From the NCBI RefSeq assembly GCF_000737315.1, contig NZ_JMCB01000006.1:930001-994000 (forward strand): DNA of 64,000 nucleotides, read 5' to 3'. Source of the DNA: Hyalangium minutum (GTDB taxonomy: Bacteria; Myxococcota; Myxococcia; Myxococcales; Myxococcaceae). Below, piece after piece: positions 1 through 64,000 of the stretch. Both the position numbers and the translations under genes were made by a program. Every line of letters starts with the position of its first letter. Within the stretch, counting starts at the first letter, position 1. The notes below the pieces were generated by a model. That model was not told where the DNA came from, searched no databases, and saw only the letters and a program-made list of their open reading frames with translations.

Positions 1-232
1 GAACAATGACTTGGTGCTCGTGACGGCGTACACCGCCAAGGATGCGTGCACGTGCCTCTTCGTGATGGAGCGCGATGAGGCGTTCTGCCGCGCCTTCGTG
101 AAGGCCAGCCCGTCCGTGGCCCAGCTCACCATCGACAGGGAGCGCAAGGCGGTGGAGACCTCGGCGGTGCTCCTGTGGGGCGCCCGGGCGCGCTACGTGG
201 ACGCGCGCGACGGCTGCGTGCTGGAGCTCTGA
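1..232 (+). CDS. 3' end of a hypothetical protein (truncated by the window edge), resembling the N-terminal cap of beta-lactamase-like serine hydrolases
   Basis: Open frame from base 2 to TGA at 230-232 with high GC3. AYTAKDACTCLFV...ARYVDARDGCVL recalls the AKxxCSxxFV...YRxGxGCxL segment of such hydrolases. Confidence 0.6.
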   Translation, partial: NNDLVLVTAYTAKDACTCLFVMERDEAFCRAFVKASPSVAQLTIDRERKAVETSAVLLWGARARYVDARDGCVLEL

Positions 233-250
233 GCCTCCCGCGGGGCTGGG

Positions 251-2056
251 TCAGCTGCCCTTCCACAGCCCGTGGCGGCGGGCCCTGCGCCCCAGGGTGA
301 CAGCGTCCATGCCCAGCGCCACCGCCGCGCGCCGCAGCACGCCGTCGTGCTGCTCCAGCGCCTCGCGGATCAGCTCCCGCTCCATGTGCTCCATCCGCGC
401 CTTCAGCGAGCCTCCTGTCCCCGTGTTCCCGGCTCGCGCGCCCACCAGGCTGGGAGGCAGCAGCCGCCGCGTCACCATCTCCCCCGGCTTGGACAGCAGC
501 GCCGCGCGCTCCATCACGTTGCGCAGCTCGCGCGCGTTGCCCGGCCACGCGTACGCCACCAGCGCCTCCTCCGCATCCGCCGCGATGCCGCTCGCCGAGC
601 GCTTCTGCGACCGGTTGAACAGCTCCAGGAAGTGCCGCGCCAGGGAGAGCACGTCCTCGGGCCGCTCCCGCAGCGGGGGCAAGTCGATGGTGAAGCTGTT
701 GAGCCGGTAGAAGAGGTCCGCACGGAACCGCCCAGCGCGGACCTCCTGGCCCAAGTCTCTGTTGCTCGCCGCCACCACGCGCACATCCACGTGGCGCACC
801 TGCGTGCCGCCCACCGGCCGCACATCCCCACCCTCCAGCACGCGCAGCAGCTTGGCCTGGAGGTTCGGCGTGGTGTTCTCGATTTCATCCAGGAAGATGG
901 TGCCGCCATCGGCCAGCACGAACAGGCCCGGATGGTCCGCCACCGCGCCCGTGAAGGCGCCCTTCACGTGGCCAAAGAGCTCGCTCTCCAGCAGCGTCTC
1001 CGTGAGCGCGCCGCAGTCCTGCACCACCAGCGGCACATCCTCGCGCCCGCTCAGCCGGTGGATGATGCGCGACAGCACCTCCTTGCCCGTGCCCGTCTCG
1101 CCCTGCAGCAGCACCGCCACCCGGTGGGGCGCCGCCACGCGCACCAGCTCCATCACCCGCTGCATCGCCGGGCTGGAGAACCCCGGGCCCTCGCCCGCCG
1201 CCGGAGCCGGAGCCCCAGGCGTCCCGCTCATCAGCGCGCGCTCGCGCAGCAGGTTGCGCTCCAGCTCCAGGCCCATGCGCCGCTGCTCGGTGCGCACGCC
1301 GTGCTCGCGCCCCGCGTCCAGCACCGCTTGCCGCACCTCCTCCACCCCAAACGAGGGCCCCAGCGTCCGGAACAGGCTCCCCGAGTTGAACAGCTCCAGG
1401 AGCCGCTCCGGTGCCGCGGGGGCGCAGTGGACGATGCGCGCGGCCAAATCACTCGGCGGCGCGGCCCCCGTGGCATCCACCTCGTCCATCCGTCGCGAGG
1501 CCAGCTGCTCCACCAGCGACAGCGCCCGCACCTCGTCCGTGCCTGCCACCAGCAGCACCGCCACGTCTCCGCGCGCCAGCAGCGCGTACACCTCCGCGGG
1601 CGTCTGCGCGAAGCCCAGCCGCGCGTGCCCCTCCAGCGCCGTGCGCAAGGTGCGCGCCTGTTCCTCCGTCGCGAACGCCACCGCCACGTGCAGCGCGCTC
1701 TCCACCAGGTAGCGCGCCAGGGTGACGCGATCCGAGCCCTCGAAGGACAGGAAGGCCAGGCCGAGCGCCGTCACGGTGCCGCCCTCGGCGCCCTCCGTGT
1801 CGTGCCGCCACCGCACCACTCCGCGCACCCGGATGCGCGCATGGGAGTCCGGCAGCGAGAACGCCATCTCCAGCTCCTCGCCCTCCCGAGGCCCCTCCGT
1901 CGCACCGCCCAGAGGACTGGCCACCAGGCCGATCCCCGTCTCGCTGATGTTGACCGACCAGCACCCGTGCAGCGCGGGCTGCGTCACCACCTGCACGTAC
2001 AGGGGCTTACGGGGACTGCGGTCCTTCAAGGGCAGGTCGCGGACGAGCTTCATCAT
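251..2056 (-). CDS. Sigma54-dependent enhancer-binding protein with N-terminal PilZ-like domain, pseudo-receiver, AAA+ and Fis HTH
   Basis: Walker A GETGTGKE, GAFTGA loop, FLDEIE, RADLFYRL, WPGNAREL and a C-terminal HTH. N-terminal DRSPR...NISETG is PilZ-like. Likely start is ATG 2056/2053 (the ORF track extends to TTG 2170). Confidence 0.92.
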   Translation of the reverse strand: MMKLVRDLPLKDRSPRKPLYVQVVTQPALHGCWSVNISETGIGLVASPLGGATEGPREGEELEMAFSLPDSHARIRVRGVVRWRHDTEGAEGGTVTALGLAFLSFEGSDRVTLARYLVESALHVAVAFATEEQARTLRTALEGHARLGFAQTPAEVYALLARGDVAVLLVAGTDEVRALSLVEQLASRRMDEVDATGAAPPSDLAARIVHCAPAAPERLLELFNSGSLFRTLGPSFGVEEVRQAVLDAGREHGVRTEQRRMGLELERNLLRERALMSGTPGAPAPAAGEGPGFSSPAMQRVMELVRVAAPHRVAVLLQGETGTGKEVLSRIIHRLSGREDVPLVVQDCGALTETLLESELFGHVKGAFTGAVADHPGLFVLADGGTIFLDEIENTTPNLQAKLLRVLEGGDVRPVGGTQVRHVDVRVVAASNRDLGQEVRAGRFRADLFYRLNSFTIDLPPLRERPEDVLSLARHFLELFNRSQKRSASGIAADAEEALVAYAWPGNARELRNVMERAALLSKPGEMVTRRLLPPSLVGARAGNTGTGGSLKARMEHMERELIREALEQHDGVLRRAAVALGMDAVTLGRRARRHGLWKGS

Positions 2057-2196
2057 TGAATTCCCATCCTTCAGAAGTGAAGTATGGACCCATTCCCCGG
2101 GAAATTCGAGCGCCTGTGCTGTTCGTATGCCTCCGGAGGCTTCAGGACTGAAGAGGGGTTCTGAAGCCAAACCCTCGTTTTCTCGTGGGTTGAGAG

Positions 2197-2213
2197 CTGG
2201 CCCGGCGCTTGCT
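2197..2213 (+). promoter_or_regulatory. Putative sigma54 -24/-12 promoter for the DUF2378 gene
   Basis: CTGGCCCGGCGCTTGCT: TGGC-N7-TTGCT with exact GG/GC spacing, divergent from an enhancer-binding protein gene. Confidence 0.6.
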
Positions 2214-2277
2214 CAAGGGAATGCACGGCAGCGGTTCGCGGCCTACCTCCATCAGGTCCCCACCGGAACTCATCTCA

Positions 2278-2904
2278 ATGCACGCACAACTCGAGTCAAT
2301 CAGACCGGTGATGGACCTGGACGTGGAGCGACAGCTCCGCCATCGGATGGCCATGGCCAGCCCCACGGATACGGTTCGCGGAATGTTCTTCAACGGGGCG
2401 CTCGAAGTCGCTCGCGCACTCGGTGGGAGCGAGGCCGCGGACCGCTGCCAGCAAATTGTGGGTGAGAAGCGCATCATCGATTTCTTCAACTACCCCGTGA
2501 CGGACCTTCTCCAACTGTCCTTGGAGATGATCCGGCTGGTGGGCGCTCACACGGGCGGTCACGCCGGAGTGCTGCGGCGCATGGGCACGCAGGCGGCGAA
2601 GGACTTTCTGGCCTCGTCGCCGGGCCGCACCATGCTGATGCTCACGGACAAGAACCCGCGCAGGGTGCTCAGCCAGCTGCCCGCCAGCTATCGCACGGTG
2701 GTGGGCTTCGGCGAGCGCAAGGTGAGCTGGTCCGCGGATGGCCGTACCGGCCTGTTCCTCGCCCAGCGTGACTTCATGCCGCCGGCGTACACCAAGGGCC
2801 TGCTCCAGGGCGTGCTCGAGGCGGTGGGTGCCAAGGGCGTCAATGTGAGCGGGCGTCCCACGGGGATGTTGGACAGCGAGTACGAAGTTTCCTGGGAGCG
2901 ATAG
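2278..2904 (+). CDS. DUF2378 (TIGR02265-type) myxobacterial protein
   Basis: TVRGMFFNGAL...FFNYPV...GRxFLASSPGRTML...LPASYRTVVGFGER...GLLQGVL pattern. Start is ATG 2278 or 2311. Confidence 0.85.
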   Translation: MHAQLESIRPVMDLDVERQLRHRMAMASPTDTVRGMFFNGALEVARALGGSEAADRCQQIVGEKRIIDFFNYPVTDLLQLSLEMIRLVGAHTGGHAGVLRRMGTQAAKDFLASSPGRTMLMLTDKNPRRVLSQLPASYRTVVGFGERKVSWSADGRTGLFLAQRDFMPPAYTKGLLQGVLEAVGAKGVNVSGRPTGMLDSEYEVSWER

Positions 2905-3022
2905 CACTCAACGGTTCGTGCGTTTTCCATGGCGCACGGGGAGCTCCCCCGTCAGAAGCACGTCGCCAGCCGGTGTCTCGGGGATGCGGCTGGGTGAAGG
3001 ACAAACCCCCCAAGGGGATGGG

Positions 3023-3244
3023 ATGAAGACGATGCGGCTCGATGAGGGGACGGTGCAGGCAGGCGAGGGCGGCGCGGCGCTGGTGATGCTGCCCGTCTGT
3101 GTTTGCGGCTCAGGCCTGGAGGCGCCTTCGGCCTCGGGTCCGGCGGCGCCGGTGCCCACCTGCCCCGCCTGTGGCGGGAGCCAGCTGAGGGCCTCGGCCC
3201 CCGAGCACCGGCACCTGCAGGATTTCTTGAGCGCCTTCGTCTGA
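3023..3244 (+). CDS. Small Cys4 zinc-ribbon-like protein (73 aa)
   Basis: Purine-rich AAGGGGATGGG before the ATG, strong GC3 codon bias, CVC...CPAC motif. Confidence 0.55.
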   Translation: MKTMRLDEGTVQAGEGGAALVMLPVCVCGSGLEAPSASGPAAPVPTCPACGGSQLRASAPEHRHLQDFLSAFV

Positions 3245-3630
3245 AGCGCGGGCGCTCGGCTTTCACGGCATAAGTTCGGATGACGGGTCTGTCCCCCTTG
3301 GCGGAGGATTGGGGTGGGGGACACTCCCGTCATCTTCTTTGCGGGCGCCGATGATTGATTGGCGCGCCCTATCACTGTCATCCAGACGTTGTCTTGGAGC
3401 CCTCGGGCAGCTGCGCCCTAGCGTTGCGCGCACCCATGAGGACTCGACCCATGCATCACGCCCGGCTGATCCGCGCTCATCCGTCCAGCTGTTTGGACTC
3501 AAACTGGGCGCTTTTTGACAGCGGGTGTGACTCCATTAAACTTTTATCACCGCCTCAATCCAGGGGGGCATCGCCTGGCTCCGTTCCTCACAGGAGCACT
3601 GGGCTCGGGTCTGTCGAGGACCCATCCAAC

Positions 3631-6600
3631 ATGAACCATTCCATTCGCTCGAAGCTCTCGAAGTGGGCCGTGCTCTTCGCCGGCGCGCTGCTGCTGGCGT
3701 GTTCCACGGAGCCGGCCTCCGCCAAGGGTGCCGCGGGCCCGCTGGGCGCGGCGGTGACATCGCTGGTTGCGGACGTGCCAACGGACCTGGCCGTCACGGT
3801 GACGGACGGCGTGACGACGGTCGCCCCGGGCAGCAACGTCACCTATACGATTGTGGTCACCAACAACGGTCCCAATACGGTGTCAGGGGCCACGCTGACA
3901 GACAACTTCCCCGCGGCGCTGATGGGGGTGAGCTGGACGTGCGCGCCGGCGGCGGCGTGCGGCACGACGAGCGGGACGGGCAACATCGCCGTCGTGCTGC
4001 AGTCGCTGGGCGTGGGCAGCTCGGCGACGTTCACGGTGACGGCGACGGTGAACCCCGCGGCGACGGGCACCACGATGACCAACACGGCCGTGGTGGCGTT
4101 GCCGACGGGATTCACGGATCCAGTTCCGGCCAACAACAGCGCTTCGGATACGGACACATTCAACCGCCGGGCAGACCTCTCGCTCACGCTCACCGACGCG
4201 CCGGACCCGGTGCAGGCGAGCGCGACGCTTACGTACACCCTCACCGTCAACAACGCGGGCCCGAGCAATGCGGCCACGACGACGGTGACGCTGACCCTGC
4301 CGTCGGGAGCGACCTATGTCAGCGGGACGGGTACGGGGTGGACGTGCACTCTGAGCGGTAGCACGGTGACGTGCACCCGGGCTTCGGCGGCGACGGGCGC
4401 GTCCCCCGCCATCACGGTGCTGGTGACGGCGCCGAATACGACCGGGACGATTGTCGCCACCGCCTCGGTGAGCAGCTCGACGACGGATCCCGTCACGGGC
4501 AACAACTCGACGCTGGCGACCACCACCGTCAATCGGGTCAACAACCCGCCGACGGCGAACAACGACACGTTGACGGTGGCTGAGGACAACCCCGCCACGG
4601 TGGTCAACGTGCTGAACAACGACACCAGCGCTCCGGACGTGGGCGAGACGCTGACGGTGATCTCGGTGACTCAGCCGGCCACGGGTGGCACGGTGACGCT
4701 CTCCAGCGGAGTGGTGCGTTTCACGCCCGCGCCCAACTTCAACGGGACTACGAGCTTCACGTACACCATCTCGGACGGCAACGGCGGCTTTGCGACGGCG
4801 ACGGTGAACGTGACGGTGACGCCGGTGAACGACCCGCCGACGGCGAACAACGACACGTTGACGGTGGCTGAGGACAGTGGCGCCACGGTGGTGGATGTGC
4901 TGGCCAACGACACGATTTTTCCGGACGTGGGTGAGACGCTGACGGTGGTCTCGGTGACCCAGCCGACCACGGGCGGTACGGTGTCGCTGGTAGGCGGCGT
5001 GGTGAGCTTCACCCCTGCGCCCAACTTCAACGGGACTACGAGCTTTACGTACACCATCTCGGACGGCGCTCTGATGGCCACGGCGACGGTGTCGGTGACG
5101 GTGACGCCGGTGAACGACCCGCCGACGGCGAACGACGACACGCTGACGGTGGCCGAGGACAGCGGCACCACGGTGGTCAACGTGCTGGCCAATGACTCGA
5201 TTTTTCCGGACGTAGGCGAAACGCTGACGGTGACGGCGGTGACTCAGCCCACCACGGGTGGCACGGTGTCGCTGAATGGCGGCGTGGTGCGCTTCACGCC
5301 CGCGCCCGACTTCAACGGCACGGTGACGTTCACATACACCATCTCGGACGGCGCCTTGACGTCCACGGCGACGGTGACGGTGACGGTGACGCCGGTGAAC
5401 GACGCGCCGACGGCGAACAACGACACGCTGACGGTGGCCGAGGACAGCGGCGCCACGGTGGTCAACGTGCTGGCCAACGACTCCAGCGCGCCGGACACGG
5501 GCGAGACGCTGACGATCGACTCGGTGACTCAGCCGACCACGGGCGGCACGGTGACGCTGAGCAACGGCACGGTGAGCTTCACTCCCGCGCCCGATTTCAG
5601 CGGGACCACGAGCTTCACGTACACGATCTCAGACGGCAACGGCGGCTTTGCGACGGCCACAGTGAACGTGACGGTGACGCCGGTGAATGACCCTCCGACG
5701 GCGAATGACGACACGCTGACGGTGGCCGAGGACAGCGGCGCCACGGTGGTCAACGTGTTGGTCAACGACACCAGCGCGCCGGACGTGGGCGAGACGCTGA
5801 CCGTGGTCTCGGTGACTCAGCCGGCCACGGGCGGCACGGTGACGTTGAGCAGCGGCGTGGTGACCTTCACCCCGGCGCCCAACTTCAACGGGACCACGAG
5901 CTTCAACTACACGATCACGGATGGCAACGGCGGTACGGACACCGCGACGGTGAACGTGACGGTGACGCCGGTGAACGACCCGCCGACGGCGAACAACGAC
6001 ACGCTGACGGTGGCCGAGGACAGCGGCGCCACGGTGGTGGATGTGCTGGCCAACGACACGTTTGCCCCGGACGTGGGTGAGACGCTGACGGTGACGGCGG
6101 TGACTCAGCCGGCCACGGGCGGCACGGTGGACCTGACGAACGGCACGGTGACCTTCACCCCGGCGCCGGACTTCAACGGCACGGTGACGTTCAGCTACAC
6201 AGTGTCGGATGGCAACGGGGGCACGGCCACGGCGACGGTGTCGGTGACGGTGACGGCGGTGAACGACCCGCCCACGGCCGTGGATGACGCATTCACCGTT
6301 CCGCGCAATAGCACCAACAACGTCCTGAATGTGCTGGCCAACGATACGATTTTTCCGGACGTGGGCGAGACGCTGACGGTGACGGCGGTGACCCAGCCGG
6401 CCAGCGGCACCGTGACGCTGACGGGCGGTGTGGTGAGCTACACCCCTCTCGCAGCCTTCATCGGGGACGTGACGTTCAGCTACACGGTGTCGGATGGCAC
6501 GTTGACGGCGACGGCGACGGTGACGGTGACGGTCTTCGGAACCAACATCCCGCCGACGGCGAACAACGACTCACTGACGGTGGCCGAGGACAGTGGCCCC

Positions 6601-9600
6601 ACGGTGGTGGATGTGCTGGCCAACGACACGATCGCACCCGATGTGGGTGAGACGCTGACGGTGACGGCGGTGACGCAGCCCACCTCGGGCGGCACGGTGA
6701 CGCTGGTGGGTGGCGTGGTGAGCTTTACCCCGGCAGCCGACTTCTTCGGCACGGTGACGTTCACGTACACGGTGTCCGACGGCAGCGGCGGCACGGACAT
6801 CGCGACGGTGACGGTGACGGTGACGCCGGTGAATGACCCGCCGAAGGCCAACGACGACACGCTGACCGTGGCGGAGGACAGCGGCGCCACCGTGGTGAAC
6901 GTGCTCGCCAACGACTTGTTCTCGCCGGACACGGGCGAGACGCTGACGGTCACGGCGGTGACGCAGCCCACCTCGGGCGGCACGGTGACACTGGCGGGGG
7001 GCGTGGTGAGCTTCACCCCGGCGGCCGACTTCAATGGCACGGTGACGTTCACGTACACGATCTCCGATGGCAACGGGGGCACGGCGACGGCGACGGTGAC
7101 GGTGACGGTGACGCCGGTGAATGACCCGCCGACGGCGAACAACGACGCACTGACGGTGGCCGAGGACAGCGGCGCCACGGTGGTGGACGTGCTGGCCAAC
7201 GACACGTTTGCCCCGGACATGGGCGAGACGCTGACGGTGACGGCGGTGACCCAGCCCACGACGGGTGGCTCGGTGACGCTCTCCGGAGGCACGGTGAGCT
7301 TCACGCCCGCGCTCAACTTCACCGGAACCACGACGTTCACGTACACCATCTCGGACGGCAACGGGGGTACGGCCACGGCGACGGTGACGGTGACGGTGAC
7401 GCCCGTGAACGATCCGCCGGACGCGGTGAATGACGCGATCACGGTGGGCGAGGACAGCACGGCCACGGTGGTGAACGTGCTGGCCAACGACACCTCTGCC
7501 CCGGACGTGGGCGAGACGCTGACGGTGGTCTCGGTGACTCAGCCAGCCACGGGCGGCACGGTGACGCTGAGCAGCGGCACGGTCATCTTCACCCCGGCCC
7601 CCGACTACTTCGGCACCACGACGTTCACGTACACGATCTCCGATGGCAACGGCGGTACGGACACCGCGACGGTGACGGTGACGGTGACGCCCGTGAACGA
7701 TCCGCCCACCGCCGCCAACGACACGTTGACGGTGGCCGAGGACAGCGGCGCCACGGTGGTGGACGTGCTGGGCAATGACTCGAGCGCTCCGGACGTGGGC
7801 GAGACGCTGACGGTGACGGCGGTGACGCAGCCGGTCTCGGGCGGCACGGTGACGCTGGTGGGCGGCGTGGTGAGCTTCACCCCGGCGCCCAACTTCAACG
7901 GGACCGTGACGTTCAGCTACACGTTGTCGGACGACAACGGTGGCACGGCGACGGCGACGGTGACGGTGACGGTGACGCCGGTGAACGATCCGCCGGACGC
8001 GGTGAACGACGCGATCACGGTGGGCGAGGACAGCGGCGCCACAGTGGTCAACGTGCTGGCCAACGACTCGAGTGCGCCGGACACGGGCGAGACGCTGACG
8101 GTGACGGCAGTGACTCAGCCGGCCACGGGTGGCACGGTGACGCTGAGCAGCGGCACGGTCATCTTCACCCCCGAGCCCGACTTCAATGGCACGGCGACGT
8201 TCACGTACACGATCTCCGACGGCAACGGCGGCACGGCGACGGCGACGGTGACGGTGACAGTGACGCCGGTGAACGATCCGCCTACCGCGGTGAATGACAC
8301 CTTCACCGTGGCGGAGGACAGCCCGGGCACCGTGCTGGACGTGCTGAGCAACGACACGTTTGCCCCGGATGTGGGCGAGACGCTGACGGTGACGGCAGTG
8401 ACGCAGCCGGCCACGGGTGGCACGGTGACGCTGAGCAACGGCACGGTCATCTTCACCCCGGCGCCGGACTTCGTGGGCACCACGACGTTCACGTACACGA
8501 TCTCGGACGGCAATGGCGGCACGTCGACGGCCACCGTGACGGTGGTCGCGACGGGGGTGAATGATCCGCCCACGGCGAACAACGACGCGCTGACGGTGGC
8601 CGAGGACAGTGGCCCCAATCCCCTCGATGTGCTGGTCAACGACTCGATTTTCCCGGACGTGGGCGAGACGCTGACGGTGACGGCAGTGACGCAGCCGGCC
8701 ACGGGTGGCACGGTGACGCTGAGCAACGGCACGGTCATCTTCACTCCGGCGCCGGACTTCAACGGCACGGTGACGTTCACGTACACGGTGTCGGACGGCA
8801 ACGGGGGCACGGCGACGGCGACGGTGACGGTGACGGTGACGCCGGTGAACGATCCGCCCACCGCGGTGAATGACTCCTTCACTGTGGCCGAGGACAGCTC
8901 GGGCAACGTGCTGGACGTGCTGGCCAATGACTCGATTGCGCCGGACACGGGCGAGACGCTCACGGTGACGGCGGTGACGCAGCCCTCCTCGGGCGGCACG
9001 GTGACGCTGAGCAACGGCACGGTGACCTTCACCCCGGCGCCGGACTTCAACGGCACGGTGACGTTCAGCTACACGGTGTCGGACGGCAATGGCGACACGG
9101 CGACGGCCACTGTGACGGTGACAGTGACGCCGGTGAGCGATCCGCCCATCGCGGTGAACGACACCTTCTCCGTCGCGGAGGACAGCGACCCCACGGTGCT
9201 GGACGTGCTGGCCAACGACGCGTCGCCGGATCCGGGCGAGACGCTGACGGTGACGGCGGTGACGCAGCCCACCTCGGGCGGCACGGTGGCGCTGACCAAC
9301 GGCCAGGTGATCTTCACGCCGGATCCCAACTTCAACGGCACGGTGACGTTCACGTACACGGTGTCCGACGGCACCTCGACGTCGACGGCGACCGTGACGG
9401 TGAATGTGACGCCGACGAACGACCCGCCGACGGGCATGCCGGACACCTACTCGGTGCCCGTCAACAGTGGCGCGACCACCTTCGACGTGCTGGCCAATGA
9501 CTCGAGTGCGCCGGACACGGGCGAGACGCTCACGGTGACGGCCGTCACTCAGCCGACCTCTTCGGGCGGCACGGTCACAGTGGCGCCGAATGGCTCGGGC

Positions 9601-12072
9601 GTGGTGTTCACGCCGGCACCGGGCTTCATGGGCACGACGACCTTCACGTACACGGTGTCCGACGGCCATGGCGGCACCGCCATCGTGATTGTCATCGTGA
9701 CCGTGGGCGGGGGCGACAGCGACGGCGATGGCCTGACCGACGTCGAGGAGGGCGAGCTGGGCACCAATCCGAACAACCCGGATACGGACGGCGACGGCCT
9801 CAATGACGGCCTCGAGAATGCGACGGGCACCAACCCGCTCGACGCGGACACGGACGACGACGGCATCACCGACGGCAACGAGGACAGCAACCACAACGGC
9901 ACCGTGGAAGCCAATGAGACCGATCCCCGCATCTTCGACACGGACGGCGACGGCCTGAGCGACGGCCTCGAGTCGGGCCTGGCTCAGCCCCAGAGCGAGG
10001 ACACGAATCTGGGCGTCTTCACGCCGGACGCCGATCCGTCCACTACGACCGATCCGCGCAACCCGGACACGGACGGCGACACGCTGAAGGACGGCACCGA
10101 GGACGCCAACCACAATGGTGCCGTGGGCGACACGGAGACGGATCCGAACGATCCCGACTCGGACCACGGTGGCCTGAACGACGGCGAGGAGGTCAACGCG
10201 GGCAGTGACCCGCTCGACTACACGGACGACCTGATCGTCGCGGGCCGCGGCTGCGCCTCCACGGGCTCGGGCACGCTGCTGCCGCTGGTGTTGCTGCTCG
10301 CCCTGCCGTTGCTGCGCCGCCGCCAGGCCCTCCGCGTCTCGGGGAAGGCCTGGGGGGTGTTGGGGCTGCTGGCCGCCGTGCTCGTCTCGGCTCCTGTCCG
10401 AGCCCAGTCCACCCCCGAGGCCTCTCAGGGCATCGACGTGCAGCAGTTCAAGCCGGGGCCGGGCTGGAAGGACGTGCTGGGCGTGCAGAGCGCCCAGGTG
10501 GGCCGGCACCTCGGCTGGAACGTGGGCTTGTCCTTCAACTACGCGAAGGACCCGCTCAACTTCCTGCGGCCGCGCACCGACGACTTCGTCTACGAGATCG
10601 TCAAGAACCAGTACACCTTCGACCTGATGGGCGCCGTCTCGCTGTTCGACCGGTTCGAGCTCGGCGTGGCGCTGCCCATCACCTCGCAGAGCTCGGCGTC
10701 CGCCGCCTCCGTGTCGCCGCTGCTCTCCGAAGGCATCGATGCCACGGGCGTGGGCGATCTGCGCTTGGTGCCGAAGGCGCGCCTGCTCTCGCTGGACAGT
10801 GGGGTGCACCTGGGCGTGACGGTGCCGGTGATCCTGCCCACCTCGGGGGGCAAGGAGTTCCTGGGCCGCAGCGGGGTGGCGTTCTTCCCGCGGCTGCTCG
10901 GCGAGTGGACCAGTGACGGGGGCACGCGCGTGCTGGCCAACGTGGGCATCAACGTCCAGCCCCAGGAGCGCTTCTACAACCTGAACGTCAGCAACGAGTT
11001 CGCCTACGGGCTCGGCACGGAGATTCCCTTCAACGTGGGCAAGCACCGGCTGGCCGCTGAGGCCACGCTGGTGGGCGCCCTGGGCATGAAGGAGTCGAAC
11101 ACCGAGGAGCGTCCGCTGGAACTGCTCGCGGCGATGAAGTACCGCTTCTCGGACGCGCTGGCGATGCACCTCGGTGGTGGCCCGGGCCTCACGCGCGGCT
11201 ACGGCACGCCGGGCTTCCGCGTGCTGGCGGGCGTCATCTGGACCGAGACGGAGAAGGCTGCTCCTGCCCGCGTCGAGCCGCCGCCTCCGCCGCCCGTGAA
11301 GGTGTGCCCGCAGGGCCCCGAGGACATGGACGGCTTCCAGGACAACGACGGCTGCAACGATCCGGACAACGACAACGACGGCATCCTGGACGGCAACGAC
11401 CGCTGCCCGAACGAGCCGGAGACGCAGAACGGCTTCGAGGACGCGGACGGCTGCCCGGACGAGCTGCCTCCGCCTCCGCCGGTGGACACGGACGGCGACG
11501 GCCTCACGGATGACAAGGATCGCTGCCCGCAGGCCGCCGAGGACAAGGACGGCTTCCAGGATGAGGACGGCTGCCCGGATCCGGACAACGACAAGGACGG
11601 CGTGCTGGACGCGGCGGACAAGTGCCCGACCGAGCCGGAGACCATCAACGGCGTCGCGGACGACGACGGCTGCCCGGACAAGGGCAAGGAGAAGGTCCGC
11701 ATCGAGGGTGGGAAGATCGTCATCCTCGACAAGGTGTACTTCGCCACGAACAAGGACGTGATCCTCGCCAAGTCGTTCCCGTTGCTGCAGCAGGTGGGCC
11801 AGGTGCTGCGCGCCAACCCGGAGATCCTGAAGGTGCGCGTGGAGGGCCACACCGACAGCCAAGGCAAGGACGAGGCCAACATGGATCTGTCGCAGCGCCG
11901 AGCCAACAGCGTGCGCAAGCGCCTCATCGAGCAGGAGGGCATTGCGCCCGAGCGGCTCGAGGCGGCGGGCTTCGGCGAGACGCGGCCGGTGGATACCAAC
12001 GAGACGGCCAAGGGCCGCGAGAACAACCGCCGCGTGGAGTTCATCATCCTCGAGACGGCGGAGACGCCCTGA
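3631..12072 (+). CDS. Giant lipoprotein adhesin: two DUF11-like domains, 18 Ig/cadherin-like repeats, TSP3-like Ca-binding repeats, internal MYXO-CTERM, TraB-like outer-membrane beta-barrel, TSP3 repeats and OmpA domain
   Basis: Lipobox LLAC (Cys codon at 3700). DLAVTVTD/ADLSLTLTD DUF11-like motifs, NDPPTANND repeats, DSDGDGLTD repeats, and OmpA motifs RVEGHTD, LSQRRANSV and NRRVEF. Start taken at ATG 3631 (the ORF track extends to 3355). Confidence 0.9.
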   Translation: MNHSIRSKLSKWAVLFAGALLLACSTEPASAKGAAGPLGAAVTSLVADVPTDLAVTVTDGVTTVAPGSNVTYTIVVTNNGPNTVSGATLTDNFPAALMGVSWTCAPAAACGTTSGTGNIAVVLQSLGVGSSATFTVTATVNPAATGTTMTNTAVVALPTGFTDPVPANNSASDTDTFNRRADLSLTLTDAPDPVQASATLTYTLTVNNAGPSNAATTTVTLTLPSGATYVSGTGTGWTCTLSGSTVTCTRASAATGASPAITVLVTAPNTTGTIVATASVSSSTTDPVTGNNSTLATTTVNRVNNPPTANNDTLTVAEDNPATVVNVLNNDTSAPDVGETLTVISVTQPATGGTVTLSSGVVRFTPAPNFNGTTSFTYTISDGNGGFATATVNVTVTPVNDPPTANNDTLTVAEDSGATVVDVLANDTIFPDVGETLTVVSVTQPTTGGTVSLVGGVVSFTPAPNFNGTTSFTYTISDGALMATATVSVTVTPVNDPPTANDDTLTVAEDSGTTVVNVLANDSIFPDVGETLTVTAVTQPTTGGTVSLNGGVVRFTPAPDFNGTVTFTYTISDGALTSTATVTVTVTPVNDAPTANNDTLTVAEDSGATVVNVLANDSSAPDTGETLTIDSVTQPTTGGTVTLSNGTVSFTPAPDFSGTTSFTYTISDGNGGFATATVNVTVTPVNDPPTANDDTLTVAEDSGATVVNVLVNDTSAPDVGETLTVVSVTQPATGGTVTLSSGVVTFTPAPNFNGTTSFNYTITDGNGGTDTATVNVTVTPVNDPPTANNDTLTVAEDSGATVVDVLANDTFAPDVGETLTVTAVTQPATGGTVDLTNGTVTFTPAPDFNGTVTFSYTVSDGNGGTATATVSVTVTAVNDPPTAVDDAFTVPRNSTNNVLNVLANDTIFPDVGETLTVTAVTQPASGTVTLTGGVVSYTPLAAFIGDVTFSYTVSDGTLTATATVTVTVFGTNIPPTANNDSLTVAEDSGPTVVDVLANDTIAPDVGETLTVTAVTQPTSGGTVTLVGGVVSFTPAADFFGTVTFTYTVSDGSGGTDIATVTVTVTPVNDPPKANDDTLTVAEDSGATVVNVLANDLFSPDTGETLTVTAVTQPTSGGTVTLAGGVVSFTPAADFNGTVTFTYTISDGNGGTATATVTVTVTPVNDPPTANNDALTVAEDSGATVVDVLANDTFAPDMGETLTVTAVTQPTTGGSVTLSGGTVSFTPALNFTGTTTFTYTISDGNGGTATATVTVTVTPVNDPPDAVNDAITVGEDSTATVVNVLANDTSAPDVGETLTVVSVTQPATGGTVTLSSGTVIFTPAPDYFGTTTFTYTISDGNGGTDTATVTVTVTPVNDPPTAANDTLTVAEDSGATVVDVLGNDSSAPDVGETLTVTAVTQPVSGGTVTLVGGVVSFTPAPNFNGTVTFSYTLSDDNGGTATATVTVTVTPVNDPPDAVNDAITVGEDSGATVVNVLANDSSAPDTGETLTVTAVTQPATGGTVTLSSGTVIFTPEPDFNGTATFTYTISDGNGGTATATVTVTVTPVNDPPTAVNDTFTVAEDSPGTVLDVLSNDTFAPDVGETLTVTAVTQPATGGTVTLSNGTVIFTPAPDFVGTTTFTYTISDGNGGTSTATVTVVATGVNDPPTANNDALTVAEDSGPNPLDVLVNDSIFPDVGETLTVTAVTQPATGGTVTLSNGTVIFTPAPDFNGTVTFTYTVSDGNGGTATATVTVTVTPVNDPPTAVNDSFTVAEDSSGNVLDVLANDSIAPDTGETLTVTAVTQPSSGGTVTLSNGTVTFTPAPDFNGTVTFSYTVSDGNGDTATATVTVTVTPVSDPPIAVNDTFSVAEDSDPTVLDVLANDASPDPGETLTVTAVTQPTSGGTVALTNGQVIFTPDPNFNGTVTFTYTVSDGTSTSTATVTVNVTPTNDPPTGMPDTYSVPVNSGATTFDVLANDSSAPDTGETLTVTAVTQPTSSGGTVTVAPNGSGVVFTPAPGFMGTTTFTYTVSDGHGGTAIVIVIVTVGGGDSDGDGLTDVEEGELGTNPNNPDTDGDGLNDGLENATGTNPLDADTDDDGITDGNEDSNHNGTVEANETDPRIFDTDGDGLSDGLESGLAQPQSEDTNLGVFTPDADPSTTTDPRNPDTDGDTLKDGTEDANHNGAVGDTETDPNDPDSDHGGLNDGEEVNAGSDPLDYTDDLIVAGRGCASTGSGTLLPLVLLLALPLLRRRQALRVSGKAWGVLGLLAAVLVSAPVRAQSTPEASQGIDVQQFKPGPGWKDVLGVQSAQVGRHLGWNVGLSFNYAKDPLNFLRPRTDDFVYEIVKNQYTFDLMGAVSLFDRFELGVALPITSQSSASAASVSPLLSEGIDATGVGDLRLVPKARLLSLDSGVHLGVTVPVILPTSGGKEFLGRSGVAFFPRLLGEWTSDGGTRVLANVGINVQPQERFYNLNVSNEFAYGLGTEIPFNVGKHRLAAEATLVGALGMKESNTEERPLELLAAMKYRFSDALAMHLGGGPGLTRGYGTPGFRVLAGVIWTETEKAAPARVEPPPPPPVKVCPQGPEDMDGFQDNDGCNDPDNDNDGILDGNDRCPNEPETQNGFEDADGCPDELPPPPPVDTDGDGLTDDKDRCPQAAEDKDGFQDEDGCPDPDNDKDGVLDAADKCPTEPETINGVADDDGCPDKGKEKVRIEGGKIVILDKVYFATNKDVILAKSFPLLQQVGQVLRANPEILKVRVEGHTDSQGKDEANMDLSQRRANSVRKRLIEQEGIAPERLEAAGFGETRPVDTNETAKGRENNRRVEFIILETAETP
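4537..9705 (+). repeat. 18 tandem coding repeats of about 288 bp (about 96-aa Ig/cadherin-like units)
   Basis: Units start near 4540, 4828, 5113, 5398, 5686, 5974, 6261, 6541, 6831, 7119, 7407, 7696, 7984, 8271, 8559, 8848, 9136 and 9418. Confidence 0.92.
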
Positions 12073-12100
12073 TCAACCCAAGTCCGTAGGCAGGTTCCCA

Positions 12101-12136
12101 AGGCCCGTCCTGGTGCTTCAGCCAGGGCGGGCCTTC
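12101..12136 (+). terminator. Stem-loop terminator-like hairpin after the adhesin gene
   Basis: AAGGCCCGTCCTGG-loop-CCAGGGCGGGCCTT inverted repeat about 30 bp after the stop codon. Confidence 0.65.
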
Positions 12137-12414
12137 CTGTTCCCGTAGGACTTGGGGGCGATGAAGTGATGACCAGCCAACGTCCCGAAGGGTGGAGCCC
12201 GGGCCTCGCGTTGAGCAGTGCACAGCGTCATCCCCTTACAAGCGTCCTGAATTCGCACCCTTACGCACAGGGCCTACGCGCTCCCGGTAGGGAGGACTCT
12301 GTCTGACCCAGCGCGTCGCGGAGGTGCCTCCCCTCTGGGCGGCCCTTCGGGGCAAGATACCGGCGAGGCCACGGCGGTCAGCCTCGACCACCTCAGCGCG
12401 AAGAGAGGTATCTG

Positions 12415-12870
12415 ATGGCACGCTCCCGGGGAGTCACCATCCTGATGGCTGACGATGACGTGGATGATCGGGATCTCACCCGTGATGCCATGCAGCAGAA
12501 TCACCTCGATGGCGAGCTGAAGTGGGTCGAGGACGGCGAGGAGCTGCTCGACTACCTGAACCGCCGGGGACGCTTCAGTGATCCGAGTGCCGCGCCGCGC
12601 CCCGGGATCATCCTGCTGGATCTGAATATGCCGCGCCTGGATGGCCGCGAGGCCCTGCGCGAGATCAAAGCCCATCCGGAGCTGCGCCGCATTCCCATCA
12701 TCGTCCTGAGCACCTCCAGCGCGGAGGAGGACGTACAGCGCAGCTACGAGCTGGGAGCCAACTGCTTCATCACCAAGCCCGGCACATTCGACCGGCTGGT
12801 CGAAGTCATCCGGGTCCTCGGCGAGCACTGGCTGCAGACAGCCACGCTCCCCCGGACGAGCCCTGCATGA
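12415..12870 (+). CDS. Single-domain response regulator (Rcp1/CheY-like)
   Basis: ADDDVDD acidic pocket, LLDLNMP phospho-Asp, LSTS, and FITKP lysine. Confidence 0.93.
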   Translation: MARSRGVTILMADDDVDDRDLTRDAMQQNHLDGELKWVEDGEELLDYLNRRGRFSDPSAAPRPGIILLDLNMPRLDGREALREIKAHPELRRIPIIVLSTSSAEEDVQRSYELGANCFITKPGTFDRLVEVIRVLGEHWLQTATLPRTSPA

Positions 12871-14816
12871 GCTCGGAGGGAGCGCCGGGCCCCCTGCGCA
12901 TCCTCCTTGTCGAGGACGACCCCGACGACTTCATCTTGGTCCGGGATGCGCTGCGGGAGCTGGGCGACCAACGGCTGGTGCTCGACTGGGTGGAGGATGC
13001 GGACGAGGCCATCGCGGCCATGGCCTCGGGACACCATGATGTGTGCCTGCTGGACTACCGGCTCGGCGCCATCACCGGCCTGGAGCTGATGAGGCAGGCG
13101 CGAAGGCGAGGGGCCCGGCTGCCCGTCATCCTGCTCACGGGGCAGTCGGACACGGAGGTCGACCGGCAGGCCCAGGAGGCCGGGGCCGCGGACTTCGTGG
13201 TGAAGGCGCAGATGACGCCGGTGCTGCTGGAGCGCTCCATCCGCTACTCGGTGCAGCACGCCCGCACGCTGGAGGCGCTCCGCCGCTCCCGGGCGAGCTT
13301 CCGCGAGCTCATCGAGCGGCTGCCGGATGGCGTGTGCGTGATTCACGGCACGAGCATCACCTACGTCAACCCAGCGCTGTTCACCCTGCTGGGGTGTGCC
13401 TCGCCCAACGAGCTGCTGGGGCTGGAGGTACAGGAGCTGGCGGCGCGCTTCCTCCATGAGGAGGATCGAGAGCAGGTGCTGCGCGAGTTCGAGGCTCCCT
13501 TGGAGGGAGGGGGGCAGGAGCCCTTCCGGGAGGTCCGCCTGGTGCGGGCCTCGGGCGAGAGCATCCCAGCGGAGCTGGCGCGGTTCCCCGTGGTGTTCGA
13601 GGGCCAGCCCTGCACCATGTACATCGCGAGGGACCTGACCGAGCGCAAGCGGATGCAGTCGCAGTTGGTGCTGAGCGATCGCATGGCCTCGCTGGGCATG
13701 GTGGCGGGGATGATCGCCCACGACATCAACAACCCGCTGGCCTACGTGCTGGCCAACCTCCACATCCTGGAGGGAGACGTGCTGCCGCGCTTGAGCGTGA
13801 CGGCCTCCGAGCGCGAGGAGTTGCAGGCGCTGGTGGCGGATGCGCAGCTCGGCGCGGCGCGGGCACGGGAGATCGTCCAGCAGTTCCGGATCTTCTCGCG
13901 AGGGGACAAGGAGCCGCGGCGGCAGATTCTGGAGGTGCACCAGGTCATCGAGTCCGCGCTGCGCATGGCGGGCAATGAGATTCGCTACCGCGCGCGGCTG
14001 GTCCGGGACTACGGGGACCCCGTCCGGGTCGAGGCCCGCGAGGTGGAGCTGGGACAGGTGCTGCTGAACCTGCTGGTCAACGCGGCCCAGGCCATCCCCG
14101 AGGGAGACGCGGAGCGCCACGAGATCCGCGTCGTCACCCGGCAGCGAGGCGAGGAAGCGGTGATCGAGGTCCGCGACACGGGCGTGGGCATCCCCGCGGA
14201 TCGGATCGAGCGGGTGTTCGAGCCGTTCTTCACCACGAAGCCCAGCGGCATCGGCACGGGGCTGGGGCTGCCCATCTGCCGGAGCATCATCCAGTCCCTG
14301 GGCGGGCGGCTGGAGCTGGAGAGCGTGGTGGGCCGAGGCAGCATCCTCCGCATCGTCCTTCCCGCCGTGGCGCCTCCGAGCATCGTGGCGCTCCCGCAGC
14401 CCGCGAGGGAGCTGCCCTCGAGCCCATCGCGGCGGGGACGCATCCTCATCGTGGATGACGAGCCGCTGGTGAGCCAGGCCATCCGCCGCTCGCTGCAGCG
14501 AGAGCACGAGGTGGTGGTGCTGACGAGCGCCCGCGAAGCCCATGCCCGGCTGACGGGCGGGGAGCAGTTCGACGTCATCCTCTGCGACATCATGATGCCG
14601 GAGATGAGCGGCATCGACTTGTACGAGGAGCTGGCGCGCGTGGGGCCCGCGCTCTCCGAGCGGATGGTGTTCCTGACGGGTGGTGCCTTCACGCCTCGGG
14701 CCCGGGAGTTCCTTGGGCAGATCAAGAACCCCTGCTTGGAGAAGCCGTTCAACCCGAGGGATCTCCAGGAGCTGGTGCGCACCCTGCTGGCCGAGGACGC
14801 CGCCTCGCGGGCCTGA
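12867..14816 (+). CDS. Hybrid histidine kinase (REC-PAS-HisKA-HATPase-REC)
   Basis: N-terminal REC (LLDYRL), PAS, H-box AHDINNPL, N-box NLLVNAAQA, DTGVG, GTGLGL, and C-terminal REC (LCDIMMP). ATGA overlap with the upstream regulator. Confidence 0.93.
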   Translation: MSSEGAPGPLRILLVEDDPDDFILVRDALRELGDQRLVLDWVEDADEAIAAMASGHHDVCLLDYRLGAITGLELMRQARRRGARLPVILLTGQSDTEVDRQAQEAGAADFVVKAQMTPVLLERSIRYSVQHARTLEALRRSRASFRELIERLPDGVCVIHGTSITYVNPALFTLLGCASPNELLGLEVQELAARFLHEEDREQVLREFEAPLEGGGQEPFREVRLVRASGESIPAELARFPVVFEGQPCTMYIARDLTERKRMQSQLVLSDRMASLGMVAGMIAHDINNPLAYVLANLHILEGDVLPRLSVTASEREELQALVADAQLGAARAREIVQQFRIFSRGDKEPRRQILEVHQVIESALRMAGNEIRYRARLVRDYGDPVRVEAREVELGQVLLNLLVNAAQAIPEGDAERHEIRVVTRQRGEEAVIEVRDTGVGIPADRIERVFEPFFTTKPSGIGTGLGLPICRSIIQSLGGRLELESVVGRGSILRIVLPAVAPPSIVALPQPARELPSSPSRRGRILIVDDEPLVSQAIRRSLQREHEVVVLTSAREAHARLTGGEQFDVILCDIMMPEMSGIDLYEELARVGPALSERMVFLTGGAFTPRAREFLGQIKNPCLEKPFNPRDLQELVRTLLAEDAASRA

Positions 14817-15018
14817 GGTGCCGCGCCTCCAGGCTCCACGTGTAGGGAGAAGTGTTGGGTGTTTCGGGAGTGAACGCTCGTCGGGACGCATTGAATAACT
14901 CCGTCGCGGCTGCGTCGGTGGACTTGGTAGGTCCCGGTGCGGGATGGGCGATGGGCGGGTCCGAAGGCCGTTGGGTGGGACCGATAGCTCCTCATCTCTC
15001 TGAAGGCGGGCCTCTCAC

Positions 15019-17469
15019 ATGCTGAAGCAACGGTTGCTGGCGCTTGCGCTCACGGGTGCACTCACGGGCTGTATCGTCGAGCCCTCTCCGGAAGACCCCT
15101 TCGATCCCAACTTTCCGGACGGCCCCAGCACGATGATGCCGGACCTGGAGATCGAGTCGGTGACAGGTCCCTCCCAGCTGGGCCCGAACTCTCAGGACTT
15201 TCTGCGCGCGCGGCTGTGCAACCGGGGCGGCAGCTTCGCGATCACCGACGTGTCCTTCTTCCTCTCCAAGGACAAGGTGTTGGATCCGCTGGACAGGCGG
15301 GTGGGCACCAGCGGGCAGGCGACGGTGGAGGCGGGCGCCTGCCAAGAAGTGATGGCGCAAGTGAAGATGCAGGGAGTGGATCAGGACGGCTACTACCTGT
15401 TCGCCGTGGCGGATCCGAACGACTGGACCCTGGAGTCGTCGGAGACCAACAACGAGCGCATGGGGGCCAAGCTCTGGGTGGACCGGAACGTGCCCCCCGT
15501 GCCGACGCTCTCGTGGTTGACGGGCAACGGGCAGCCGAAGCTGCTGGCCTCTTCGGAGTTGGGCGTCTCGATTCGTGTCTACCAGGGCAGCACCTGCTCG
15601 GGCGAGCCGGTGGTGAACGGCTACCCCAGCGAGAATGGGTACTGTGAGATGCCCATCGACATCTCCTCGTACCCGGCCGCGAGCTACTCGGCGCGGGCGT
15701 ACGACTCCGTGGGGAACGCCTCGGGGTGCGGCTCCATCCAGGCGCCCTCGGGGTACGGCTACGACGTCACTCCGCCCGCGCCTCCGGTCGTCACCCAGGC
15801 GAACTGGAGCTACGGCACCACGCAGCACGCGCTGACCGTGAAGGGCACCACGGAGGCAGGGGCCGAGGTGGGCGTGTTCGTGGACGTGGCCTGCACGGGC
15901 ATCCCGGCGGCCACGGTGTTTGCGAGCTCCTCGGGGGCGTTCACGGCGGAGCTGACCGTGGCGGCTCAGTCGGGAGGCAGCATCCGCCGGGTGTACGTGG
16001 CCGCGCGGGATGCGGCCTACAACGAGTCCTCGTGCGTGGAGGGTCCCCGGTACGAGACGCCGTGCCAGACGGGCTACGCCAACTGCGATGGGAACCCGGC
16101 CAACGGCTGTGAGGCCATCCTCACGGAGGACGAGGCGAACTGCGGCGCGTGCGGCACCACCTGCCAGGGCTCCGGCAACGCCACGGGGGTGTGCATGTCG
16201 GGGACGTGCGGCGTGGCGTGCCCGGTGGGCCGCTACGACTGCGACGGGAACCTGTCCAACGGCTGCGAGTCCACCTACGCGTGCAGCCCCTCGGCGTGCA
16301 CAATCAACGCCTCGGCGGAGCTGGCCATCACGGCGCTGTCGGTGGTGGAGGATCCGGTGCGGACGGCGCCGGGTGGGGCGTGGCACTTCGGCACGCTGAT
16401 GCGGGCCATGGCGGGGGATCAGGATCCCTCCACGCTGGTGCGCAACTGGCTGAAGACGTGGGCCACGGCGCAGACGATCAACGGGCTCACGGTGCCGGCG
16501 CGCACGCAGATGCTGACGAAGGTGCTGACGCCGTGGGAGCAGAAGAGCGGCGGGGCGAGCCGCCCGCTGGACTTCAGCAAGGCGCCGTTCCGGCTGCTGG
16601 CCATCATGAACCGCATGGACCTGCGCAACCCGGGAGCGCAGGCGGGAGAGGGCCGCTTCGTGTTCGGCGTGCTGGACAGCTCGGGCAACCCGCTGGAGTT
16701 CACGATCATCTTCGAGTACGCGCTGCCGGGCGGCACGCCGGAGGCCATCCAGGGCTGGGCTCGGGGCTGGCATGAGCTGGGGCAGCTGGGGCTGAGCCAC
16801 CCGGACTACAAGACGAAGCTGCAGGCGCTGACGGATCGCTTCGCGAAGTCGGGGGTGATGGCGGGCCGGCCGTTCGGCAACGCGCTCAACCAGATCCGGA
16901 CCAACGAGGTGGATCTGGCCGATCCGTGGGAGATGCGTGAGTTCAACCTGACGACGGCGGGCCTGCAGCCGGCCACGGTGAAGCTGACGCCGGCCTTCAG
17001 CTTCAACAACACGGGCGCGCTGGGCGACTTCCTGCGGGCCAACCAGGCGGACATCCTCGCCGAGCGGCACACGGTGCCGACGACCCTCGGGAGCCAGCGG
17101 TTCCTGGCGGGCTCGGCGATTGTGCCCGAGGACTTCTTCTGGCGGGCGCCGAGCGTGGCGGCCGAGGTGCGGCACAAGTTCTCGGTGAACACGTGCAGCG
17201 GGTGCCACGCGGGGGAGACGGCCACGGACTTCGTGCACGTGGCTCCGCGGCGGGCAGGGCAGACCGCGGCGCTGTCGGCATTCCTCCGGGGTGGGACGGT
17301 GGTGGATCCGGTGTCGGGGACGTCACGGTCCTTCAATGACCTGGCCCGCCGCTCGGAGGACCTGGCGACCCTGGTGTGCGGCACGGCGGGGACGCAGAGC
17401 CTGAAGGATGTGGAGACGTTCGGCGGCTTCCCGGCGCCCTCCAACCTGCCCCGCGCCCGCGTGCACTGA
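15019..17469 (+). CDS. Lipoprotein with CARDB-like and Ig-like domains, Cys-rich repeats and a C-terminal CxxCH (possible heme c) domain
   Basis: Lipobox LTGC, PDLEIESV...DPNDWTLESSETNN (CARDB-like), repeated NCDGNxxNGCE, and CSGCH near the C-terminus. Confidence 0.8.
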   Translation: MLKQRLLALALTGALTGCIVEPSPEDPFDPNFPDGPSTMMPDLEIESVTGPSQLGPNSQDFLRARLCNRGGSFAITDVSFFLSKDKVLDPLDRRVGTSGQATVEAGACQEVMAQVKMQGVDQDGYYLFAVADPNDWTLESSETNNERMGAKLWVDRNVPPVPTLSWLTGNGQPKLLASSELGVSIRVYQGSTCSGEPVVNGYPSENGYCEMPIDISSYPAASYSARAYDSVGNASGCGSIQAPSGYGYDVTPPAPPVVTQANWSYGTTQHALTVKGTTEAGAEVGVFVDVACTGIPAATVFASSSGAFTAELTVAAQSGGSIRRVYVAARDAAYNESSCVEGPRYETPCQTGYANCDGNPANGCEAILTEDEANCGACGTTCQGSGNATGVCMSGTCGVACPVGRYDCDGNLSNGCESTYACSPSACTINASAELAITALSVVEDPVRTAPGGAWHFGTLMRAMAGDQDPSTLVRNWLKTWATAQTINGLTVPARTQMLTKVLTPWEQKSGGASRPLDFSKAPFRLLAIMNRMDLRNPGAQAGEGRFVFGVLDSSGNPLEFTIIFEYALPGGTPEAIQGWARGWHELGQLGLSHPDYKTKLQALTDRFAKSGVMAGRPFGNALNQIRTNEVDLADPWEMREFNLTTAGLQPATVKLTPAFSFNNTGALGDFLRANQADILAERHTVPTTLGSQRFLAGSAIVPEDFFWRAPSVAAEVRHKFSVNTCSGCHAGETATDFVHVAPRRAGQTAALSAFLRGGTVVDPVSGTSRSFNDLARRSEDLATLVCGTAGTQSLKDVETFGGFPAPSNLPRARVH

Positions 17470-17485
17470 CGCGGCGGGGACGTGG

Positions 17486-17516
17486 GAGCCGCTCGCTCTG
17501 TCAGGGCGGGCGGCTC
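17486..17516. terminator. Hairpin between convergent genes (possible bidirectional terminator)
   Basis: GAGCCGCTCGCTCT-GTC-AGGGCGGGCGGCTC inverted repeat with G-U pairs. Confidence 0.55.
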
Positions 17517-17537
17517 TCTGCTTGCGGGAGACCTGAG

Positions 17538-17954
17538 CTACACCTGGGTCTTCACCACGTCCTTGATGCCGCTGGTGGCCTTCTCGACCACCTTGCTCGT
17601 CAGGTCCAACTCCAGCGTGTACTTGTACATGGACGCCTGCAGCGACAGCAGCTCCGCGTTCGAGAACGACTTGCCCGACACGCCCGCGCTGATCAGCGCG
17701 TCCAGGCGCGCCTGTCCCTGCTCCAGGTCGCTCACCACGCCGGACACCAGGTTCAGAGTGGTGCGCTCCGGCTTCGCGACGCTCTCCACCGGGCTCACGG
17801 ACTCCGCAACGGGTACCGGCTGCGCCTTCCCGGCCTTGTCCGCGAGCACCGCGTCAAACTTCGACTCGCCCGACTTGCTCACCTGGGGCGCTGCCTGATC
17901 CGGAAGTTGCTGCATCCGCTGCGTGGCCGCGATTCCCATCATCGGATCCGTCAT
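17538..17954 (-). CDS. T3SS inner-rod/needle-like protein (SctI/EscI/HrpB2-like), orphan
   Basis: C-terminal ELLSLQASMYKYTLELDLTSKVVEKATSGIKDVVKTQ fits the rod/needle subunit signature and follows a low-complexity N-terminus. ATG at 17954. Confidence 0.7.
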   Translation of the reverse strand: MTDPMMGIAATQRMQQLPDQAAPQVSKSGESKFDAVLADKAGKAQPVPVAESVSPVESVAKPERTTLNLVSGVVSDLEQGQARLDALISAGVSGKSFSNAELLSLQASMYKYTLELDLTSKVVEKATSGIKDVVKTQV

Positions 17955-18033
17955 GGCTCTGGCTCCCGCGAAGTGTTGACTCGGTGCCAGTATCCCCTCA
18001 ATGGCTGACACCCAAGGGCGATACACTGAGGGC

Positions 18034-19113
18034 ATGTCATGGGCCCTTGCGCTGCTGACCTCCTCCCTCCTGGCTCAAACCCCTCCGCCCGTCACCTCCA
18101 CGGTCGAGGTCAAGCTGCCCTTCGTCTCCACCCTCCACGTCGAGAACGATGTGCTCGCCAAGAGCGACCGCTTCTACTCGAACGGCATCCGCCTGGAGCA
18201 CTCGGGTGAGTACGATCGGTGCCGCGATCTCGCGCTCGCTCTCGGCTTCCCAGGCAGCATCGAGGACCGGTACCCGTGCGGCGGCTCGCTGGCGCAGAAC
18301 ATGTACACGCCCAACCGCATCGTCCCCAATGAAGGCGAGGAGCCCTGGCCCAATCCGGATGACAGGCCCTATGGCGGATGGCTCCACGCGGGCCTCCTGT
18401 TCCAGTACCTCCATGCGGCCGAGCGGCCTGTGGACTCCTCTCGGCTCACGCTCCAGGCCACCGTCGGCGTGACCGGCCCGGCCGCCTTCGCGGGAGAGAC
18501 GCAGCGCGCATGGCACTCGGCGCTCAATCACATCTTCGGCCGCACCGTGGCCAAGCTCCCCATCGGCTGGGAGAAGCAGCTGCCCACCGAGCCTGCCTTC
18601 CACCTTTCCGTGCTGCGCGAGAAGACCCTGCTGTGGAGCCCCTATGTGGACGCCTCCTGGTCCGCGGGCGCCATGCTCGGCACGGTGTTCGTCAATGCGA
18701 GCCTCGGTGCCACCGTGCGCGCTGGTGTGCTCGCGCGGCCGTTCGGGCTCGCGCCCATCATGCCCTCCGTTCGCCGCGTGAAGCAGGCCCAGGGCGCGGC
18801 GGAAGGTCAGCCTGTGGAGGCGAGTGCGCAGCCCGAGACCCCGGAGCGCATCTGGGAGGCGTACTTCTTCGCGCGCGGACAAGCGCGGTTCGTGGCGCGC
18901 AACCTGTTCCTGGATGGGACCCTCTTCCTCCCCAGCGTCAGCGTGCGCAAGACGCCCTTCGTGGGGGACAGCGAGTTCGGTGGGGCCGTGCGCACCGGCG
19001 GCTTCCAGCTCGACCTGAGTATGGTCTTCCGCTCACAGGAGATGGCCGAGCCCCCCAATGGCCGGGTCTCCGGCCACCGCTTCACGCAGATCCAGCTCTC
19101 GTACCTGCACTGA
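18034..19113 (+). CDS. lpxR: Lipid A 3-O-deacylase LpxR family (DUF2219) outer-membrane beta-barrel
   Basis: ENDV...DRFYSNG, QNMYTP, DRPYGGWL, GVTGP...ETQRAWH, VARNLFLDG. Signal peptide present. Confidence 0.82.
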   Translation: MSWALALLTSSLLAQTPPPVTSTVEVKLPFVSTLHVENDVLAKSDRFYSNGIRLEHSGEYDRCRDLALALGFPGSIEDRYPCGGSLAQNMYTPNRIVPNEGEEPWPNPDDRPYGGWLHAGLLFQYLHAAERPVDSSRLTLQATVGVTGPAAFAGETQRAWHSALNHIFGRTVAKLPIGWEKQLPTEPAFHLSVLREKTLLWSPYVDASWSAGAMLGTVFVNASLGATVRAGVLARPFGLAPIMPSVRRVKQAQGAAEGQPVEASAQPETPERIWEAYFFARGQARFVARNLFLDGTLFLPSVSVRKTPFVGDSEFGGAVRTGGFQLDLSMVFRSQEMAEPPNGRVSGHRFTQIQLSYLH

Positions 19114-19124
19114 GGCGGCTCGCC

Positions 19125-22100
19125 TCAGGAGTGCGTGAGCTGTACCGAGAGCGAGGCCTCCGGTGGGCGGTGGCTCCACGTATGGAAGGACTCGCGGAAC
19201 TCGTCCACGGTTCGCGCCATGGGGCTGCCGGCCTTGGCGGAGAGGGCCTCTGCTCCTCCATGCTCCCGGGTGGAGAGGCCGATGATGAAGGGGCCCTCGG
19301 GCCGCTCGTTTGGGAAGGGCCGAGCGAAGAGCCGCCGGTCTCCCTCCAGCCGGTACACCAGCGCCGTGAGGTGCCCGAGCACCCAGCCCGCCGCCGCCGC
19401 TCGCGCTTCGGAGGAGGGCGCTTCGATGGACACCACCAAGCGCGCCGAGGCCACTCCCGAGAAGTCCACGCGCTCGAACAGCGCCTCCCAGGACGCCTCC
19501 GTTTCCTCCGTCCGCGCCCGCTGGACGAGCTCGCGCGCCCGGGTGAGCTCCTCCCGAAGCACCTGAAGCGCCGAGCGCGAGACGTTGCGCGCCGTGTTCC
19601 TCGGCGGCAGCGCTGGCGCCACGATGGGCATCAGGTCCCGCTTCCCTTCCGGGTGATAGCGCGCCGTCTCGGGTGTCACCGTGACTGGCTGTGGCCAGCG
19701 CCAGGAGGCGAAGGTCTCGAAGAAGTGCGCGAGCAGCCGCTCGTCCGTGCTCGCCGCTTCCCGAGGCGCTCGCAGGCTGCTCCACGCCGCCATCACGGCC
19801 CATGACAGTCCGCCCAGGTAGCCCAGTGCGTGCGAGTACACCCCTCGCGCCTTGGCCCAGGCCCGCACGGCGCGTAGCACGGCGCGGAAGCGCTCGAGGC
19901 CCGCACCTTCTCGCTTCACGGCTTCGAGCAGTGCGGTCGTGTCCGCCCAGCCGTTGAGCGAGCGGAAGCCCGCTGTGTCCAGCCGCGCTCCATGTCGCTC
20001 TAGCAATTCGGGGGGAGGGCATGGCTCCACGCCCTCGGGGCGGCTCGCGTAAGACACGTCGAAGTGCACGCCACCGAGCGACAGCTTCACCATGGGAATG
20101 GCCGCGTCTGCCACGAAGCGCCCACTCGTGGTCGGGTCCTCCAGGGCCAGCGCCGAGAGGAGCGCCTGCGCGAAGTCCTCTCGTGAGAGGTGAGTGGGCC
20201 CCACTGCTACGGCATCCACGTCACTGCCCGCGCTGCCCGTCCCGAGCAGATACGAGCCATAGGGGTGGAGCTGCAGCCCGAGCCCGCTGCAGACAGCCTC
20301 GAGCCGGCTCACCGCCTCCGTGCGCTTCTGCCGCGCGTCCTCGGACTCCCACTCCCCGCGCGACACCAACACGGAGCGCAAGAGCCCCGTCTTCTCCTGA
20401 GGAGCAGGGGCTCCCTCGGCAGGGTCTGGCTTCTTCGTCGTTGGGGTTCCGGAGCCCGAGTTCGAGCCCGAACCTGGGCCTGTCCGTTTCCCCCCGCCGA
20501 GCTGCACGCGGCGCCGCACCTCGAAGGGACCCTCTCCCCTTCGGCTGATCAGGCACACCTCATGTGCTTCGAAGGTGAAGGGCTTCCAGTTCTGCTCCCA
20601 GGCCGAGAGCGTGCGCCGGATCTCCGCGGGGCTCGAGCGCGGGAGCTGCCCGACGCTCAAGTGGGGAGTGAAGCCGTTCTCCGACTTGCGGCCCTGTTCA
20701 TCGCACTGAGGAAGTGCATTCTGGAGCGAGGCCTGGAGCGCCTTGATCGCACCGTGAGGGCGATCCTCCGGGCTCAGCCACGCCGTCACGCTGCCCCGGT
20801 GCTCGAAGTGGCTGAAGCCAGAGAGCGTCACCTGGAAGGGCTCCAGCTCCCGGAGCGCCTCGGTGATGAGCGCCTCCGCCTCATCGAAGTGCTCTTCCGG
20901 AACGAACGGATAGAGCAGCGTCACGTGGGGCATCCAGCGCTCATACGTCCGGTCGTACTTGGAGCGCAGCGTCTCGATGGGGCCCCACAGCTCCTCGGGA
21001 GGAATGAGCACCACGGCCGACTGATGCACGGGCGGCACCGAGAGCACTCGGGGAGGACCTTGCAAGGGCACAGGTGCTGGACGCTCACGCGAGGAAGTCT
21101 CTCGGGCCAGCGTGCAGCTCAGCCCGAAGTGGTCCGACACGAAGAGCGGACCCCCTCCAGGCGCAGGACGGCCGGACAGGGGCTCTTCGCCAAACAGGCT
21201 CGTCTCGCGAGGCTTGAGCCGTCCGGAGGGGCTGCGGATCATCAGGTGATCGAAACGCTGACTCTGCCCCGCGGAGGTGGTCTGGGCTGCCAGCCGATTG
21301 CTCGCCGGATCGTACGTGTATCCCGGCTCTCCGGGGCGCAGCACCTTCCAGGCGTCGCTGAAGCCCGCCTCCTCGAAGGACTGCTCCTCGGGGGCGCCGT
21401 CGCCGAAGTTGAAGTCGCCCAGGATCAGCAGGTCGGGGGCTTCACTTCCTCGGGCCTCCAGGGCTTGCGCTTGGTGGAGCACCGTGCGGATCTGCGCGGC
21501 CCGCGTGGTGCTGCTGTGGGGATCCTTGTTGCTCGTGAGATGCAGCGTGGCCACCCACAGCGGCCCTCCGCGCAGCGCGATTTCTCCGGCGATGGTCCGC
21601 TTGTCGCGAGAGAAGATGGACTGCTCCAGCGAAGCGAAGGGGAAGCGGGACAGGAGCACCACCCCATACGGCGTCACCGTGGTGGCGGCCGGACCATCCG
21701 AGAGGAAGAAGTGCTCGCGAATCCACGGCGTGTCGAGCAGCGCGCGGAGGAAGGAGGGGGTGACCTCCTGCAGCGCGATGATGTCGGCGTCGATCGAGCG
21801 CAGCAGCGAGATGGCCGCAGGCGTGCGCCGGCCCGTGTCCAGCAGCTCCGGCTCGTACAAGTCGAAGAGGACATTGAACGACGCGACCGTGAGCTCGGTG
21901 AGTGCTGGCAGCGTCTCGGGGGGACTCGCCGGAGGCGGCGAGGCTTCGACCCAGGCGGAGGTCTTCGAGTCGAAGCGGTAGAACGGCATGGGGGTAAAGG
22001 GGTGCTTCTCGTGCGCGGGGGGCCGGGGCGGTGGCGGTGAGGCAGGCGCTTCGGGCTCCGGGGGGATGAGCGTGTGCAGCGTGTCGATGCGTTTGGCCCG

Positions 22101-22307
22101 GTCCCACACCACCTCGGAGCCTCGGCGGAAGTACCAGACGCGGTGCCAGGGAATCTCTCCGTCCGGAACGAAGGCCTCCAGCGGCATCTCCTCCATCTGC
22201 TCGGAGTGCGAGTCGTAGCCGATGACGAACTCGCGAGCGTCGAGCCGGGGATCCCAGCGAATGCGATGGTAGACCTCGCGGCTCGTCTTGAAGCGATCCT
22301 GAGACAT
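19125..22307 (-). CDS. Multidomain RNA end-processing protein: MJ1316/DUF504, EEP phosphatase/nuclease, 2H phosphoesterase, eukaryote-type poly(A) polymerase
   Basis: SREVYHRIRWDP...IPWHRV (MJ1316). SFNV/ALQEV/GDFN/SDHF (EEP). PHVTL and PHLSV (2H). GSYLLG...SDVD, RSLNG, RAWAKARGVYS.ALGYLGGLSWA, MPIVAP..P.RNTARNVS (PAP). Start ATG 22307. Confidence 0.9.
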   Translation of the reverse strand: MSQDRFKTSREVYHRIRWDPRLDAREFVIGYDSHSEQMEEMPLEAFVPDGEIPWHRVWYFRRGSEVVWDRAKRIDTLHTLIPPEPEAPASPPPPRPPAHEKHPFTPMPFYRFDSKTSAWVEASPPPASPPETLPALTELTVASFNVLFDLYEPELLDTGRRTPAAISLLRSIDADIIALQEVTPSFLRALLDTPWIREHFFLSDGPAATTVTPYGVVLLSRFPFASLEQSIFSRDKRTIAGEIALRGGPLWVATLHLTSNKDPHSSTTRAAQIRTVLHQAQALEARGSEAPDLLILGDFNFGDGAPEEQSFEEAGFSDAWKVLRPGEPGYTYDPASNRLAAQTTSAGQSQRFDHLMIRSPSGRLKPRETSLFGEEPLSGRPAPGGGPLFVSDHFGLSCTLARETSSRERPAPVPLQGPPRVLSVPPVHQSAVVLIPPEELWGPIETLRSKYDRTYERWMPHVTLLYPFVPEEHFDEAEALITEALRELEPFQVTLSGFSHFEHRGSVTAWLSPEDRPHGAIKALQASLQNALPQCDEQGRKSENGFTPHLSVGQLPRSSPAEIRRTLSAWEQNWKPFTFEAHEVCLISRRGEGPFEVRRRVQLGGGKRTGPGSGSNSGSGTPTTKKPDPAEGAPAPQEKTGLLRSVLVSRGEWESEDARQKRTEAVSRLEAVCSGLGLQLHPYGSYLLGTGSAGSDVDAVAVGPTHLSREDFAQALLSALALEDPTTSGRFVADAAIPMVKLSLGGVHFDVSYASRPEGVEPCPPPELLERHGARLDTAGFRSLNGWADTTALLEAVKREGAGLERFRAVLRAVRAWAKARGVYSHALGYLGGLSWAVMAAWSSLRAPREAASTDERLLAHFFETFASWRWPQPVTVTPETARYHPEGKRDLMPIVAPALPPRNTARNVSRSALQVLREELTRARELVQRARTEETEASWEALFERVDFSGVASARLVVSIEAPSSEARAAAAGWVLGHLTALVYRLEGDRRLFARPFPNERPEGPFIIGLSTREHGGAEALSAKAGSPMARTVDEFRESFHTWSHRPPEASLSVQLTHS

Positions 22308-22758
22308 GGCGACAGCCCTCGAGAAGGAGAGGAGGACTCGGAGGGCTCTCGGTTCCAGAGCCGGCCTCAGCCGAGCGTACGCGGGAAGGCCCCCGCGCGC
22401 CGCACCTGGACGCCCCCCTCGTGAAGAGGCTGACACCCCATCATCCGGGGGACGTTGCCGCGAATCCGGTCCGTCAATCCGTCATCCCTCTTCACGCACC
22501 GTGCGGTACCCGCAGCGGATCCCAGTGACATGAAACGGCGGCGCAGGGACGAGCGAGACCTGGGTTCTCGCCGCACATCCGGTGCTGTTACCACTCAATC
22601 GCTACACCTCCGCCGCAGATCTCCAAGCCCGTTGCGCGAAACGCGGGTGCGCCAAGGTTCTCGAATCCCAGAAGTGATGAGTAGTGGCCGCCACAAATCG
22701 GGGAAGGTCAGCAAGACGGAGGAAATGGGACATGCCCCAACGACGACGCAACCAAGGA

Positions 22759-25557
22759 ATGAAGAGCCACGCGCGCTCAAGTCTGGGCGCCGCACTTCTG
22801 GGTCTGGCGGTAGGAGGAGGATGTAGCCTGACGAGCTCGGGGGACGACGCGAACACTCGCGGCTCGGCCAACCTCGATGATCGCTGCGAGGTGGTGCCGC
22901 CTTTCACGCCGAACTTCGAGCCCGAGCTTCAGTGGGCCTGGACGGGCAGCCCGGTGCTGCCTCAGTTCAACCAGGTGATGATGACGCCGGCCGTCGCCGA
23001 CGTGAACCAGGACGGCATCCCGGACATCATCTTCAGCTCGTTCGGGGACATTCCGAACGATGACTTCGACTGGCGCGAGGGTGTGCTGCGCGCCATCAGC
23101 GGCAACGACGGGCATGACCTGTGGACCGTCACGGATCCGGCCTACCGCATCAAGGCCGCCGCCAGCATCGCGGTGGGTGACATCGACAACGACGGCAAGG
23201 TGGAGATCTGCGGCATCCCGATGGATGGCCGCGGCATCATCTGCTACGAGAACGACGGCACCTTCAAGTTCCGCACGGCCCCGGACGCGTTCGACTACAA
23301 CGAGTGGGGCGGGCCCTCGCTGGCGGACCTCGACGGTGACGGCACCGTGGAGATCCTCAACGGCAACCGCGTGTACAGCAACACGGGCGCGCTGAAGTGG
23401 GTGGGCTCGGATGGCATGGGCGGTGCGCAGTACACCGGCCCGGTGTCCTTCGCTGCGGACATTGACGGTGACGGCAGCCAGGAGGTCATCAACGGCCGCT
23501 CCGTCTACCGCGCCAATGGCAGCCTGAAGTGCGCCAACACCACCATCGCCTCGGGCTTGTCGGCGGTGGGCAACTTCGACGGCGACACGAAGGGTGAGAT
23601 CGTCGTGTCGGGCCACGGCAAGGTGAGCTTGCTGGATGACGACTGCACGCTGCTGTGGACGGCGACCATCCCCGGCGGCTGCATCAACGGCTGTGGCGGC
23701 GCGCCCACGCTGGCGGACCTGGACCATGATGGGCAGCCCGAGGTGGCGGTGGTGGGCGAGAACGCGATCAGCGTCTTCGAGACCAACGGCGCCTTGAAGT
23801 GGACGAGCACCGTGCAGGACTGGAGCTCCGGCAAGTCCAGCAGCAGCGTGTTCGACTTCGAGGACGATGGGAACCTCGAGCTCGTCTACGCGGACGAGGT
23901 GTCGCTGCGCATCTACAACGGTGCCACCGGCGCCATCCGCTGGCAGACGCGCCACAGCACGGGCACCACGCACGAGAACCCGGTCATCGCGGACGTGGAC
24001 GGCGACCTGGCCGCGGACATCGTCGTGGCGGCCAATGATTTGGCCTACGCGCCCTACCACGGCATCCGCGTGTACCACGACCGGCTCGAGGGCTGGGCGC
24101 GCACGCGGGGCATCTGGAACCAGCACGCGTACTCCATCACCAACGTGAACAACGACGGCACCATCCCCGCTCACCCAGTGACTTACTGGACGCAGCCTCG
24201 GCTCAACACCTTCCACTCCAACGTGGCCAACCACTTCGGGAATGGCGAGAGCCCGTACGCCGCGCCGGACTTCGCCGTCTCGCAGGTGAGCGCCTCGTGC
24301 GATGGCTCCACGCTGAACATCGCTGGCACCATCGCCAACCAGGGCGACACCGCCGTGGCCGCCGGGCTCAAGGTGGCCTTCTATCGGGGCGCTCCCGGCT
24401 CGGGCGGCTCGCTGCTGGGTGTGACGACCGTTCCCTCTCCCATTCCCGCGGGCGGCACCGCCACTGTGACGCTGTCGGTGGGCTCGCAGCCTTCGGGTGG
24501 CTCCAACCAGGTGTTCCTCGTCGCGGATGACGACGGCACGGGCGCGGGCCGCGATACCGAGTGCGACGAGGCCAACAACAGCGCCTCGGGCAGCGTGGAC
24601 TTCTCGTGCGGCGCGCCTTCGGCCAACCAGCCGCCGGTCGCCATCTGCCGCAACGTCACCGTCAACGCGGACGCCTCGTGCCAGGGCACCGGCTCCGTGA
24701 ACAACGGCAGCTATGATCCGGACGGCCAGCCCGGTCCGTTCTCCGTGACCGAGTCCCCGTCTGGCTCCTTCGGCCTGGGCAGTCACCCCGTCACCGTGAC
24801 GGCCAACGATGGCGCCGCCACCGCCCAGTGCGTGGGCACCCTCACCGTGGTGGATGCCACGCCGCCAGCCGTGAGCTGCCCGGCGCCCATCGTCCTCAAC
24901 GCCTGCGGGGAGGGCGGTCCCGTGGCGAACTTCGACGTCACCGCGGCGGACAACTGCGGCGCGGCGACGGTCACCTGCTCGCACGCGTCGGGCGCCAGCT
25001 TCCCGGTGGGTACCACGACTGTCACCTGCACGGCTGCGGACGGGCAGGGCAACACGGCCTCGTGCTCGTTCCCCGTCACGGTGGGCAGCGAGGGCTCCTC
25101 CGGCACGCCCACCCCGGGCGCGGATCTGGGCACCGAGCTGTGGCCGCCCAACCACAAGTACGTGAACATCTCGCTGTCCGACTGCGCGGCTCCGGCGCAG
25201 GACTCGTGCGGTGGCGCGCTGCCAGCGGACCAGTACGGCACCATCCTCGGCGTCAGCTCGGACGAGGTGGAGGACGAGAACGGCAACGGCGACGGCCACA
25301 CCTGCGATGACATCGTCATCTCCGCGGACGGCAAGTTCGTGCAGGTCCGCGCCGAGCGTGAAGGCACCGGGGACGGCCGCGTCTACACCGTCCGCTACGC
25401 CATCACGAGCCCGTCGGGCGGCACCGCCCAGAGCACCTGCCACGTGTACGTGCCGCACGATCAGTCCGACAACCACCCGGTGGTGGACAGCGGCGTGCAC
25501 TACTGCGTCGGCCAGGGTTGCCCGGCTGGCACCAGCGGCAGCCCGCTGTGCGAATGA
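22759..25557 (+). CDS. FG-GAP/VCBS beta-propeller lipoprotein with CARDB-like and HYR-like domains
   Basis: Lipobox GGGC, repeated ADxDxDGxxEI loops, PDFAVSQ...ECDEANN, CSHASGASFPVGTTTVTC. Start ATG 22759. Confidence 0.87.
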   Translation: MKSHARSSLGAALLGLAVGGGCSLTSSGDDANTRGSANLDDRCEVVPPFTPNFEPELQWAWTGSPVLPQFNQVMMTPAVADVNQDGIPDIIFSSFGDIPNDDFDWREGVLRAISGNDGHDLWTVTDPAYRIKAAASIAVGDIDNDGKVEICGIPMDGRGIICYENDGTFKFRTAPDAFDYNEWGGPSLADLDGDGTVEILNGNRVYSNTGALKWVGSDGMGGAQYTGPVSFAADIDGDGSQEVINGRSVYRANGSLKCANTTIASGLSAVGNFDGDTKGEIVVSGHGKVSLLDDDCTLLWTATIPGGCINGCGGAPTLADLDHDGQPEVAVVGENAISVFETNGALKWTSTVQDWSSGKSSSSVFDFEDDGNLELVYADEVSLRIYNGATGAIRWQTRHSTGTTHENPVIADVDGDLAADIVVAANDLAYAPYHGIRVYHDRLEGWARTRGIWNQHAYSITNVNNDGTIPAHPVTYWTQPRLNTFHSNVANHFGNGESPYAAPDFAVSQVSASCDGSTLNIAGTIANQGDTAVAAGLKVAFYRGAPGSGGSLLGVTTVPSPIPAGGTATVTLSVGSQPSGGSNQVFLVADDDGTGAGRDTECDEANNSASGSVDFSCGAPSANQPPVAICRNVTVNADASCQGTGSVNNGSYDPDGQPGPFSVTESPSGSFGLGSHPVTVTANDGAATAQCVGTLTVVDATPPAVSCPAPIVLNACGEGGPVANFDVTAADNCGAATVTCSHASGASFPVGTTTVTCTAADGQGNTASCSFPVTVGSEGSSGTPTPGADLGTELWPPNHKYVNISLSDCAAPAQDSCGGALPADQYGTILGVSSDEVEDENGNGDGHTCDDIVISADGKFVQVRAEREGTGDGRVYTVRYAITSPSGGTAQSTCHVYVPHDQSDNHPVVDSGVHYCVGQGCPAGTSGSPLCE

Positions 25558-25586
25558 GCCGCTAAAGCCTCCTGCTTCCTGAGGTG

Positions 25587-25631
25587 AACGAGGGTCCGGA
25601 GCCCACAGTGGCTCCGGGCCCTTCGTTTTTG
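25587..25631 (+). terminator. Rho-independent terminator
   Basis: GAGGGTCCGGAGCC-CACAGT-GGCTCCGGGCCCTT stem followed by CGTTTTT. Confidence 0.8.
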
Positions 25632-25678
25632 CCGCGTCGCGCCCGGGGTGCACTAGCATCGGCCCATGGCAACTGGAT

Positions 25679-27631
25679 GTGGCGCCGCTGAGATACGGGA
25701 GAGGAGCGAGGACGGTGCGGCAGAGGGATGGTGACACGCCTCCAGAAGGCGCGCGGCTCCGCCTGGGGACGACTTTCTTCCGTCCAGGCCAGGGCTCCTT
25801 GCCGCCCGTGTTCTCCCCGGACGGCGAGCGGATCCTCGTGGACAACAGCGACAGCCCGCCCAGGCTCCTCATCCTCGATGCGCGGACGGGCCGGCACCTG
25901 GAGACGCTCCGCACGCTCTCGAATGAGCTGGGGCGTCTGCTCGCGATCTGCTGGACAGCCGACGGCATCCGCGTGGCCTGTCAGCTCTATGGCGGACGGC
26001 CCGCCGTCTTGGAGTACCCCCGTGCCACCGTGCGGCAGCTGGAGGCGACCGATCCCGCCTGGACCGACTACGCCGCCTTCTCCGCCGACGGAGAGCGCGT
26101 GGCCATGGTGGATGATCAGGGCGCCGTGCGTGTGTGGAACGCAGCCACCGGGCGCATGTTCGCCCGGGCGCGCCCTCTGACGGGAAGTGTCCAAGGGCCC
26201 GGCGTCCGCAAGGCCGTTGCCATGTCCGCCGATGGGCGGTGCGTGGCCTGGAGCGTCGGCGATACCCGGATCCACCTCTATGATGTGGCTGCGCGGAAGC
26301 TCCGGCCCCCGCTCATGGGGCACATGGAGTCCGTGGCGGAGCTCGCCTTCTCCCCGGATGGGGCCCGCCTGGCCTCGGGCGCGGTGATGGACGAGCCCGT
26401 CATCCGCGTCTGGGACGTGGAGCGCGGCGAGGCGGTGCTGGAGCTGCCCGCCCTGGGCTCACCCTCTTCGCCCCGGGAATTTGGCGCTCCGTGTCCCCGC
26501 TTCGGCTTCATCGGTCCGGGCGCTCGGCTGGCCTGGCTGGATGGCGACGCGCTGCGGACGCGAGACCTGGCCACGGGCGCCGCCACCTCGCTGCCCGTGG
26601 GAGAGGTGCATCCGTATGTCCCGCTCAGTGCGTCGAGGGATGGCACACGTGTGGTGGCTCGCGAGGGATATGCGCTGCGAACGTGGAACCTCGACACGGG
26701 CGAGCCGGATCCCGCCCGCGCCAGCCACTTCCAGCCCGTGAGGACCGTGGCCGTCTCTCCGGATGGGGCGCTCGCGGCGACCTCGGATGACCTCGGCAGC
26801 GTGCGCATCTGGGATCTCGCCTGGGGGCAGGACCTGGGAGAGCTTCCGCTGACCTCTGCCCAGAGCTGCGTGCGCTTCTCTCCGAACGGGCGGTGGCTCG
26901 CAGTGGGGACCGCCGAGGGACAGATCCACCTCTGGTCCCGTGGCGAGGGCCGGGTGCTCCACTCCTTCCCCGCGCATGCCGCCCGCCTCAAGGACCTGGT
27001 CTTCTCCCCGGATGGCGGGTGGCTGACGTCGTGCGCGGATCAGGGCGGGGACATCGCCGTGTGGGCCGTGCCCAGCGGCAAGCGGCGGCGACTGCTCGAG
27101 AGCGGCGCGGAGCACCTCACCGCGCTGGACTGCTCGCCTGACGGGCAGTGGCTGGTGGCGGGCGCCATGGATGGGACGATCCGCTTCTGGAGCGCGCCCG
27201 AGGGCCGCAAGGCGCACGAGGTCCGTGCGCCGGATTCCTCCGTGCACCACGTGCGCTTCTTCCCGGATGCGCGGCGGCTGCTGTCCGTGGGGCTGCTCGA
27301 CTCGGACTCCCATGACGACGGTCCCGGCCAGCCCATGCTGCAGATCTGGCACGCGGAGACGGGCCGGCTGCTCACCTCGCGCAGGGCCCGCTCGCACCTG
27401 CTGGAGGTCTCTCCCGATGGGCGTCAGCTGCTCTACGTCCCGTGGCGCAATCCCGCCCTGTGCGCGGAGGACACCATGACGGGAGAGGAGCCCCGGACGC
27501 TCGTGCTCGTGCCCGAGACGGAGAGCCAGGGCTTCTCTCCAGACCGCAATGTCTGGGTCACGGGGCACCGGGACTGCACGGCGCTCGTCTGGGACCTGGC
27601 GCGCTGGGGGTTCGCTCCCCGCCCCAAGTGA
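25679..27631 (+). CDS. WD40-repeat protein
   Basis: Many FSPDG...SG...IRVWD repeats (GHMESVAELAFSPDG, AHAARLKDLVFSPDG). Ends with TALVWDL. Confidence 0.88.
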   Translation: MAPLRYGRGARTVRQRDGDTPPEGARLRLGTTFFRPGQGSLPPVFSPDGERILVDNSDSPPRLLILDARTGRHLETLRTLSNELGRLLAICWTADGIRVACQLYGGRPAVLEYPRATVRQLEATDPAWTDYAAFSADGERVAMVDDQGAVRVWNAATGRMFARARPLTGSVQGPGVRKAVAMSADGRCVAWSVGDTRIHLYDVAARKLRPPLMGHMESVAELAFSPDGARLASGAVMDEPVIRVWDVERGEAVLELPALGSPSSPREFGAPCPRFGFIGPGARLAWLDGDALRTRDLATGAATSLPVGEVHPYVPLSASRDGTRVVAREGYALRTWNLDTGEPDPARASHFQPVRTVAVSPDGALAATSDDLGSVRIWDLAWGQDLGELPLTSAQSCVRFSPNGRWLAVGTAEGQIHLWSRGEGRVLHSFPAHAARLKDLVFSPDGGWLTSCADQGGDIAVWAVPSGKRRRLLESGAEHLTALDCSPDGQWLVAGAMDGTIRFWSAPEGRKAHEVRAPDSSVHHVRFFPDARRLLSVGLLDSDSHDDGPGQPMLQIWHAETGRLLTSRRARSHLLEVSPDGRQLLYVPWRNPALCAEDTMTGEEPRTLVLVPETESQGFSPDRNVWVTGHRDCTALVWDLARWGFAPRPK

Positions 27632-27685
27632 AGGGGTGGCCGAAAAGGCAGCGGCCCGCTACGCTTGCTCCCAGGAGGACGCGAG

Positions 27686-28015
27686 ATGGGGTACGGATAC
27701 AAGGGACGCAGCCCCGTAGGCCGCATCTCCGGCCTGCCCCGCGTCGAGAGCGCGGACGTCGTCTCCCGCGTCCGGGCCACCGAGCGCGTCTCCGGCGCTG
27801 CCGCCATCGAGTCCCGCATGCCGCCGGAGCGCTCCTTTGCCGCGGTACTGGAGCGCCAGGGCCGAGGGCTGGTGAGCTCCGAGCCGCTGCCCTCGTCCGA
27901 GCCCGAGCGCCCGCTTCCCCCGCCCGCACGAGGAGCGGATCTTCCTGAACTTCCCGAGAGGATCCCCGACTCCTTCGTGGGGCTGCTGTGGTGGAAGATG
28001 AAGACCCGGCTGTAA
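27686..28015 (+). CDS. Small hypothetical protein
   Basis: AGGAGG Shine-Dalgarno at 27673-27678, ATG 27686, GC3 bias. Confidence 0.65.
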   Translation: MGYGYKGRSPVGRISGLPRVESADVVSRVRATERVSGAAAIESRMPPERSFAAVLERQGRGLVSSEPLPSSEPERPLPPPARGADLPELPERIPDSFVGLLWWKMKTRL

Positions 28016-28152
28016 CTTGCTCCTCGGGCCACGGGGCGATTCGGACCCTCGAAGAGTAGGCCTTTCTGCGACCGCAGACACTCGGGTAGAAGATCGACGG
28101 TTCTGCGCTGGCTCCCCTTCGGCGCGAGCGTTCCTTCCACCTCGAGGCATGT

Positions 28153-31100
28153 ATGGCATCTCGTCCCCTCTCGCTCGGCTGGTGCTTCACGCTGGCCGTG
28201 CTCATCGTGGGTGCAGCCGGCTGTGGCGGCAGCGACCCACAGCCTCCTCTCCCAACTCCTGACTTGCCAGATGCGGCGCTCTCCAAAGTAGAGGTGAGCC
28301 GCACCGCCAACGTCCTGGCGGACGGCCGGGACATCGTCACCCTCACAGTCACCGTGGTGAAGGCCGACGGCACGGCGCTCTCGGGCCGCACGGTGCGGCT
28401 GGAGGTCTCCGGCGAGGGCAACATGCTGGCGCCGGCCTCGGGCCAGACGAACCCCCAGGGCGTGCTGACGGCGACGCTGGCGTCCACCCGCCCTGGCACC
28501 AAGAAGGTGAAGGCCTCGGTGGATGCGGAGGGAGGCCCGGTGGTGCTGAGCGCGCAGCCCACCGTGGAGTTCATCAGCCCCGGCAACCCCGCCACGCGCC
28601 TGGAGTTCACCGTGCCCCCGGGGGACGTCATCGCAGGCACGCCGTTCTCCGTGACCGCGACGGCGTATGACGCGTCCAACAACGTGGCCACGGGCTTCAC
28701 GGGGACGGTGCAGTTGACCTCCTCGGATCCCCAAGCGGTGCTGCCGGGGGCCTTCACCTTTGGCGCGAGCAACGCGGGCACGGCCTCGCTCTCCGTGGAG
28801 CTGCGGACGGCGGGCACGCAGACCCTGAGCCTGGCGCACGGGCTCTCCGGCAGCCCCCTCACCGCCTCGAAGACGGTGGTGGCAGCCAGCCCGGCCCGGC
28901 TCGCCTTCTCCGGGCAGCCGGCGAACGGCACCGTGCGGACGACGCTCGCGGCAGTGCGCGTGCAGGTGACGGACGCGTATGGCAACGCCACCCCGGCCTC
29001 CAGCCCCCAGGTGTCCGTGAGCCTCTCCGGTGGCGACGCCGCCGCCACACTGAGTGGCACGCGGAACGTGGATCCGGTGAGCGGCGAGGCCACCTTCTCA
29101 GACCTCTCGGTGGATCAGGAGGGCAATGGCTTCCAGCTCGTGGCCACCAGCGGGACGCTGACGCAGGGGACGAGCTCGACGTTCACCATCACCGATAACT
29201 TGGCCCCGGCCGCCGCGGTGATCGCCGTGACCGTCCTCACCCCCAGCACCGTTCGGGTGACATGGACGACGGTGGGCGATGACGGCAACCTGGGCCAGGC
29301 CGCGACCCAGGAGCTGCGCTACGCGACCACGCCCATCACCAACCTTGACCAGTTCAACGCCGGCTTGGTCGCCGTCGCCCCGTCGCCCCAGGAGCCTGGC
29401 AGCGCGGAGTCGACCCTCGTCATGGGCCTGACGCTCAACGTCGACCACTACTTCGCGCTCAAGGTCACCGACGGCGCGGGGAACTACAGCCTGTCGAACA
29501 GCCCGAAGGTGGGTGGCGGCGATCCCTGTGGAGGGGTCACGTGCACGCCGCCGGCGGGCACCTGCTCGGCGGATGGACGGACGGCCATCGGCTACACCTC
29601 CGCCTGCGTGGTCGAAAATGGCGCGGGCGTGTGCCGGGACACGCCGGCTCAGACTGCCTGCCAATCGTATGAGACGTGCGGCGCTGGCAGCTGCGGGCCG
29701 GTGACGGCGGGGAGCCAGGCCGGCAGCATCGTCATCAGCGAGTTCAGCGCGCTCGGCTCGGAGTTCATCGAGCTGCACAACACCACCGCCGCGGACATCG
29801 ATGTGCATGGCTACACGTTCCGGAATGCCGCGGGCGTGGAGGTGGACCTCCGCGCTCCCAGCGATCCGAACGGCACTGCGGGCACGGCGGTGGTGGTGAC
29901 TGCGGGAGGCCGCCTGTACGGCATCGCCAACCCGTCCGGCTCGATTCCGGGCGGCGTGGGCTTCGTCTACGGCGCGCCCGGCACCTCGTTCTCCCTGGCG
30001 GACACGGGAGATGCGCTGGCGCTCTACGCGGCGCCGCCCGCGGGCAACCTGCAGGACGTGGTGGACTTCCGTGCGTTCAAGAGCGATCCGAATACCCCGC
30101 TGGCGGCGAGCGACTTCGTCGGCTTCGCGGGCAGCTCCACCCAGCTGGATCCGGAGAGCCTGTCCGCAGCGGGCAATGACACGGCCACGAACTGGTGCGT
30201 GAGCTTCTACGGGAGCGGCGTGAGGGGCTCTCGCGTTACGAACACCGCGGGCGCGGCCAACGGCAGCTGCAAGGTGGCGGTCATCAACGAGGTCTACCTC
30301 GATGCGCCCTCGACCGATAACGGCCTGGTGTTCATCGAGCTTGCGGGTCCCGGAGGCTCCGTCATCGGCGGTGCGAAGATCGCCGACGTGGAGGGCCGGG
30401 CCGGGACCACGGCCGCGGGCGCCAACAATGAGTCGTTCAGTCCGTACACGATCCCCGCAGGGACCCGGTTCCCGGCGGACGGCATCCTCCTCATCGCCGA
30501 CCTCAACCCGAGCGGGCAGACCCTCGTCCCGAACTTCGTGGCCGGGGTGGACGTCGGGGCGAACAACGTGGACCTCGAGAACTTCGGCGGAGACTCGGTG
30601 CAGCTCATCAACGCCGCAGGGACCGCCCTTCTGGATGTGCTGGGCCAGGACGTCTCGGGCACTACCCTGGACACCAATACGGCGGACAACGGCTTTGCCA
30701 TGTACGAGGGCACCATCGCGGTCTACGTCTCCACTACGGGCTCCTGGTCCTCGTCGCTGGCGCGCTCGCCGGGCAGCGCGGATACGGACAACAACCGCAA
30801 TGACTTCCGGACGGATCCGTCTCCGACGCCGGGCCTGCCGAACGATCTGGCGAACTTCACCGTGACGAGCCTGTTCCCGGATGACGGCCCGGCCACGGCG
30901 GGTGCCAACGGCATCGTGGTGACGGGAACGGATCTCGCGCCGACGATGCGGGCGCAGTTCGGCGGCAGCAGCTCGGTGCTGTGCTCCGTGAGCACCCCCA
31001 CCACCGCCAGCTGCACGGCCGTCACCAACGCGGGTGCAGTGGGCGTCGTGGACGTGACCTTCACGCCGGCGGCGAGCGTGGGAGCCTCTGGCCCGTTCAT

Positions 31101-31569
31101 CTTGAGCAGAGGGTTCACGTACACGGGCAACGAGAACGAGACGAACAGTGTCCTGGAGGCGGACTTCTGCAACCTCCAGTCCCCCACCACGCTCTCGGTG
31201 GTGAGGAGCACGGTGACGCCTGTCATCTATGGCCGCATCTACGAGACGGGTATCACGGAGCCCCCAGGGCCGCCCGCGGGCATCCTGGCCGAGGTGGGCT
31301 ATGGCAACAACGGCTCGGATCCCAGGAGCAACAACTCCTGGAAGTTCTTCCCGGCGACGTACAACGTGCAGGTGGGCAACGACGACGAGTTCATGGGCTC
31401 GTTCACGGCGCCGGCCACGGCGGCGACCTACGCGTATACGTATCGGTTCAGCCAGGACAACGGGCTGAAGTGGACGTACTGCGACAAGGACGGGGCGGGC
31501 TCCAACACCAACCCGGACTTGGTGTTCTCGCCGACGCAGTTGGGCGTGATGACGGTCACGAACAACTAG
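28153..31569 (+). CDS. Lipoprotein with Big_1/Ig-like, FN3-like, lamin-tail and IPT/TIG-like domains
   Basis: Lipobox AAGC, LADGRDIVTLTVTV (invasin-like Ig), IVISEF...EFIELHN and VINEV...VFIEL (two lamin-tail domains), VTSLFPDDGP (IPT). Confidence 0.85.
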   Translation: MASRPLSLGWCFTLAVLIVGAAGCGGSDPQPPLPTPDLPDAALSKVEVSRTANVLADGRDIVTLTVTVVKADGTALSGRTVRLEVSGEGNMLAPASGQTNPQGVLTATLASTRPGTKKVKASVDAEGGPVVLSAQPTVEFISPGNPATRLEFTVPPGDVIAGTPFSVTATAYDASNNVATGFTGTVQLTSSDPQAVLPGAFTFGASNAGTASLSVELRTAGTQTLSLAHGLSGSPLTASKTVVAASPARLAFSGQPANGTVRTTLAAVRVQVTDAYGNATPASSPQVSVSLSGGDAAATLSGTRNVDPVSGEATFSDLSVDQEGNGFQLVATSGTLTQGTSSTFTITDNLAPAAAVIAVTVLTPSTVRVTWTTVGDDGNLGQAATQELRYATTPITNLDQFNAGLVAVAPSPQEPGSAESTLVMGLTLNVDHYFALKVTDGAGNYSLSNSPKVGGGDPCGGVTCTPPAGTCSADGRTAIGYTSACVVENGAGVCRDTPAQTACQSYETCGAGSCGPVTAGSQAGSIVISEFSALGSEFIELHNTTAADIDVHGYTFRNAAGVEVDLRAPSDPNGTAGTAVVVTAGGRLYGIANPSGSIPGGVGFVYGAPGTSFSLADTGDALALYAAPPAGNLQDVVDFRAFKSDPNTPLAASDFVGFAGSSTQLDPESLSAAGNDTATNWCVSFYGSGVRGSRVTNTAGAANGSCKVAVINEVYLDAPSTDNGLVFIELAGPGGSVIGGAKIADVEGRAGTTAAGANNESFSPYTIPAGTRFPADGILLIADLNPSGQTLVPNFVAGVDVGANNVDLENFGGDSVQLINAAGTALLDVLGQDVSGTTLDTNTADNGFAMYEGTIAVYVSTTGSWSSSLARSPGSADTDNNRNDFRTDPSPTPGLPNDLANFTVTSLFPDDGPATAGANGIVVTGTDLAPTMRAQFGGSSSVLCSVSTPTTASCTAVTNAGAVGVVDVTFTPAASVGASGPFILSRGFTYTGNENETNSVLEADFCNLQSPTTLSVVRSTVTPVIYGRIYETGITEPPGPPAGILAEVGYGNNGSDPRSNNSWKFFPATYNVQVGNDDEFMGSFTAPATAATYAYTYRFSQDNGLKWTYCDKDGAGSNTNPDLVFSPTQLGVMTVTNN

Positions 31570-31589
31570 CGCAGGGGAGGGGCGCCGGT

Positions 31590-32492
31590 TCAATCCAGGA
31601 ACCGGCGCTCCCAGCGCTGCCAGATGTCTTGGGGGAAGTAGTACCCGCCGCCCGAGTGGTACAGCCAGGGCTCCAGCACACGCGCCAGCTCCCGGTACTC
31701 GGGGAGGTTGTGGCCGGCCTCGGTGTCGCCCGCCTCCGGCCATGTGCCCAGGGTGATGACGGCCCGGTCTCCCTCCAGTGGCTCGACAGTGGTGCCGGGG
31801 GAGGAGAGGCGGGCGCGCAGCCCCTCGACACCGCCGAGCTCGCCGAGCACGGGTTGGCCGAGGAAGGTCAGCCACGAGGGTCCCTTCACCCGTCCGTTGA
31901 GCCCCTCGGCGATGGATTCCACGTCACCGATGTCCATGCCGGGGTAGCGCAGACAGAAGCGGCTGAGGGCTTCTTCCGTTTCCCGATAGCCCAGGATGGA
32001 GTTGAAGAAGAGGCCGGCATGGCCTGAGTCGTAGGGGAGAGCAGCGGCAAGCTCCAGGGCGAGTTCACGCACGTGGCCAGGACCCTGCTCTTCGAGAAAC
32101 TCGGTTGGGAAGCAGAAGCCCACCGACGATACCAAGGGAGGATTGGGCTCGAAGAGCTGACCCAGCGACTGGCAGGAATACGTGAAATGGAATGAAGGAG
32201 CGCCTGACGGGTCGTGCGTCAATTCATGGTGGGACCAGTTCGACGCTAGAAGATCGCGCCTGAAGGTTTGCCAAGACGTGGTGTCCAGATACCCCCAGTC
32301 CCCCTGGTGATCATTATACCAAGCCAGAGCCTGAGGCCCCACGGCGTGCAGGTATATCTCGAACGAGCGCATCACCTCCCGTGCGATCTCATACTTGGAG
32401 CGGCGCATATAGAAGCAGATCTTCAAACCATCACGAATGATCAGCGCGCCGTGGCTTGCGTGGACTCGAACGCGTGGATAGTGCAGGCTCAT
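31590..32492 (-). CDS. DUF3396 (TsiV-like) immunity protein
   Basis: SGHAG, RYPGMDI, VKGPSWLTFLG, GPxPEAGD...LPEYRELARVLEP...W.RRF. ATGA-coupled to the upstream toxin gene. Confidence 0.85.
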   Translation of the reverse strand: MSLHYPRVRVHASHGALIIRDGLKICFYMRRSKYEIAREVMRSFEIYLHAVGPQALAWYNDHQGDWGYLDTTSWQTFRRDLLASNWSHHELTHDPSGAPSFHFTYSCQSLGQLFEPNPPLVSSVGFCFPTEFLEEQGPGHVRELALELAAALPYDSGHAGLFFNSILGYRETEEALSRFCLRYPGMDIGDVESIAEGLNGRVKGPSWLTFLGQPVLGELGGVEGLRARLSSPGTTVEPLEGDRAVITLGTWPEAGDTEAGHNLPEYRELARVLEPWLYHSGGGYYFPQDIWQRWERRFLD

Positions 32493-33310
32493 TTTTTGGG
32501 TCGCTGGATATCCCAGTGGGGTGCCACGCGGGCCGGTTTGACTCCAAAGGCTCTTTCGTAAGCTTGGCCCTGGGTGAGGTTTTCATAAGGATGCCCATTG
32601 CCGTATTCATTCCATTTGGGCGGGTTGGTTCCCGGACAAGGGAACTTCAGGTCGAGGACGTCCAGAACCTCAGCCGCATTGCCCGTGTGGATGACGATGT
32701 CTGGCTCGATCGTTCCCACCAGCCCCTTGCCTCCTGCGCGCAGCAGGGCCTCCACCTGACTCCGGCTGAGCGGTACCCACTTCCCGCTGCCCTCATTCAG
32801 ACGATAGCGCTGCTCGAGGCTGAAGCCCCCTGGCCGTAGCTCCTGGAGCTTTTTCTGGATGCACTCCAGCGCGAGCTGGTGCTTCTCCCGGCCCAACTGC
32901 ATGGCCCGTGTCACGGGCTCACCGCGCGCGTTCCGCCCCACCACCTCGGCGCATTGCTCTCGCGTAGGGCTGCCGCCGAAGTAACGCTCGTTGAGCTGGT
33001 AGTCCGCGTCCTTCACGCAGTCGAGGATGGCTTCCTCGACACGGGCCTGCTGCGCCTTGTCTTCCAGGTAGAAGGCCGCGGCCGCCGAGCCCAGCATGGC
33101 CCCGGCCTCGGCGACGCGCTGACGGGCCGCCAGCGCCTCCGCCTCTCTCCCTGCCGCACCCGGGCACTGCGCAGGGAAGCGGGCGCAGGCGCTGGTCTCC
33201 GAGTCCAGCGTCTGCCCGTACACCCGAGGCACTCCCCGCCGCTCCACCCCGGCGCATGCGCCGAGGAAGAGCACCCAGCCCAGCACCGGGAGCCTCTTCA
33301 CGCGTCTCAC
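32489..33310 (-). CDS. Lipoprotein polymorphic toxin with a C-terminal PD-(D/E)xK (VRR-NUC/TseV-like) nuclease; SitA-like
   Basis: RR-hydrophobic-LGAC lipobox, IEPDIVIH...LDLKFPC nuclease-like motif, directly upstream of a DUF3396 gene. Confidence 0.72.
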   Translation of the reverse strand: MRRVKRLPVLGWVLFLGACAGVERRGVPRVYGQTLDSETSACARFPAQCPGAAGREAEALAARQRVAEAGAMLGSAAAAFYLEDKAQQARVEEAILDCVKDADYQLNERYFGGSPTREQCAEVVGRNARGEPVTRAMQLGREKHQLALECIQKKLQELRPGGFSLEQRYRLNEGSGKWVPLSRSQVEALLRAGGKGLVGTIEPDIVIHTGNAAEVLDVLDLKFPCPGTNPPKWNEYGNGHPYENLTQGQAYERAFGVKPARVAPHWDIQRPKK

Positions 33311-33317
33311 TCGCGTG

Positions 33318-34136
33318 TCACTGGTCGTCGCACGGAGTGCCCAGCCGGGCCCCCGCGTACACTCCCAGCTCGTTGTAGATCATCGGCAGGTTCTCGGTGA
33401 TGGGCACCACCTTCAGCTCCACCTTCTTCTTGGCGCCCTCGATCCACAGCGGCGACTGCGCGCGATCCACCAACAGACGCAAGTCCCCCTTCTTCGTCGA
33501 GAAGATCTGTCCCTCCGAGTCCGAGACGATGTCCTTCATCTCCTGACGCTTCAGGCTCCCCTTCGGCCCCACGTGCACCCGGAAGCTCTTCTCATCCTCC
33601 GGCTGGAAGCCCTTCTCCACCAGGTAGTAGTTGCCCTTCGTGTCACGCAGCAGTGCGTACGGCTCGTACTGCTGCGGGTTCTTCTCGTACTTCGCCGCCG
33701 TGACGAGCTTCTGCGCCTGCTCCGGCTCCATCACCGTCCACGGCGTGCTCCGCTCGCCGCACCGCACCGCGCACGTCTTCTTCTCCGCGTCCACCTCCAC
33801 CTCCGAGAACACCCGCCAATCAATCCCGCGGAAGTTCGGGTTCGCCGTCTTGGCGAAGAAGCGCGGCTCCAAGAAGTGCGTCCCCGAGGCACCAAACGGC
33901 GGCGGCGCCACCTGCACGAACGCCTTCCCGTCTCCGTAGAACAGCTGCTTGCCCTTCTGCTCCTCCGGCGCCACCACCACGTAGTGGCCCTTGCCGTCCG
34001 TGCAGACCGTTGTCTGCTCCAGGATGAGCAGCTCTCCCAGCTTCTCGCCCTTGCCCCATGGGGGCTCGATTCCCCACGAGGTCCCCGAGAGCAAGGCCAC
34101 GGCCGCGGCGATGAGTCGTCGAGTGTTCATGTGCAT
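33318..34136 (-). CDS. Secreted hypothetical protein
   Basis: Signal peptide MNTRRLIAAAVALLSGTSWG, strong GC3 bias, 8-bp gaps to both neighbours. Confidence 0.8.
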   Translation of the reverse strand: MHMNTRRLIAAAVALLSGTSWGIEPPWGKGEKLGELLILEQTTVCTDGKGHYVVVAPEEQKGKQLFYGDGKAFVQVAPPPFGASGTHFLEPRFFAKTANPNFRGIDWRVFSEVEVDAEKKTCAVRCGERSTPWTVMEPEQAQKLVTAAKYEKNPQQYEPYALLRDTKGNYYLVEKGFQPEDEKSFRVHVGPKGSLKRQEMKDIVSDSEGQIFSTKKGDLRLLVDRAQSPLWIEGAKKKVELKVVPITENLPMIYNELGVYAGARLGTPCDDQ

Positions 34137-34144
34137 GGCTCCGG

Positions 34145-34963
34145 CTACAGGTTCTCTTTGAAGAACTTCGTGGCGTACTCTTCCTGGTTCGAAGCGTCCT
34201 GCTGCGTGGTGAAGCTCACCGCGCTCCCGTTCAGCTCCAGCTTCATCTCCGGGCCGAACTGGCAGCGGTACTGCTTCACCTTCGCCGAGATGACCCGCTT
34301 GCCCACCGGCGTGCCGCACAGCTTGCCCAGCGACTCCAGCGGGTTCCCGCAGTACGACGCGATGCTGTAGCGCTTGATGATGTCGTCCGTGACGCTCTTC
34401 CAGTCGATGGTGGCCGTCACTTGCGTGCCGCAGGCCTCGTTCATCTCCTTGAGGGCCTTCGTGAAGCCCTCCTGCTGGCCGGCCTCGCGCTCTGGGCGGT
34501 TGAACGCCGCCAGCTTCGCCAGCGTGCCGTCCTTCTTCAGCTTCTCGTACTGCCCATAGGCGTCCTCCCCCTTGAGCGCCTGCGTGCGCTTCTCGTCGAA
34601 CGACACGATGATGGCCTTGCGGCGGCCCGGCACCCACACCTCGTACTTCTTCGAGCCGTAGGCCTCCCGCATGATCAGCGTGTAGAAGTCCTCGCCCTTG
34701 TACTGGGTGATGTAGTCCACGCCCCTGTTCTGCTCGTGGACCACGTGGAGCATCGACTTGCCGTCGAACTCGCTGTCCGTGCCCTGCACCGAGAGCAGCA
34801 CTTGCTTCTCGCCCTTGGGGCCCGCGGTGGTGAGCGGGATGACTGCCACCACCTCGCCCTCGGAGCCCGAGTACACCTTGCCGGTTCCCACCGGCGCAGC
34901 CGCCAGCACGGGCGTGCCCGACAGCACGCCCACGGCGATGACCGTTGCCAGGATGCTTCTCAT
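34145..34963 (-). CDS. Secreted hypothetical protein
   Basis: Signal peptide MRSILATVIAVGVLSGTPVLA, C-terminal Cys cluster, GC3 bias. Confidence 0.82.
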   Translation of the reverse strand: MRSILATVIAVGVLSGTPVLAAAPVGTGKVYSGSEGEVVAVIPLTTAGPKGEKQVLLSVQGTDSEFDGKSMLHVVHEQNRGVDYITQYKGEDFYTLIMREAYGSKKYEVWVPGRRKAIIVSFDEKRTQALKGEDAYGQYEKLKKDGTLAKLAAFNRPEREAGQQEGFTKALKEMNEACGTQVTATIDWKSVTDDIIKRYSIASYCGNPLESLGKLCGTPVGKRVISAKVKQYRCQFGPEMKLELNGSAVSFTTQQDASNQEEYATKFFKENL

Positions 34964-35026
34964 GTTGTGTCCCCCTCCCTGTGGGGACGAGGGCGCCTGC
35001 TTCTCAGGTGCCCGCAGCCTTCCGTG

Positions 35027-36889
<1,863 letters not shown>

Positions 36890-37089
36890 GGGGGAGGGGA
36901 GAACACCGAGAAGGCTCACTTAAACCGCTTCCCCCGTGATGTGCCAGACCCCTTCCACACGGACGAAAGGTGTCCCGGTCGTGGTTTTCCCCAGGAGTCG
37001 CCGGCCCACTATACTTCAAAAATTATGGTGAGGGTGGCTGAGCGGCGCGCTCGTGCTGAGGCCGCCCGAGGTAGGTTCGGAGCAAGTCC

Positions 37090-38415
37090 ATGAGTACTTC
37101 ACCGGAGGTCCAGCCCCGGGTGGTGGACCCCGAGCAGCTCCTGAGAAGGCTTCATCCCCTGCAGATGAAGGGAGGGCTGGTGCTCTCCCTGTCGGTCACG
37201 TTCCAGTATCTGGGGCAGTGGGACGTGTTCGGCTTTGTCTTCGTGGCGTCCGTGGTGCGCTTCACCGCCAACGGCCTGCTGGCGCGGTTTGGCGTCCAGC
37301 GGTGGGGCCCGAGCGTGACGGAGTGGATCCGGCTGGGGGTGAACGCGGGCACCCTGGTGGCGATCGGGCTGTGGGCCGGGTGGAGCCTGCTGCTGTGGAT
37401 CTATGTCCCCTTCATCCTGCTGTGGCTCCATGGGCTGGATCGGTGGGGGTGGGTCCGCGCGGTGTTGCTCATGGCCGTCATGGATGGAGCGGCCCTGTGG
37501 AGCGGGTGTGATCCGTACCAGCCCCTGGCCTTCAGCATCATTGGCGTGCTGGGCTTCCTGCTGAGTGCGAAGCGGGCGGAGCTGTTGCAGCAGACGCTGG
37601 AGGAGGTCATCGCGCGGCGCGAGCAGCTCGCGCGGGCGCAGGACCAGCTTCGGGTGATGCACGAGCGGGCCCTCCAGCAGGAGAAGCTCTCCAGCCTGGG
37701 CATGATGGCCGCGGGGGTGGCCCATGAGATCAACAACCCGATGGCCTTCGTCACCAGCAACGTCAGCTCGCTCTACAAGGAGCTGCAGCTTCAGCCGGTG
37801 CTGGCCGAGCCGCTGAAGGAGTACGTGGACGAGGTGCTGCCGGAGACGCTGGATGGCATCAAGCGGGTGAACGCCATCGTGTCGGACCTGAGGCACTTTG
37901 CCCGGGGAGACCCCGAGATTCCGGCCGAGTATGACTTGAACGCCGAGGCGCAGACGGCGCTGCGCCTCGCGCACAGGGAGCTGAGCCACTGCGAGGTGCA
38001 GGTGGCGCTGGGAGAGGTGGGGACGGTGGTGGGCCGGCCCCGGCAGATTGGCCAGGCGCTGCTGAACCTGCTGGTCAACGCGGGACAGGCCACGCCGCCC
38101 GGGGGCACGGTCCGGCTGTCCACGCGCCGCGAGGGGGAGGAGGTGCGGGTGGAGATCCGCGACACGGGAACAGGGATGTCGCCGGAGACGCGGCGCCGCC
38201 TGTTCGAGCCGTTCTTCACCACCAAGCCTCCGGGGAAGGGCATGGGGCTGGGGCTCGCGGTGGCCCATGGCATCGTCACCGCGCAGGGCGGGCACATCGA
38301 GGTGGAGAGTGAGCTGGGCAAGGGCTCCTGCTTCACCTTGCGCCTTCCCCGGGTGGCCTTCTCTGCCTCCGCGAGCCTTCGCGAGGAGCGGGGGCAGAGG
38401 GGAGCAAGCGCGTAG
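37090..38415 (+). CDS. Membrane sensor histidine kinase (orphan)
   Basis: Multiple TM helices, AHEINNPM H-box, NLLVNAGQA, DTGTG, GMGLGL. Confidence 0.92.
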   Translation: MSTSPEVQPRVVDPEQLLRRLHPLQMKGGLVLSLSVTFQYLGQWDVFGFVFVASVVRFTANGLLARFGVQRWGPSVTEWIRLGVNAGTLVAIGLWAGWSLLLWIYVPFILLWLHGLDRWGWVRAVLLMAVMDGAALWSGCDPYQPLAFSIIGVLGFLLSAKRAELLQQTLEEVIARREQLARAQDQLRVMHERALQQEKLSSLGMMAAGVAHEINNPMAFVTSNVSSLYKELQLQPVLAEPLKEYVDEVLPETLDGIKRVNAIVSDLRHFARGDPEIPAEYDLNAEAQTALRLAHRELSHCEVQVALGEVGTVVGRPRQIGQALLNLLVNAGQATPPGGTVRLSTRREGEEVRVEIRDTGTGMSPETRRRLFEPFFTTKPPGKGMGLGLAVAHGIVTAQGGHIEVESELGKGSCFTLRLPRVAFSASASLREERGQRGASA

Positions 38416-38426
38416 CCGCGCCTCGC

Positions 38427-39455
38427 TCAGAAGAGGATGACCATCGCGCCCTCGGGCACCTGGTCGAAGAGGCGAGCGATGTCCGGGTTGTGCAGGACGA
38501 TGCAGCCCCAGGAGAGCCGGCCGCCTGTCTCCTCGAGCGACCACTCGCCTGCCCACCCGTGGAAGCCGATGCCGCTGCCCAGCCGCGTCGAGGCGTCCGT
38601 CGCCTTGCGCTCCTCCCAGGCCTGGGCGATCCGGTTCCGCGCCTCGCGGGTGATGAGGCCCTGGGTCAGCCCTCGCTCCGCGTCATACGCGTTGGGGTAG
38701 TTCACCCGGATCCAGTGGCCGCCGTAGTAGGCCTCGTAGGCTCCGCTGAAGCGGCCCCGGTGCTTCTGCACCACGAAGTACATGCCCGAGGGCGTGCGGT
38801 TGTCTCCGCGCACTTGCTTGCGGCCCTCGGCCTGCCCGAAGCCCACTTCCACGCGGGACACCTCGCGGCCTCGCTCGTACAGCCGCAGCTCGTTGCTCGC
38901 CTGGGAGACGAGCAGCAGCACCGGCTCCTTCCCGGGCAGCGGCAGGCGGGCTCGGGCTTCGGTGAAGCTCCGGGCCTCGGCGGCCGAGAGACGTTTCTCG
39001 GCATGCAGTGACACCGCGAGGCGCCCCTTCGTGCCCACCCGGCCCAGGGGCTGCCCGCGCGTCACCGAGGCGCCGGCGCGCAGTGTCACGCCCTCCAGCT
39101 CCGCGTACTCCGAGCGGACATGCCGCAGCTCGTGGTTCTCGTAATAGAAGTGATCCAGCGTGAGCGAGCGGCCCTCCGCGCCCACCTCCGCCACACGCCC
39201 GTGCGCCAGGGCACGCACCTCGCTCCCGGCTGGAGAGCGCGAGGCGCCAGGCAGGGGCTCGAAGCCATCCGCGGGAGGCGCGGGCGGGCGGAGGTACGCC
39301 TCGAAAGCGTCCACGGCGGACGCTTCGGCGGCCTGGGCTGGCGGGGAGAGGACAGTCCACCCCACCAGCAGCACCCCGAGGCAGCGAGAGACAGGTGATG
39401 AGCTGAGTTGCACGCGAGGTGGACACCCGAGCCGTGTGTGCTGTTCCCGCTTCAT
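38427..39455 (-). CDS. L,D-transpeptidase (YkuD family) with an N-terminal degenerate M23-like domain
   Basis: KQVRGDNRTPSGMY, GIGFHG...SWGCIVL catalytic His/Cys, and an M23-like ALAHGRV...VTRGQPLGRVG segment. Start uncertain (39455 or GTG 39413). Confidence 0.82.
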   Translation of the reverse strand: MKREQHTRLGCPPRVQLSSSPVSRCLGVLLVGWTVLSPPAQAAEASAVDAFEAYLRPPAPPADGFEPLPGASRSPAGSEVRALAHGRVAEVGAEGRSLTLDHFYYENHELRHVRSEYAELEGVTLRAGASVTRGQPLGRVGTKGRLAVSLHAEKRLSAAEARSFTEARARLPLPGKEPVLLLVSQASNELRLYERGREVSRVEVGFGQAEGRKQVRGDNRTPSGMYFVVQKHRGRFSGAYEAYYGGHWIRVNYPNAYDAERGLTQGLITREARNRIAQAWEERKATDASTRLGSGIGFHGWAGEWSLEETGGRLSWGCIVLHNPDIARLFDQVPEGAMVILF

Positions 39456-39520
39456 TGCCCGCCGAGCAACCGGTGGGTGCTTGACAAGGAGCATCCCCAC
39501 CCTGAATCAATGGGGTACCC

Positions 39521-40306
39521 ATGCCGCCGAAGATCGTCCACCACGACACGGAGCCGCCCGGACCGTGCAGCTACCTGCCCGACCAGCAGGCCTCGCTCGA
39601 GCAGATGGTGATGATGGACGTGTCGCCCGAGGAGTTCGAGGCGATGCTCTCGCGCGGGTGGCGCCGCTTCGGCCCGGTGTACTTCCGGCCCGCGTGCCAG
39701 GCGTGCTCCGAGTGCGTCACCCTGCGCATTCCCACCGCCACCTTCCGGCCCAACCGCAGCCAGCGCCGCGCCCGCGCCGCCTGCTCCCACTTCCGCGTGG
39801 AGGTGGGCATCCCCAAGGTGGATCCCGAGCGGCTGGCGCTCTACCACGCGTGGCACGGCTGGCGGGAGGAGGCCCGGGACTGGCCCGCCTCGGAGCTGAC
39901 GGCCCGCGAGTACTTCCTCCAGTTCGCCTTCCCCCACCCGTGCGCGCGCGAGGTGGCCTGGTATGACGACGAGGCCGAGGGCGGCCCGAAGCTCATTGCC
40001 GTGGGCCTGTGCGACGAGACGGCGGACTCGTGGAGCGCGGCGTACTTCTTCTATCACCCGGCCTACGCGGAGTACTCGCTGGGCACCGCCAACATCGTGA
40101 AGCAGGTGGAGCTCGCCCACGAGCGTGGCCTGCCGCACATGTACCTGGGCTATCGCGTGAGGGGCTGCGCCTCGCTGCGCTACAAGGGCATGTTCCGTCC
40201 GCACGAGCTGCTGGAGGGCCGCCCCGGTCCGGAGGAGACGGCGCGCTGGCAGACCATCACCGAGCCGGATGCTCCTCCGGCCCCGAGAGGCAAGGGCGAG
40301 GAGTAG
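39521..40306 (+). CDS. Arginyltransferase / Asp-Glu leucyltransferase (Ate/Bpt family)
   Basis: PCSYLP, GWRRFG...RPACQACSEC.LRI, RSQRR, SLGT, YLGY motifs. Confidence 0.9.
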   Translation: MPPKIVHHDTEPPGPCSYLPDQQASLEQMVMMDVSPEEFEAMLSRGWRRFGPVYFRPACQACSECVTLRIPTATFRPNRSQRRARAACSHFRVEVGIPKVDPERLALYHAWHGWREEARDWPASELTAREYFLQFAFPHPCAREVAWYDDEAEGGPKLIAVGLCDETADSWSAAYFFYHPAYAEYSLGTANIVKQVELAHERGLPHMYLGYRVRGCASLRYKGMFRPHELLEGRPGPEETARWQTITEPDAPPAPRGKGEE

Positions 40307-40315
40307 ACTGAGGCC

Positions 40316-40837
40316 ATGTCCGGCCCTCCTCCGCTGCCCTGGTTCGCCTTCGCGCTCTCGCTCTCGCCGGATGTGGCGCGCGAGCGGCTCCGGAACCTGC
40401 CCGTCCTCCCGCTGCCGGATGGGGAGCTGGCCGAGGCGCTGGATGTGGACCTCCTTTATGACGCGCAGGCCGCGGAGTGGGGCGGGCGGGTGGCGCGGCT
40501 GGTGGATGCGCCGGGCCGCAAGGTGCTGGGGCTGCTGCGGCGCATGCCCGCGCATACCTGGACGGTGGTGGCGCGGCTGGAGTCGGCGCTGGCGCAGGCG
40601 GCCGAGGAGCGCATGGTGCGGGTGCGCACGGCCTCCGGGGCTACGCTCTCCGCGCGAGCCTTCACGCCACCGGCTCCGGGGCAGGCTCCGCAGGGCGTGG
40701 TGAGTGTGGCCTTCCTCGAGGCCCATGCCCGGGCCGCCGAGCGCGCCTTCCTCCCTGCCGCCTATGTGGAGCGGCTCCAGGCCGAGGCGCGCATCGTCCA
40801 GACCGTTCAGCGGGCCCAGGCGGACCGCATCCGCTAA
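40316..40837 (+). CDS. Gamma-glutamylcyclotransferase-like protein
   Basis: WFAFALSL (variant of YFAYGSNL), VLGLL...LES, and P...Y...L..EA pattern. Confidence 0.65.
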   Translation: MSGPPPLPWFAFALSLSPDVARERLRNLPVLPLPDGELAEALDVDLLYDAQAAEWGGRVARLVDAPGRKVLGLLRRMPAHTWTVVARLESALAQAAEERMVRVRTASGATLSARAFTPPAPGQAPQGVVSVAFLEAHARAAERAFLPAAYVERLQAEARIVQTVQRAQADRIR

Positions 40838-40865
40838 GTCCCTGTCTTTACAGGTGAGCCTACAT

Positions 40866-40901
40866 GTGAGGAAACTTCTCACGAGTTAAGAGCGATAACT
40901 C
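40866..40901. promoter_or_regulatory. Two abutting inverted repeats, possible operators upstream of the nuclease gene
   Basis: GTGAG-N7-CTCAC (40866-40882) immediately followed by GAGTTA-N7-TAACTC (40883-40901) in an AT-rich gap. Confidence 0.4.
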
Positions 40902-40950
40902 TTTACCTTCCTTCCTCCCCTTTGGAAGGGCGCCTCAGGAGGCCCGCCCG

Positions 40951-42306
40951 ATGCAGATTCCCCCGAAGAGCGCTGCGCCTTCGCTCGTGGCGTCCATTAC
41001 GCCGGGGACGAGCGTGTCCGGCACGTCCTGGCAGCGCTCCACGGCGCGCGAGGTGCCCATCTCCGAGCTGCAGCAGAAGTTCGGTTGGAAGGAGGGGAGC
41101 TGGCAGGCGGATCTGCTGAAGGCGGCGGACGCGGCGAGCCCCACGAGCTCGCGCCGGGACAACGGCAGCGTGTCGGCGGCGGAGGTGGACCGCTACCTGC
41201 AGAACCCGGGGGACGCGCGCTTCCTGACGTCCACGGCGCTGCAGCAGGAGCGCAAGGCGCTGGAGCAGAAGCTGGCGGGCGGTGCGAATTCGCTGGCGGT
41301 GGATGCGTTCGACAGTGACTGGCAGGACGCGGTGGCGCGCCGGGCGGACCTGAGCGGGGACGGGAAGGTGTCGCGCACGGAGCTGGACTCCTTCTTCACC
41401 GAGGTGAAGGCCGGCAAGGTGCAGGACGTGCAGTGGGTGCCGGATCAGAAGAGCGCGATGTTCGAGAGCAAGGTGGCCGAGAGCGCGGGAGAGGTGGATC
41501 CGCTGCGGCCGCCCGGCTCGGAGGGCCGCGGCCGGGAGCTGCTGAAGGAGTACATGCGCGTCTCGCTGGACGAGGCGAAGAACGTGCCCTCGTTCGTGAG
41601 CCACATGCTGTCGGCGGCGGACCTGGAGGAGCGGCCGCTCGACGTGGACCGGGACAAGAGCCAGTTCGAGGCGGACCCCGAGCTGGGCTCGAGCGGGGTG
41701 AAGGGCACGGACTACCGGGGCTCGGGGTTCGATCGCGGGCACATGAAGCCGGCGGCGGACTCGCCGGATCAGGCGGCGATGGACGAGAGCCACCTGATGA
41801 GCAACATGGCGCCGCAGTACCCGAACGTGAACCAGCAGTCGTGGGCGACGCTGGAGGACGCGGTGCGGGACTTGGTGAGCACCACCGGCGGCAAGGCGTA
41901 CGTGATGACGGGCAACCTGTACCTGGATGCGCAGGGCAAGTCGCTGCCGCCCGAGGCGCTCCAGACGATTGGCAACGAGGCGCGCCGCATCGCCGTGCCG
42001 ACGCACAACTTCAAGACGGTGTTGCTGGAGCTGCCCAACGGCAACCTGAGCATGTTCGCGTACATGGTGCCCAACGTGAAGGACGCGCCGAAGGGGACGG
42101 ACAACATCGCTCGCTTCCTGGAGAGCTCGCGCACGTCGGTGGACCGGATTGAAGAGCTCCTGGGGGAGGATTTGTACGCGCAGCTGCCTGAGTCCGTGCA
42201 GGCGAAGCTGGAGGCGGACAGCTCGGCGAAGCTGGCCTTCCGCGAGGCCAGCCAGTACCAGTCGGCCTCGCTGCTGCGGATGCGGGAGGCCGATACCCAG
42301 GCGTAG
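40951..42306 (+). CDS. DNA/RNA non-specific endonuclease (NucA-like) with N-terminal EF-hand-like motifs
   Basis: FDRGHMKPA, SNMAPQ...N...W..LE, VPTHNFK. DLSGDGKVSRTE EF-hand loop. No signal peptide evident. Confidence 0.88.
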   Translation: MQIPPKSAAPSLVASITPGTSVSGTSWQRSTAREVPISELQQKFGWKEGSWQADLLKAADAASPTSSRRDNGSVSAAEVDRYLQNPGDARFLTSTALQQERKALEQKLAGGANSLAVDAFDSDWQDAVARRADLSGDGKVSRTELDSFFTEVKAGKVQDVQWVPDQKSAMFESKVAESAGEVDPLRPPGSEGRGRELLKEYMRVSLDEAKNVPSFVSHMLSAADLEERPLDVDRDKSQFEADPELGSSGVKGTDYRGSGFDRGHMKPAADSPDQAAMDESHLMSNMAPQYPNVNQQSWATLEDAVRDLVSTTGGKAYVMTGNLYLDAQGKSLPPEALQTIGNEARRIAVPTHNFKTVLLELPNGNLSMFAYMVPNVKDAPKGTDNIARFLESSRTSVDRIEELLGEDLYAQLPESVQAKLEADSSAKLAFREASQYQSASLLRMREADTQA

Positions 42307-42343
42307 CGGCGCTCCGTGCACCGTATATAAGGAGGGGCGCGTC

Positions 42344-43243
42344 ATGGCCCTCTCCTCTGCTGCTTCCACGGCTCGCGCCACGGCGATTGGCGCGGTGGCC
42401 ATTCTGCTCTGGGCGTGCCTGGCGTTCCTGACGACGGGGACGGGGGACATTCCTCCGTTCGAGATTGTGGCGATCTCGTTCGCCATCGCGTTCCTGCTGT
42501 GCGTGGGCAAGTGGGTGCTGTTCCGCGAGGACATTGCCGGCCACCTGCGCCAGCCGGCCGCAGTGTGGGGCATGGGGGTGGGTGGGCTGTTCGGCTACCA
42601 CTTCTTCTACTTCCTGGCGCTGAAGACGGCGCCACCGGTGGAGGCGAACCTCATCAACTACCTGTGGCCGCTGCTCATCGTGCTGTTCTCGGCGCTGCTG
42701 CCGGGCGAGCGCCTGCGGTGGTGGCACATCGCTGGGGTGGTGCTGGGGCTGTGCGGCTCGTTGTTGCTGGTGACGGGCGGGGGACGCGTGGCGTTCCGGG
42801 CGGAGTACGCGGCGGGGTATGCCTCGGCGCTCGCGTGCGCGGTGACGTGGGGGGCGTACTCGGTGCTGTCGCGCCGCTTTGGGGCGGTGCCCACGGACAC
42901 GGTGGGAGGCTTCTGTGGGGCGACGGCGGTGCTCGCGGCGCTGTGTCACGGGGTGTTCGAGCGCACGGTGTGGCCGAGCCCGGCGGAGTGGGGCGTGTTG
43001 CTGCTCATGGGCGTGGGGCCCACGGGCTTGGCGTTCTTCGTCTGGGATGTGGGGATGAAGCGGGGGAACATCAAGGCGCTGGGCGGGCTCTCTTACGCCA
43101 CGCCGCTGCTCTCCACGCTGCTGCTCATCCTGGCGGGAAGGGCGAGCCCGAGTGTGGAGCTGGCCCTGGCCTGTCTGTTCATCGTCGGCGGCGCGGTGCT
43201 CGCCTCGCGGGACTTGTGGGCGCGGACTACCCGCTCAACATGA
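42344..43243 (+). CDS. DMT/EamA (YddG-like) transporter
   Basis: About 10 TM helices in two EamA repeats, EANLINYLWP, AGGAGG Shine-Dalgarno before ATG 42344. Confidence 0.9.
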   Translation: MALSSAASTARATAIGAVAILLWACLAFLTTGTGDIPPFEIVAISFAIAFLLCVGKWVLFREDIAGHLRQPAAVWGMGVGGLFGYHFFYFLALKTAPPVEANLINYLWPLLIVLFSALLPGERLRWWHIAGVVLGLCGSLLLVTGGGRVAFRAEYAAGYASALACAVTWGAYSVLSRRFGAVPTDTVGGFCGATAVLAALCHGVFERTVWPSPAEWGVLLLMGVGPTGLAFFVWDVGMKRGNIKALGGLSYATPLLSTLLLILAGRASPSVELALACLFIVGGAVLASRDLWARTTRST

Positions 43244-43508
43244 CTTCGGAGAGGGTCGTGGCCTTCAGGGCGCGATCGAACCACTGATCGAGCGTGTCCA
43301 GGTCTGTGCACGACAGGATGCGCTGGCGATCCGCATCGAGCACGGGGATGCCACGGGCAGCCAGGATCTTGAGGACGCTGTGGGCCCGTTCGAGCGCCTG
43401 GCCTTCCGCCCGCCCTTCCGCTCGCCCTTCCGCTCGCCCTTTATCCAGGCCCTCCACCAAGCCTCGGGCGTGTCCCTTCTCCATGAGCATTTCCGCGATG
43501 GTGCGCAC
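43227..43508 (-). CDS. Putative intragenic in-frame small protein (RpnS-like antitoxin), 93 aa
   Basis: AAGGAGGAG followed by CAG then an in-frame GTG (43508), giving VRTIAEML. Confidence 0.55.
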   Translation of the reverse strand: MRTIAEMLMEKGHARGLVEGLDKGRAEGRAEGRAEGQALERAHSVLKILAARGIPVLDADRQRILSCTDLDTLDQWFDRALKATTLSEVMLSG

Positions 43509-44267
43509 CTGCTCCTCCTTGCTGTGCTCACTGGCCACTGAATTTAACACGCGCCACAGCGCTTCGTAGGCAGCGTCCCGGCCTACGTAAAACAGGTAAT
43601 GCACCACGGCGTGTAGCTGCTCCACACCTTGCGGAGAATCCAGCAATTCGGCCAGCAACGGTCTCCACCGGTCCAACAACACGGCGACGTGTTCGGAGCG
43701 GCCGAAGCGCAGCAGCAGCAGCGCTAGTGGCACCAGGGGTGGACCCGCCCGAGCCCTGAGCACCTCCTCTCGCTCCGCTGTCAGGTCGTCCACCAGATAC
43801 TCCAAGCGTGGCACCAGCACCTGCCATCGCTCCGCACCTTCTTTCGGAAGATGGAACAGCTCCTCCATCCTTCGGGGCGCCGTCCAGCCACTCTCCGGCC
43901 CGTGATACAGCACTACGGGAATCACCACGGGCAGCGCTTCGCTGTCCGGGTGCCGTTGAAGCCAGTGCTCCAGCTGGCGCACCACGTAGCGCAGCATTCG
44001 GAAGGCCATCCATCGGTCTACCGAGGACTGGTGCTCCAGCAGGAAGTAGAGCAGCACGGGCTGCCCGCAATGGAGCCGGGCCGAGAACAGCAAGTCGCTC
44101 TGGCTCTCACGCAGCTTGGGGTCCACCACGGTCCCCGACTCATGCTGGAGCGTAGACCAGTCCACCCGGGCAGCCACTTCGGGTGGCAACACGGCTCTCA
44201 GCTCCGCCGCTGCCCGCTCGGGGTGACTGAAGGTGTAGCGCGCGAACAAGTCATGAGGCCCCGGCAT
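43227..44267 (-). CDS. Rpn family recombination-promoting nuclease / YhgA-like putative transposase (Transposase_31)
   Basis: HDLFAR.TF, SDLLFS...LEHQS...MAFRMLRY, PVVLYHG, TIAEML, and GRAEG repeats. Start ATG 44267. Confidence 0.92.
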   Translation of the reverse strand: MPGPHDLFARYTFSHPERAAAELRAVLPPEVAARVDWSTLQHESGTVVDPKLRESQSDLLFSARLHCGQPVLLYFLLEHQSSVDRWMAFRMLRYVVRQLEHWLQRHPDSEALPVVIPVVLYHGPESGWTAPRRMEELFHLPKEGAERWQVLVPRLEYLVDDLTAEREEVLRARAGPPLVPLALLLLRFGRSEHVAVLLDRWRPLLAELLDSPQGVEQLHAVVHYLFYVGRDAAYEALWRVLNSVASEHSKEEQVRTIAEMLMEKGHARGLVEGLDKGRAEGRAEGRAEGQALERAHSVLKILAARGIPVLDADRQRILSCTDLDTLDQWFDRALKATTLSEVMLSG

Positions 44268-44517
44268 TGCCAGCGCGGTACAGCATGTCGCGTGCCAACA
44301 CGGCGGGACTGAGGGGCACGGACTAAACGCCCGTGGTTCCTCGGACAGACGAGAGGACCGAGGGCCTGTCCTCGCGCCACAATTCTCGCGCGGTGGACGG
44401 TGAGTCCGGCGAGGGAGACGCTGAACTCCTTGTCGGCGCCACCCTCCGGGAAGGTTCTGGCTAAACCTGTCCGACAAGTAGACCGGTTCAGCGGAGTCCC
44501 GCAGGGACGGCGGCGGC

Positions 44518-47500
44518 TCAGGGCAGCGTCACCTCGTAGTACGTGCGTTTCTCTCCGGGTCGCTCACCCGGCCAGACCGCCCAGCCTTCCCAGGCGCCGC
44601 CCTGCTTGCGCAGGCACCGTGTGTGGACGCGCATGCGCTTCAGGTCGCGCTGAACCTCCAGCAGGTTGAACAGGCGCGGAACGGACTCGGGACGGTGGTG
44701 GGTGGGAGCACCGAAGCTCCCTGCGCCCACGACATGGAGCCGCCGTCCCGGATGCAGGTAATTCACCAGGTCGGCTCGATCCTCGTGCACGTGTCCGTGG
44801 AGACAGGCGCGGATGTCCGCCTGCAGCAACCGGCCCATGAAAGAGTCCGCCTGGATCTTCTCGTTGCCCGTGATGGGGTGGTGCCACACCGCGATTCGCA
44901 GCACCTGGGCGTCCTCCTGAAGCTCACCCCGCTTCCGTGCTCCGGCCAGCTCGAGGTGGGCGGCCTCGAGGCCACGGGAGAGGGCCCGCTCGGAGATGCT
45001 GGAGCGCTCGGTGAAGTACTCGTCGATCTCCCAGGCCGAGTTCATGGCCAGGAACTGGATGCGCGACTCGCTGAAGAAGAAGGAGAGGCACTGCTCCTCG
45101 GACGCCAGCGGGTACGGCCGCTGCATGAGCGGGTGGTAGAAGTGCTGGGAGAAGTTCTTGAAGCGCTCCGGATACTTCGCCTCGTCCCGCAGGTAGTACC
45201 CGTCACCGTCCTCCTTGTACGTGCCCGGCACGAGCGCGCGGGCGTCCACCTGGCGCTTCTTCTTCCGGGTGTACACCTCCGTGTCCCAGTCCAGGTCGTG
45301 ATTGCCCGGCACGAGGATGCAGCGCTCGGACGTGAGACCGAACCGCTCGATGAGCGAGGACACGAACTCGCGCGCCTTCTCGAACTCCTGGGGTGAGGCC
45401 CTGTTGGTGAGGTCTCCCGAGATGACCAAATAGTCCAGCCTGTCCACCCCGAGCCCGTCGTACCGGTCCTTCAGGTCCGCATCCAGCGGCTGGAGCAGGC
45501 TCAAGGGATCCTGCGTGGCGCCCACATGGAGATCGCTCAGGTGGAGGATGCGCAGCGGGGTGTCAGCGGAGGTTTTCACGGTCTTGGCCTCGGTGATGCT
45601 CACCCTCGTCTCGGTGATGTTTTGGGAGCGCTGCTCTTGAATGTCGGTGCGCAGCGCTCGGACCTGCTGGTGCAGCTCGGGGTTGCGCTCGCGTGCCTGT
45701 TGGGCGCCCAGCGTCAGCGGTGTCCGGCGATCGCACACGGGGCATCCAATGTCCGAGTGGCCCACGTGGAGCCGCTCCCGGACGACGTCCTCGGCGAACA
45801 CCCGGCCACACGTGCAGGTGATACTCAGCCGCTCCAGCAGCTCCACCCCCTGCTCGCGCAGGTGCTCCTCGATGATGTTCACGAACAGCGCGCGGGTGGT
45901 GGTGGGCGTCTCCGGATCGAAGTAGACGTCGAGCCGTGCGTGGCCACGAGCCCCCTGGCGGCCCTCACGCACTCGGCGGACGCCCGAGCTCTCCTGGCCT
46001 GCAAGGCTGAACTCGGCCCGGTCTTGCCACAGCCGCATGGGACCAAACCGGCGGCTCAGCGCGAGCGAGGTGACCAGCGAGGCGTAGATGTTGTCGATGG
46101 GGCCGGAGAAGTCGTAGTGCAGCGAGATGGCGTGCGGGAAGTCCTGGCCTGCCTCCTGCTGCGTCGGGCGGAAGAGCGAGGGGAAGATGAGCAGCCCCTC
46201 ATGGCGCAAGCAGAGCCCGTGCTCGAGCAGCAGCTCGATGACGCAGTCGAGCACCAACAGCTCCTGGTCGCGAGGCAGGCGCTCCGCGGCGGCGAGGCGC
46301 GGGAACTTCATGGCTGGGGAGAGCACCTTGGCCACGTCGATGGCGGGCACTCCGTGGGGATTGTCTCGCGCGGCGAGGATGAGCGAGCCGGCGTAGCGCT
46401 CCACCTGCTCCACTTCGAGGACGAGGACGCGGGTGCCGTCGGCCAGCCGTGTGTCGGCGACACGCCCCTGACGGGCGAGCGGTCCCACGACGGAGCGGAG
46501 CACCTCCGGGTCGAAGTCGTTGCCCATCTCCCGCCGCAGCTCGGCCTCCAGCTGCGAGAAGGTGAGCACCACGTGCCGGGCTTCGCGCAGCTGCTGCAGG
46601 TGCTGGCGCATGCGCTGGAAGAGCTCCGGGCGACTGACCTGCTCGATGCTGTTCCAGTCGATGGCCTCGGCCAGCGCGGCCTTCAGCTCGGGGATGCCCT
46701 GGCCCGTCTTGGCACTGGTGGACAGATAGGAGGTGAACTGGCAGCGCTGCACCAGCCGCTCGATGGCGGGCAGATCCACCGGCGAGTCCAGGCTGTCCAC
46801 CTTGCTGCCCACCAGGAGCTTGCGGATGTTCCGGGTGCCGGTGTGCGCCAGGAGGCGCTGGTTCCAGCCTTCGATTTCCTCCAGGGCCCGCTCGCCGCGT
46901 CCCGGCTCCATGACCATCACGGCAGCGGTCGAGTCCCGCAGGAAGAGCTGATGCACGAGCTGGTACTCGTTCTGTCCTCCCATGTCCCAGAGGATGAGCT
47001 CGCGCCGCGTCTGGGCGCTGGTGGGGTCCGAGCGCTGGGGCTCCGCCGGGAGGGACCAGAACCGCATCCCGTGGGTGGACTCCATCTCTTCGTAGCGATC
47101 CTGAGCCATGCGCAGCGCGAGGCTGCTCTTTCCCGCGCGCCCTTCCCCCACGAGCACCACCTTCGCGCTGACCTCGTGGACGGTGGCGGACGGAGGCTTG
47201 GCTCTCAAGAGAGTGTCCGCGTCGATGTCCCAGAGAAAAAGGCTGCGGAAGTCTGGTCCCACGGAGGCCAAGATGTTGCGCGTGGGAGAGAAAGCCACTC
47301 CCCGAGTCAGGAATTTCTTCGAGGAGGGGGACTGGAAGCGTGCCACTATCTCCCAGGTATCGGTGCGGAACAGGAGAATGTCTCCAGTCGTCGAATGGGA
47401 GGCGAGCAGGCGGCCATCTGCGGAGAACGAGACGGACAGCACCGAGGCTGTGTGGCCTTCCAATCGCGTCACTGTGCGGTCTTGCTCGGCATTCAAGACA

Positions 47501-49323
47501 TGGATGCCGCCATCTGCCGTCGCTAGTGCCAAAAGCGGTGAGTGCGGCCTCCAAGTTAGGTCGAGCACCCCGAAGCCCTGCATTGAAGATGCAAGCGTGG
47601 GCACGAACCGGTTATCCACTTCGCTCAGCCGCCAGAGGATGAGACAGGACCCACCTTGGGCATTAATAAAGCCGCAGGCTAGGATGGGTGCATCGGGAGC
47701 CCAACCCAAGCAACTCACAGGCTCGAGCGGTGCTGGCCTTGTGAGTTCACCCAGGAACTTGCGGGTGGGCGTGTTCCAGATGCGCAGGTTTCCCTGCCCG
47801 ACATCAGCGGCGAGCCAACCTAATGAAGAGCAGGCGAGTCTGTTCCCGTCACCGGCTGGGAGTAGCTCGACCTCGATGTCGCTGGGGGTCCCTTTCGTGT
47901 GCAAGAGCCGGAGAGCACGTTTGGAGCGCGAGAGAAGGGTTTCTCCGTCCGGCGTGAAGCAGAGGTCCGTAACGACGGTCGTGTGAGCAGATGCTATCCA
48001 GGAAGGGATCTGCTCTGCGAGGGGCCAGTACGCCAGATGCCCTTGTTCGCACCCAATTGCCAGCGCATCGCCGGATGGACTCCAGGCCAGCCGGCTTACG
48101 GTTTGGCGGCCCGTCCCCAGCACTTGGCGAAGCCGGATCCCCAATGGGAGCGGAGAGGGTTCTGGCATATCCTCCCGGATCCAGGGGGCCTGCGAGGAAC
48201 TGTTCCTGGGAGACGGTACGTCTTCCGGAGGCGTGCGCGTCAACAGAGGGAACCAGAGTGGAGAATCCGTGCGGTTCTCACCAGTCAGCTCACTGGGATA
48301 TTGGATCAGCGCAGCCAGGGGTATGGAAGTTGTGTCGGGCTCCCAGCTCCATTTAGCTTGGAGCGTGGTGAACAGTTCCTCCTGCGAGGAGAGGGGGCGG
48401 GAATGAAGCCGGAGCTTGGACTTGTAGATTTCTCCCACGGCGTATCCCCAAAAAAAAGTGTCGGCTCCTGTCTCCCCGAAGAGCGACAAAGCCTGCACTG
48501 CTCGAGCCCAGTGGGAGTATTGGGGAGGATCGGGCCAGGGTTCCCTCCACCCTGTTATGTCGAACCCACCGCACAGGTGCAGGAAAGGACGGCCTGAGGG
48601 GCCAAGTCTCTCGTGCAGGCGTGCGAGGGACTTGGATCTCAAGACTCCCGGTGGAGCATGCGTCAGCAGCAGGATCAGCTCATGCTGATGCGCCCAACGT
48701 TGGAGGTCGTGGCCAGTGGCAGCCTCCGCTTGCTCTACGTTGATTTCTCGCTGGCTCTCACTGCTGTCTGTACCAGGCTCGAAGACAGAGTTGAGACCGA
48801 TAACGCCGATCTTCCATTCGCCCGCCTTCACTGTCGTAGAGAAGTCTCCGGGTAGGAAACCGTTCCGCAGCTGGATCAAAGGTGAGTGCAGGCGTTGCTG
48901 CTGGGAAGCCCACTCTGTGTAGGCTTGGAACGCGCCGCTGACGACGTGTGTGGAGGAAGGACTTACGGCATGGCTGAAGGTTTTGGGAAACTGAGAAGCA
49001 GTGGTGCGGAGGAACAGGCTCGAGGAAGCATCACGCGGCGCAAAGTCTGATTCCCCAGGGACCGCGAGTAGCAAGGGATTCGAACCCAGGCTTCGAAAGT
49101 AGTCCCACAAGGAGTTCAGCGTGGAATTCAATAGCGCGAACTCACGGGGGCTGCCCGTCTGCGTCAGATTCCCAGTGAGGAACACCACGTCCCAAGGCCC
49201 GGCTTGGTCGTGGAGCTTGCGCAGATCGGTTTCAAGGGCCTCGCGGAACTCGGGGCGCATCAGCCGCGAGCCGTGGGGCCCGAAGAGAAGATCCGACAGG
49301 TGAAGCCAGCTGAACCGCGACAC
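44518..49323 (-). CDS. Roco-type protein: degenerate metallophosphoesterase, WD40, Roc GTPase-COR, Zn ribbon, intact calcineurin-like metallophosphoesterase
   Basis: G1 GEGRAGKSS, G2 STHG, G3 WDMGGQ, G4 SKVD, G5 SAKTG. CTCG...CPVC. C-terminal SDLH/GD/GNHD/HH/HGHVH versus N-terminal SDLL/GN/GESD. GGAGG Shine-Dalgarno before GTG 49323. Confidence 0.88.
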   Translation of the reverse strand: MSRFSWLHLSDLLFGPHGSRLMRPEFREALETDLRKLHDQAGPWDVVFLTGNLTQTGSPREFALLNSTLNSLWDYFRSLGSNPLLLAVPGESDFAPRDASSSLFLRTTASQFPKTFSHAVSPSSTHVVSGAFQAYTEWASQQQRLHSPLIQLRNGFLPGDFSTTVKAGEWKIGVIGLNSVFEPGTDSSESQREINVEQAEAATGHDLQRWAHQHELILLLTHAPPGVLRSKSLARLHERLGPSGRPFLHLCGGFDITGWREPWPDPPQYSHWARAVQALSLFGETGADTFFWGYAVGEIYKSKLRLHSRPLSSQEELFTTLQAKWSWEPDTTSIPLAALIQYPSELTGENRTDSPLWFPLLTRTPPEDVPSPRNSSSQAPWIREDMPEPSPLPLGIRLRQVLGTGRQTVSRLAWSPSGDALAIGCEQGHLAYWPLAEQIPSWIASAHTTVVTDLCFTPDGETLLSRSKRALRLLHTKGTPSDIEVELLPAGDGNRLACSSLGWLAADVGQGNLRIWNTPTRKFLGELTRPAPLEPVSCLGWAPDAPILACGFINAQGGSCLILWRLSEVDNRFVPTLASSMQGFGVLDLTWRPHSPLLALATADGGIHVLNAEQDRTVTRLEGHTASVLSVSFSADGRLLASHSTTGDILLFRTDTWEIVARFQSPSSKKFLTRGVAFSPTRNILASVGPDFRSLFLWDIDADTLLRAKPPSATVHEVSAKVVLVGEGRAGKSSLALRMAQDRYEEMESTHGMRFWSLPAEPQRSDPTSAQTRRELILWDMGGQNEYQLVHQLFLRDSTAAVMVMEPGRGERALEEIEGWNQRLLAHTGTRNIRKLLVGSKVDSLDSPVDLPAIERLVQRCQFTSYLSTSAKTGQGIPELKAALAEAIDWNSIEQVSRPELFQRMRQHLQQLREARHVVLTFSQLEAELRREMGNDFDPEVLRSVVGPLARQGRVADTRLADGTRVLVLEVEQVERYAGSLILAARDNPHGVPAIDVAKVLSPAMKFPRLAAAERLPRDQELLVLDCVIELLLEHGLCLRHEGLLIFPSLFRPTQQEAGQDFPHAISLHYDFSGPIDNIYASLVTSLALSRRFGPMRLWQDRAEFSLAGQESSGVRRVREGRQGARGHARLDVYFDPETPTTTRALFVNIIEEHLREQGVELLERLSITCTCGRVFAEDVVRERLHVGHSDIGCPVCDRRTPLTLGAQQARERNPELHQQVRALRTDIQEQRSQNITETRVSITEAKTVKTSADTPLRILHLSDLHVGATQDPLSLLQPLDADLKDRYDGLGVDRLDYLVISGDLTNRASPQEFEKAREFVSSLIERFGLTSERCILVPGNHDLDWDTEVYTRKKKRQVDARALVPGTYKEDGDGYYLRDEAKYPERFKNFSQHFYHPLMQRPYPLASEEQCLSFFFSESRIQFLAMNSAWEIDEYFTERSSISERALSRGLEAAHLELAGARKRGELQEDAQVLRIAVWHHPITGNEKIQADSFMGRLLQADIRACLHGHVHEDRADLVNYLHPGRRLHVVGAGSFGAPTHHRPESVPRLFNLLEVQRDLKRMRVHTRCLRKQGGAWEGWAVWPGERPGEKRTYYEVTLP

Positions 49324-49349
49324 GTTGCCTCCGAGTCCCTACACCTACG

Positions 49350-50069
49350 TCAGAACCGCCCGGCCAGTCCCCCGAGGAGCCCTCCTTGGGGCGTCACGCT
49401 CACCACGGGCATGAGCCGGACCTTCGAGCGGGCTTGGAGCTCCAACTGGGAGCGCTGCATGGCCATACTGTGAGTCAGTTCGTAGGCCGTCACCGCGAAG
49501 AGCACCGGGGTCAAGGTCAGCCCCAGAATGAGTCCCGCCGTGCTCTGGGTGGCCACGCCGATGCCCGCGCCCACCGCTGAGCCCGCCAACGCGGCGAAGA
49601 ACGTCACCAGCCCGTCTCCCTCGCCTCCCGTCATCCTCCCCACGAGGCTCACACCCAGGGTGACTCCCACGGCGTAGGACACGGACAGGGACGCGCCAAT
49701 GGCGACGCCGCAAGCGGGCTTCTCGTCCGACGTCGCGCAGACGGGCAACGCGAGGATGGCCGTCGGGATGGTGCCCACGATGGCCCCCGCCAGTCCCATG
49801 ATGACGCTGCTCCACGGCATGATGACCAGCCGCAGCGCGGATTGATCCGGCTCGCCCCGTTGCCCCAGCAGCCGCCGCGGGATGAGCTCGCCCTTGGGCG
49901 GTGTCTCGGCGGGCGGCGGAGGAGGAGGCGGCTCCGCCGGAACGAGCGGCGGTGGCGGGAGCGCCTCCGTCGCAGGCGGCGTGTAGGGCGTCCACTCCTC
50001 GGAGGTCTGGGCGAACCCCAGGCCTGGGACAAGCAGCGTCAGGCACAGCACGAGGCGCGCAGGGCTCAT
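49350..50069 (-). CDS. Hypothetical membrane protein with signal peptide
   Basis: Signal peptide ending GFA, Pro-rich linker, Gly/Ala-rich hydrophobic helices, and C-terminal GLLGGLAGRF. Confidence 0.78.
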   Translation of the reverse strand: MSPARLVLCLTLLVPGLGFAQTSEEWTPYTPPATEALPPPPLVPAEPPPPPPPAETPPKGELIPRRLLGQRGEPDQSALRLVIMPWSSVIMGLAGAIVGTIPTAILALPVCATSDEKPACGVAIGASLSVSYAVGVTLGVSLVGRMTGGEGDGLVTFFAALAGSAVGAGIGVATQSTAGLILGLTLTPVLFAVTAYELTHSMAMQRSQLELQARSKVRLMPVVSVTPQGGLLGGLAGRF

Positions 50070-50181
50070 GCCTCCCAGCCTACCGAAACCGCGCCCCCCT
50101 GCGGGGTGTCTTGGGAAGCAACCCCAGAGGCGCTAGCCTCGGACCCGGCCGGTGGAGATGCGCCGCCACCCGGGTTCTCCC

Positions 50182-51810
50182 ATGTCGTCGTTCTTCCTCG
50201 CCTCGTCCGTGGTCGCCCTCCTGGTGGCGCTCTTCAACGCGCTGCTGGCCGGCTACGTGCTCGCCTCCGGCTGGAGCGATGCCCGCAAGCGCCTCTTCGC
50301 CGTGGGCCCCGTGGGCGTGACGCTGTTCGCCCTCTCCTGGTTCGTCCTCTTGCTGGACCCCAACACCCGCGAGCCCGTGAGCGCCACCGCCTCCTTCGCG
50401 GCGCTGCTGGCCGTCTCGGGCTTCGCGGGGGATGCCTTGATGGACCTCGGTCCATCCCGGGTGCGCCGGTGGCTGGTGCTGGTGCTGCTCCTGGGAGGGC
50501 TGGGGCTCTCCGGGCTCGCCACCTTCGTGACGGCGACCACCCACCTCCCGCTGGCGCCGGTGCTGCTGCAATTGCTCGGACTGGGCACGGTGGTCTTCAT
50601 CGGCGCCGTGCGCCTGCTGCTCTGCCGCAGTGAGAACGCGGCCATCCGGCGGCTCTCGCGGCACGTGGTCGCCGTGGTCGTCGCCTCGCTGCTCGTGTGT
50701 GCGATCCGCGAGGGCGTCGAGCTGCTGAAGGGCAGCGTCTCCGGCGCGGCCATCATCCTGTGCACCATCCTCGCCGCGGAGATGATGACGCTCAGCTACA
50801 TCCTCCACGATCGCGTGGATGTGCGCCCGCCCGTCACGCGCGCGGTCACCCATGCGCTGCTCGCCATCGCGTCGGCGTTCACCGTCATCGCGGTGCTGCG
50901 GGCGCTGGGTTACTCGGTGGATCTGGGCCAGGTGGCCATCACCGTGGGCGTGGCGCTGCTGGCCTCGCTGCTCTTCGTGGGGCTGGGAGATCCGCTCAGC
51001 CGGTGGCTCGAGTTCCTCCTGTTCCCCAAGCAGGCGCGGCTCACGGGGCTGCTGTCCGCCTCTCGCTCCGAGGCCGCCGCGCTGCGCAGCCGGCTGGAGC
51101 GCGCCGAGCGGCTCGCCATCGCCGGAGAGCTGGCTGCCTCCGTGGCCCATGAAATCAAGAACCCGCTGGCGGCCCTGCGCGGCTACGCGGAGCTGCTCGG
51201 GGACTACCGCGCCCACGTCGCCTCCGAGCAGCGCGAGCGCTTCGAGAAGGCGGTGCGCATCATCCGCGAGGAGAGCGATCGCATCGACTCCAAGGTGCAG
51301 GAGCTGCTGAGCCTCGGGAGGGCGCCGAAGGGCCGCCTGGAGGGAAAGCCCCTGGACGTGTCCCGTGTCACCCTGGAGGCGGTGGCGGTGGCCGAGGGCG
51401 AGGTGGACATTCCTCCCATCACCGCGAGGCTCGATCCGGCGCTGAGGGTGGTGGGTGACGAGGACGAGCTGCGGGGCGTGCTGCTGAACCTGCTGAAGAA
51501 CGCCGCCGACGCGATGCGGGGGCGCCCCGGCGGCCGCATCGAAGTGGTGGCCCGGAGCGAGGAGGCTCAGGTGGTGATCGAGGTGCGCGATGAGGGCACG
51601 GGGCTCGGCGGGGTGGACCGCGAGCAACTCTTCCGGCCGTTCTACACGACGAAGCAGGGCGGCACGGGGCTGGGGCTGGCCATCTCGCGCTCGGCCATCG
51701 AGGCAGCGGGAGGCCGCCTGAGCCTGGTGCCCCGTGAGGACAAGACGGGCGCGGTGGCCCGGGTGGTGCTGCCCGTGGCCGTAGCCGAGGCGCGGGAGGT
51801 GTCGCGATGA
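50182..51810 (+). CDS. Membrane sensor histidine kinase
   Basis: Multiple TM helices, AHEIKNPL, NLLKNAADA, DEGTG, GTGLGL. Confidence 0.92.
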   Translation: MSSFFLASSVVALLVALFNALLAGYVLASGWSDARKRLFAVGPVGVTLFALSWFVLLLDPNTREPVSATASFAALLAVSGFAGDALMDLGPSRVRRWLVLVLLLGGLGLSGLATFVTATTHLPLAPVLLQLLGLGTVVFIGAVRLLLCRSENAAIRRLSRHVVAVVVASLLVCAIREGVELLKGSVSGAAIILCTILAAEMMTLSYILHDRVDVRPPVTRAVTHALLAIASAFTVIAVLRALGYSVDLGQVAITVGVALLASLLFVGLGDPLSRWLEFLLFPKQARLTGLLSASRSEAAALRSRLERAERLAIAGELAASVAHEIKNPLAALRGYAELLGDYRAHVASEQRERFEKAVRIIREESDRIDSKVQELLSLGRAPKGRLEGKPLDVSRVTLEAVAVAEGEVDIPPITARLDPALRVVGDEDELRGVLLNLLKNAADAMRGRPGGRIEVVARSEEAQVVIEVRDEGTGLGGVDREQLFRPFYTTKQGGTGLGLAISRSAIEAAGGRLSLVPREDKTGAVARVVLPVAVAEAREVSR

Positions 51811-53252
51811 GCGAGCAGACAGCAGAGGCAGCAGGGGCTGAGGTGGCGGTCGTCGAGGACGAGCGCAACCTGCGCGAGCTGTATGTGGACGTGCTGAGCG
51901 CGCGGGGCCTGCGCGTGGCGCCGCTGGAGTCCGTGGCGGCGGCGACGGCGTACCTCTCGCGGCGGGCGCCGGACTTGCTGATCCTCGATGTGAAGCTGGG
52001 CGATGGGGATGGGCTGGTGCTGCTGGACACGCTGCGAGGGCAGGGGCTGCGCACCCCGGTCATCGTGGCGACGGCGTTCGGTACGGTGGAGCGGGCGGTG
52101 CAAGCGCTCCGAGCCGGCGCGGCGGACTTCCTGGTGAAGCCGTTCACCAACGAGCGGCTCGTCTCCGCCGTGGGGGCCGCGCTGGAGTCCGGGAGGCGCT
52201 GGGAGGAGCTGGAGCTGGCGGCGCCCAAGATTGAAGAGAAGAAGGCGTCCGGTGGAGAGCTGATCGGCACCGAGGGAGGGCTCAAGGATGTGGCGGCGCT
52301 GCTGCCCCGGGTGGCGGCCTCGGAGGCCACGGTGCTGGTGCGCGGTGAGTCCGGCACAGGCAAGGAGCTGGTGGCCCGCGCCATCCACAGGGCCTCGCCC
52401 CGGATGGATGGGCCATTCGTGTCTGTGAACTGCGCGGCGCTGCCGTCCTCGCTGCTGGAGTCCGAGCTGTTCGGCTTCGAGCGCGGCGCCTTCACCGGAG
52501 CGCACGCCCGGCGCAAGGGCCTCATCGAGGCGGCGGAGGGCGGCACGCTCTTCCTGGACGAGATCGGCGACATGTCGCTGGATGCCCAGGCCCGGCTGCT
52601 GCGGGTGCTGCAGGAGCGCGAGATCACCCGGATTGGTGGACGTGAGGCGGTGCGGGTGGACATCCGCGTCATCTCCGCCACCCACAGAGACCTGGACGCG
52701 ATGGCCGCGAGCGGGCAGTTCCGCGCGGATCTCCTCTATCGGTTGGCGGTCATCCCCATCCGGCTGCCCCCGTTGCGCGAGCGGGCCGGAGACATCCCTG
52801 GCCTCATCGACCACCTGTTGGAGAAGCACGCGGCGCGCCAGGGCCAGCGGGCACCCCGGCCCGACGCGGAGATGCTGCGGCGTGCGACGGAATACCCCTG
52901 GCCCGGCAACGTGCGCGAGCTGGAGAACTTCGTCGCGCGAGCGGTGGTGCTCGGCCGCTTCGACACGGAGTCACTCCGCGTGACAGCGCAGCCTACGAAG
53001 GCCGCTCCGCCCGCCGAGCCGGTGCCGCCCCACGAGGAGGCGTCAGCGCCCACGCCTCCGAGCCCCGAGTCTTCCTCCGTGCCCACGCTGCGCGAGGCGG
53101 TGGCGCGGGCCGAGCGCGCCGCGGTCATCGCCGCGCTGAAGGCCGCCGGGGGCCAGAAGACGGTGGCCGCCCGGCTGCTCGGGGTGAGCTACAAGACCCT
53201 CTTCAACAAGATCCACGAGCACGGCATCCGCGAAGAGGTGCACATCGCGTGA
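51807..53252 (+). CDS. Sigma54-dependent NtrC-family response regulator
   Basis: REC (LILDVKL), GESGTGKE, GAFTGA, WPGNVREL, HTH. ATGA overlap with the kinase gene. Confidence 0.95.
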   Translation: MSEQTAEAAGAEVAVVEDERNLRELYVDVLSARGLRVAPLESVAAATAYLSRRAPDLLILDVKLGDGDGLVLLDTLRGQGLRTPVIVATAFGTVERAVQALRAGAADFLVKPFTNERLVSAVGAALESGRRWEELELAAPKIEEKKASGGELIGTEGGLKDVAALLPRVAASEATVLVRGESGTGKELVARAIHRASPRMDGPFVSVNCAALPSSLLESELFGFERGAFTGAHARRKGLIEAAEGGTLFLDEIGDMSLDAQARLLRVLQEREITRIGGREAVRVDIRVISATHRDLDAMAASGQFRADLLYRLAVIPIRLPPLRERAGDIPGLIDHLLEKHAARQGQRAPRPDAEMLRRATEYPWPGNVRELENFVARAVVLGRFDTESLRVTAQPTKAAPPAEPVPPHEEASAPTPPSPESSSVPTLREAVARAERAAVIAALKAAGGQKTVAARLLGVSYKTLFNKIHEHGIREEVHIA

Positions 53253-53273
53253 GGCCGTGCTCGCGGCCTGTCA

Positions 53274-56200
53274 TCACTGCCCGCCCTGCTGCGGGTCGAG
53301 GTAGTCCCAGGCCCGGGTGTCGACCCGGGAGCCTTTGCCCAGGAACGTGAAGAAGTGGTTGGGGTTGTAGAACACGTCCTTCTCCATCTGCCGATCGAAC
53401 ACGAACAACTGGAAGGCCGAGTACAGCCGGTGGTTGAGGTTCAGGTTGTACAAGCTCGAGCTGTGCGGCGCGACAGCACGCGTTGGCAAGGCAAGCAACG
53501 CCTGGTTCGGATTCACCCGCTCTCCCGCGGGCGTCACGAACGAGCTCCGGAGCTTCACCATCATCCGCCGCCAGCGCGGCTGCTGGAGCACCCGCTCCAA
53601 GTCATTGTTGACGGCCTCGTAGTCGGCGTTGGTGCCCGGCATGATCTGCCGGTGGTCCACCTCGGTGTCCACGTGGGTGACGTAGAAGTCCCGGAGCGCC
53701 CTCAGCGTCCACCCCTCGCTCCGGGCGCGGAGGATAATCTGCCGCGCGCTGAGCCCGTGCAGCGCCAGCTCGTGGGACATGACGAGCGCCATGCCCCCGG
53801 GATGCCAGGTGACCATCCCGCCCAGCGCCATGTAGAGGAAGATCCGCAGGTGTTGGTTGGGATCGAACCCCGGCAGCTCCCGTGACAGCGAATACAGGGG
53901 CACCCAGTGCCCACCGGGAGTGGTGGTGTCCGAGGGATCCCGTACCTGAATGCCGCACCATCCATCAATGTCAGCCGGCTGCCGCCGGACGGTCATCACC
54001 AGCGGCACGTAGTCCGGCGCGTCCGGATCGCAGAAGGGCTCGATGGCCCGCTCCTGGAAGGCGTCCGAAGTCTCGATGATTTCGAACAGCTGCGGAATCA
54101 TCGCCTTCGCCGCGGCGTAGCCCTCGATGGGCGGCCACGTGGAGGGCTCGGGCGTGGGCTCGGGCTGCGGGGTGCCCACTGCGTCCCCGCTGGAGCCCTC
54201 GGTGCCGCCCGTGGGCTGGCGGCCCTCGGCGCCGTTGCGGACTTCCACCTGGGACTCGCCGACGCTGACCTCCATGCCCGGGCTCTGGCGGACGGCGCCG
54301 ATGGTCTCCATCAGGTCCATCTGCTGCAGCGGGGACTCCTGCTTCCCCGGCTGTGAGCCGCCGCCGAGCTGCGCCTGGAGCACCCGCTCCTTCCACTCCT
54401 GGTTCTTCTCCGGGTACTTGCTGGGCGGGAAGGCGCGGTCGATCTGGTCGTTCAGGTTGGCGGCGTTGCGGCTGCTCTGGGCCGCCATGGCCAGCTGGGT
54501 GGCCATCTGGGCGTAGGACTTCGCGGCCTCCTGGTTGGACGTCATCGCCGCCAGCGCGTTCTTCTGGTTCTGGTCCAGGCCGGTGAGGTTGGCGAACGGG
54601 CTCGCCTGCCCGAGCGCCGTCAGCAGCGCGCCCACCCCCGTCGGATCCGGAGCGGCCGGCGCGTTCTGGATGTTGACCACCGGCTGCGCCAGCGGCGAGG
54701 GCTTGGTGTCCTGCGGCGCCTGGTAGCGGCTGTCCGTGCTGACGGGGTTGATGGCGGTGGGCTCGTCGATGGGGGACTGCTCCCAGCGCCAGAACCGCGT
54801 GTCGTCGATGCGCTCGCAGGCGTTGCAGGCCCCGCGCACCGCCTCGGCGAAGACGCCCGGCGTGGGCACGCTCAGGCGGAAGGCGATCTTCTGGCCGCCC
54901 TCGCGCTCGGCCTCCGTCTGGTAGTGCTCCAGCAGGGAGGCGAAGGCCGTGGCCGCGCTGCCGCTCACCTCGGGTCGGCCCAGCTCATAGGTCGGGTCGA
55001 GGTTGAAGCCGCGCGCCACCGGGAAGATGAGGCAGTTGCCCGCCACGCCCAAGAGCCGGTTCTCCACCAGCGACGCCAGCGAGCGCCCCAGCACTCCGCG
55101 CTGCGCGTAGACGGTGTTGAACTCGTCCTGCGCCAGGTGGATGCGGTCCAGCATCATGTACCGCCGGTGCGGGGTGATGCCGTGGCACCAGATGACGTGG
55201 TGGTAGTACTCGAGGTTCTCCCGGTTCAGGTGGTCCCGCAGCTGCTGGGCCATCCGCTGGTCCTCCTGCCACGGGTTGCGCTGCTCCTCGGGGGTGAGTG
55301 GCGTGGGCAGGAAGATCTGATCCGCGAAGCCAATGTCGTTGCGGATGGCCCGGTCGTTCAGCAGCACGCCCGTGTGGTGGCGCGTCCGGTAGCGCAGCGT
55401 GCCCCGGTCGAGGATGGCGAAGCTGCCCGACACGCTCACGCTCGGGGACAGCAGCCGCAGGCCCACCACCTGGCTGCGCTTCAGGTCCGTGGGCGTCCCG
55501 GAGAAGCCCTGCCGGTTCACTCCCGCCTGCAGGGCCTTGGGGTCCTGCACCCGCGTGGAGCGCACCGACACCGTGAGCGGCTTGCCCGGCGCGTAGTCCG
55601 TCAGCAGCGTGCAGTCCAGCCGCATGTCCCTCACCGTGGTGCCGTCCGCGAGGATGGCCTCGAAGCGCAGCTGCTCCACGAAGTTGCGCGCCAGGGCCGG
55701 GGCGTGCTGCTCCTGGAAGGCGCGGTCGCGCTCGGCGGCCGTCATCTTGACGAAGAGGTTGCGGACACCGTTGAGCTCCAGGCCCCGGAAGAGGTGGCTC
55801 AGGGTGGCCCAGGTGTTGATGTCCAAGGTGCCATCCTGCGCGTCCGCCGGGCGGCTCAGCGTGAGCCGCAGCTGGAACTCACCGAAGACTTCATCGATGG
55901 ACTCCTCGCAGAAGGGCAGGAACGTCACCGTGCCATTGGCCTCGCGGCGCTGCGGGAAGTCCACACCCTGGTAGTTGCGAGAGATTCGCTCGACGGCGTC
56001 GAAGCCCTTGCGCAGCTCCTGGCCCTTGGCCGTGTCCGGCCCGTAGAGCAGGTGCTCGGAGAGGCACTCGCGCCAGCGGAGCACCTTCCCGTCCGTGAAG
56101 CGGCTCATCGTCAGCGGGACGAAGAGGCACTCCTGCACGTCCACCAGCTCCTGCTGGACGACGAAGTGCCGGAGGATTTCGAAGTACTGGATGGTGAGCG

Positions 56201-58259
56201 CGTGGCAGTGGTTGTGGTTGGCCACCACCTCCGTCTGCACGGAGAACGTCTCGCCCTGGCGTGCGCTGGTGACCACCGTGGAGCGCTGGCTGCGCACCGA
56301 GGAGGTGGCCTGCATCGTCGAGTCCCTCAGGCGGTTGTGCAGGCTGGACGTCATGTCGCGCGTGTTGTCCTGCCACGCCGACGAGGTGCCCGAGCCCCCC
56401 GAGAGGTTGAAGCCCGTGGCGATGCCCAGGGACATGTTGTCCTTGCTGCCGCTGCCCGCCAGCCCCAGGCCCGCGGACCAGCCCTTCGTCTTGGCCTTGC
56501 TGCCGCCCTTCATGGACTCGCTCAGGGTGCCGGTGAGGATCTCGTCGATGTCCCGGTCCCGCGAGAGGCTGTGGCTCAGCTGCTCGGAGACATCGGTGCT
56601 CTCGGCGCGCGAGGCCTCGTCCACGCGGTTCCAGTCGTAGATGACGAGCTGCTTCTTCTGCCCGGGCGCCAGCGGCAGCGAGTAGAGCAAGTCCCCCATG
56701 GAGTAGCCGTCCGCCTTGAACGTCTGCTTGAAGTGGAGGACGTGGCCGTGGGCGAGCGTGACGGCCTGGTAGAGCTCGAACTCGGTGGCCTCGTCGTCCC
56801 AGCGGATGGGGTTCTTGGGCCCGAGCGTCTGCCGCAGCGTGCGGTGCAGGTGCTTGGCGTAGCCGGCGGTGTCCGCCGTGTTGCCATTCCACTCCCAGCG
56901 AGGATTCTCGTTGATGGGCACCAGCTGGCCGCGCGGATCCGTGGTCCGCACGATGGCGTGGTGGCTGAACTCCTCCAGCGTGCGGTTGGGCACGGTGAAG
57001 TTGACGCACGAGCCGCCGATGTCCTGCGAGTAGCTGGACTCGCCGGCGACGAGCTCCTCGGTGCCCGGCAGCCGGGGGGTGGGCTCATGGCAGGCGCAGT
57101 CCTCGTCCGCGCCACCTGGAGTGGGAGACTCCTCGGCCTCGATCACCAGCTGGGTGAAGGCAGGGAAGCGGCCATCGGCGTCGAGCAGCACGGGGCAGGG
57201 CGTGTCCGGGCGGGCGGAGACCACGGCATAGGCGCCGGTGAACGGCTCGTTGGGGAGCACCGCCGAGAAGCTCCCGGTGCTGTGCGTGCTCACCGTGGCC
57301 AGCGGTACCTCCACGGGCTTGCCATCCGCGCCGAGGCGCTGGCCGTAGAGGATGATCTGCTGGCTCTTCATGGCCTTGCCGGTGCGCTCGACGAGCCGGC
57401 CCTTGAGGACGCGGGTGCTCGTGGGAGCGCTGGAGCCGGGGGTGAGGACGGGAGGGGTGAATGGCTCCACCTTCACCTCGAGCGAGGCGAGCTTGAGCGC
57501 CTGGGTCAGGGTGAGCTGGGGCGGCGAGACGATGCGCGCGGGCAGCCCGTTGGGGGTGCGCACCACGAGGGTGAGGGGGCTGTCCGCAAAGCGGCCCGAG
57601 GCGGTGAAGTCCACCTGGAAGGCGCCGTTGTAGCCGAGCGTGATTTCCCGGTGGATGGGCGTGGCCTTGTCATCCAGGGCGATGGTGTCGGGGCAGGAGA
57701 TCTCCAGCACATAGCCTGCGATGGACTCGCTGGTGCGGGTGCTGGTGACGAAGCCTCGGAGGGGGAACAGCCGCAGCTCCTCCGCGGGCACGGGCGCGCC
57801 CGCCGCAGAGGGAGCCTTGGGCGTGTTGCTCACGGTCTGCACGGTCCCGGACGAGGTGTTCGCCTTGGAGGTCTCCGTCTGCGCCTCCTCCACGAGCACC
57901 GGGGCGCGGGTCGCGGTGGAGGCCTCGAGCTTCACCACCTTCTCGACGGCCTCGGGTGAGGGCAGCTCGAGGATGACGAGGCGCGCGGTCTCGGCGGCCT
58001 TGGTCTCCGCGAGCAGCACCGCGTCCAATGAGGCCTTGTCCGGGAAGCTCCGCTCGGCGAGAGCGGCTCCGTCCTGGAGCACGAACAAGGTGAGGGGATA
58101 GGAGAGCTTCGAGGAGGTGATGCCCTTGAGGAGGAAGTCGCCTTCGGGGCTCGTGAGCTCCCCGGTGAAGAGCGGCGCTTCGGGCTTGGCACCGAGGACG
58201 AGCTTGAGGGACGGGAGGACACTGCTGTCGGAGAAGTTCAACTGCCCATAGAGTTTCAT
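53274..58259 (-). CDS. 1661-aa protein of unknown function: Ig-like N-terminus, conserved-looking core with a possible beta-pore-forming hairpin, C-terminal HExxxH domain
   Basis: Long ORF with strong GC3 bias. Core motifs GDLLYSLPLAPGQKK, VANHNHCHALTIQYFE, PTPGVFAEAV.G.CNACE..D.TRFW.W. No signal peptide. Confidence 0.8.
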   Translation of the reverse strand: MKLYGQLNFSDSSVLPSLKLVLGAKPEAPLFTGELTSPEGDFLLKGITSSKLSYPLTLFVLQDGAALAERSFPDKASLDAVLLAETKAAETARLVILELPSPEAVEKVVKLEASTATRAPVLVEEAQTETSKANTSSGTVQTVSNTPKAPSAAGAPVPAEELRLFPLRGFVTSTRTSESIAGYVLEISCPDTIALDDKATPIHREITLGYNGAFQVDFTASGRFADSPLTLVVRTPNGLPARIVSPPQLTLTQALKLASLEVKVEPFTPPVLTPGSSAPTSTRVLKGRLVERTGKAMKSQQIILYGQRLGADGKPVEVPLATVSTHSTGSFSAVLPNEPFTGAYAVVSARPDTPCPVLLDADGRFPAFTQLVIEAEESPTPGGADEDCACHEPTPRLPGTEELVAGESSYSQDIGGSCVNFTVPNRTLEEFSHHAIVRTTDPRGQLVPINENPRWEWNGNTADTAGYAKHLHRTLRQTLGPKNPIRWDDEATEFELYQAVTLAHGHVLHFKQTFKADGYSMGDLLYSLPLAPGQKKQLVIYDWNRVDEASRAESTDVSEQLSHSLSRDRDIDEILTGTLSESMKGGSKAKTKGWSAGLGLAGSGSKDNMSLGIATGFNLSGGSGTSSAWQDNTRDMTSSLHNRLRDSTMQATSSVRSQRSTVVTSARQGETFSVQTEVVANHNHCHALTIQYFEILRHFVVQQELVDVQECLFVPLTMSRFTDGKVLRWRECLSEHLLYGPDTAKGQELRKGFDAVERISRNYQGVDFPQRREANGTVTFLPFCEESIDEVFGEFQLRLTLSRPADAQDGTLDINTWATLSHLFRGLELNGVRNLFVKMTAAERDRAFQEQHAPALARNFVEQLRFEAILADGTTVRDMRLDCTLLTDYAPGKPLTVSVRSTRVQDPKALQAGVNRQGFSGTPTDLKRSQVVGLRLLSPSVSVSGSFAILDRGTLRYRTRHHTGVLLNDRAIRNDIGFADQIFLPTPLTPEEQRNPWQEDQRMAQQLRDHLNRENLEYYHHVIWCHGITPHRRYMMLDRIHLAQDEFNTVYAQRGVLGRSLASLVENRLLGVAGNCLIFPVARGFNLDPTYELGRPEVSGSAATAFASLLEHYQTEAEREGGQKIAFRLSVPTPGVFAEAVRGACNACERIDDTRFWRWEQSPIDEPTAINPVSTDSRYQAPQDTKPSPLAQPVVNIQNAPAAPDPTGVGALLTALGQASPFANLTGLDQNQKNALAAMTSNQEAAKSYAQMATQLAMAAQSSRNAANLNDQIDRAFPPSKYPEKNQEWKERVLQAQLGGGSQPGKQESPLQQMDLMETIGAVRQSPGMEVSVGESQVEVRNGAEGRQPTGGTEGSSGDAVGTPQPEPTPEPSTWPPIEGYAAAKAMIPQLFEIIETSDAFQERAIEPFCDPDAPDYVPLVMTVRRQPADIDGWCGIQVRDPSDTTTPGGHWVPLYSLSRELPGFDPNQHLRIFLYMALGGMVTWHPGGMALVMSHELALHGLSARQIILRARSEGWTLRALRDFYVTHVDTEVDHRQIMPGTNADYEAVNNDLERVLQQPRWRRMMVKLRSSFVTPAGERVNPNQALLALPTRAVAPHSSSLYNLNLNHRLYSAFQLFVFDRQMEKDVFYNPNHFFTFLGKGSRVDTRAWDYLDPQQGGQ

Positions 58260-58364
58260 AGCTCGGGCAGTATGTTCAGCAGGTCACAGATTCACAGAAC
58301 CCACGGGATTCATGGCCGAAAGGCCAGGGGAAAACCTGAGAGAGAGGGTACGGCCCGTGAGGGA

Positions 58365-59357
58365 TCAGCCCAGCCGCTCCAGCTCCCGGGTGAGCAGCGT
58401 CTCGAGGTCGCGGATGCTGCGGTAGACGATGCAGCGGTACGAGGCCACGTCGAAGCGCAGCTCCTTCACGTCGCGCACCAGCAGCACGGTGGGGCGGCCC
58501 CGGCCCCACGCATAGCCGACCTCCAGATACACGTTCGGGTTGGCCATGGAGAGGTCGGCGATGACGACCTTGGCCGTGTCAATCCGCTCGCGGATGCGCT
58601 GGATGATGGGGCCGTCGAAGGCGGCTTGGTCCACGCGCTCGCAGAGCATGCCGGTGGACTTCACGGGGCCGAGGATGCCGTAGTGGTAGGTGTCCTCCAG
58701 CTCGGGCTCGAAGGGCATGGCCACGAAGGCGTGCGGCTTCTGCATGGAGGTGGTGCCCGCGGTGGCCATGGGCGGGGCCTGGACGAAGGCGCTCATGCGC
58801 TGCACGCGGAAGCCACCGCCTGGCAGGGGCTGGACGCCGGGGGTTCCTCCGAGCCCGCGCTCCAGTGCCTTGCGCAGCCGCAGGGCGCGCCGCGGGTCGA
58901 GCTCCACGAGCGTGACGCGCTCCAGGGTCTCGGGGCCGGTGCCGCGCTGGAAGGCCTCTACCAGTCCGCCGGCGAGCGCGAGCACGGCCTCGTCCTCATC
59001 CAACCCATAGTTGGGGCCGTGCACGGTGCTGGCCAGGCGGCGCAGGCCGGGGCGGGACTCCAGGGCCTTGAGCGCGCGGACGGCGAGCTGGCGAATCTCG
59101 TGGTACCCGAGCTGGTTGAGGCGCACGGTGCCGAGGAACAGGGCCAGCGGGGCCGTCAGTGCGCCGCGTGTCTCCACGAAGCGAGCATCTCCGACAGGGG
59201 CTTCGAGGTCTGACTTGGGGACGCCCACGGCATCGAGCCGCTGCGAGACGACGCCCGACACTCCATAGAAGCTCTGCGCGTACTTGAAGAGCGCCACGTC
59301 CGCGCGCGCCTCGGTGATGTCTCCTGCCTCCAGCACCAATTCGAGGGCCGTGCTCAT
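58365..59357 (-). CDS. Macro-like domain fused to a nucleoside 2-deoxyribosyltransferase-like (TIR-like) domain
   Basis: LEAGDITEARADV (macro GDI motif). AFVAMPF...RVD...IADLSMANPNVYLEVGYAWG (NDT-like, with the catalytic Glu). Start ATG 59357. Confidence 0.82.
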   Translation of the reverse strand: MSTALELVLEAGDITEARADVALFKYAQSFYGVSGVVSQRLDAVGVPKSDLEAPVGDARFVETRGALTAPLALFLGTVRLNQLGYHEIRQLAVRALKALESRPGLRRLASTVHGPNYGLDEDEAVLALAGGLVEAFQRGTGPETLERVTLVELDPRRALRLRKALERGLGGTPGVQPLPGGGFRVQRMSAFVQAPPMATAGTTSMQKPHAFVAMPFEPELEDTYHYGILGPVKSTGMLCERVDQAAFDGPIIQRIRERIDTAKVVIADLSMANPNVYLEVGYAWGRGRPTVLLVRDVKELRFDVASYRCIVYRSIRDLETLLTRELERLG

Positions 59358-59475
59358 GTCGAGCCACTGTAACCGGCGGAGAGGGCGCTCCGTACAGGTT
59401 GGTGAAACCACCTCACCAGACAGGAGCCTACTCATGTGCATTCACTCGGTGGGCAGCGCTTCGTTAGAGTAGCCC

Positions 59476-60031
59476 GTGACTTCTTTCGGGCGACAGGTCC
59501 GCTACGACCAGCCTCCGCGTGAAGGTCCTCGTTCCTTCGCTTTGCGGCCATTTCGAAAACACGGGTTCGTTTCTGCCCTGTGGATGTTGGCAGCCGTCGC
59601 AGGCTGTGAAACGCCGAGCGGGACAACAGTTCCAGGTGCGGGACCCGCATCCGCCAAGTGGGAAGGCCCCCTGATGCCGGGCCCAGGTGGCGGGCAGGTC
59701 CGAACGACCATTTACTACGGGCCGTGGCAGTGCAATCAGCGGTGGATGGATTCCTGCCAGACGCATTGCGCCTCTGAAGGCCGCAAGCTCATGGGGTGCA
59801 TGTGGCTGGCCGACATCAAAACGGAATGGCAGGGCAGGTACCCGGGACCGCCTGTCGCGGCGGGCGGACGCTACGCGGGATCTTCAGCGGGGAGGTTCTC
59901 CGACGAACGAGCGCAACGTGTTGCCCGTGCCGCCCGATGTTCATGGCGTTTTCACCGACGAGTACCCCATGTGCTACGCCGGAGGCAGCAGGTGGAGCAC
60001 TGTGGGTCCAGACCTGCCCTACACGGATTGA
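59476..60031 (+). pseudogene. Lipoprotein toxin gene (SitA-like, HNH-type tip) apparently disrupted by an internal deletion/frameshift near 59875
   Basis: Lipobox VAGC and a Cys-rich N-domain up to GGRYA. A toxin-like tail RDLQRGGSPTNERNVLPVPPDVH...GPDLPYTD* continues in another frame to TGA 60031. Confidence 0.6.
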
Positions 60032-60042
60032 GATCCAGTTCC

Positions 60043-60513
60043 ATGAACGCTCTGCTCGAGGAGGTCTCGCGCCACCACTTTCCGAATCCACCTGCCACGC
60101 CAGAGCAAATCGAGGCGTTTGAGCGACGGATGGGCTGGCGCCTGGATCCCGAACTCCGAGCTTTCTATCTCCACTGTGATGGAGCGGCCCTCTTCAGGCG
60201 GCGCCCGGACGCGGACTACCGCTTCCTGTCCTTGGCCGAGATCCAGCGAGCCAGAGTCGCCATCCGCGGCAAGGATGACGATTCGCGCGGCCCGGCCTCT
60301 ATGTACACGATCTGCGATCTCCAGGACGGTGACTACATCTTGGTGGACATCAGCCGTCAGCAGGGCGGCTGCTACCCCATCCTCGATGGGTGGCACGAGG
60401 CATGGCCTGATCCGGAATATTGCAAGCAAATCGCCCACTCCTTCTCCGGGTTCCTGGAGGGCGCTCTTCGGAGCGGGGGGAATTGGTTCTGGCTGCAACA
60501 GCGCGAATCATAA
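60043..60513 (+). CDS. SMI1/KNR4 family immunity protein
   Basis: PPATPEQIEAFERRMGWRLDPELRAFYLHCDG...AHSFSGFLE. Confidence 0.88.
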   Translation: MNALLEEVSRHHFPNPPATPEQIEAFERRMGWRLDPELRAFYLHCDGAALFRRRPDADYRFLSLAEIQRARVAIRGKDDDSRGPASMYTICDLQDGDYILVDISRQQGGCYPILDGWHEAWPDPEYCKQIAHSFSGFLEGALRSGGNWFWLQQRES

Positions 60514-60528
60514 CGTTGGAAGGAGCGC

Positions 60529-61308
60529 TCAGGAGGCTTCCGCCACGTCATCCAGGCACTCGTCGGTCAGGGCCTGGATCAGCGCGATGACGGACATGCA
60601 CAGCAGCGCTCCGAGCGTCAGCATCACCTGCGCCGTGAACCCCGCCAGCAGCGCGGACGTGAGCAGCAGCGGCTCGGAGTCCCGTGTCCACAGCAGGTAC
60701 TGCTCGACAATCCAAGCAATCCCGCCCAGCACCCATGCCGTCCACCACGCGGTCACCGCGGCCTTGGCGCTGCGGTGGCCTCCCAGGCTCCGGCACAGGC
60801 CGCGCACCACGAGGTACGGATCGAACAAGTGCGCCAGCGGAATGAACCACCACGCCACGGCCCACCCCGGCGTCGTCCCCGGATCCAGGCCGAGCACCCT
60901 CGCCGTCCGCACCGCCAGGTGCAGCCACCGCAGGAAGAACAGCGCTGACAGCCCCAGCACCGCGAGCAGCGGCACGCGCAGCAACTCCCAGAGCCGCTGG
61001 TAGGTGGCCGCCGCGTCTCGGGGCACCCACCCTCCTTGGAGCCGGTTGATCAACCAGCCGTCGAGCATTGCGCCGAGCAACAACCCGATCGCTGCCAGCC
61101 CCAGCGCGCCCATCGCCAGGCTCCCCCGGGTCCGCAGCGAGGGCAGCTCCCGGAGCTGCCGGTACTCGCAAGCAGCGCAGCGGTCGCCCCACGTCTCACA
61201 GCGGGCACAGATGAAGCGGCCACACCGCGAGCACGTCCCCACCGGCTTGAAGGTGGGGTGCTCGGGACAGACCACATCGCGCGCCAGGGCGGCAGAGGCA
61301 GAGGTCAT
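60529..61308 (-). CDS. DUF4328 membrane protein with N-terminal Cys/His (B-box-like) segment
   Basis: CPEHP...CSRCGRFICARC, FLRWLHLA, PGWAVAWWFIPLAHL..PY, WWTAW. Start ATG 61308. Confidence 0.82.
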   Translation of the reverse strand: MTSASAALARDVVCPEHPTFKPVGTCSRCGRFICARCETWGDRCAACEYRQLRELPSLRTRGSLAMGALGLAAIGLLLGAMLDGWLINRLQGGWVPRDAAATYQRLWELLRVPLLAVLGLSALFFLRWLHLAVRTARVLGLDPGTTPGWAVAWWFIPLAHLFDPYLVVRGLCRSLGGHRSAKAAVTAWWTAWVLGGIAWIVEQYLLWTRDSEPLLLTSALLAGFTAQVMLTLGALLCMSVIALIQALTDECLDDVAEAS

Positions 61309-61405
61309 CGGGAGCGATACACCCCTCAAGGCCCTCAGGTTCCAGGGCCCGCGAAGTATCTCCCAACCTCCTTGGAAGATACACGGTCCCGCTTCTGACG
61401 CTTCC

Positions 61406-62527
61406 TCAGGTCCGGGCCGCGGCGGAGACGGTGAAAGCGCCCACGGGGGTGGCAGCTCCGTTGATGAGCGCCTCGACGCGGTGCGAGCCCGGGTAGTGCT
61501 GGCGCGTGGTGAGAGTCTCGAGAGACACAGTCTTCTCCAGCGTGGTGGAGGCACCGGGCGCCAGTTCCACCTTGCGCACCTTGAAGACCTTGGGGCGGGA
61601 AGCCCCGTTGGCCTTGATGAAGTGCACGGCCAAGTCCACCACGGCCTTCTGGCGCTCCGAGGAGCGGTTCTCCACGTGGAGTTGCACCTGCACGGACTGG
61701 CCCAGGCGCACGCGGCGCGGGTGGAAGGTGGCGGTGACCTCGAGCGCGGCGGGGCCCTCGAAGCCCAGCACGGCCAGGGCTCCGCGGTCGCCGCGCTTCA
61801 CGGCCGAGCGCAGGGCATGACGGACGATCCACTGGCGCTCGGGAGAGGCGCCTCGGCTCCAGCGCTCGCAGGTGGCCACGAGCAGCTCCGGGTGGTCCTT
61901 GCCGATGTCGTTGAGGTTGTTGGCCACCGAGCGGCGCACGTAGAGCTCGGGGTCGTCCTTGAGCAGCTCGAGCAGCTCGAGCACCGGCCGAGGATCCTCC
62001 TGGAACGCGCGCAGCCGGGACGCCCAGGGCAGGCGCGGCCGGGTGCCCTCGGAGACGAGGCGCCGCACGTGCACGTTCGCATCCGCCGCCCACTGGCGCA
62101 GCCGCGCGAGCGTCTCCTTCGGGTAGCGCTCGAGGTAGGGGCGGATGCAGAACTCGGCGGTGAAGCGCTGGGTGAGCGCTCGCTGCAGGTGCATGGCGGG
62201 CTCGAAGTGCTCCAGCCCGTGCTCGGCCACATAGAGGGAGTGGGGCAGGTAGAGGAACACGGACATGCCATGGCTTTCGGTGCCCTCCAGCGGCGGCCCG
62301 AGCGAGCCCTGGAGGATGCGCGCCGTGTGCTCGAAGTCCTGGGGCAGCGCACGGTGCATGGCGCGCATGATGTGGCGCGCGCGGTCCATCAGCTCGAGGG
62401 CCTCCAGCCCTTCGGAGGCCTCGGCGACGAAGCGGCGCTCGGGGAAGGAGGGGTGGGCGGTGCGCAGCATGGCGGCAATGCGCCGCACCGCCTCCTCGTT
62501 GAAGAACGTCTTGAGGGATTCGGCCAT
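61406..62527 (-). CDS. DNA alkylation repair protein (AlkD-like HEAT repeats) with C-terminal Ig-like domain
   Basis: LELMDRARH, FTAEFCIRPYL, HVRRLVSEGTRPRLPW, LKDDPELYVRRSVANNLNDI. Confidence 0.88.
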   Translation of the reverse strand: MAESLKTFFNEEAVRRIAAMLRTAHPSFPERRFVAEASEGLEALELMDRARHIMRAMHRALPQDFEHTARILQGSLGPPLEGTESHGMSVFLYLPHSLYVAEHGLEHFEPAMHLQRALTQRFTAEFCIRPYLERYPKETLARLRQWAADANVHVRRLVSEGTRPRLPWASRLRAFQEDPRPVLELLELLKDDPELYVRRSVANNLNDIGKDHPELLVATCERWSRGASPERQWIVRHALRSAVKRGDRGALAVLGFEGPAALEVTATFHPRRVRLGQSVQVQLHVENRSSERQKAVVDLAVHFIKANGASRPKVFKVRKVELAPGASTTLEKTVSLETLTTRQHYPGSHRVEALINGAATPVGAFTVSAAART

Positions 62528-62572
62528 GGCCGGGAGCGGTCTACCGCGTTCCAGCGGGCTCCACCACCCGCG

Positions 62573-63973
<1,401 letters not shown>

Positions 63974-64000
63974 GAAGTACCTCGAAGGGGCATCTGGGTA

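Follow-up and report, generated by a model that had tools for sequence, protein, structure and literature searches.

A Hyalangium minutum gene that joins an adhesin, an internal MYXO-CTERM-type tag, and a TraB-like outer membrane protein in one reading frame: a candidate envelope polyprotein

Introduction

What is made from a gene that carries a MYXO-CTERM-type sorting tag in the interior of its product, with 582 residues still to come after the RRR that closes the tag? The question is raised by one gene of the window, the term we use for the whole 64,000-nucleotide stretch of Hyalangium minutum DNA analyzed here. A preliminary description had read this gene as a polyprotein which myxosortase and signal peptidase I cut into a surface adhesin and its own TraB-like partner, that is, as a TraA/TraB-like pair of fixed stoichiometry.

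Guo, Haft, and Wall (mBio 2025, PMC11980579) have proposed the same architecture, and the same idea, for MXAN_5598, which resembles the window gene in combining a large adhesin, an internal MYXO-CTERM tag, an outer membrane barrel, and an OmpA domain, the barrels being of a common family. These authors called internal tags rare and suggested gene fusion; a second signal peptide goes unmentioned in their paper. They also identified the MYXO-CTERM tags of TraA and MXAN_4924 as substrates that MrtX cleaves. The second point of reference is the TraA/TraB pair (MXAN_6895/MXAN_6898), in which, as in the window gene, a MYXO-CTERM surface protein and a barrel/TSP3/OmpA protein are encoded back to back. 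However, traA and traB occupy separate ORFs whose frames differ and which overlap by 4 bases (PMC3325183), whereas the window gene is one ORF. TraB itself comprises a signal peptide, barrel, TSP3 repeats, and OmpA domain, and it forms 1:1 complexes with TraA (PMC12045341).

Results

The only long plus-strand ORF at this position spans 3355-12072, and the ORF scan places its likely start at the ATG at 3631. The gene thus delimited (3631..12072, plus strand; 2,813 codons and a stop) is predicted to encode an adhesin/TraB-like outer membrane protein precursor. Its frame runs without a stop through a lipobox signal, two DUF11 domains, 18 tandem-95 repeats, TSP3 repeats, the tag, a second signal-like stretch, a barrel, further TSP3 repeats, and an OmpA domain, and the ORF and motif coordinates given in the preliminary description proved exact to the base. 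By hydropathy, only three stretches among the 2,813 residues are of membrane grade: the N-terminal signal, the tag helix, and the second signal-like stretch. GC3 on the coding (plus) strand is 0.91; the long antisense ORFs inside the gene (e.g., 6571-11862, minus strand) were set aside as by-products of high G+C content and repeats. About 90 nt upstream of the ATG lies a sigma-70-like promoter match, TTGACA-16-TAAACT (3515..3542, plus strand), which agrees at 10 of 12 positions (0.1 expected in shuffles) and is a consensus match only. The gene is flanked by DUF2378/sigma-54 activator genes on one side and a hybrid histidine kinase gene on the other, with a CARDB protein encoded nearby.

The protein begins with MNHSIRSKLSKWAVLFAGALLLAC, a predicted Sec signal ending in the lipobox L-L-A-C24 (3631..3702, plus strand); the LLAC motif had been noted before and is indeed present, with the Cys24 codon at 3700-3702. 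The lipobox Cys is kept in three homologous loci (L002, with LIAAC/STEP, L005, and L007) and replaced by Ser in a fourth (L008), and the window protein also offers an alternative signal peptidase I site, ASA/K, at residues 29 to 31. Two DUF11 domains follow (PF01345; 3784..4530, plus strand; best Pfam match at residues 52 to 174), and then a presumptive adhesin stalk of 18 tandem-95/Big_9/cadherin-like repeats of 94 to 96 residues each, identified by profile matches (4536..9705, plus strand). TRF resolves the same region as 17.5 copies of a 288-nt period with 81% matches (4536-9555). Acidic calcium-binding repeats of the TSP3_bac type (9706..10242, plus strand), recognized by profile and modeled by AlphaFold2 with high pLDDT, lead into the tag. 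Only five Cys residues occur in the roughly 2,200 residues before the tag. The proposed kinship with the TraA/TraB pair holds for one half of the protein. While the C-terminal part is a TraB paralogue (see below), the N-terminal part is not a TraA homologue and has the tag alone in common with it: no TraA-type model (e.g., TIGR04201) was found among the best 25 of the 44 NCBIfam matches, and its DUF11, tandem-95/Big_9, and TSP3 modules include neither a PA14-like variable domain nor a Cys-rich stalk.

The tag segment, GRGCASTGSGTLLPLVLLLALPLLRRR (10243..10323, plus strand), is tripartite: GRGC-ASTGSG, a helix (TLLPLVLLLALPLL) with a hydropathy peak of 2.39, and then RRR. Cys2208 is encoded by the TGC at 10252-10254, where the preliminary description had placed it. 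That description had also called for a MYXO-CTERM profile check, and the outcome depends on the model: the sister model TIGR03382 (GC_trans_RRR, MYXO-CTERM sorting domain) recognizes the internal segment at 20.4 bits against a cut-off of 15.85, whereas TIGR03901, the model that had been named, reaches 13.2 against a cut-off of 20. The preliminary reading had further been made to depend on conservation of the internal motif in homologues, and conserved it is. All 44 of the fused homologues compared, whose identity goes as low as 29%, have the Cys, preceded by G-x-G; 40 of them also retain the third Arg, which is R2231 of the window protein. Across the same proteins the signature G-x-G-C-[AS]-[ST] is invariant or nearly so, and the RRR is retained. 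With a pN/pS of 0.35, the tag is, by this comparison, under purifying selection.

Directly after the tag come a basic loop (QALRVSGK) and a second, signal-peptide-like h-region ending in V-R-A, together QALRVSGKAWGVLGLLAAVLVSAPVRA (10324..10404, plus strand). A CAG (Gln) codon follows at 10405, so that the proposed signal peptidase I site, VRA/QS, falls between 10404 and 10405; the second hydrophobic stretch anticipated at about 10404 is therefore real, with its boundary at 10404/10405. No stop codon occurs anywhere in the junction. The layout, with RRRQALRVSGK as n-region, AWGVLGLLAAVLVSAP as h-region, and V-R-A/Q as the candidate cleavage site, is, at the level of the primary structure, that of a type I signal peptide (basic n-region, h-region, small residues at -3 and -1). 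Among the 44 fused proteins, position -3 is A, V, T, S, or G in 42, position -1 is Ala in 41, and position +1 is Gln in 37. Moreover, the position of the second stretch in the alignment is precisely where standalone paralogues have their N termini, and these carry real signal peptides that likewise close with A-x-A/Q.

The two hydrophobic stretches measure about 20 (tag helix, median of 60 loci) and 18 residues, and in the 60 fused loci they are joined by a loop of 5 to 15 residues containing 4 to 6 Lys or Arg and almost no Asp or Glu; a basic loop in this position fits the positive-inside rule. The loop and second signal have diverged more rapidly than the remainder of the gene (pN/pS = 0.69); such rates are usual for signal peptides, but they weaken the argument from conservation. 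AlphaFold2 draws two helices across the junction, at a pLDDT of only 42 to 64. Tat export directed by the RRR and the second stretch was also considered; the Arg residues lie 8 to 12 residues from the h-region, and we dropped this option by reasoning, since the Sec translocon would already hold the upstream part and barrel proteins are exported unfolded.

The remainder of the protein had been described as a beta-barrel, TSP3 repeats, and an OmpA domain, and both profile matches and the predicted fold bear this out. The barrel (10405..11250, plus strand), taken alone, has the TraB model NF033763 as its sole match (E = 5.5e-31, profile positions 20 to 312) and a predicted FapF/COG4313-like fold; Cys-containing TSP3 repeats resembling those of the Capnocytophaga OmpA structure 5wtl (11302..11691, plus strand) link it to an OmpA-like peptidoglycan-binding domain (PF00691, residues 2703 to 2800; 11692..12069, plus strand). 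Together, the TSP3 and OmpA regions cover TraB profile positions 313 to 502. By this profile alignment the C-terminal part is a TraB paralogue along its whole length. It is not TraB proper: its total on NF033763 is 326.6 bits, against a curated cut-off of 700. MXAN_5598-type and standalone relatives score 193 to 342 bits, and because none of the nine standalone relatives reaches the cut-off, we take true TraB to be absent from the sampled relatives, the comparison with it being made through the NF033763 profile. Pfam finds nothing on the window barrel alone, which falls short of PF13557, a domain recorded on many of its homologues. The barrel has a pN/pS of 0.41.

An AlphaFold2 model of the C-terminal part (pLDDT 83) has strands at positions 38 to 280 (pLDDT above 90) and an OmpA fold. 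In a structure search the best matches to the barrel were FapF, the Pseudomonas amyloid transporter (TM-score 0.6 to 0.69), and the COG4313 channel 4rl8 (0.68), with E values from 1e-11 to 1e-8 and only 14 to 16% sequence identity. Both differ from the window protein in having neither TSP3 repeats nor an OmpA part, and a transport role for the modeled barrel is only a lead.

Of 81 homologous loci in named Myxococcota genomes, 60 have the same tag and second signal in frame, and in these comparisons the junction is conserved far beyond chance. The fused form occurs in Hyalangium, Archangium, Cystobacter, Vitiosangium, Corallococcus, Myxococcus, Pyxidicoccus, and Citreicoccus, with an intact syntenic orthologue in Hyalangium versicolor (locus L002), and at 29 to 39% identity it extends to Haliangium and other metagenome bins. 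All 60 loci share one order: Sec signal, variable adhesin, TSP3, tag, loop, A-x-A/Q signal, barrel, TSP3, and OmpA. At least 107 of the best 150 clusters at 50% identity are fused, with proteins of up to 4,861 residues. Several family paralogues are present per genome. One member occupies a fixed place between ftsA and ftsZ in two myxobacterial families; this interval holds the gene in 36 of 79 loci, and MXAN_5598 lies there too.

The window gene is not the MXAN_5598 orthologue: its neighbors differ, it falls in a separate clade, and no match to ftsA or ftsZ was found within the 64,000 nt. L019, the MXAN_5598 orthologue in our set, shares 53% identity with the window protein across the junction and barrel, and it scores 324.8 bits on the TraB model (326.6 for the window protein). 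The adhesin modules of the window gene (tandem-95 and DUF11) differ from those of MXAN_5598.

In addition to the fused form, a split form exists in Myxococcus sp. Y35, where an adhesin with a terminal tag ends in a stop, and the barrel gene that begins after a gap of 121 nt encodes a signal peptide of its own. In Corallococcus, remnants of a decayed adhesin and tag lie upstream of the standalone genes. Both the split form and these remnants suggest that each half functions as a protein in its own right.

Discussion

Junction conservation, the homology of the second stretch to signal peptides, and the split form make a polyprotein the best-supported mechanism, and we consider it rather probable that the gene encodes an envelope polyprotein from which myxosortase and signal peptidase I would yield an adhesin and a TraB-like partner. 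In outline, the N-terminal signal, which may be of the lipoprotein type in the subclade of the window gene, would start Sec export of the adhesin part of about 2,200 residues. The MYXO-CTERM-type helix would then stop transfer, leaving the RRR..R..K loop in the cytoplasm, and the second hydrophobic stretch would insert again, this time as an internal signal peptide, so that export of the C-terminal part resumes. Cleavage by signal peptidase I at VRA/QS would free the TraB-like protein (a barrel of the 12-strand type, TSP3, and OmpA), which BAM would place in the outer membrane and which would bind peptidoglycan. The adhesin would remain held by its tag. A helical hairpin of about 50 residues would be left over in the inner membrane, presumably to be degraded. 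A single translation event would thereby give a surface adhesin and a wall-anchored outer membrane partner at 1:1, as a TraA/TraB-like module; by analogy, the 1:1 stoichiometry of TraA and TraB (PMC12045341) fits this reading of the window gene.

It is also conceivable, though in our judgment unlikely, that the gene has two starts, so that overlapping genes in one frame produce much of the TraB-like protein alone, in addition to the full-length chain, with the stoichiometry left unfixed. The window sequence offers a possible internal start in an in-frame GTG (10357..10359, plus strand) with GGGGAAGG 8 nt upstream (10341-10348); a TTG at 10309 is the other candidate. A start codon and a Shine-Dalgarno-like stretch coincide in 5 of the 60 fused loci (WIN, the window gene, and L001, L002, L007, and L075), and Met, Val, or Leu stands at the start column in proteins P0001, P0006, and P0044. 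In the subclade of the window gene, then, where a GTG or ATG with such a stretch sits at the beginning of the second hydrophobic stretch, some separate TraB-like protein may be made. However, an in-frame ATG, GTG, or TTG is present in only 31 of the 60 fused loci and the Shine-Dalgarno-like stretch in only those 5, which does not support internal initiation as a feature of the family. The stretch, moreover, simply encodes Gly-Lys, a product begun at GTG 10357 would be devoid of the basic n-region, and no promoter-like site was found within the gene near the junction. In any event, ribosomes arriving from upstream read through, and the junction would therefore need processing in any case.

Cleavage by signal peptidase I only, with the tag serving as a plain stop-transfer anchor and the adhesin either tethered to the inner membrane or freed by another protease, is in our view improbable as well. 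The subthreshold TIGR03901 score speaks for it. So does the fact that MrtX was tested solely on tags at a true C terminus, unlike the tag of the window protein, whose cytoplasmic tail runs on into a second membrane segment, and that surface localization of TraA and MXAN_4924 is partly retained without MrtX, which led to the suggestion that other proteases contribute (PMC11980579). Against this, a near-invariant Cys and G-x-G-C-[AS]-[ST] signature, under the constraint described above, would be needless in a mere anchor, the split form bears the same motif at a true C terminus, and a periplasmic role for a cadherin-like adhesin of 2,200 residues is not evident. Processing of internal tags has parallels, to judge from two titles cited in PMC11980579: one concerns internal LPXTG (ref 45), and the other a Haloferax volcanii ArtA substrate with a nonterminal PGF-CTERM (ref 46). 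As cited there, these tags resemble that of the window protein in being tripartite (motif, helix, and basic cluster) and mid-protein, but they involve other enzymes and other tags, in archaea and Gram-positives, and come with neither a second signal peptide nor a functional downstream protein.

That the chain stays uncleaved, as a permanent inner membrane hairpin with both large parts in the periplasm, seems very improbable to us, even though the helix-turn-helix that AlphaFold2 draws at the junction would suit such an arrangement. With a spacer of only about 10 residues between it and the second helix, a barrel still attached to the hairpin could not extend to the outer membrane; the A-x-A/Q site, in addition, is conserved and aligns with the cleaved signal peptides of standalone paralogues. 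MXAN_5598, moreover, is listed among the cargo proteins of M. xanthus outer membrane vesicles (PMC4158809); we found no peptide-level data on it in the supplement of that proteome paper. Finally, an artifact or a fresh, pseudogene-like fusion, in which two genes became joined in this genome alone through loss of a stop, misassembly, or a frameshift error, might be suspected because the CAG at 10324 is one substitution from TAG and 18 near-identical repeats are prone to assembly errors, but it is refuted by the in-frame junction at 60 of the 81 loci (which come from independent genomes, with complete chromosomes among them, and take in the syntenic orthologue), by purifying selection on the junction, and by the absence of a stop at the junction of any fused locus.

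For the polyprotein reading, there are precedents outside the myxobacteria. In Bradyrhizobium japonicum FbcH (cytochrome b/c1) and in the structural polyproteins of flaviviruses, signal peptidase cuts at an internal signal to give two proteins. As in the window gene under our reading, a membrane anchor is followed there by an internal signal sequence that is cut on the far side of the membrane. However, these proteins are unrelated to the window protein, involve neither a lipid-anchoring tag nor a second protease, and leave both products in one membrane.

The finding is not new in kind: the architecture is already in print for MXAN_5598, of which the window gene is a paralogue with a different genomic location. 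The present analysis adds that the fused form, described as rare in PMC11980579, is the common state among the loci and clusters sampled here and probably the ancestral one. The published remark on a single protein understates what is a large family (at least 107 clusters at 50% identity). More tentatively, and with considerable doubt on our part, the one-ORF form could be the ancestral and normal state of adhesin/anchor modules in Myxococcota, the conserved cleavable hairpin (tag helix, basic loop, and internal signal peptide) being a dedicated device for 1:1 delivery, through one translocon, of a lipid-anchored surface adhesin and a FapF-like barrel partner bound to peptidoglycan, and TraA/TraB and the standalone barrels being later products of fission. 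On this tentative view, the barrel may also help its own adhesin to reach or hold the surface. A role in membrane exchange cannot be claimed for the window protein.

These ideas are directly testable with existing M. xanthus tools, namely, an mrtX mutant and coexpression with MrtX in E. coli. Should the processing prove real, two distinct membrane proteases would divide a bacterial envelope polyprotein into a surface adhesin and its outer membrane anchor, which would be an unusual way of fixing the stoichiometry of two partners and of delivering them together. The fusions also serve as natural "Rosetta stone" evidence for a general pairing of MYXO-CTERM adhesins with TraB-like barrels, a pairing that bears on the origin of TraAB-type cell-cell recognition modules.

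Results

The gene lies in a single unbroken plus-strand ORF (3355-12072, by ORF scan), of which the probable start, ATG 3631, gives 2,813 codons; a sigma-70-like match is present upstream at 3515-3542, and GC3 on this strand is 0.91. Its product opens with MNHSIRSKLSKWAVLFAGALLLAC, containing Cys24, and continues through a pair of DUF11 domains, 18 repeat units that are 94-96 residues long (tandem-95/Big_9/cadherin-like; by TRF an array at 4536-9555 with a period of 288 and 81% matches) and acidic TSP3 repeats. The MYXO-CTERM-type tag GRGCASTGSGTLLPLVLLLALPLLRRR follows at 10243-10323 (+), with its Cys codon at 10252, and then the loop and second hydrophobic stretch QALRVSGKAWGVLGLLAAVLVSAPVRA at 10324-10404 (+); the C-terminal part starts with QSTPEA at 10405 (+). 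No stop codon was found in the junction when the window DNA was read in frame. Of only three membrane-grade stretches that hydropathy analysis gave for the whole protein, one is the N-terminal signal; the others are the tag helix, at 2.39, and the second stretch, at 2.28. The layout is real, and the coordinates given in the preliminary description (the ORF, the Cys codon and the end of the second stretch at 10404) were all exact. Antisense ORFs of up to 1,763 codons, such as 6571-11862 (-), are by-products of the 68% G+C content and the repeat array and were rejected as genes.

A possible second lipid site was noted at 3631-3723; the adhesin may carry lipid at both ends, on the lipobox Cys24 and on the tag Cys2208. 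Cys24 is retained in three homologous loci (L002, L005 and L007) and replaced by Ser in another (L008). The alternative to a lipobox is a signal peptidase I site, ASA|K, at residues 29-31.

When the last 690 residues were used as a protein query, many hits at 97-99% query coverage had both adhesin domains and OmpA. Their junctions share one order, G-x-G-C-[AS]-[ST], helix, RRR, loop, second helix, A-x-A|Q and SQAIDVQQYKPGP, while the N-terminal modules vary (tandem-95, DUF11 or Big_6/He_PIG). Scanning named genomes with a junction-plus-barrel profile (A1) yielded 79 loci; at the DNA level the tag lies upstream and in the same frame in 60 of 81 barrel genes, the window gene counted. Ahead of the barrel, the frame stays open for a median of 1,765 residues, with several cases above 3,400, and every complete fused ORF (tag and barrel in one frame) starts with a Sec signal. 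The orthologue in Hyalangium versicolor H56D21 (L002) is intact, syntenic and 81% identical; its neighbors match those of the window gene at 86% (sigma-54 activator), 75% (DUF2378), 78% (hybrid kinase) and 60% (CARDB protein). On this ground the source of the window is most probably a Hyalangium-like bacterium of the Archangiaceae. This intact orthologue and the same-frame tags exclude an artefact as the source of the fusion.

Over 44 fused proteins, with identity down to 29%, the tag Cys is invariant (44/44), Gly occupies positions -3 and -1 relative to this Cys in 43 and 40, and the third Arg of RRR is retained in 40; the internal motif is therefore conserved in homologues, where its absence would have refuted the preliminary description. 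At the proposed cleavage site, the same 44 show A/V/T/S/G at -3 (42 proteins), Ala at -1 (41) and Gln at +1 (37). For the window gene and the six relatives closest to it, pN/pS values are 0.35 (tag), 0.69 (loop and second signal), 0.41 (barrel) and 0.44 (TSP3 region). An unbiased search against 1.84 billion cluster representatives yielded 1,718 relatives of the barrel at E <= 1e-30; at least 107 of the best 150 bear the tag (104 by pattern and three by eye), in proteins of up to 4,861 residues. Distant fused members (29-39% identity) include a Haliangium sp. protein and other metagenome-derived proteins.

The internal segment had been taken for a MYXO-CTERM tag; on it TIGR03382 (GC_trans_RRR, named MYXO-CTERM sorting domain) reaches 20.4 bits, above its cut-off of 15.85, and TIGR03901 13.2 bits, below its cut-off of 20. 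The C-terminal part scores 326.6 bits with the TraB model NF033763; the barrel by itself matches only this model (E 5.5e-31, profile positions 20-312), and the TSP3 repeats and OmpA domain account for positions 313-502. Because this score is below the cut-off of 700 and the profile is covered in both segments, the C-terminal part is a full-length TraB paralogue, not TraB itself. AlphaFold2 modeled the mature C-terminal part at pLDDT 83: residues 38-280 contain strands, the TSP3 linker is poorly defined and the OmpA fold is confident. The nearest PDB structures are the FapF polypeptide transporter and the COG4313 channel 4rl8 for the barrel (TM-score 0.6-0.69) and Capnocytophaga OmpA 5wtl for the TSP3-OmpA part. 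Profile searches found no PA14 domain in the N-terminal part, which has just five cysteines ahead of the tag; judged from its sequence, it is not TraA-like.

Elsewhere in the window, the 1,103-residue product of 19125-22436 (-) has MJ1316 RNA cyclic-end recognition and EEP nuclease domains, a 2H phosphoesterase of the 2'-5' RNA ligase family, and nucleotidyltransferase and central domains like those of poly(A) polymerase; this set is unusual and suggestive of RNA repair. The 1,601-residue product of 44518-49323 (-) bears WD40 repeats together with GTPase (Roc/Ras-type) and calcineurin-like phosphoesterase domains. The 1,661-residue ORF at 53274-58259 (-) looks strongly coding (GC3 0.94) and matched no Pfam family at E <= 1e-5. 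Three further predicted surface lipoproteins lie nearby on the plus strand (15019-17469, CARDB/Big_6; 22684-25557, FG-GAP/HYR; 28153-31569, Big_1/LTD), none ending in a MYXO-CTERM tag, and an LpxR gene is found at 18001-19113.

Discussion

Across the 60 fused loci, the median length is 20 residues for the tag helix and 18 for the second stretch; the loop between them spans 5-15 residues with 4-6 Lys/Arg, and acidic residues total four over all 60. Such lengths and such a basic loop are what a predicted helical hairpin with a cytoplasmic loop would require, and AlphaFold2 placed two helices over the junction (model residues 288-307 and 313-323), at low confidence. The first helix would halt transfer, and the second, whose C-terminal end would lie in the periplasm, would restart it, thereby exposing the A-x-A site to signal peptidase I. 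The strongest single argument is homology: standalone paralogues of ca. 590-620 residues (Myxococcus, Pyxidicoccus and Corallococcus) open with a normal signal peptide at the N terminus, which aligns to the second stretch and has the same A-x-A|Q end immediately ahead of SQAIDVQQYKPGP.

In the published MYXO-CTERM model, the Cys is lipidated and the CPBP-family protease MrtX cleaves; MrtX cleavage has been demonstrated on TraA and MXAN_4924, and also in E. coli (PMC11980579). We infer two cleavages here, by myxosortase and by signal peptidase I, and consider this polyprotein reading the best-supported one. A rival reading has signal peptidase I alone cutting at the A-x-A site, with the tag left unprocessed. 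Another dispenses with cleavage altogether; an uncut barrel, however, could not reach the outer membrane, because only about ten residues separate the site from the barrel. A minor rival, an internal start at GTG 10357 in the window gene's subclade, has upstream of it a Shine-Dalgarno-like stretch encoded by Gly-Lys codons, but start and stretch occur together in only 5 of 60 fused loci.

The two halves also occur apart. In Myxococcus sp. Y35 (L039), an open frame of 2,811 residues (1703-10138) carries the same tag at its true C terminus, with its stop at nt 10138, and after a 121-nt gap the barrel/OmpA gene (10260-12071) begins with an ATG and a signal peptide of its own. In M. xanthus AM003 (L042), a response-regulator gene lies upstream of the orthologous barrel gene and the adhesin is lost. 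Corallococcus standalone genes (L056, L062, L066, L073 and L076; P0047, P0048 and P0052) have decayed TSP3 repeats and an RRRR remnant before the signal peptide, the tag Cys being lost, and look like relics of an earlier fused adhesin. In a rough neighbor-joining tree of barrels, all standalone genes fall into a single clade, itself nested among the fused ones, and the sister of the window gene's clade is the fts-linked fused genes of Archangiaceae. Together, the split, lost-adhesin and relic forms and the tree suggest that the two halves act as separate polypeptides. They also suggest that standalone genes arose by fission and loss, not fusion, a direction that is a lead, not a result, because the tree is only distance-based and lacks true TraB.

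The architecture is not new in kind. For MXAN_5598 of M. xanthus, Guo, Haft and Wall proposed that the N-terminal part is processed and surface anchored; that gene adjoins ftsA and ftsZ, and internal tags were termed rare (PMC11980579). Linkage to fts genes holds for 36 of 79 loci (Myxococcus, Corallococcus, Pyxidicoccus, Citreicoccus, Archangium, Hyalangium and Cystobacter), as in the order ddl-ftsQ-ftsA-fused gene (2,755 residues)-ftsZ at L019 (2302-13447), and in both Myxococcaceae and Archangiaceae a fused gene of this family holds a fixed place between ftsA and ftsZ. Myxococcaceae bacterium GXIMD 01537 (L051) has a tandem pair of in-frame tag-and-barrel genes there, with barrel motifs at nt 5094 and 11675 and only 239 open codons ahead of the first barrel. 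Unlike MXAN_5598, the window gene is located elsewhere than ftsA/ftsZ and is for that reason a paralogue within the same family. MXAN_5598 is listed among outer-membrane-vesicle cargo proteins, in data without fragment information (PMC4158809), which agrees with release from the inner membrane. By comparison, the traA and traB genes share a four-base overlap (PMC3325183), and TraA and TraB form 1:1 complexes (PMC12045341). The likeness of the barrel (10405-11250) to the FapF amyloid-subunit transporter and the COG4313 channel hints that TraB-like barrels might be conduits, not mere anchors. To the published precedent our analysis adds a second, cleavable-looking signal peptide homologous to real ones, the breadth of the fused family with selection acting on its junction, and the split and relic states.

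Follow-up and report, generated by a model that had tools for sequence, protein, structure and literature searches.

Gene and domain organisation of the locus

The gene occupies positions 44518..49323 on the (-) strand of the window, the whole 64-kb stretch of DNA that was analysed, and codes for a protein of 1601 aa, with the stop codon at 44518-44520. Its start codon is a GTG at 49323, with GGAGG located 4 nt 5' of it, while the GC3 (0.81) and GC2 (0.47) of the open reading frame are like those of the other genes in this 68% GC window. Full-length homologues, of which 38 were found, share 45-83% identity. Among the homologues, L002 and L023 contain frame changes and L008 carries a 1.3-kb insertion; these may be pseudogenes or assembly errors. 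The initial annotation of this DNA had proposed, from the N-terminus onwards, a dead calcineurin-like metallophosphoesterase (MPE), WD40 repeats, a Roc domain with motifs G1-G5 followed by COR, a CxC..CxxC ribbon and an intact MPE, and every part of this order was confirmed. No model covering the whole 1601-aa protein was found in PADLOC or NCBIfam.

The WD40, Roc and COR domains and the zinc ribbon

The presumed sensor, a WD40 beta-propeller (about residues 395-712; 47188..48141, (-) strand), follows a poorly conserved Pro/Ser-rich linker (residues 336-394; 48142..48318, (-) strand; mean pairwise identity 0.19), and is matched by the Pfam WD40 and beta-propeller families with E-values down to 3.6e-21, as well as by the PDB entry 2ymu (E 1.9e-25). 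The Ras-like Roc G domain (residues 716-890; 46654..47178, (-) strand) is recognised by both the Roc (E 1.3e-19) and Ras (E 1.1e-19) Pfam families. Its G1 (GEGRAGKS), G2 (T750), G3 (DMGGQ), G4 (SKVD) and G5 (TSAK) motifs are conserved in 24 homologues, with S, T or A present in G4 where N is expected.

The region downstream of Roc contains a divergent COR domain (residues 891-1165; 45829..46653, (-) strand). Neither this nor the N-terminal dead MPE is detected by Pfam, and both are recognisable only through profile-profile or structure comparison. A Pfam search with residues 890-1255 gave no match, and a family profile of residues 888-1240 gave only chance matches to PDB sequences. An AlphaFold (AF2) model of the COR region (pLDDT 79, pTM 0.77) comprises two winged-helix-like units and then an alpha/beta subdomain, and all 19 of its 19 best Foldseek matches in the PDB are Roco proteins. 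The top match is the COR domain of Chlorobaculum tepidum Roco (3dpt_A; E 3.9e-9, TM 0.48/0.55), with further matches to 6hlu, LRRK2 (8fo9) and LRRK1 (8fac). The COR claimed earlier from the sequence is thus corroborated by structure, and together with the Pfam Roc match and the complete G1-G5 set, the modelled fold identifies the protein as a true Roc-COR tandem.

Adjoining COR is a CxC..CxxC zinc ribbon (residues 1166-1205; 45709..45828, (-) strand), whose four cysteines (C1170, C1172, C1194 and C1197) are unchanged across 24 homologues and which is found in most of 149 distant relatives. A long helix, corresponding to residues 320-352 of the AlphaFold model, and a linker (together residues 1206-1254; 45562..45708, (-) strand) join the ribbon to the C-terminal MPE. 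In the relative P0297, a canonical Pfam COR-B domain is fused to an MPE of the same clade as this C-terminal domain. The sensor-switch-effector logic put forward in the initial annotation is borne out by this arrangement, in which WD40 precedes Roc-COR and an intact MPE follows it.

The C-terminal phosphoesterase

The presumed effector is a calcineurin-like MPE (residues 1255-1601; 44521..45561, (-) strand; Pfam Metallophos E 7.6e-17). The five motifs that mark an active enzyme of this superfamily, D1264-x-H1266, G1303-D1304, G1340-N-H-D1343, H1481-H1482 and G1510-H-x-H1513 (GHVH), are all present and invariant in 24 homologues, and on these residues the domain is catalytically intact. Its best NCBIfam match is DS9_1_antiphage (E 1.6e-28; 99.8 bits, where the cut-off is 420), spanning profile positions 162-483 of 486, which correspond to the phosphatase part, followed by DS8_antiphage (E 4.2e-18; 64.5 bits, where the family requires 790, so that the window protein is not a DS-8 member). 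Since both scores lie below the equivalog cut-offs, they indicate similarity at the level of the clade only. The next MPE families in NCBIfam are SbcD (TIGR00619; E 1.8e-10) and YaeI (E 0.02), so that the domain lies nearer to the DS-9A and DS-8 phosphatases of phage defence than to MPE families with housekeeping roles. Calcineurin-CE is reportedly a conflict-effector clade, defined by Nicastro et al. in 2023. Calcineurin-CE enzymes convert dNDP to dNMP and cleave NAD+ (10.64898/2026.01.15.699771; 10.1101/2025.11.05.686725), and phage defence by DS-8 and DS-9 requires the catalytic residues of the phosphatase (PMC13092281).

The initial annotation left the effector as a nuclease or phosphoesterase. 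The second term stands on the motifs and the Pfam match, while the first is disfavoured by fold. When the AF2 model of the domain (pLDDT 78.5) was compared with solved structures using Foldseek, YydB (9a6c_B; E 6.8e-13), Rv0805 (E 3.5e-8) and GpdQ (E 1.8e-7) ranked well ahead of Mre11-Rad50 (9bi5_B; E 1.1e-5). An Mre11/SbcD-type nuclease acting on invader or host DNA or RNA would leave the immune logic of the protein unchanged, and it could draw on the Mre11 fold match, on the PADLOC model PDLC00736 ('Effector / Endonuclease'; E 8e-15, with PDC-S60 at E 1.4e-12), on the SbcD match and on the adjoining zinc ribbon, which could bind nucleic acid. The SbcD match is, however, limited to the first 86 residues, containing the generic motifs I-III, and the enzyme of the best-matching family, DS9_1, acts on dNDP and NAD+ (10.64898/2026.01.15.699771), making nuclease activity distinctly improbable. 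The modelled fold and the known Calcineurin-CE substrates point to a nucleotide phosphodiesterase or pyrophosphatase as the effector, a nuclease being less likely.

The same enzyme comparisons bear on a reading in which immunity plays no part and the protein serves housekeeping or developmental signalling, with the Roco GTPase controlling a cyclic-nucleotide or small-molecule phosphodiesterase and the WD40 domain providing a scaffold for cellular partners. Rv0805, which is a cyclic-nucleotide phosphodiesterase, and GpdQ are among the nearest solved enzymes, source annotations call some relatives CpdA-like, and in some of the live MPE's relatives the fusion partner is a response-regulator receiver domain, as would be expected of ordinary signalling. 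The best curated matches are nevertheless the anti-phage DS-9 and DS-8 rather than CpdA or Icc. Furthermore, relatives sharing 45-60% identity with the C-terminal MPE are fused to TIR, EAD1, EAD11 and canonical Pfam COR-B domains, and MPE relatives in the effector position adjoin the conflict domains TIR, EAD1, EAD11, bDLD1, NACHT, NB-ARC and caspase.

The N-terminal dead phosphoesterase

The N-terminal domain (residues 1-335; 48319..49323, (-) strand) is invisible to Pfam when the N-terminal 400 residues are searched in isolation. It is nonetheless linked to the C-terminal MPE of the same protein by BLASTP (E 2e-7, spanning motifs I-III) and, at the level of family profiles, by hhalign (98.1% probability, E 1.1e-13, 294 columns). 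Closer still are active N-terminal MPEs of TIR and NACHT proteins: the intact N-terminal MPE of P0039 shares 40% identity with it (E 4e-52) and the MPE-NACHT protein P0047 33%. Where these active relatives carry DxH, GD, GNHD, HH and GHxH, the window protein has DLL, GN, GESD, THAPP and HLCGG, and a motif census recovered all five MPE motifs together in 0 of 47 Roco N-terminal copies. As the MPE motifs have been lost while fold and homology are kept, the domain is a pseudoenzyme, which agrees with the pseudo-phosphoesterase proposed at the outset.

Two interpretations of these similarities were discarded. The domain is not a recent copy of the C-terminal MPE, the two belonging to different effector clades, and the non-Roco proteins P0039-P0076, considered as matches of the C-terminal MPE, instead match the N-terminal domain, with up to 315 bits. 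Against the C-terminal domains of the family itself the N-terminal profile reaches no more than 12-42 bits, and because it favours P0039-P0076 over them, the two MPE domains, though homologous, are assigned to different effector clades. The N-terminal domain has relatives that keep all motifs and are joined to TIR, NACHT, NB-ARC with TPR, caspase, SAV_2336-N and bDLD1 domains; the DS8 model also matches these active relatives. Fusion of both MPE clades to TIR, NACHT, caspase, Death-like and EAD domains argues against ordinary signalling.

Loss of catalysis raises the prospect that the domain is a functionless, decaying remnant and that the protein works like the WD40-Roc-COR-ribbon-MPE proteins of approximately 1200 aa. 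Consistent with this, 56 out of 68 complete distant relatives do not have it, the catalytic motifs that have been lost vary from lineage to lineage and the mean identity among homologues is low (0.42). Against it, the domain has kept its full length, can be aligned with active relatives from one end to the other, contains 26 residues that are invariant within residues 1-335 in 24 homologues, is kept across Archangium, Hyalangium, Polyangium and Sorangium, and shows dN/dS values of 0.34 against an orthologue and 0.32 against a paralogue, indicative of purifying selection. Decay is therefore very improbable, and such selection makes a non-catalytic role plausible. The protein thus carries an extra N-terminal MPE of a sister effector clade that has lost its metal-binding residues and is still under purifying selection.

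Distribution and genomic context

The WD40-Roc-COR-ribbon-MPE core is widespread, occurring in 1377 clusters of proteins at 50% identity, which are distributed among the Myxococcota, Acidobacteriota, Planctomycetota and Verrucomicrobiota and on cyanobacterial plasmids, and the commoner core proteins are approximately 1200 aa in length and have no dead domain. Between two and three paralogues occur in some genomes, and at this locus one relative carries two copies in tandem. Conjugative megaplasmids of Nostoc carry the complete core (31% identity, 98% coverage), with a NACHT domain fused to it or encoded next in line, and adjoin MoxR and SAV_2336-N genes and an IS630 element. A scan of viral contigs revealed no homologue; a single phage record was matched, over part of the MPE only and with 24% identity.

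The Rpn gene noted in the initial annotation does lie downstream on the same strand (Transposase_31, E 8e-45). Two neighbours were considered as functional partners and rejected. Rpn is found beside the gene only in the window, in L037 and partly in L017, all of which are syntenic, and is absent from the loci in other genomes. The gene 26 bp upstream codes for a secreted or membrane Pro/Gly-rich protein of 239 aa, in which a signal peptide, a stretch rich in Pro and membrane segments rich in Gly and Ala are recognisable; it has no family match and is restricted to syntenic loci.

At the chromosomal loci no clear co-localisation with defence islands was found: the 99 immediate neighbours at 30 loci are mostly metabolic, transport or regulatory genes. 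Three integrases, three DDE transposases, one strong GajA match and a few single PADLOC matches occur among these 99 neighbours, counts that have no background control. A Ser/Thr kinase and another WD40 protein are also encoded within the window; such proteins are typical of myxobacteria, which have a large eukaryote-like signalling repertoire. This, too, is in keeping with a role in signalling, as are the synteny of the chromosomal locus among related myxobacteria, the histidine kinase and sigma-54 response regulator that adjoin the gene amid housekeeping genes, and the metabolic neighbours in other genomes, including the peptidase and metabolic genes at the P0034 and P0031 loci. Beyond close relatives, however, the neighbourhoods vary, indicating that there is no conserved operon partner. 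The Nostoc plasmid copies fused to NACHT beside MoxR/SAV_2336-N systems, the expansion of paralogues and the tandem duplicate likewise speak for conflict over signalling, which on all of this evidence is unlikely to be the main role of the family.

Sequence evolution

The two halves of the protein differ in their rates of change. Mean identity among homologues is 0.40 for WD40 versus 0.68-0.70 for Roc, COR and MPE, while relative to an orthologue the latter three domains are 90-95% identical and the dead domain and WD40 only 66% and 60%, respectively. The dN/dS ratios (0.28-0.34 for the N-terminal half versus 0.09-0.16 for the C-terminal half) follow the same pattern, and the N-terminal half, the putative sensor, thus evolves faster than the half comprising the switch and effector, a further point against a purely signalling protein. 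The contrast in dS between the halves (0.7-1.05 versus 0.33-0.36) suggests a mosaic history of the gene.

A predicted Roco-based immune receptor

Overall, the gene probably encodes a single-protein NLR-like conflict sensor, most plausibly anti-phage and acting through abortive infection, built on a Roco GTPase and not on a STAND ATPase (probability roughly 0.6). This immune reading, advanced in the initial annotation, gains from the conflict-domain fusions of both MPE clades, the DS-9 and DS-8 matches, the NACHT fusion in Nostoc and the fast-evolving N-terminal half, and loses from the housekeeping neighbours. Its description as a new receptor was overstated, given the 1377 clusters containing the core and the earlier prediction of Roc-COR conflict proteins (PMC8195603). 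Proteins of this kind have already been predicted by comparative genomics (PMC8195603), and it is the selected dead effector domain that is the distinctive feature.

By analogy with C. tepidum Roco, the resting protein may be held off as a COR-mediated dimer, GDP-bound or empty. The fast-evolving N-terminal half, comprising the propeller with or without the dead domain, would bind a protein or ligand derived from the invader, and binding would shift the nucleotide state of Roc and the conformation of Roc-COR, by which the C-terminal phosphoesterase would be freed or assembled. The effector could then hydrolyse small nucleotides, such as NAD+, dNDP/dNTP or a cyclic or linear nucleotide, and the cell would be arrested as the nucleotide pool needed by the invader collapses. 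The dead domain is most likely a non-catalytic partner of the live MPE, masking it in cis or templating its assembly, rather than an enzyme. More speculatively, and improbable as matters stand, it could be an integrated decoy or pseudo-receptor, a silent copy of a widespread immune effector that senses phage inhibitors of Calcineurin-CE, or binds a nucleotide signal without destroying it, and so fires the Roc-COR switch and the live effector; the protein would then parallel in bacteria, on an LRRK2-type GTPase, the decoys that are integrated into plant NLRs.

Most of what is known about Roco GTPases comes from LRRK2 and Parkinson's disease, and the bacterial members are, to our knowledge, essentially without an assigned cellular function. 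A role for them in immunity is predicted; no demonstration of it, and no study validating any bacterial Roco protein in defence, was found in the literature searched. The present family offers a compact test case, with an enzymatic read-out related to effectors validated in E. coli. Were it defensive, Roc-COR would join NLRs, TIR, cGAS and gasdermins as immune modules common to bacteria and eukaryotes, and the selected dead effector would represent a rare bacterial pseudoenzyme built into an immune receptor.

Comparison with known systems

The window protein resembles the Roco proteins (C. tepidum Roco, LRRK1/LRRK2, DAPK1; the 'AP-GTPase' proteins of Aravind and colleagues) in that COR directly follows Roc and its predicted fold matches that of C. 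tepidum COR, LRRK2 and LRRK1, while the tandem is preceded by a repeat domain and followed by an enzymatic output domain. It differs in that the place in front of Roc, usually taken by LRR, is occupied by WD40, COR has diverged beyond the reach of the Pfam COR models, a zinc ribbon follows COR, a calcineurin-like phosphoesterase takes the place of the kinase and an extra dead phosphoesterase is present at the N-terminus. C. tepidum Roco forms a COR-mediated dimer and undergoes a nucleotide-dependent monomer-dimer cycle (PMC6337361, PMC5714945).

A counter-invader role was predicted in 2021 for bacterial Roc-COR ('AP-GTPase') proteins, whose effectors vary (Kaur, Iyer, Burroughs and Aravind, PMC8195603). 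As far as the portion of that source used here goes, these AP-GTPase-COR systems share with the window protein a variable sensor repeat, Roc-COR and interchangeable C-terminal conflict effectors, as well as the occurrence of several paralogues per genome in multicellular bacteria. The same portion describes LRR sensors and at least 24 effectors, including GT4, TIR, DRHyd, caspase, trypsin, FGS and EADs, but mentions neither calcineurin nor a dead copy of an effector, and those systems are themselves predicted only.

DS-8 (DeWeirdt et al., PMC13092281) is likewise a single polypeptide combining a metallophosphatase effector with an NTPase switch, although its switch is a NACHT ATPase and its effector N-terminal, whereas here the switch is a Roc GTPase and the effector C-terminal. 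DS-9 (PUA-Cal-HAD, type I Metis) provides the best curated match of the live MPE and a model for its chemistry, namely hydrolysis of dNDP or NAD+; the window protein, however, has no PUA sensor and no HAD partner gene, its neighbours coding for the Pro/Gly-rich protein and Rpn, and nothing seen here points to a filament. The STAND proteins Avs and bNACHT combine effector, NTPase switch and repeat sensor in the same logic, and the dead domain of the window protein is homologous to the active effectors found at the N-terminus of NACHT and NB-ARC proteins. Unlike Avs, bNACHT and DS-8, the window protein has neither NACHT nor NB-ARC; it would work like these STAND/NLR-like proteins without being a member, employing a Ras-like GTPase and COR instead.

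Architecture of the Roco protein

The Roco gene (44518..49323, minus strand) is a real and intact ORF encoding 1601 residues. Its codon-position G+C contents (GC1 0.66, GC2 0.47, GC3 0.81) are in line with those of the remaining genes of the window (G+C ~68%). The GTG start codon, the earliest past the upstream stop and preceded at four bases by GGAGG, is at a position common to 38 full-length homologues (45-83% identity), the named members of which belong to Hyalangium, Archangium, Polyangium and Sorangium; this places the source of the window among myxobacteria of the Archangium/Hyalangium group. No second gene of this kind is found within the window.

WD40 repeats were identified with Pfam, together with a PDB match, at approximately residues 395-712. 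They are followed by a Roc domain (residues 716-890; Pfam Roc 1.3e-19, Ras 1.1e-19) with a complete set of G motifs, including a DMGGQ motif holding the catalytic-type glutamine and a G4 motif of the form (S/T/A)K(V/L)D. The C-terminal metallophosphoesterase (MPE) domain (residues 1255-1601; Pfam Metallophos, E 7.6e-17) contains five metal-binding motifs, all invariant across 24 homologues, while the four cysteines of the CxC..CxxC zinc ribbon are likewise invariant in the alignment of homologues. The region 890-1255 has no match in Pfam, and its family profile found nothing among PDB sequences. An AlphaFold model of this region, built from a 16-sequence alignment (pLDDT 79, pTM 0.77), comprises two winged-helix-like units, an alpha/beta subdomain and a small ribbon. 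The 19 best Foldseek matches in the PDB are all Roco proteins, led by the COR domain of C. tepidum (3dpt_A; E 3.9e-9, 320 columns) and including C. tepidum Roc-COR and LRR-Roc-COR structures, LRRK2 and LRRK1, so that despite the negative sequence searches the model indicates a COR domain that is present but divergent. In the relative P0297, an MPE domain of the same clade is joined to a Pfam-recognised COR-B (E 1.1e-32). Both defining features examined, Roc and, as modelled, COR, place the protein in the Roco family. The initial annotation had described the order pseudo-MPE, WD40, Roc with complete G1-G5, COR, CxC..CxxC ribbon and intact calcineurin-like domain; every part has been recovered by profile, alignment or model.

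The inactive N-terminal domain and the evolution of the protein

Residues 1-335 have no match in Pfam, and sequence comparison identifies them as a complete calcineurin-like domain. Motifs I-III align with the C-terminal MPE of the same protein in BLASTP (E 2e-7), and the family profiles of the two domains align over 294 columns in hhalign (98.1% probability, E 1.1e-13). The nearest relatives are, however, phosphoesterases found at the N-terminus of other multidomain proteins rather than its own C-terminal MPE, among them P0039, which also contains a TIR domain (40% identity, E 4e-52), and P0047, which also contains NACHT (33% identity, E 1e-36). Relatives of this type retain the motifs DxH, GD, GNHD, HH and GHxH, and fusion partners include TIR, NACHT, NB-ARC/TPR, caspase, SAV_2336-N and the bacterial Death-like bDLD1. 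The domain of the window protein instead carries DLL, GN, GESD, THAPP and HLCGG, bearing out its earlier description as a dead copy. Among the N-terminal copies of 47 Roco proteins none has all five motifs and a single one has GHxH, and the motifs lost differ between lineages.

Mean pairwise identity across 24 homologues is 0.42 in the dead domain and 0.40 in WD40, as against 0.68-0.70 in Roc, COR and the live MPE. Compared with the orthologue in locus L037, the dead domain (66% identity, dN/dS 0.34, dS 0.71) and WD40 (60%, 0.28, 1.05) are more divergent than Roc (95%, 0.09, 0.34), COR (94%, 0.09, 0.36) and the live MPE (90%, 0.16, 0.33). In L037 the gene is tandem-duplicated at the same locus (4404-9182 and 10001-14773), and the copies share 70-82% identity in Roc, COR and MPE and only 44-46% in the dead domain and WD40. 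The two- to three-fold variation of dS inside one gene suggests a mosaic history, in which the N-terminal half was exchanged or the C-terminal half homogenised between paralogues. With a low dN/dS against a paralogue (0.32) as well as the orthologue, and 26 invariant positions over 24 homologues, the dead domain is not merely decaying; a domain without function, with which the varied loss of motifs would be compatible, is highly improbable. Rapid change in the N-terminal module alongside conservation of switch and effector is the pattern expected for an immune receptor, without proving one.

The C-terminal phosphoesterase

The best curated family match of the live MPE is DS9_1_antiphage (E 1.6e-28, over the phosphatase part of that model), and DS8_antiphage is also matched (E 4.2e-18). 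Both DS-8, a metallophosphatase-NACHT protein, and DS-9, a metallophosphatase with HAD, defend E. coli against phages, and neither does so without the catalytic residues of its phosphatase (PMC13092281). Calcineurin-CE, as the DS-9-type enzyme is called, turns dNDP into dNMP and cleaves NAD+ to NMN and AMP (10.64898/2026.01.15.699771), and in Metis Calcineurin-CE is an NAD+ diphosphatase (10.1101/2025.11.05.686725). The nearest fold to the AlphaFold model of the domain (pLDDT 78.5) is B. subtilis YydB (E 6.8e-13), followed by the cyclic-nucleotide phosphodiesterase Rv0805 and the diesterase GpdQ, with Mre11 weaker. In close relatives of the domain (45-60% identity), the fusion partner is TIR, EAD1, EAD11 or a receiver domain. 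From these family and fold matches and fusion partners we assign both the live and the dead domain to the conflict-effector branch of the calcineurin superfamily.

The effector substrate is likely a small nucleotide rather than DNA. Of the nuclease/phosphoesterase activity initially annotated, the phosphoesterase part agrees with the Metallophos and DS9_1 matches; the nuclease part is less likely, as the SbcD match is confined to the first 86 residues and Mre11 is the weaker fold match. The same immune logic with a nuclease as effector is therefore improbable. An ordinary signalling phosphodiesterase controlled by Roco would suit the resemblance to Rv0805 and the receiver fusions, and would fit the antiphage family matches and TIR fusions less readily; we consider it rather unlikely.

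Distribution and genomic context

A COR and ribbon profile searched against 1.84 billion cluster representatives gave 1377 matching proteins at E <= 1e-3, of which 359 reached E <= 1e-30. The complete WD40-Roc-COR-(ribbon)-MPE arrangement occurs in 68 of the best 149 matches, mostly of ~1200 aa, and just 12 of these 68 have an N-terminal phosphoesterase-like domain. Homologues occur in genome loci of Myxococcota, Acidobacteriota, Planctomycetota and Verrucomicrobiia, with two to three copies in several genomes. Given these counts and this spread over phyla, the WD40-Roc-COR-ribbon-MPE core is a widespread family without a name, the window protein being part of a myxobacterial subfamily bearing the additional dead domain. 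Two Nostoc conjugative megaplasmids hold the same core (L035, 7984-13179; L036, 8008-14072), with 31% identity over 98% of Roc-COR-ribbon-MPE. Both copies adjoin MoxR ATPase and SAV_2336-N genes and transposases; in one, a 1731-aa protein, NACHT is attached C-terminally to the core, while in the other a separate NACHT gene follows. It is unusual for a single protein to contain both a GTPase switch and a STAND ATPase. Some homologues are interrupted, by a 1.3-kb insertion between ribbon and MPE carrying a 407-aa ORF (L008, 11038-12359) or by frame shifts (L002, ~8900; L023, ~9470 and ~11760), which could reflect pseudogenes or errors in long-read assembly.

On the Roco strand, a divergent histidine kinase and sigma-54 response regulator and a 239-aa secreted/membrane protein precede the Roco gene, and an Rpn/Transposase_31 gene (43227-44267, minus strand; likely start ATG 44267) follows after ~250 bp, in keeping with the same-strand adjacency noted initially. 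Beyond it, on the opposite strand, are an EamA-type transporter and, at a distance of 2 kb from Roco, a non-specific endonuclease of the NucA type (451 aa; 40951-42306, plus strand; Endonuclease_NS E 4.4e-38), which is kept in syntenic loci. This gene order recurs in three relatives (L017, L002 and L037); Rpn is complete in L037 (15044-16084), partial in L017 (9465-10106, aa 129-346) and was not found beside homologues at other genome loci. Outside the syntenic genomes no conserved gene surrounds the homologues. The 99 immediate neighbours in 30 loci are, by Pfam, mainly metabolic, transport and regulatory genes, with three integrases and three DDE transposases, and gave one strong GajA match and a few single matches in PADLOC. 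Two further Roco loci sit amid peptidases and metabolic genes, and no relative was found in the viral contigs searched. As a stand-alone gene with local synteny only, and with no evident defence island at the chromosomal loci examined, its setting corresponds neither to housekeeping synteny devoid of defence association, which the initial annotation held would speak against an immune role, nor clearly to the opposite. The distant Nostoc plasmid copies, in their setting among NACHT, MoxR and SAV_2336-N genes, differ from this picture.

Elsewhere in the window, a 358-aa protein (58365-59441, minus strand) matches PADLOC 'Effector TIR' PDLC00733 with its C-terminus (E 3.3e-13) and, weakly, Pfam Nuc_deoxyrib_tr. 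Directly downstream lies a 1661-aa ORF (53274-58259, minus strand) with good coding statistics and no match in Pfam or PADLOC, apparently missing from the syntenic L017, where a contig end limits the comparison. Lying 4 kb from Roco, the two genes may constitute another conflict locus, and a variable one. A 1103-aa protein (19125-22436, minus strand) combining MJ1316 RNA cyclic-end recognition, EEP nuclease/phosphatase, 2H (LigT-like) phosphoesterase and poly(A)-polymerase-type nucleotidyltransferase domains looks like an RNA end-healing or repair enzyme, while a 2905-aa surface protein (3355-12072, plus strand) contains 18 Big_9/cadherin-like repeats, DUF11 and a C-terminal OmpA domain.

Proposed function and comparison with known systems

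We favour, with a probability of roughly 0.6, a conflict or immunity function with a general sensor-switch-effector logic; confidence in any single step is far lower. The propeller, perhaps with the dead domain, would bind an invader-derived ligand, shifting the state of Roc-COR and freeing or assembling the C-terminal phosphoesterase, which would deplete a nucleotide pool and arrest the infected cell. The dead domain would most likely pair with the live MPE as a non-catalytic partner. The C. tepidum Roco protein dimerises via COR-B, is driven to the monomer by GTP binding and has low nucleotide affinity (PMC6337361; PMC5714945, PMC11052575).

The window protein resembles the STAND/NLR, DS-8 and DS-9 systems in their working on paper, but is not a member of any. 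A literature search turned up no experiments on bacterial Roco proteins in defence; the role of Roc-COR there is so far a prediction, and the family is both large and tractable. For LRR-containing AP-GTPase-COR proteins of bacteria, in which at least 24 different effectors occupy the C-terminal position, a counter-invader role has been predicted (Kaur et al., PMC8195603). The candidate immune receptor of the initial annotation is thus not new in kind, the kind having already been predicted; the passage on those systems names neither calcineurin nor a dead effector copy. The window protein is best regarded as a variant of the predicted AP-GTPase-COR counter-invader kind.
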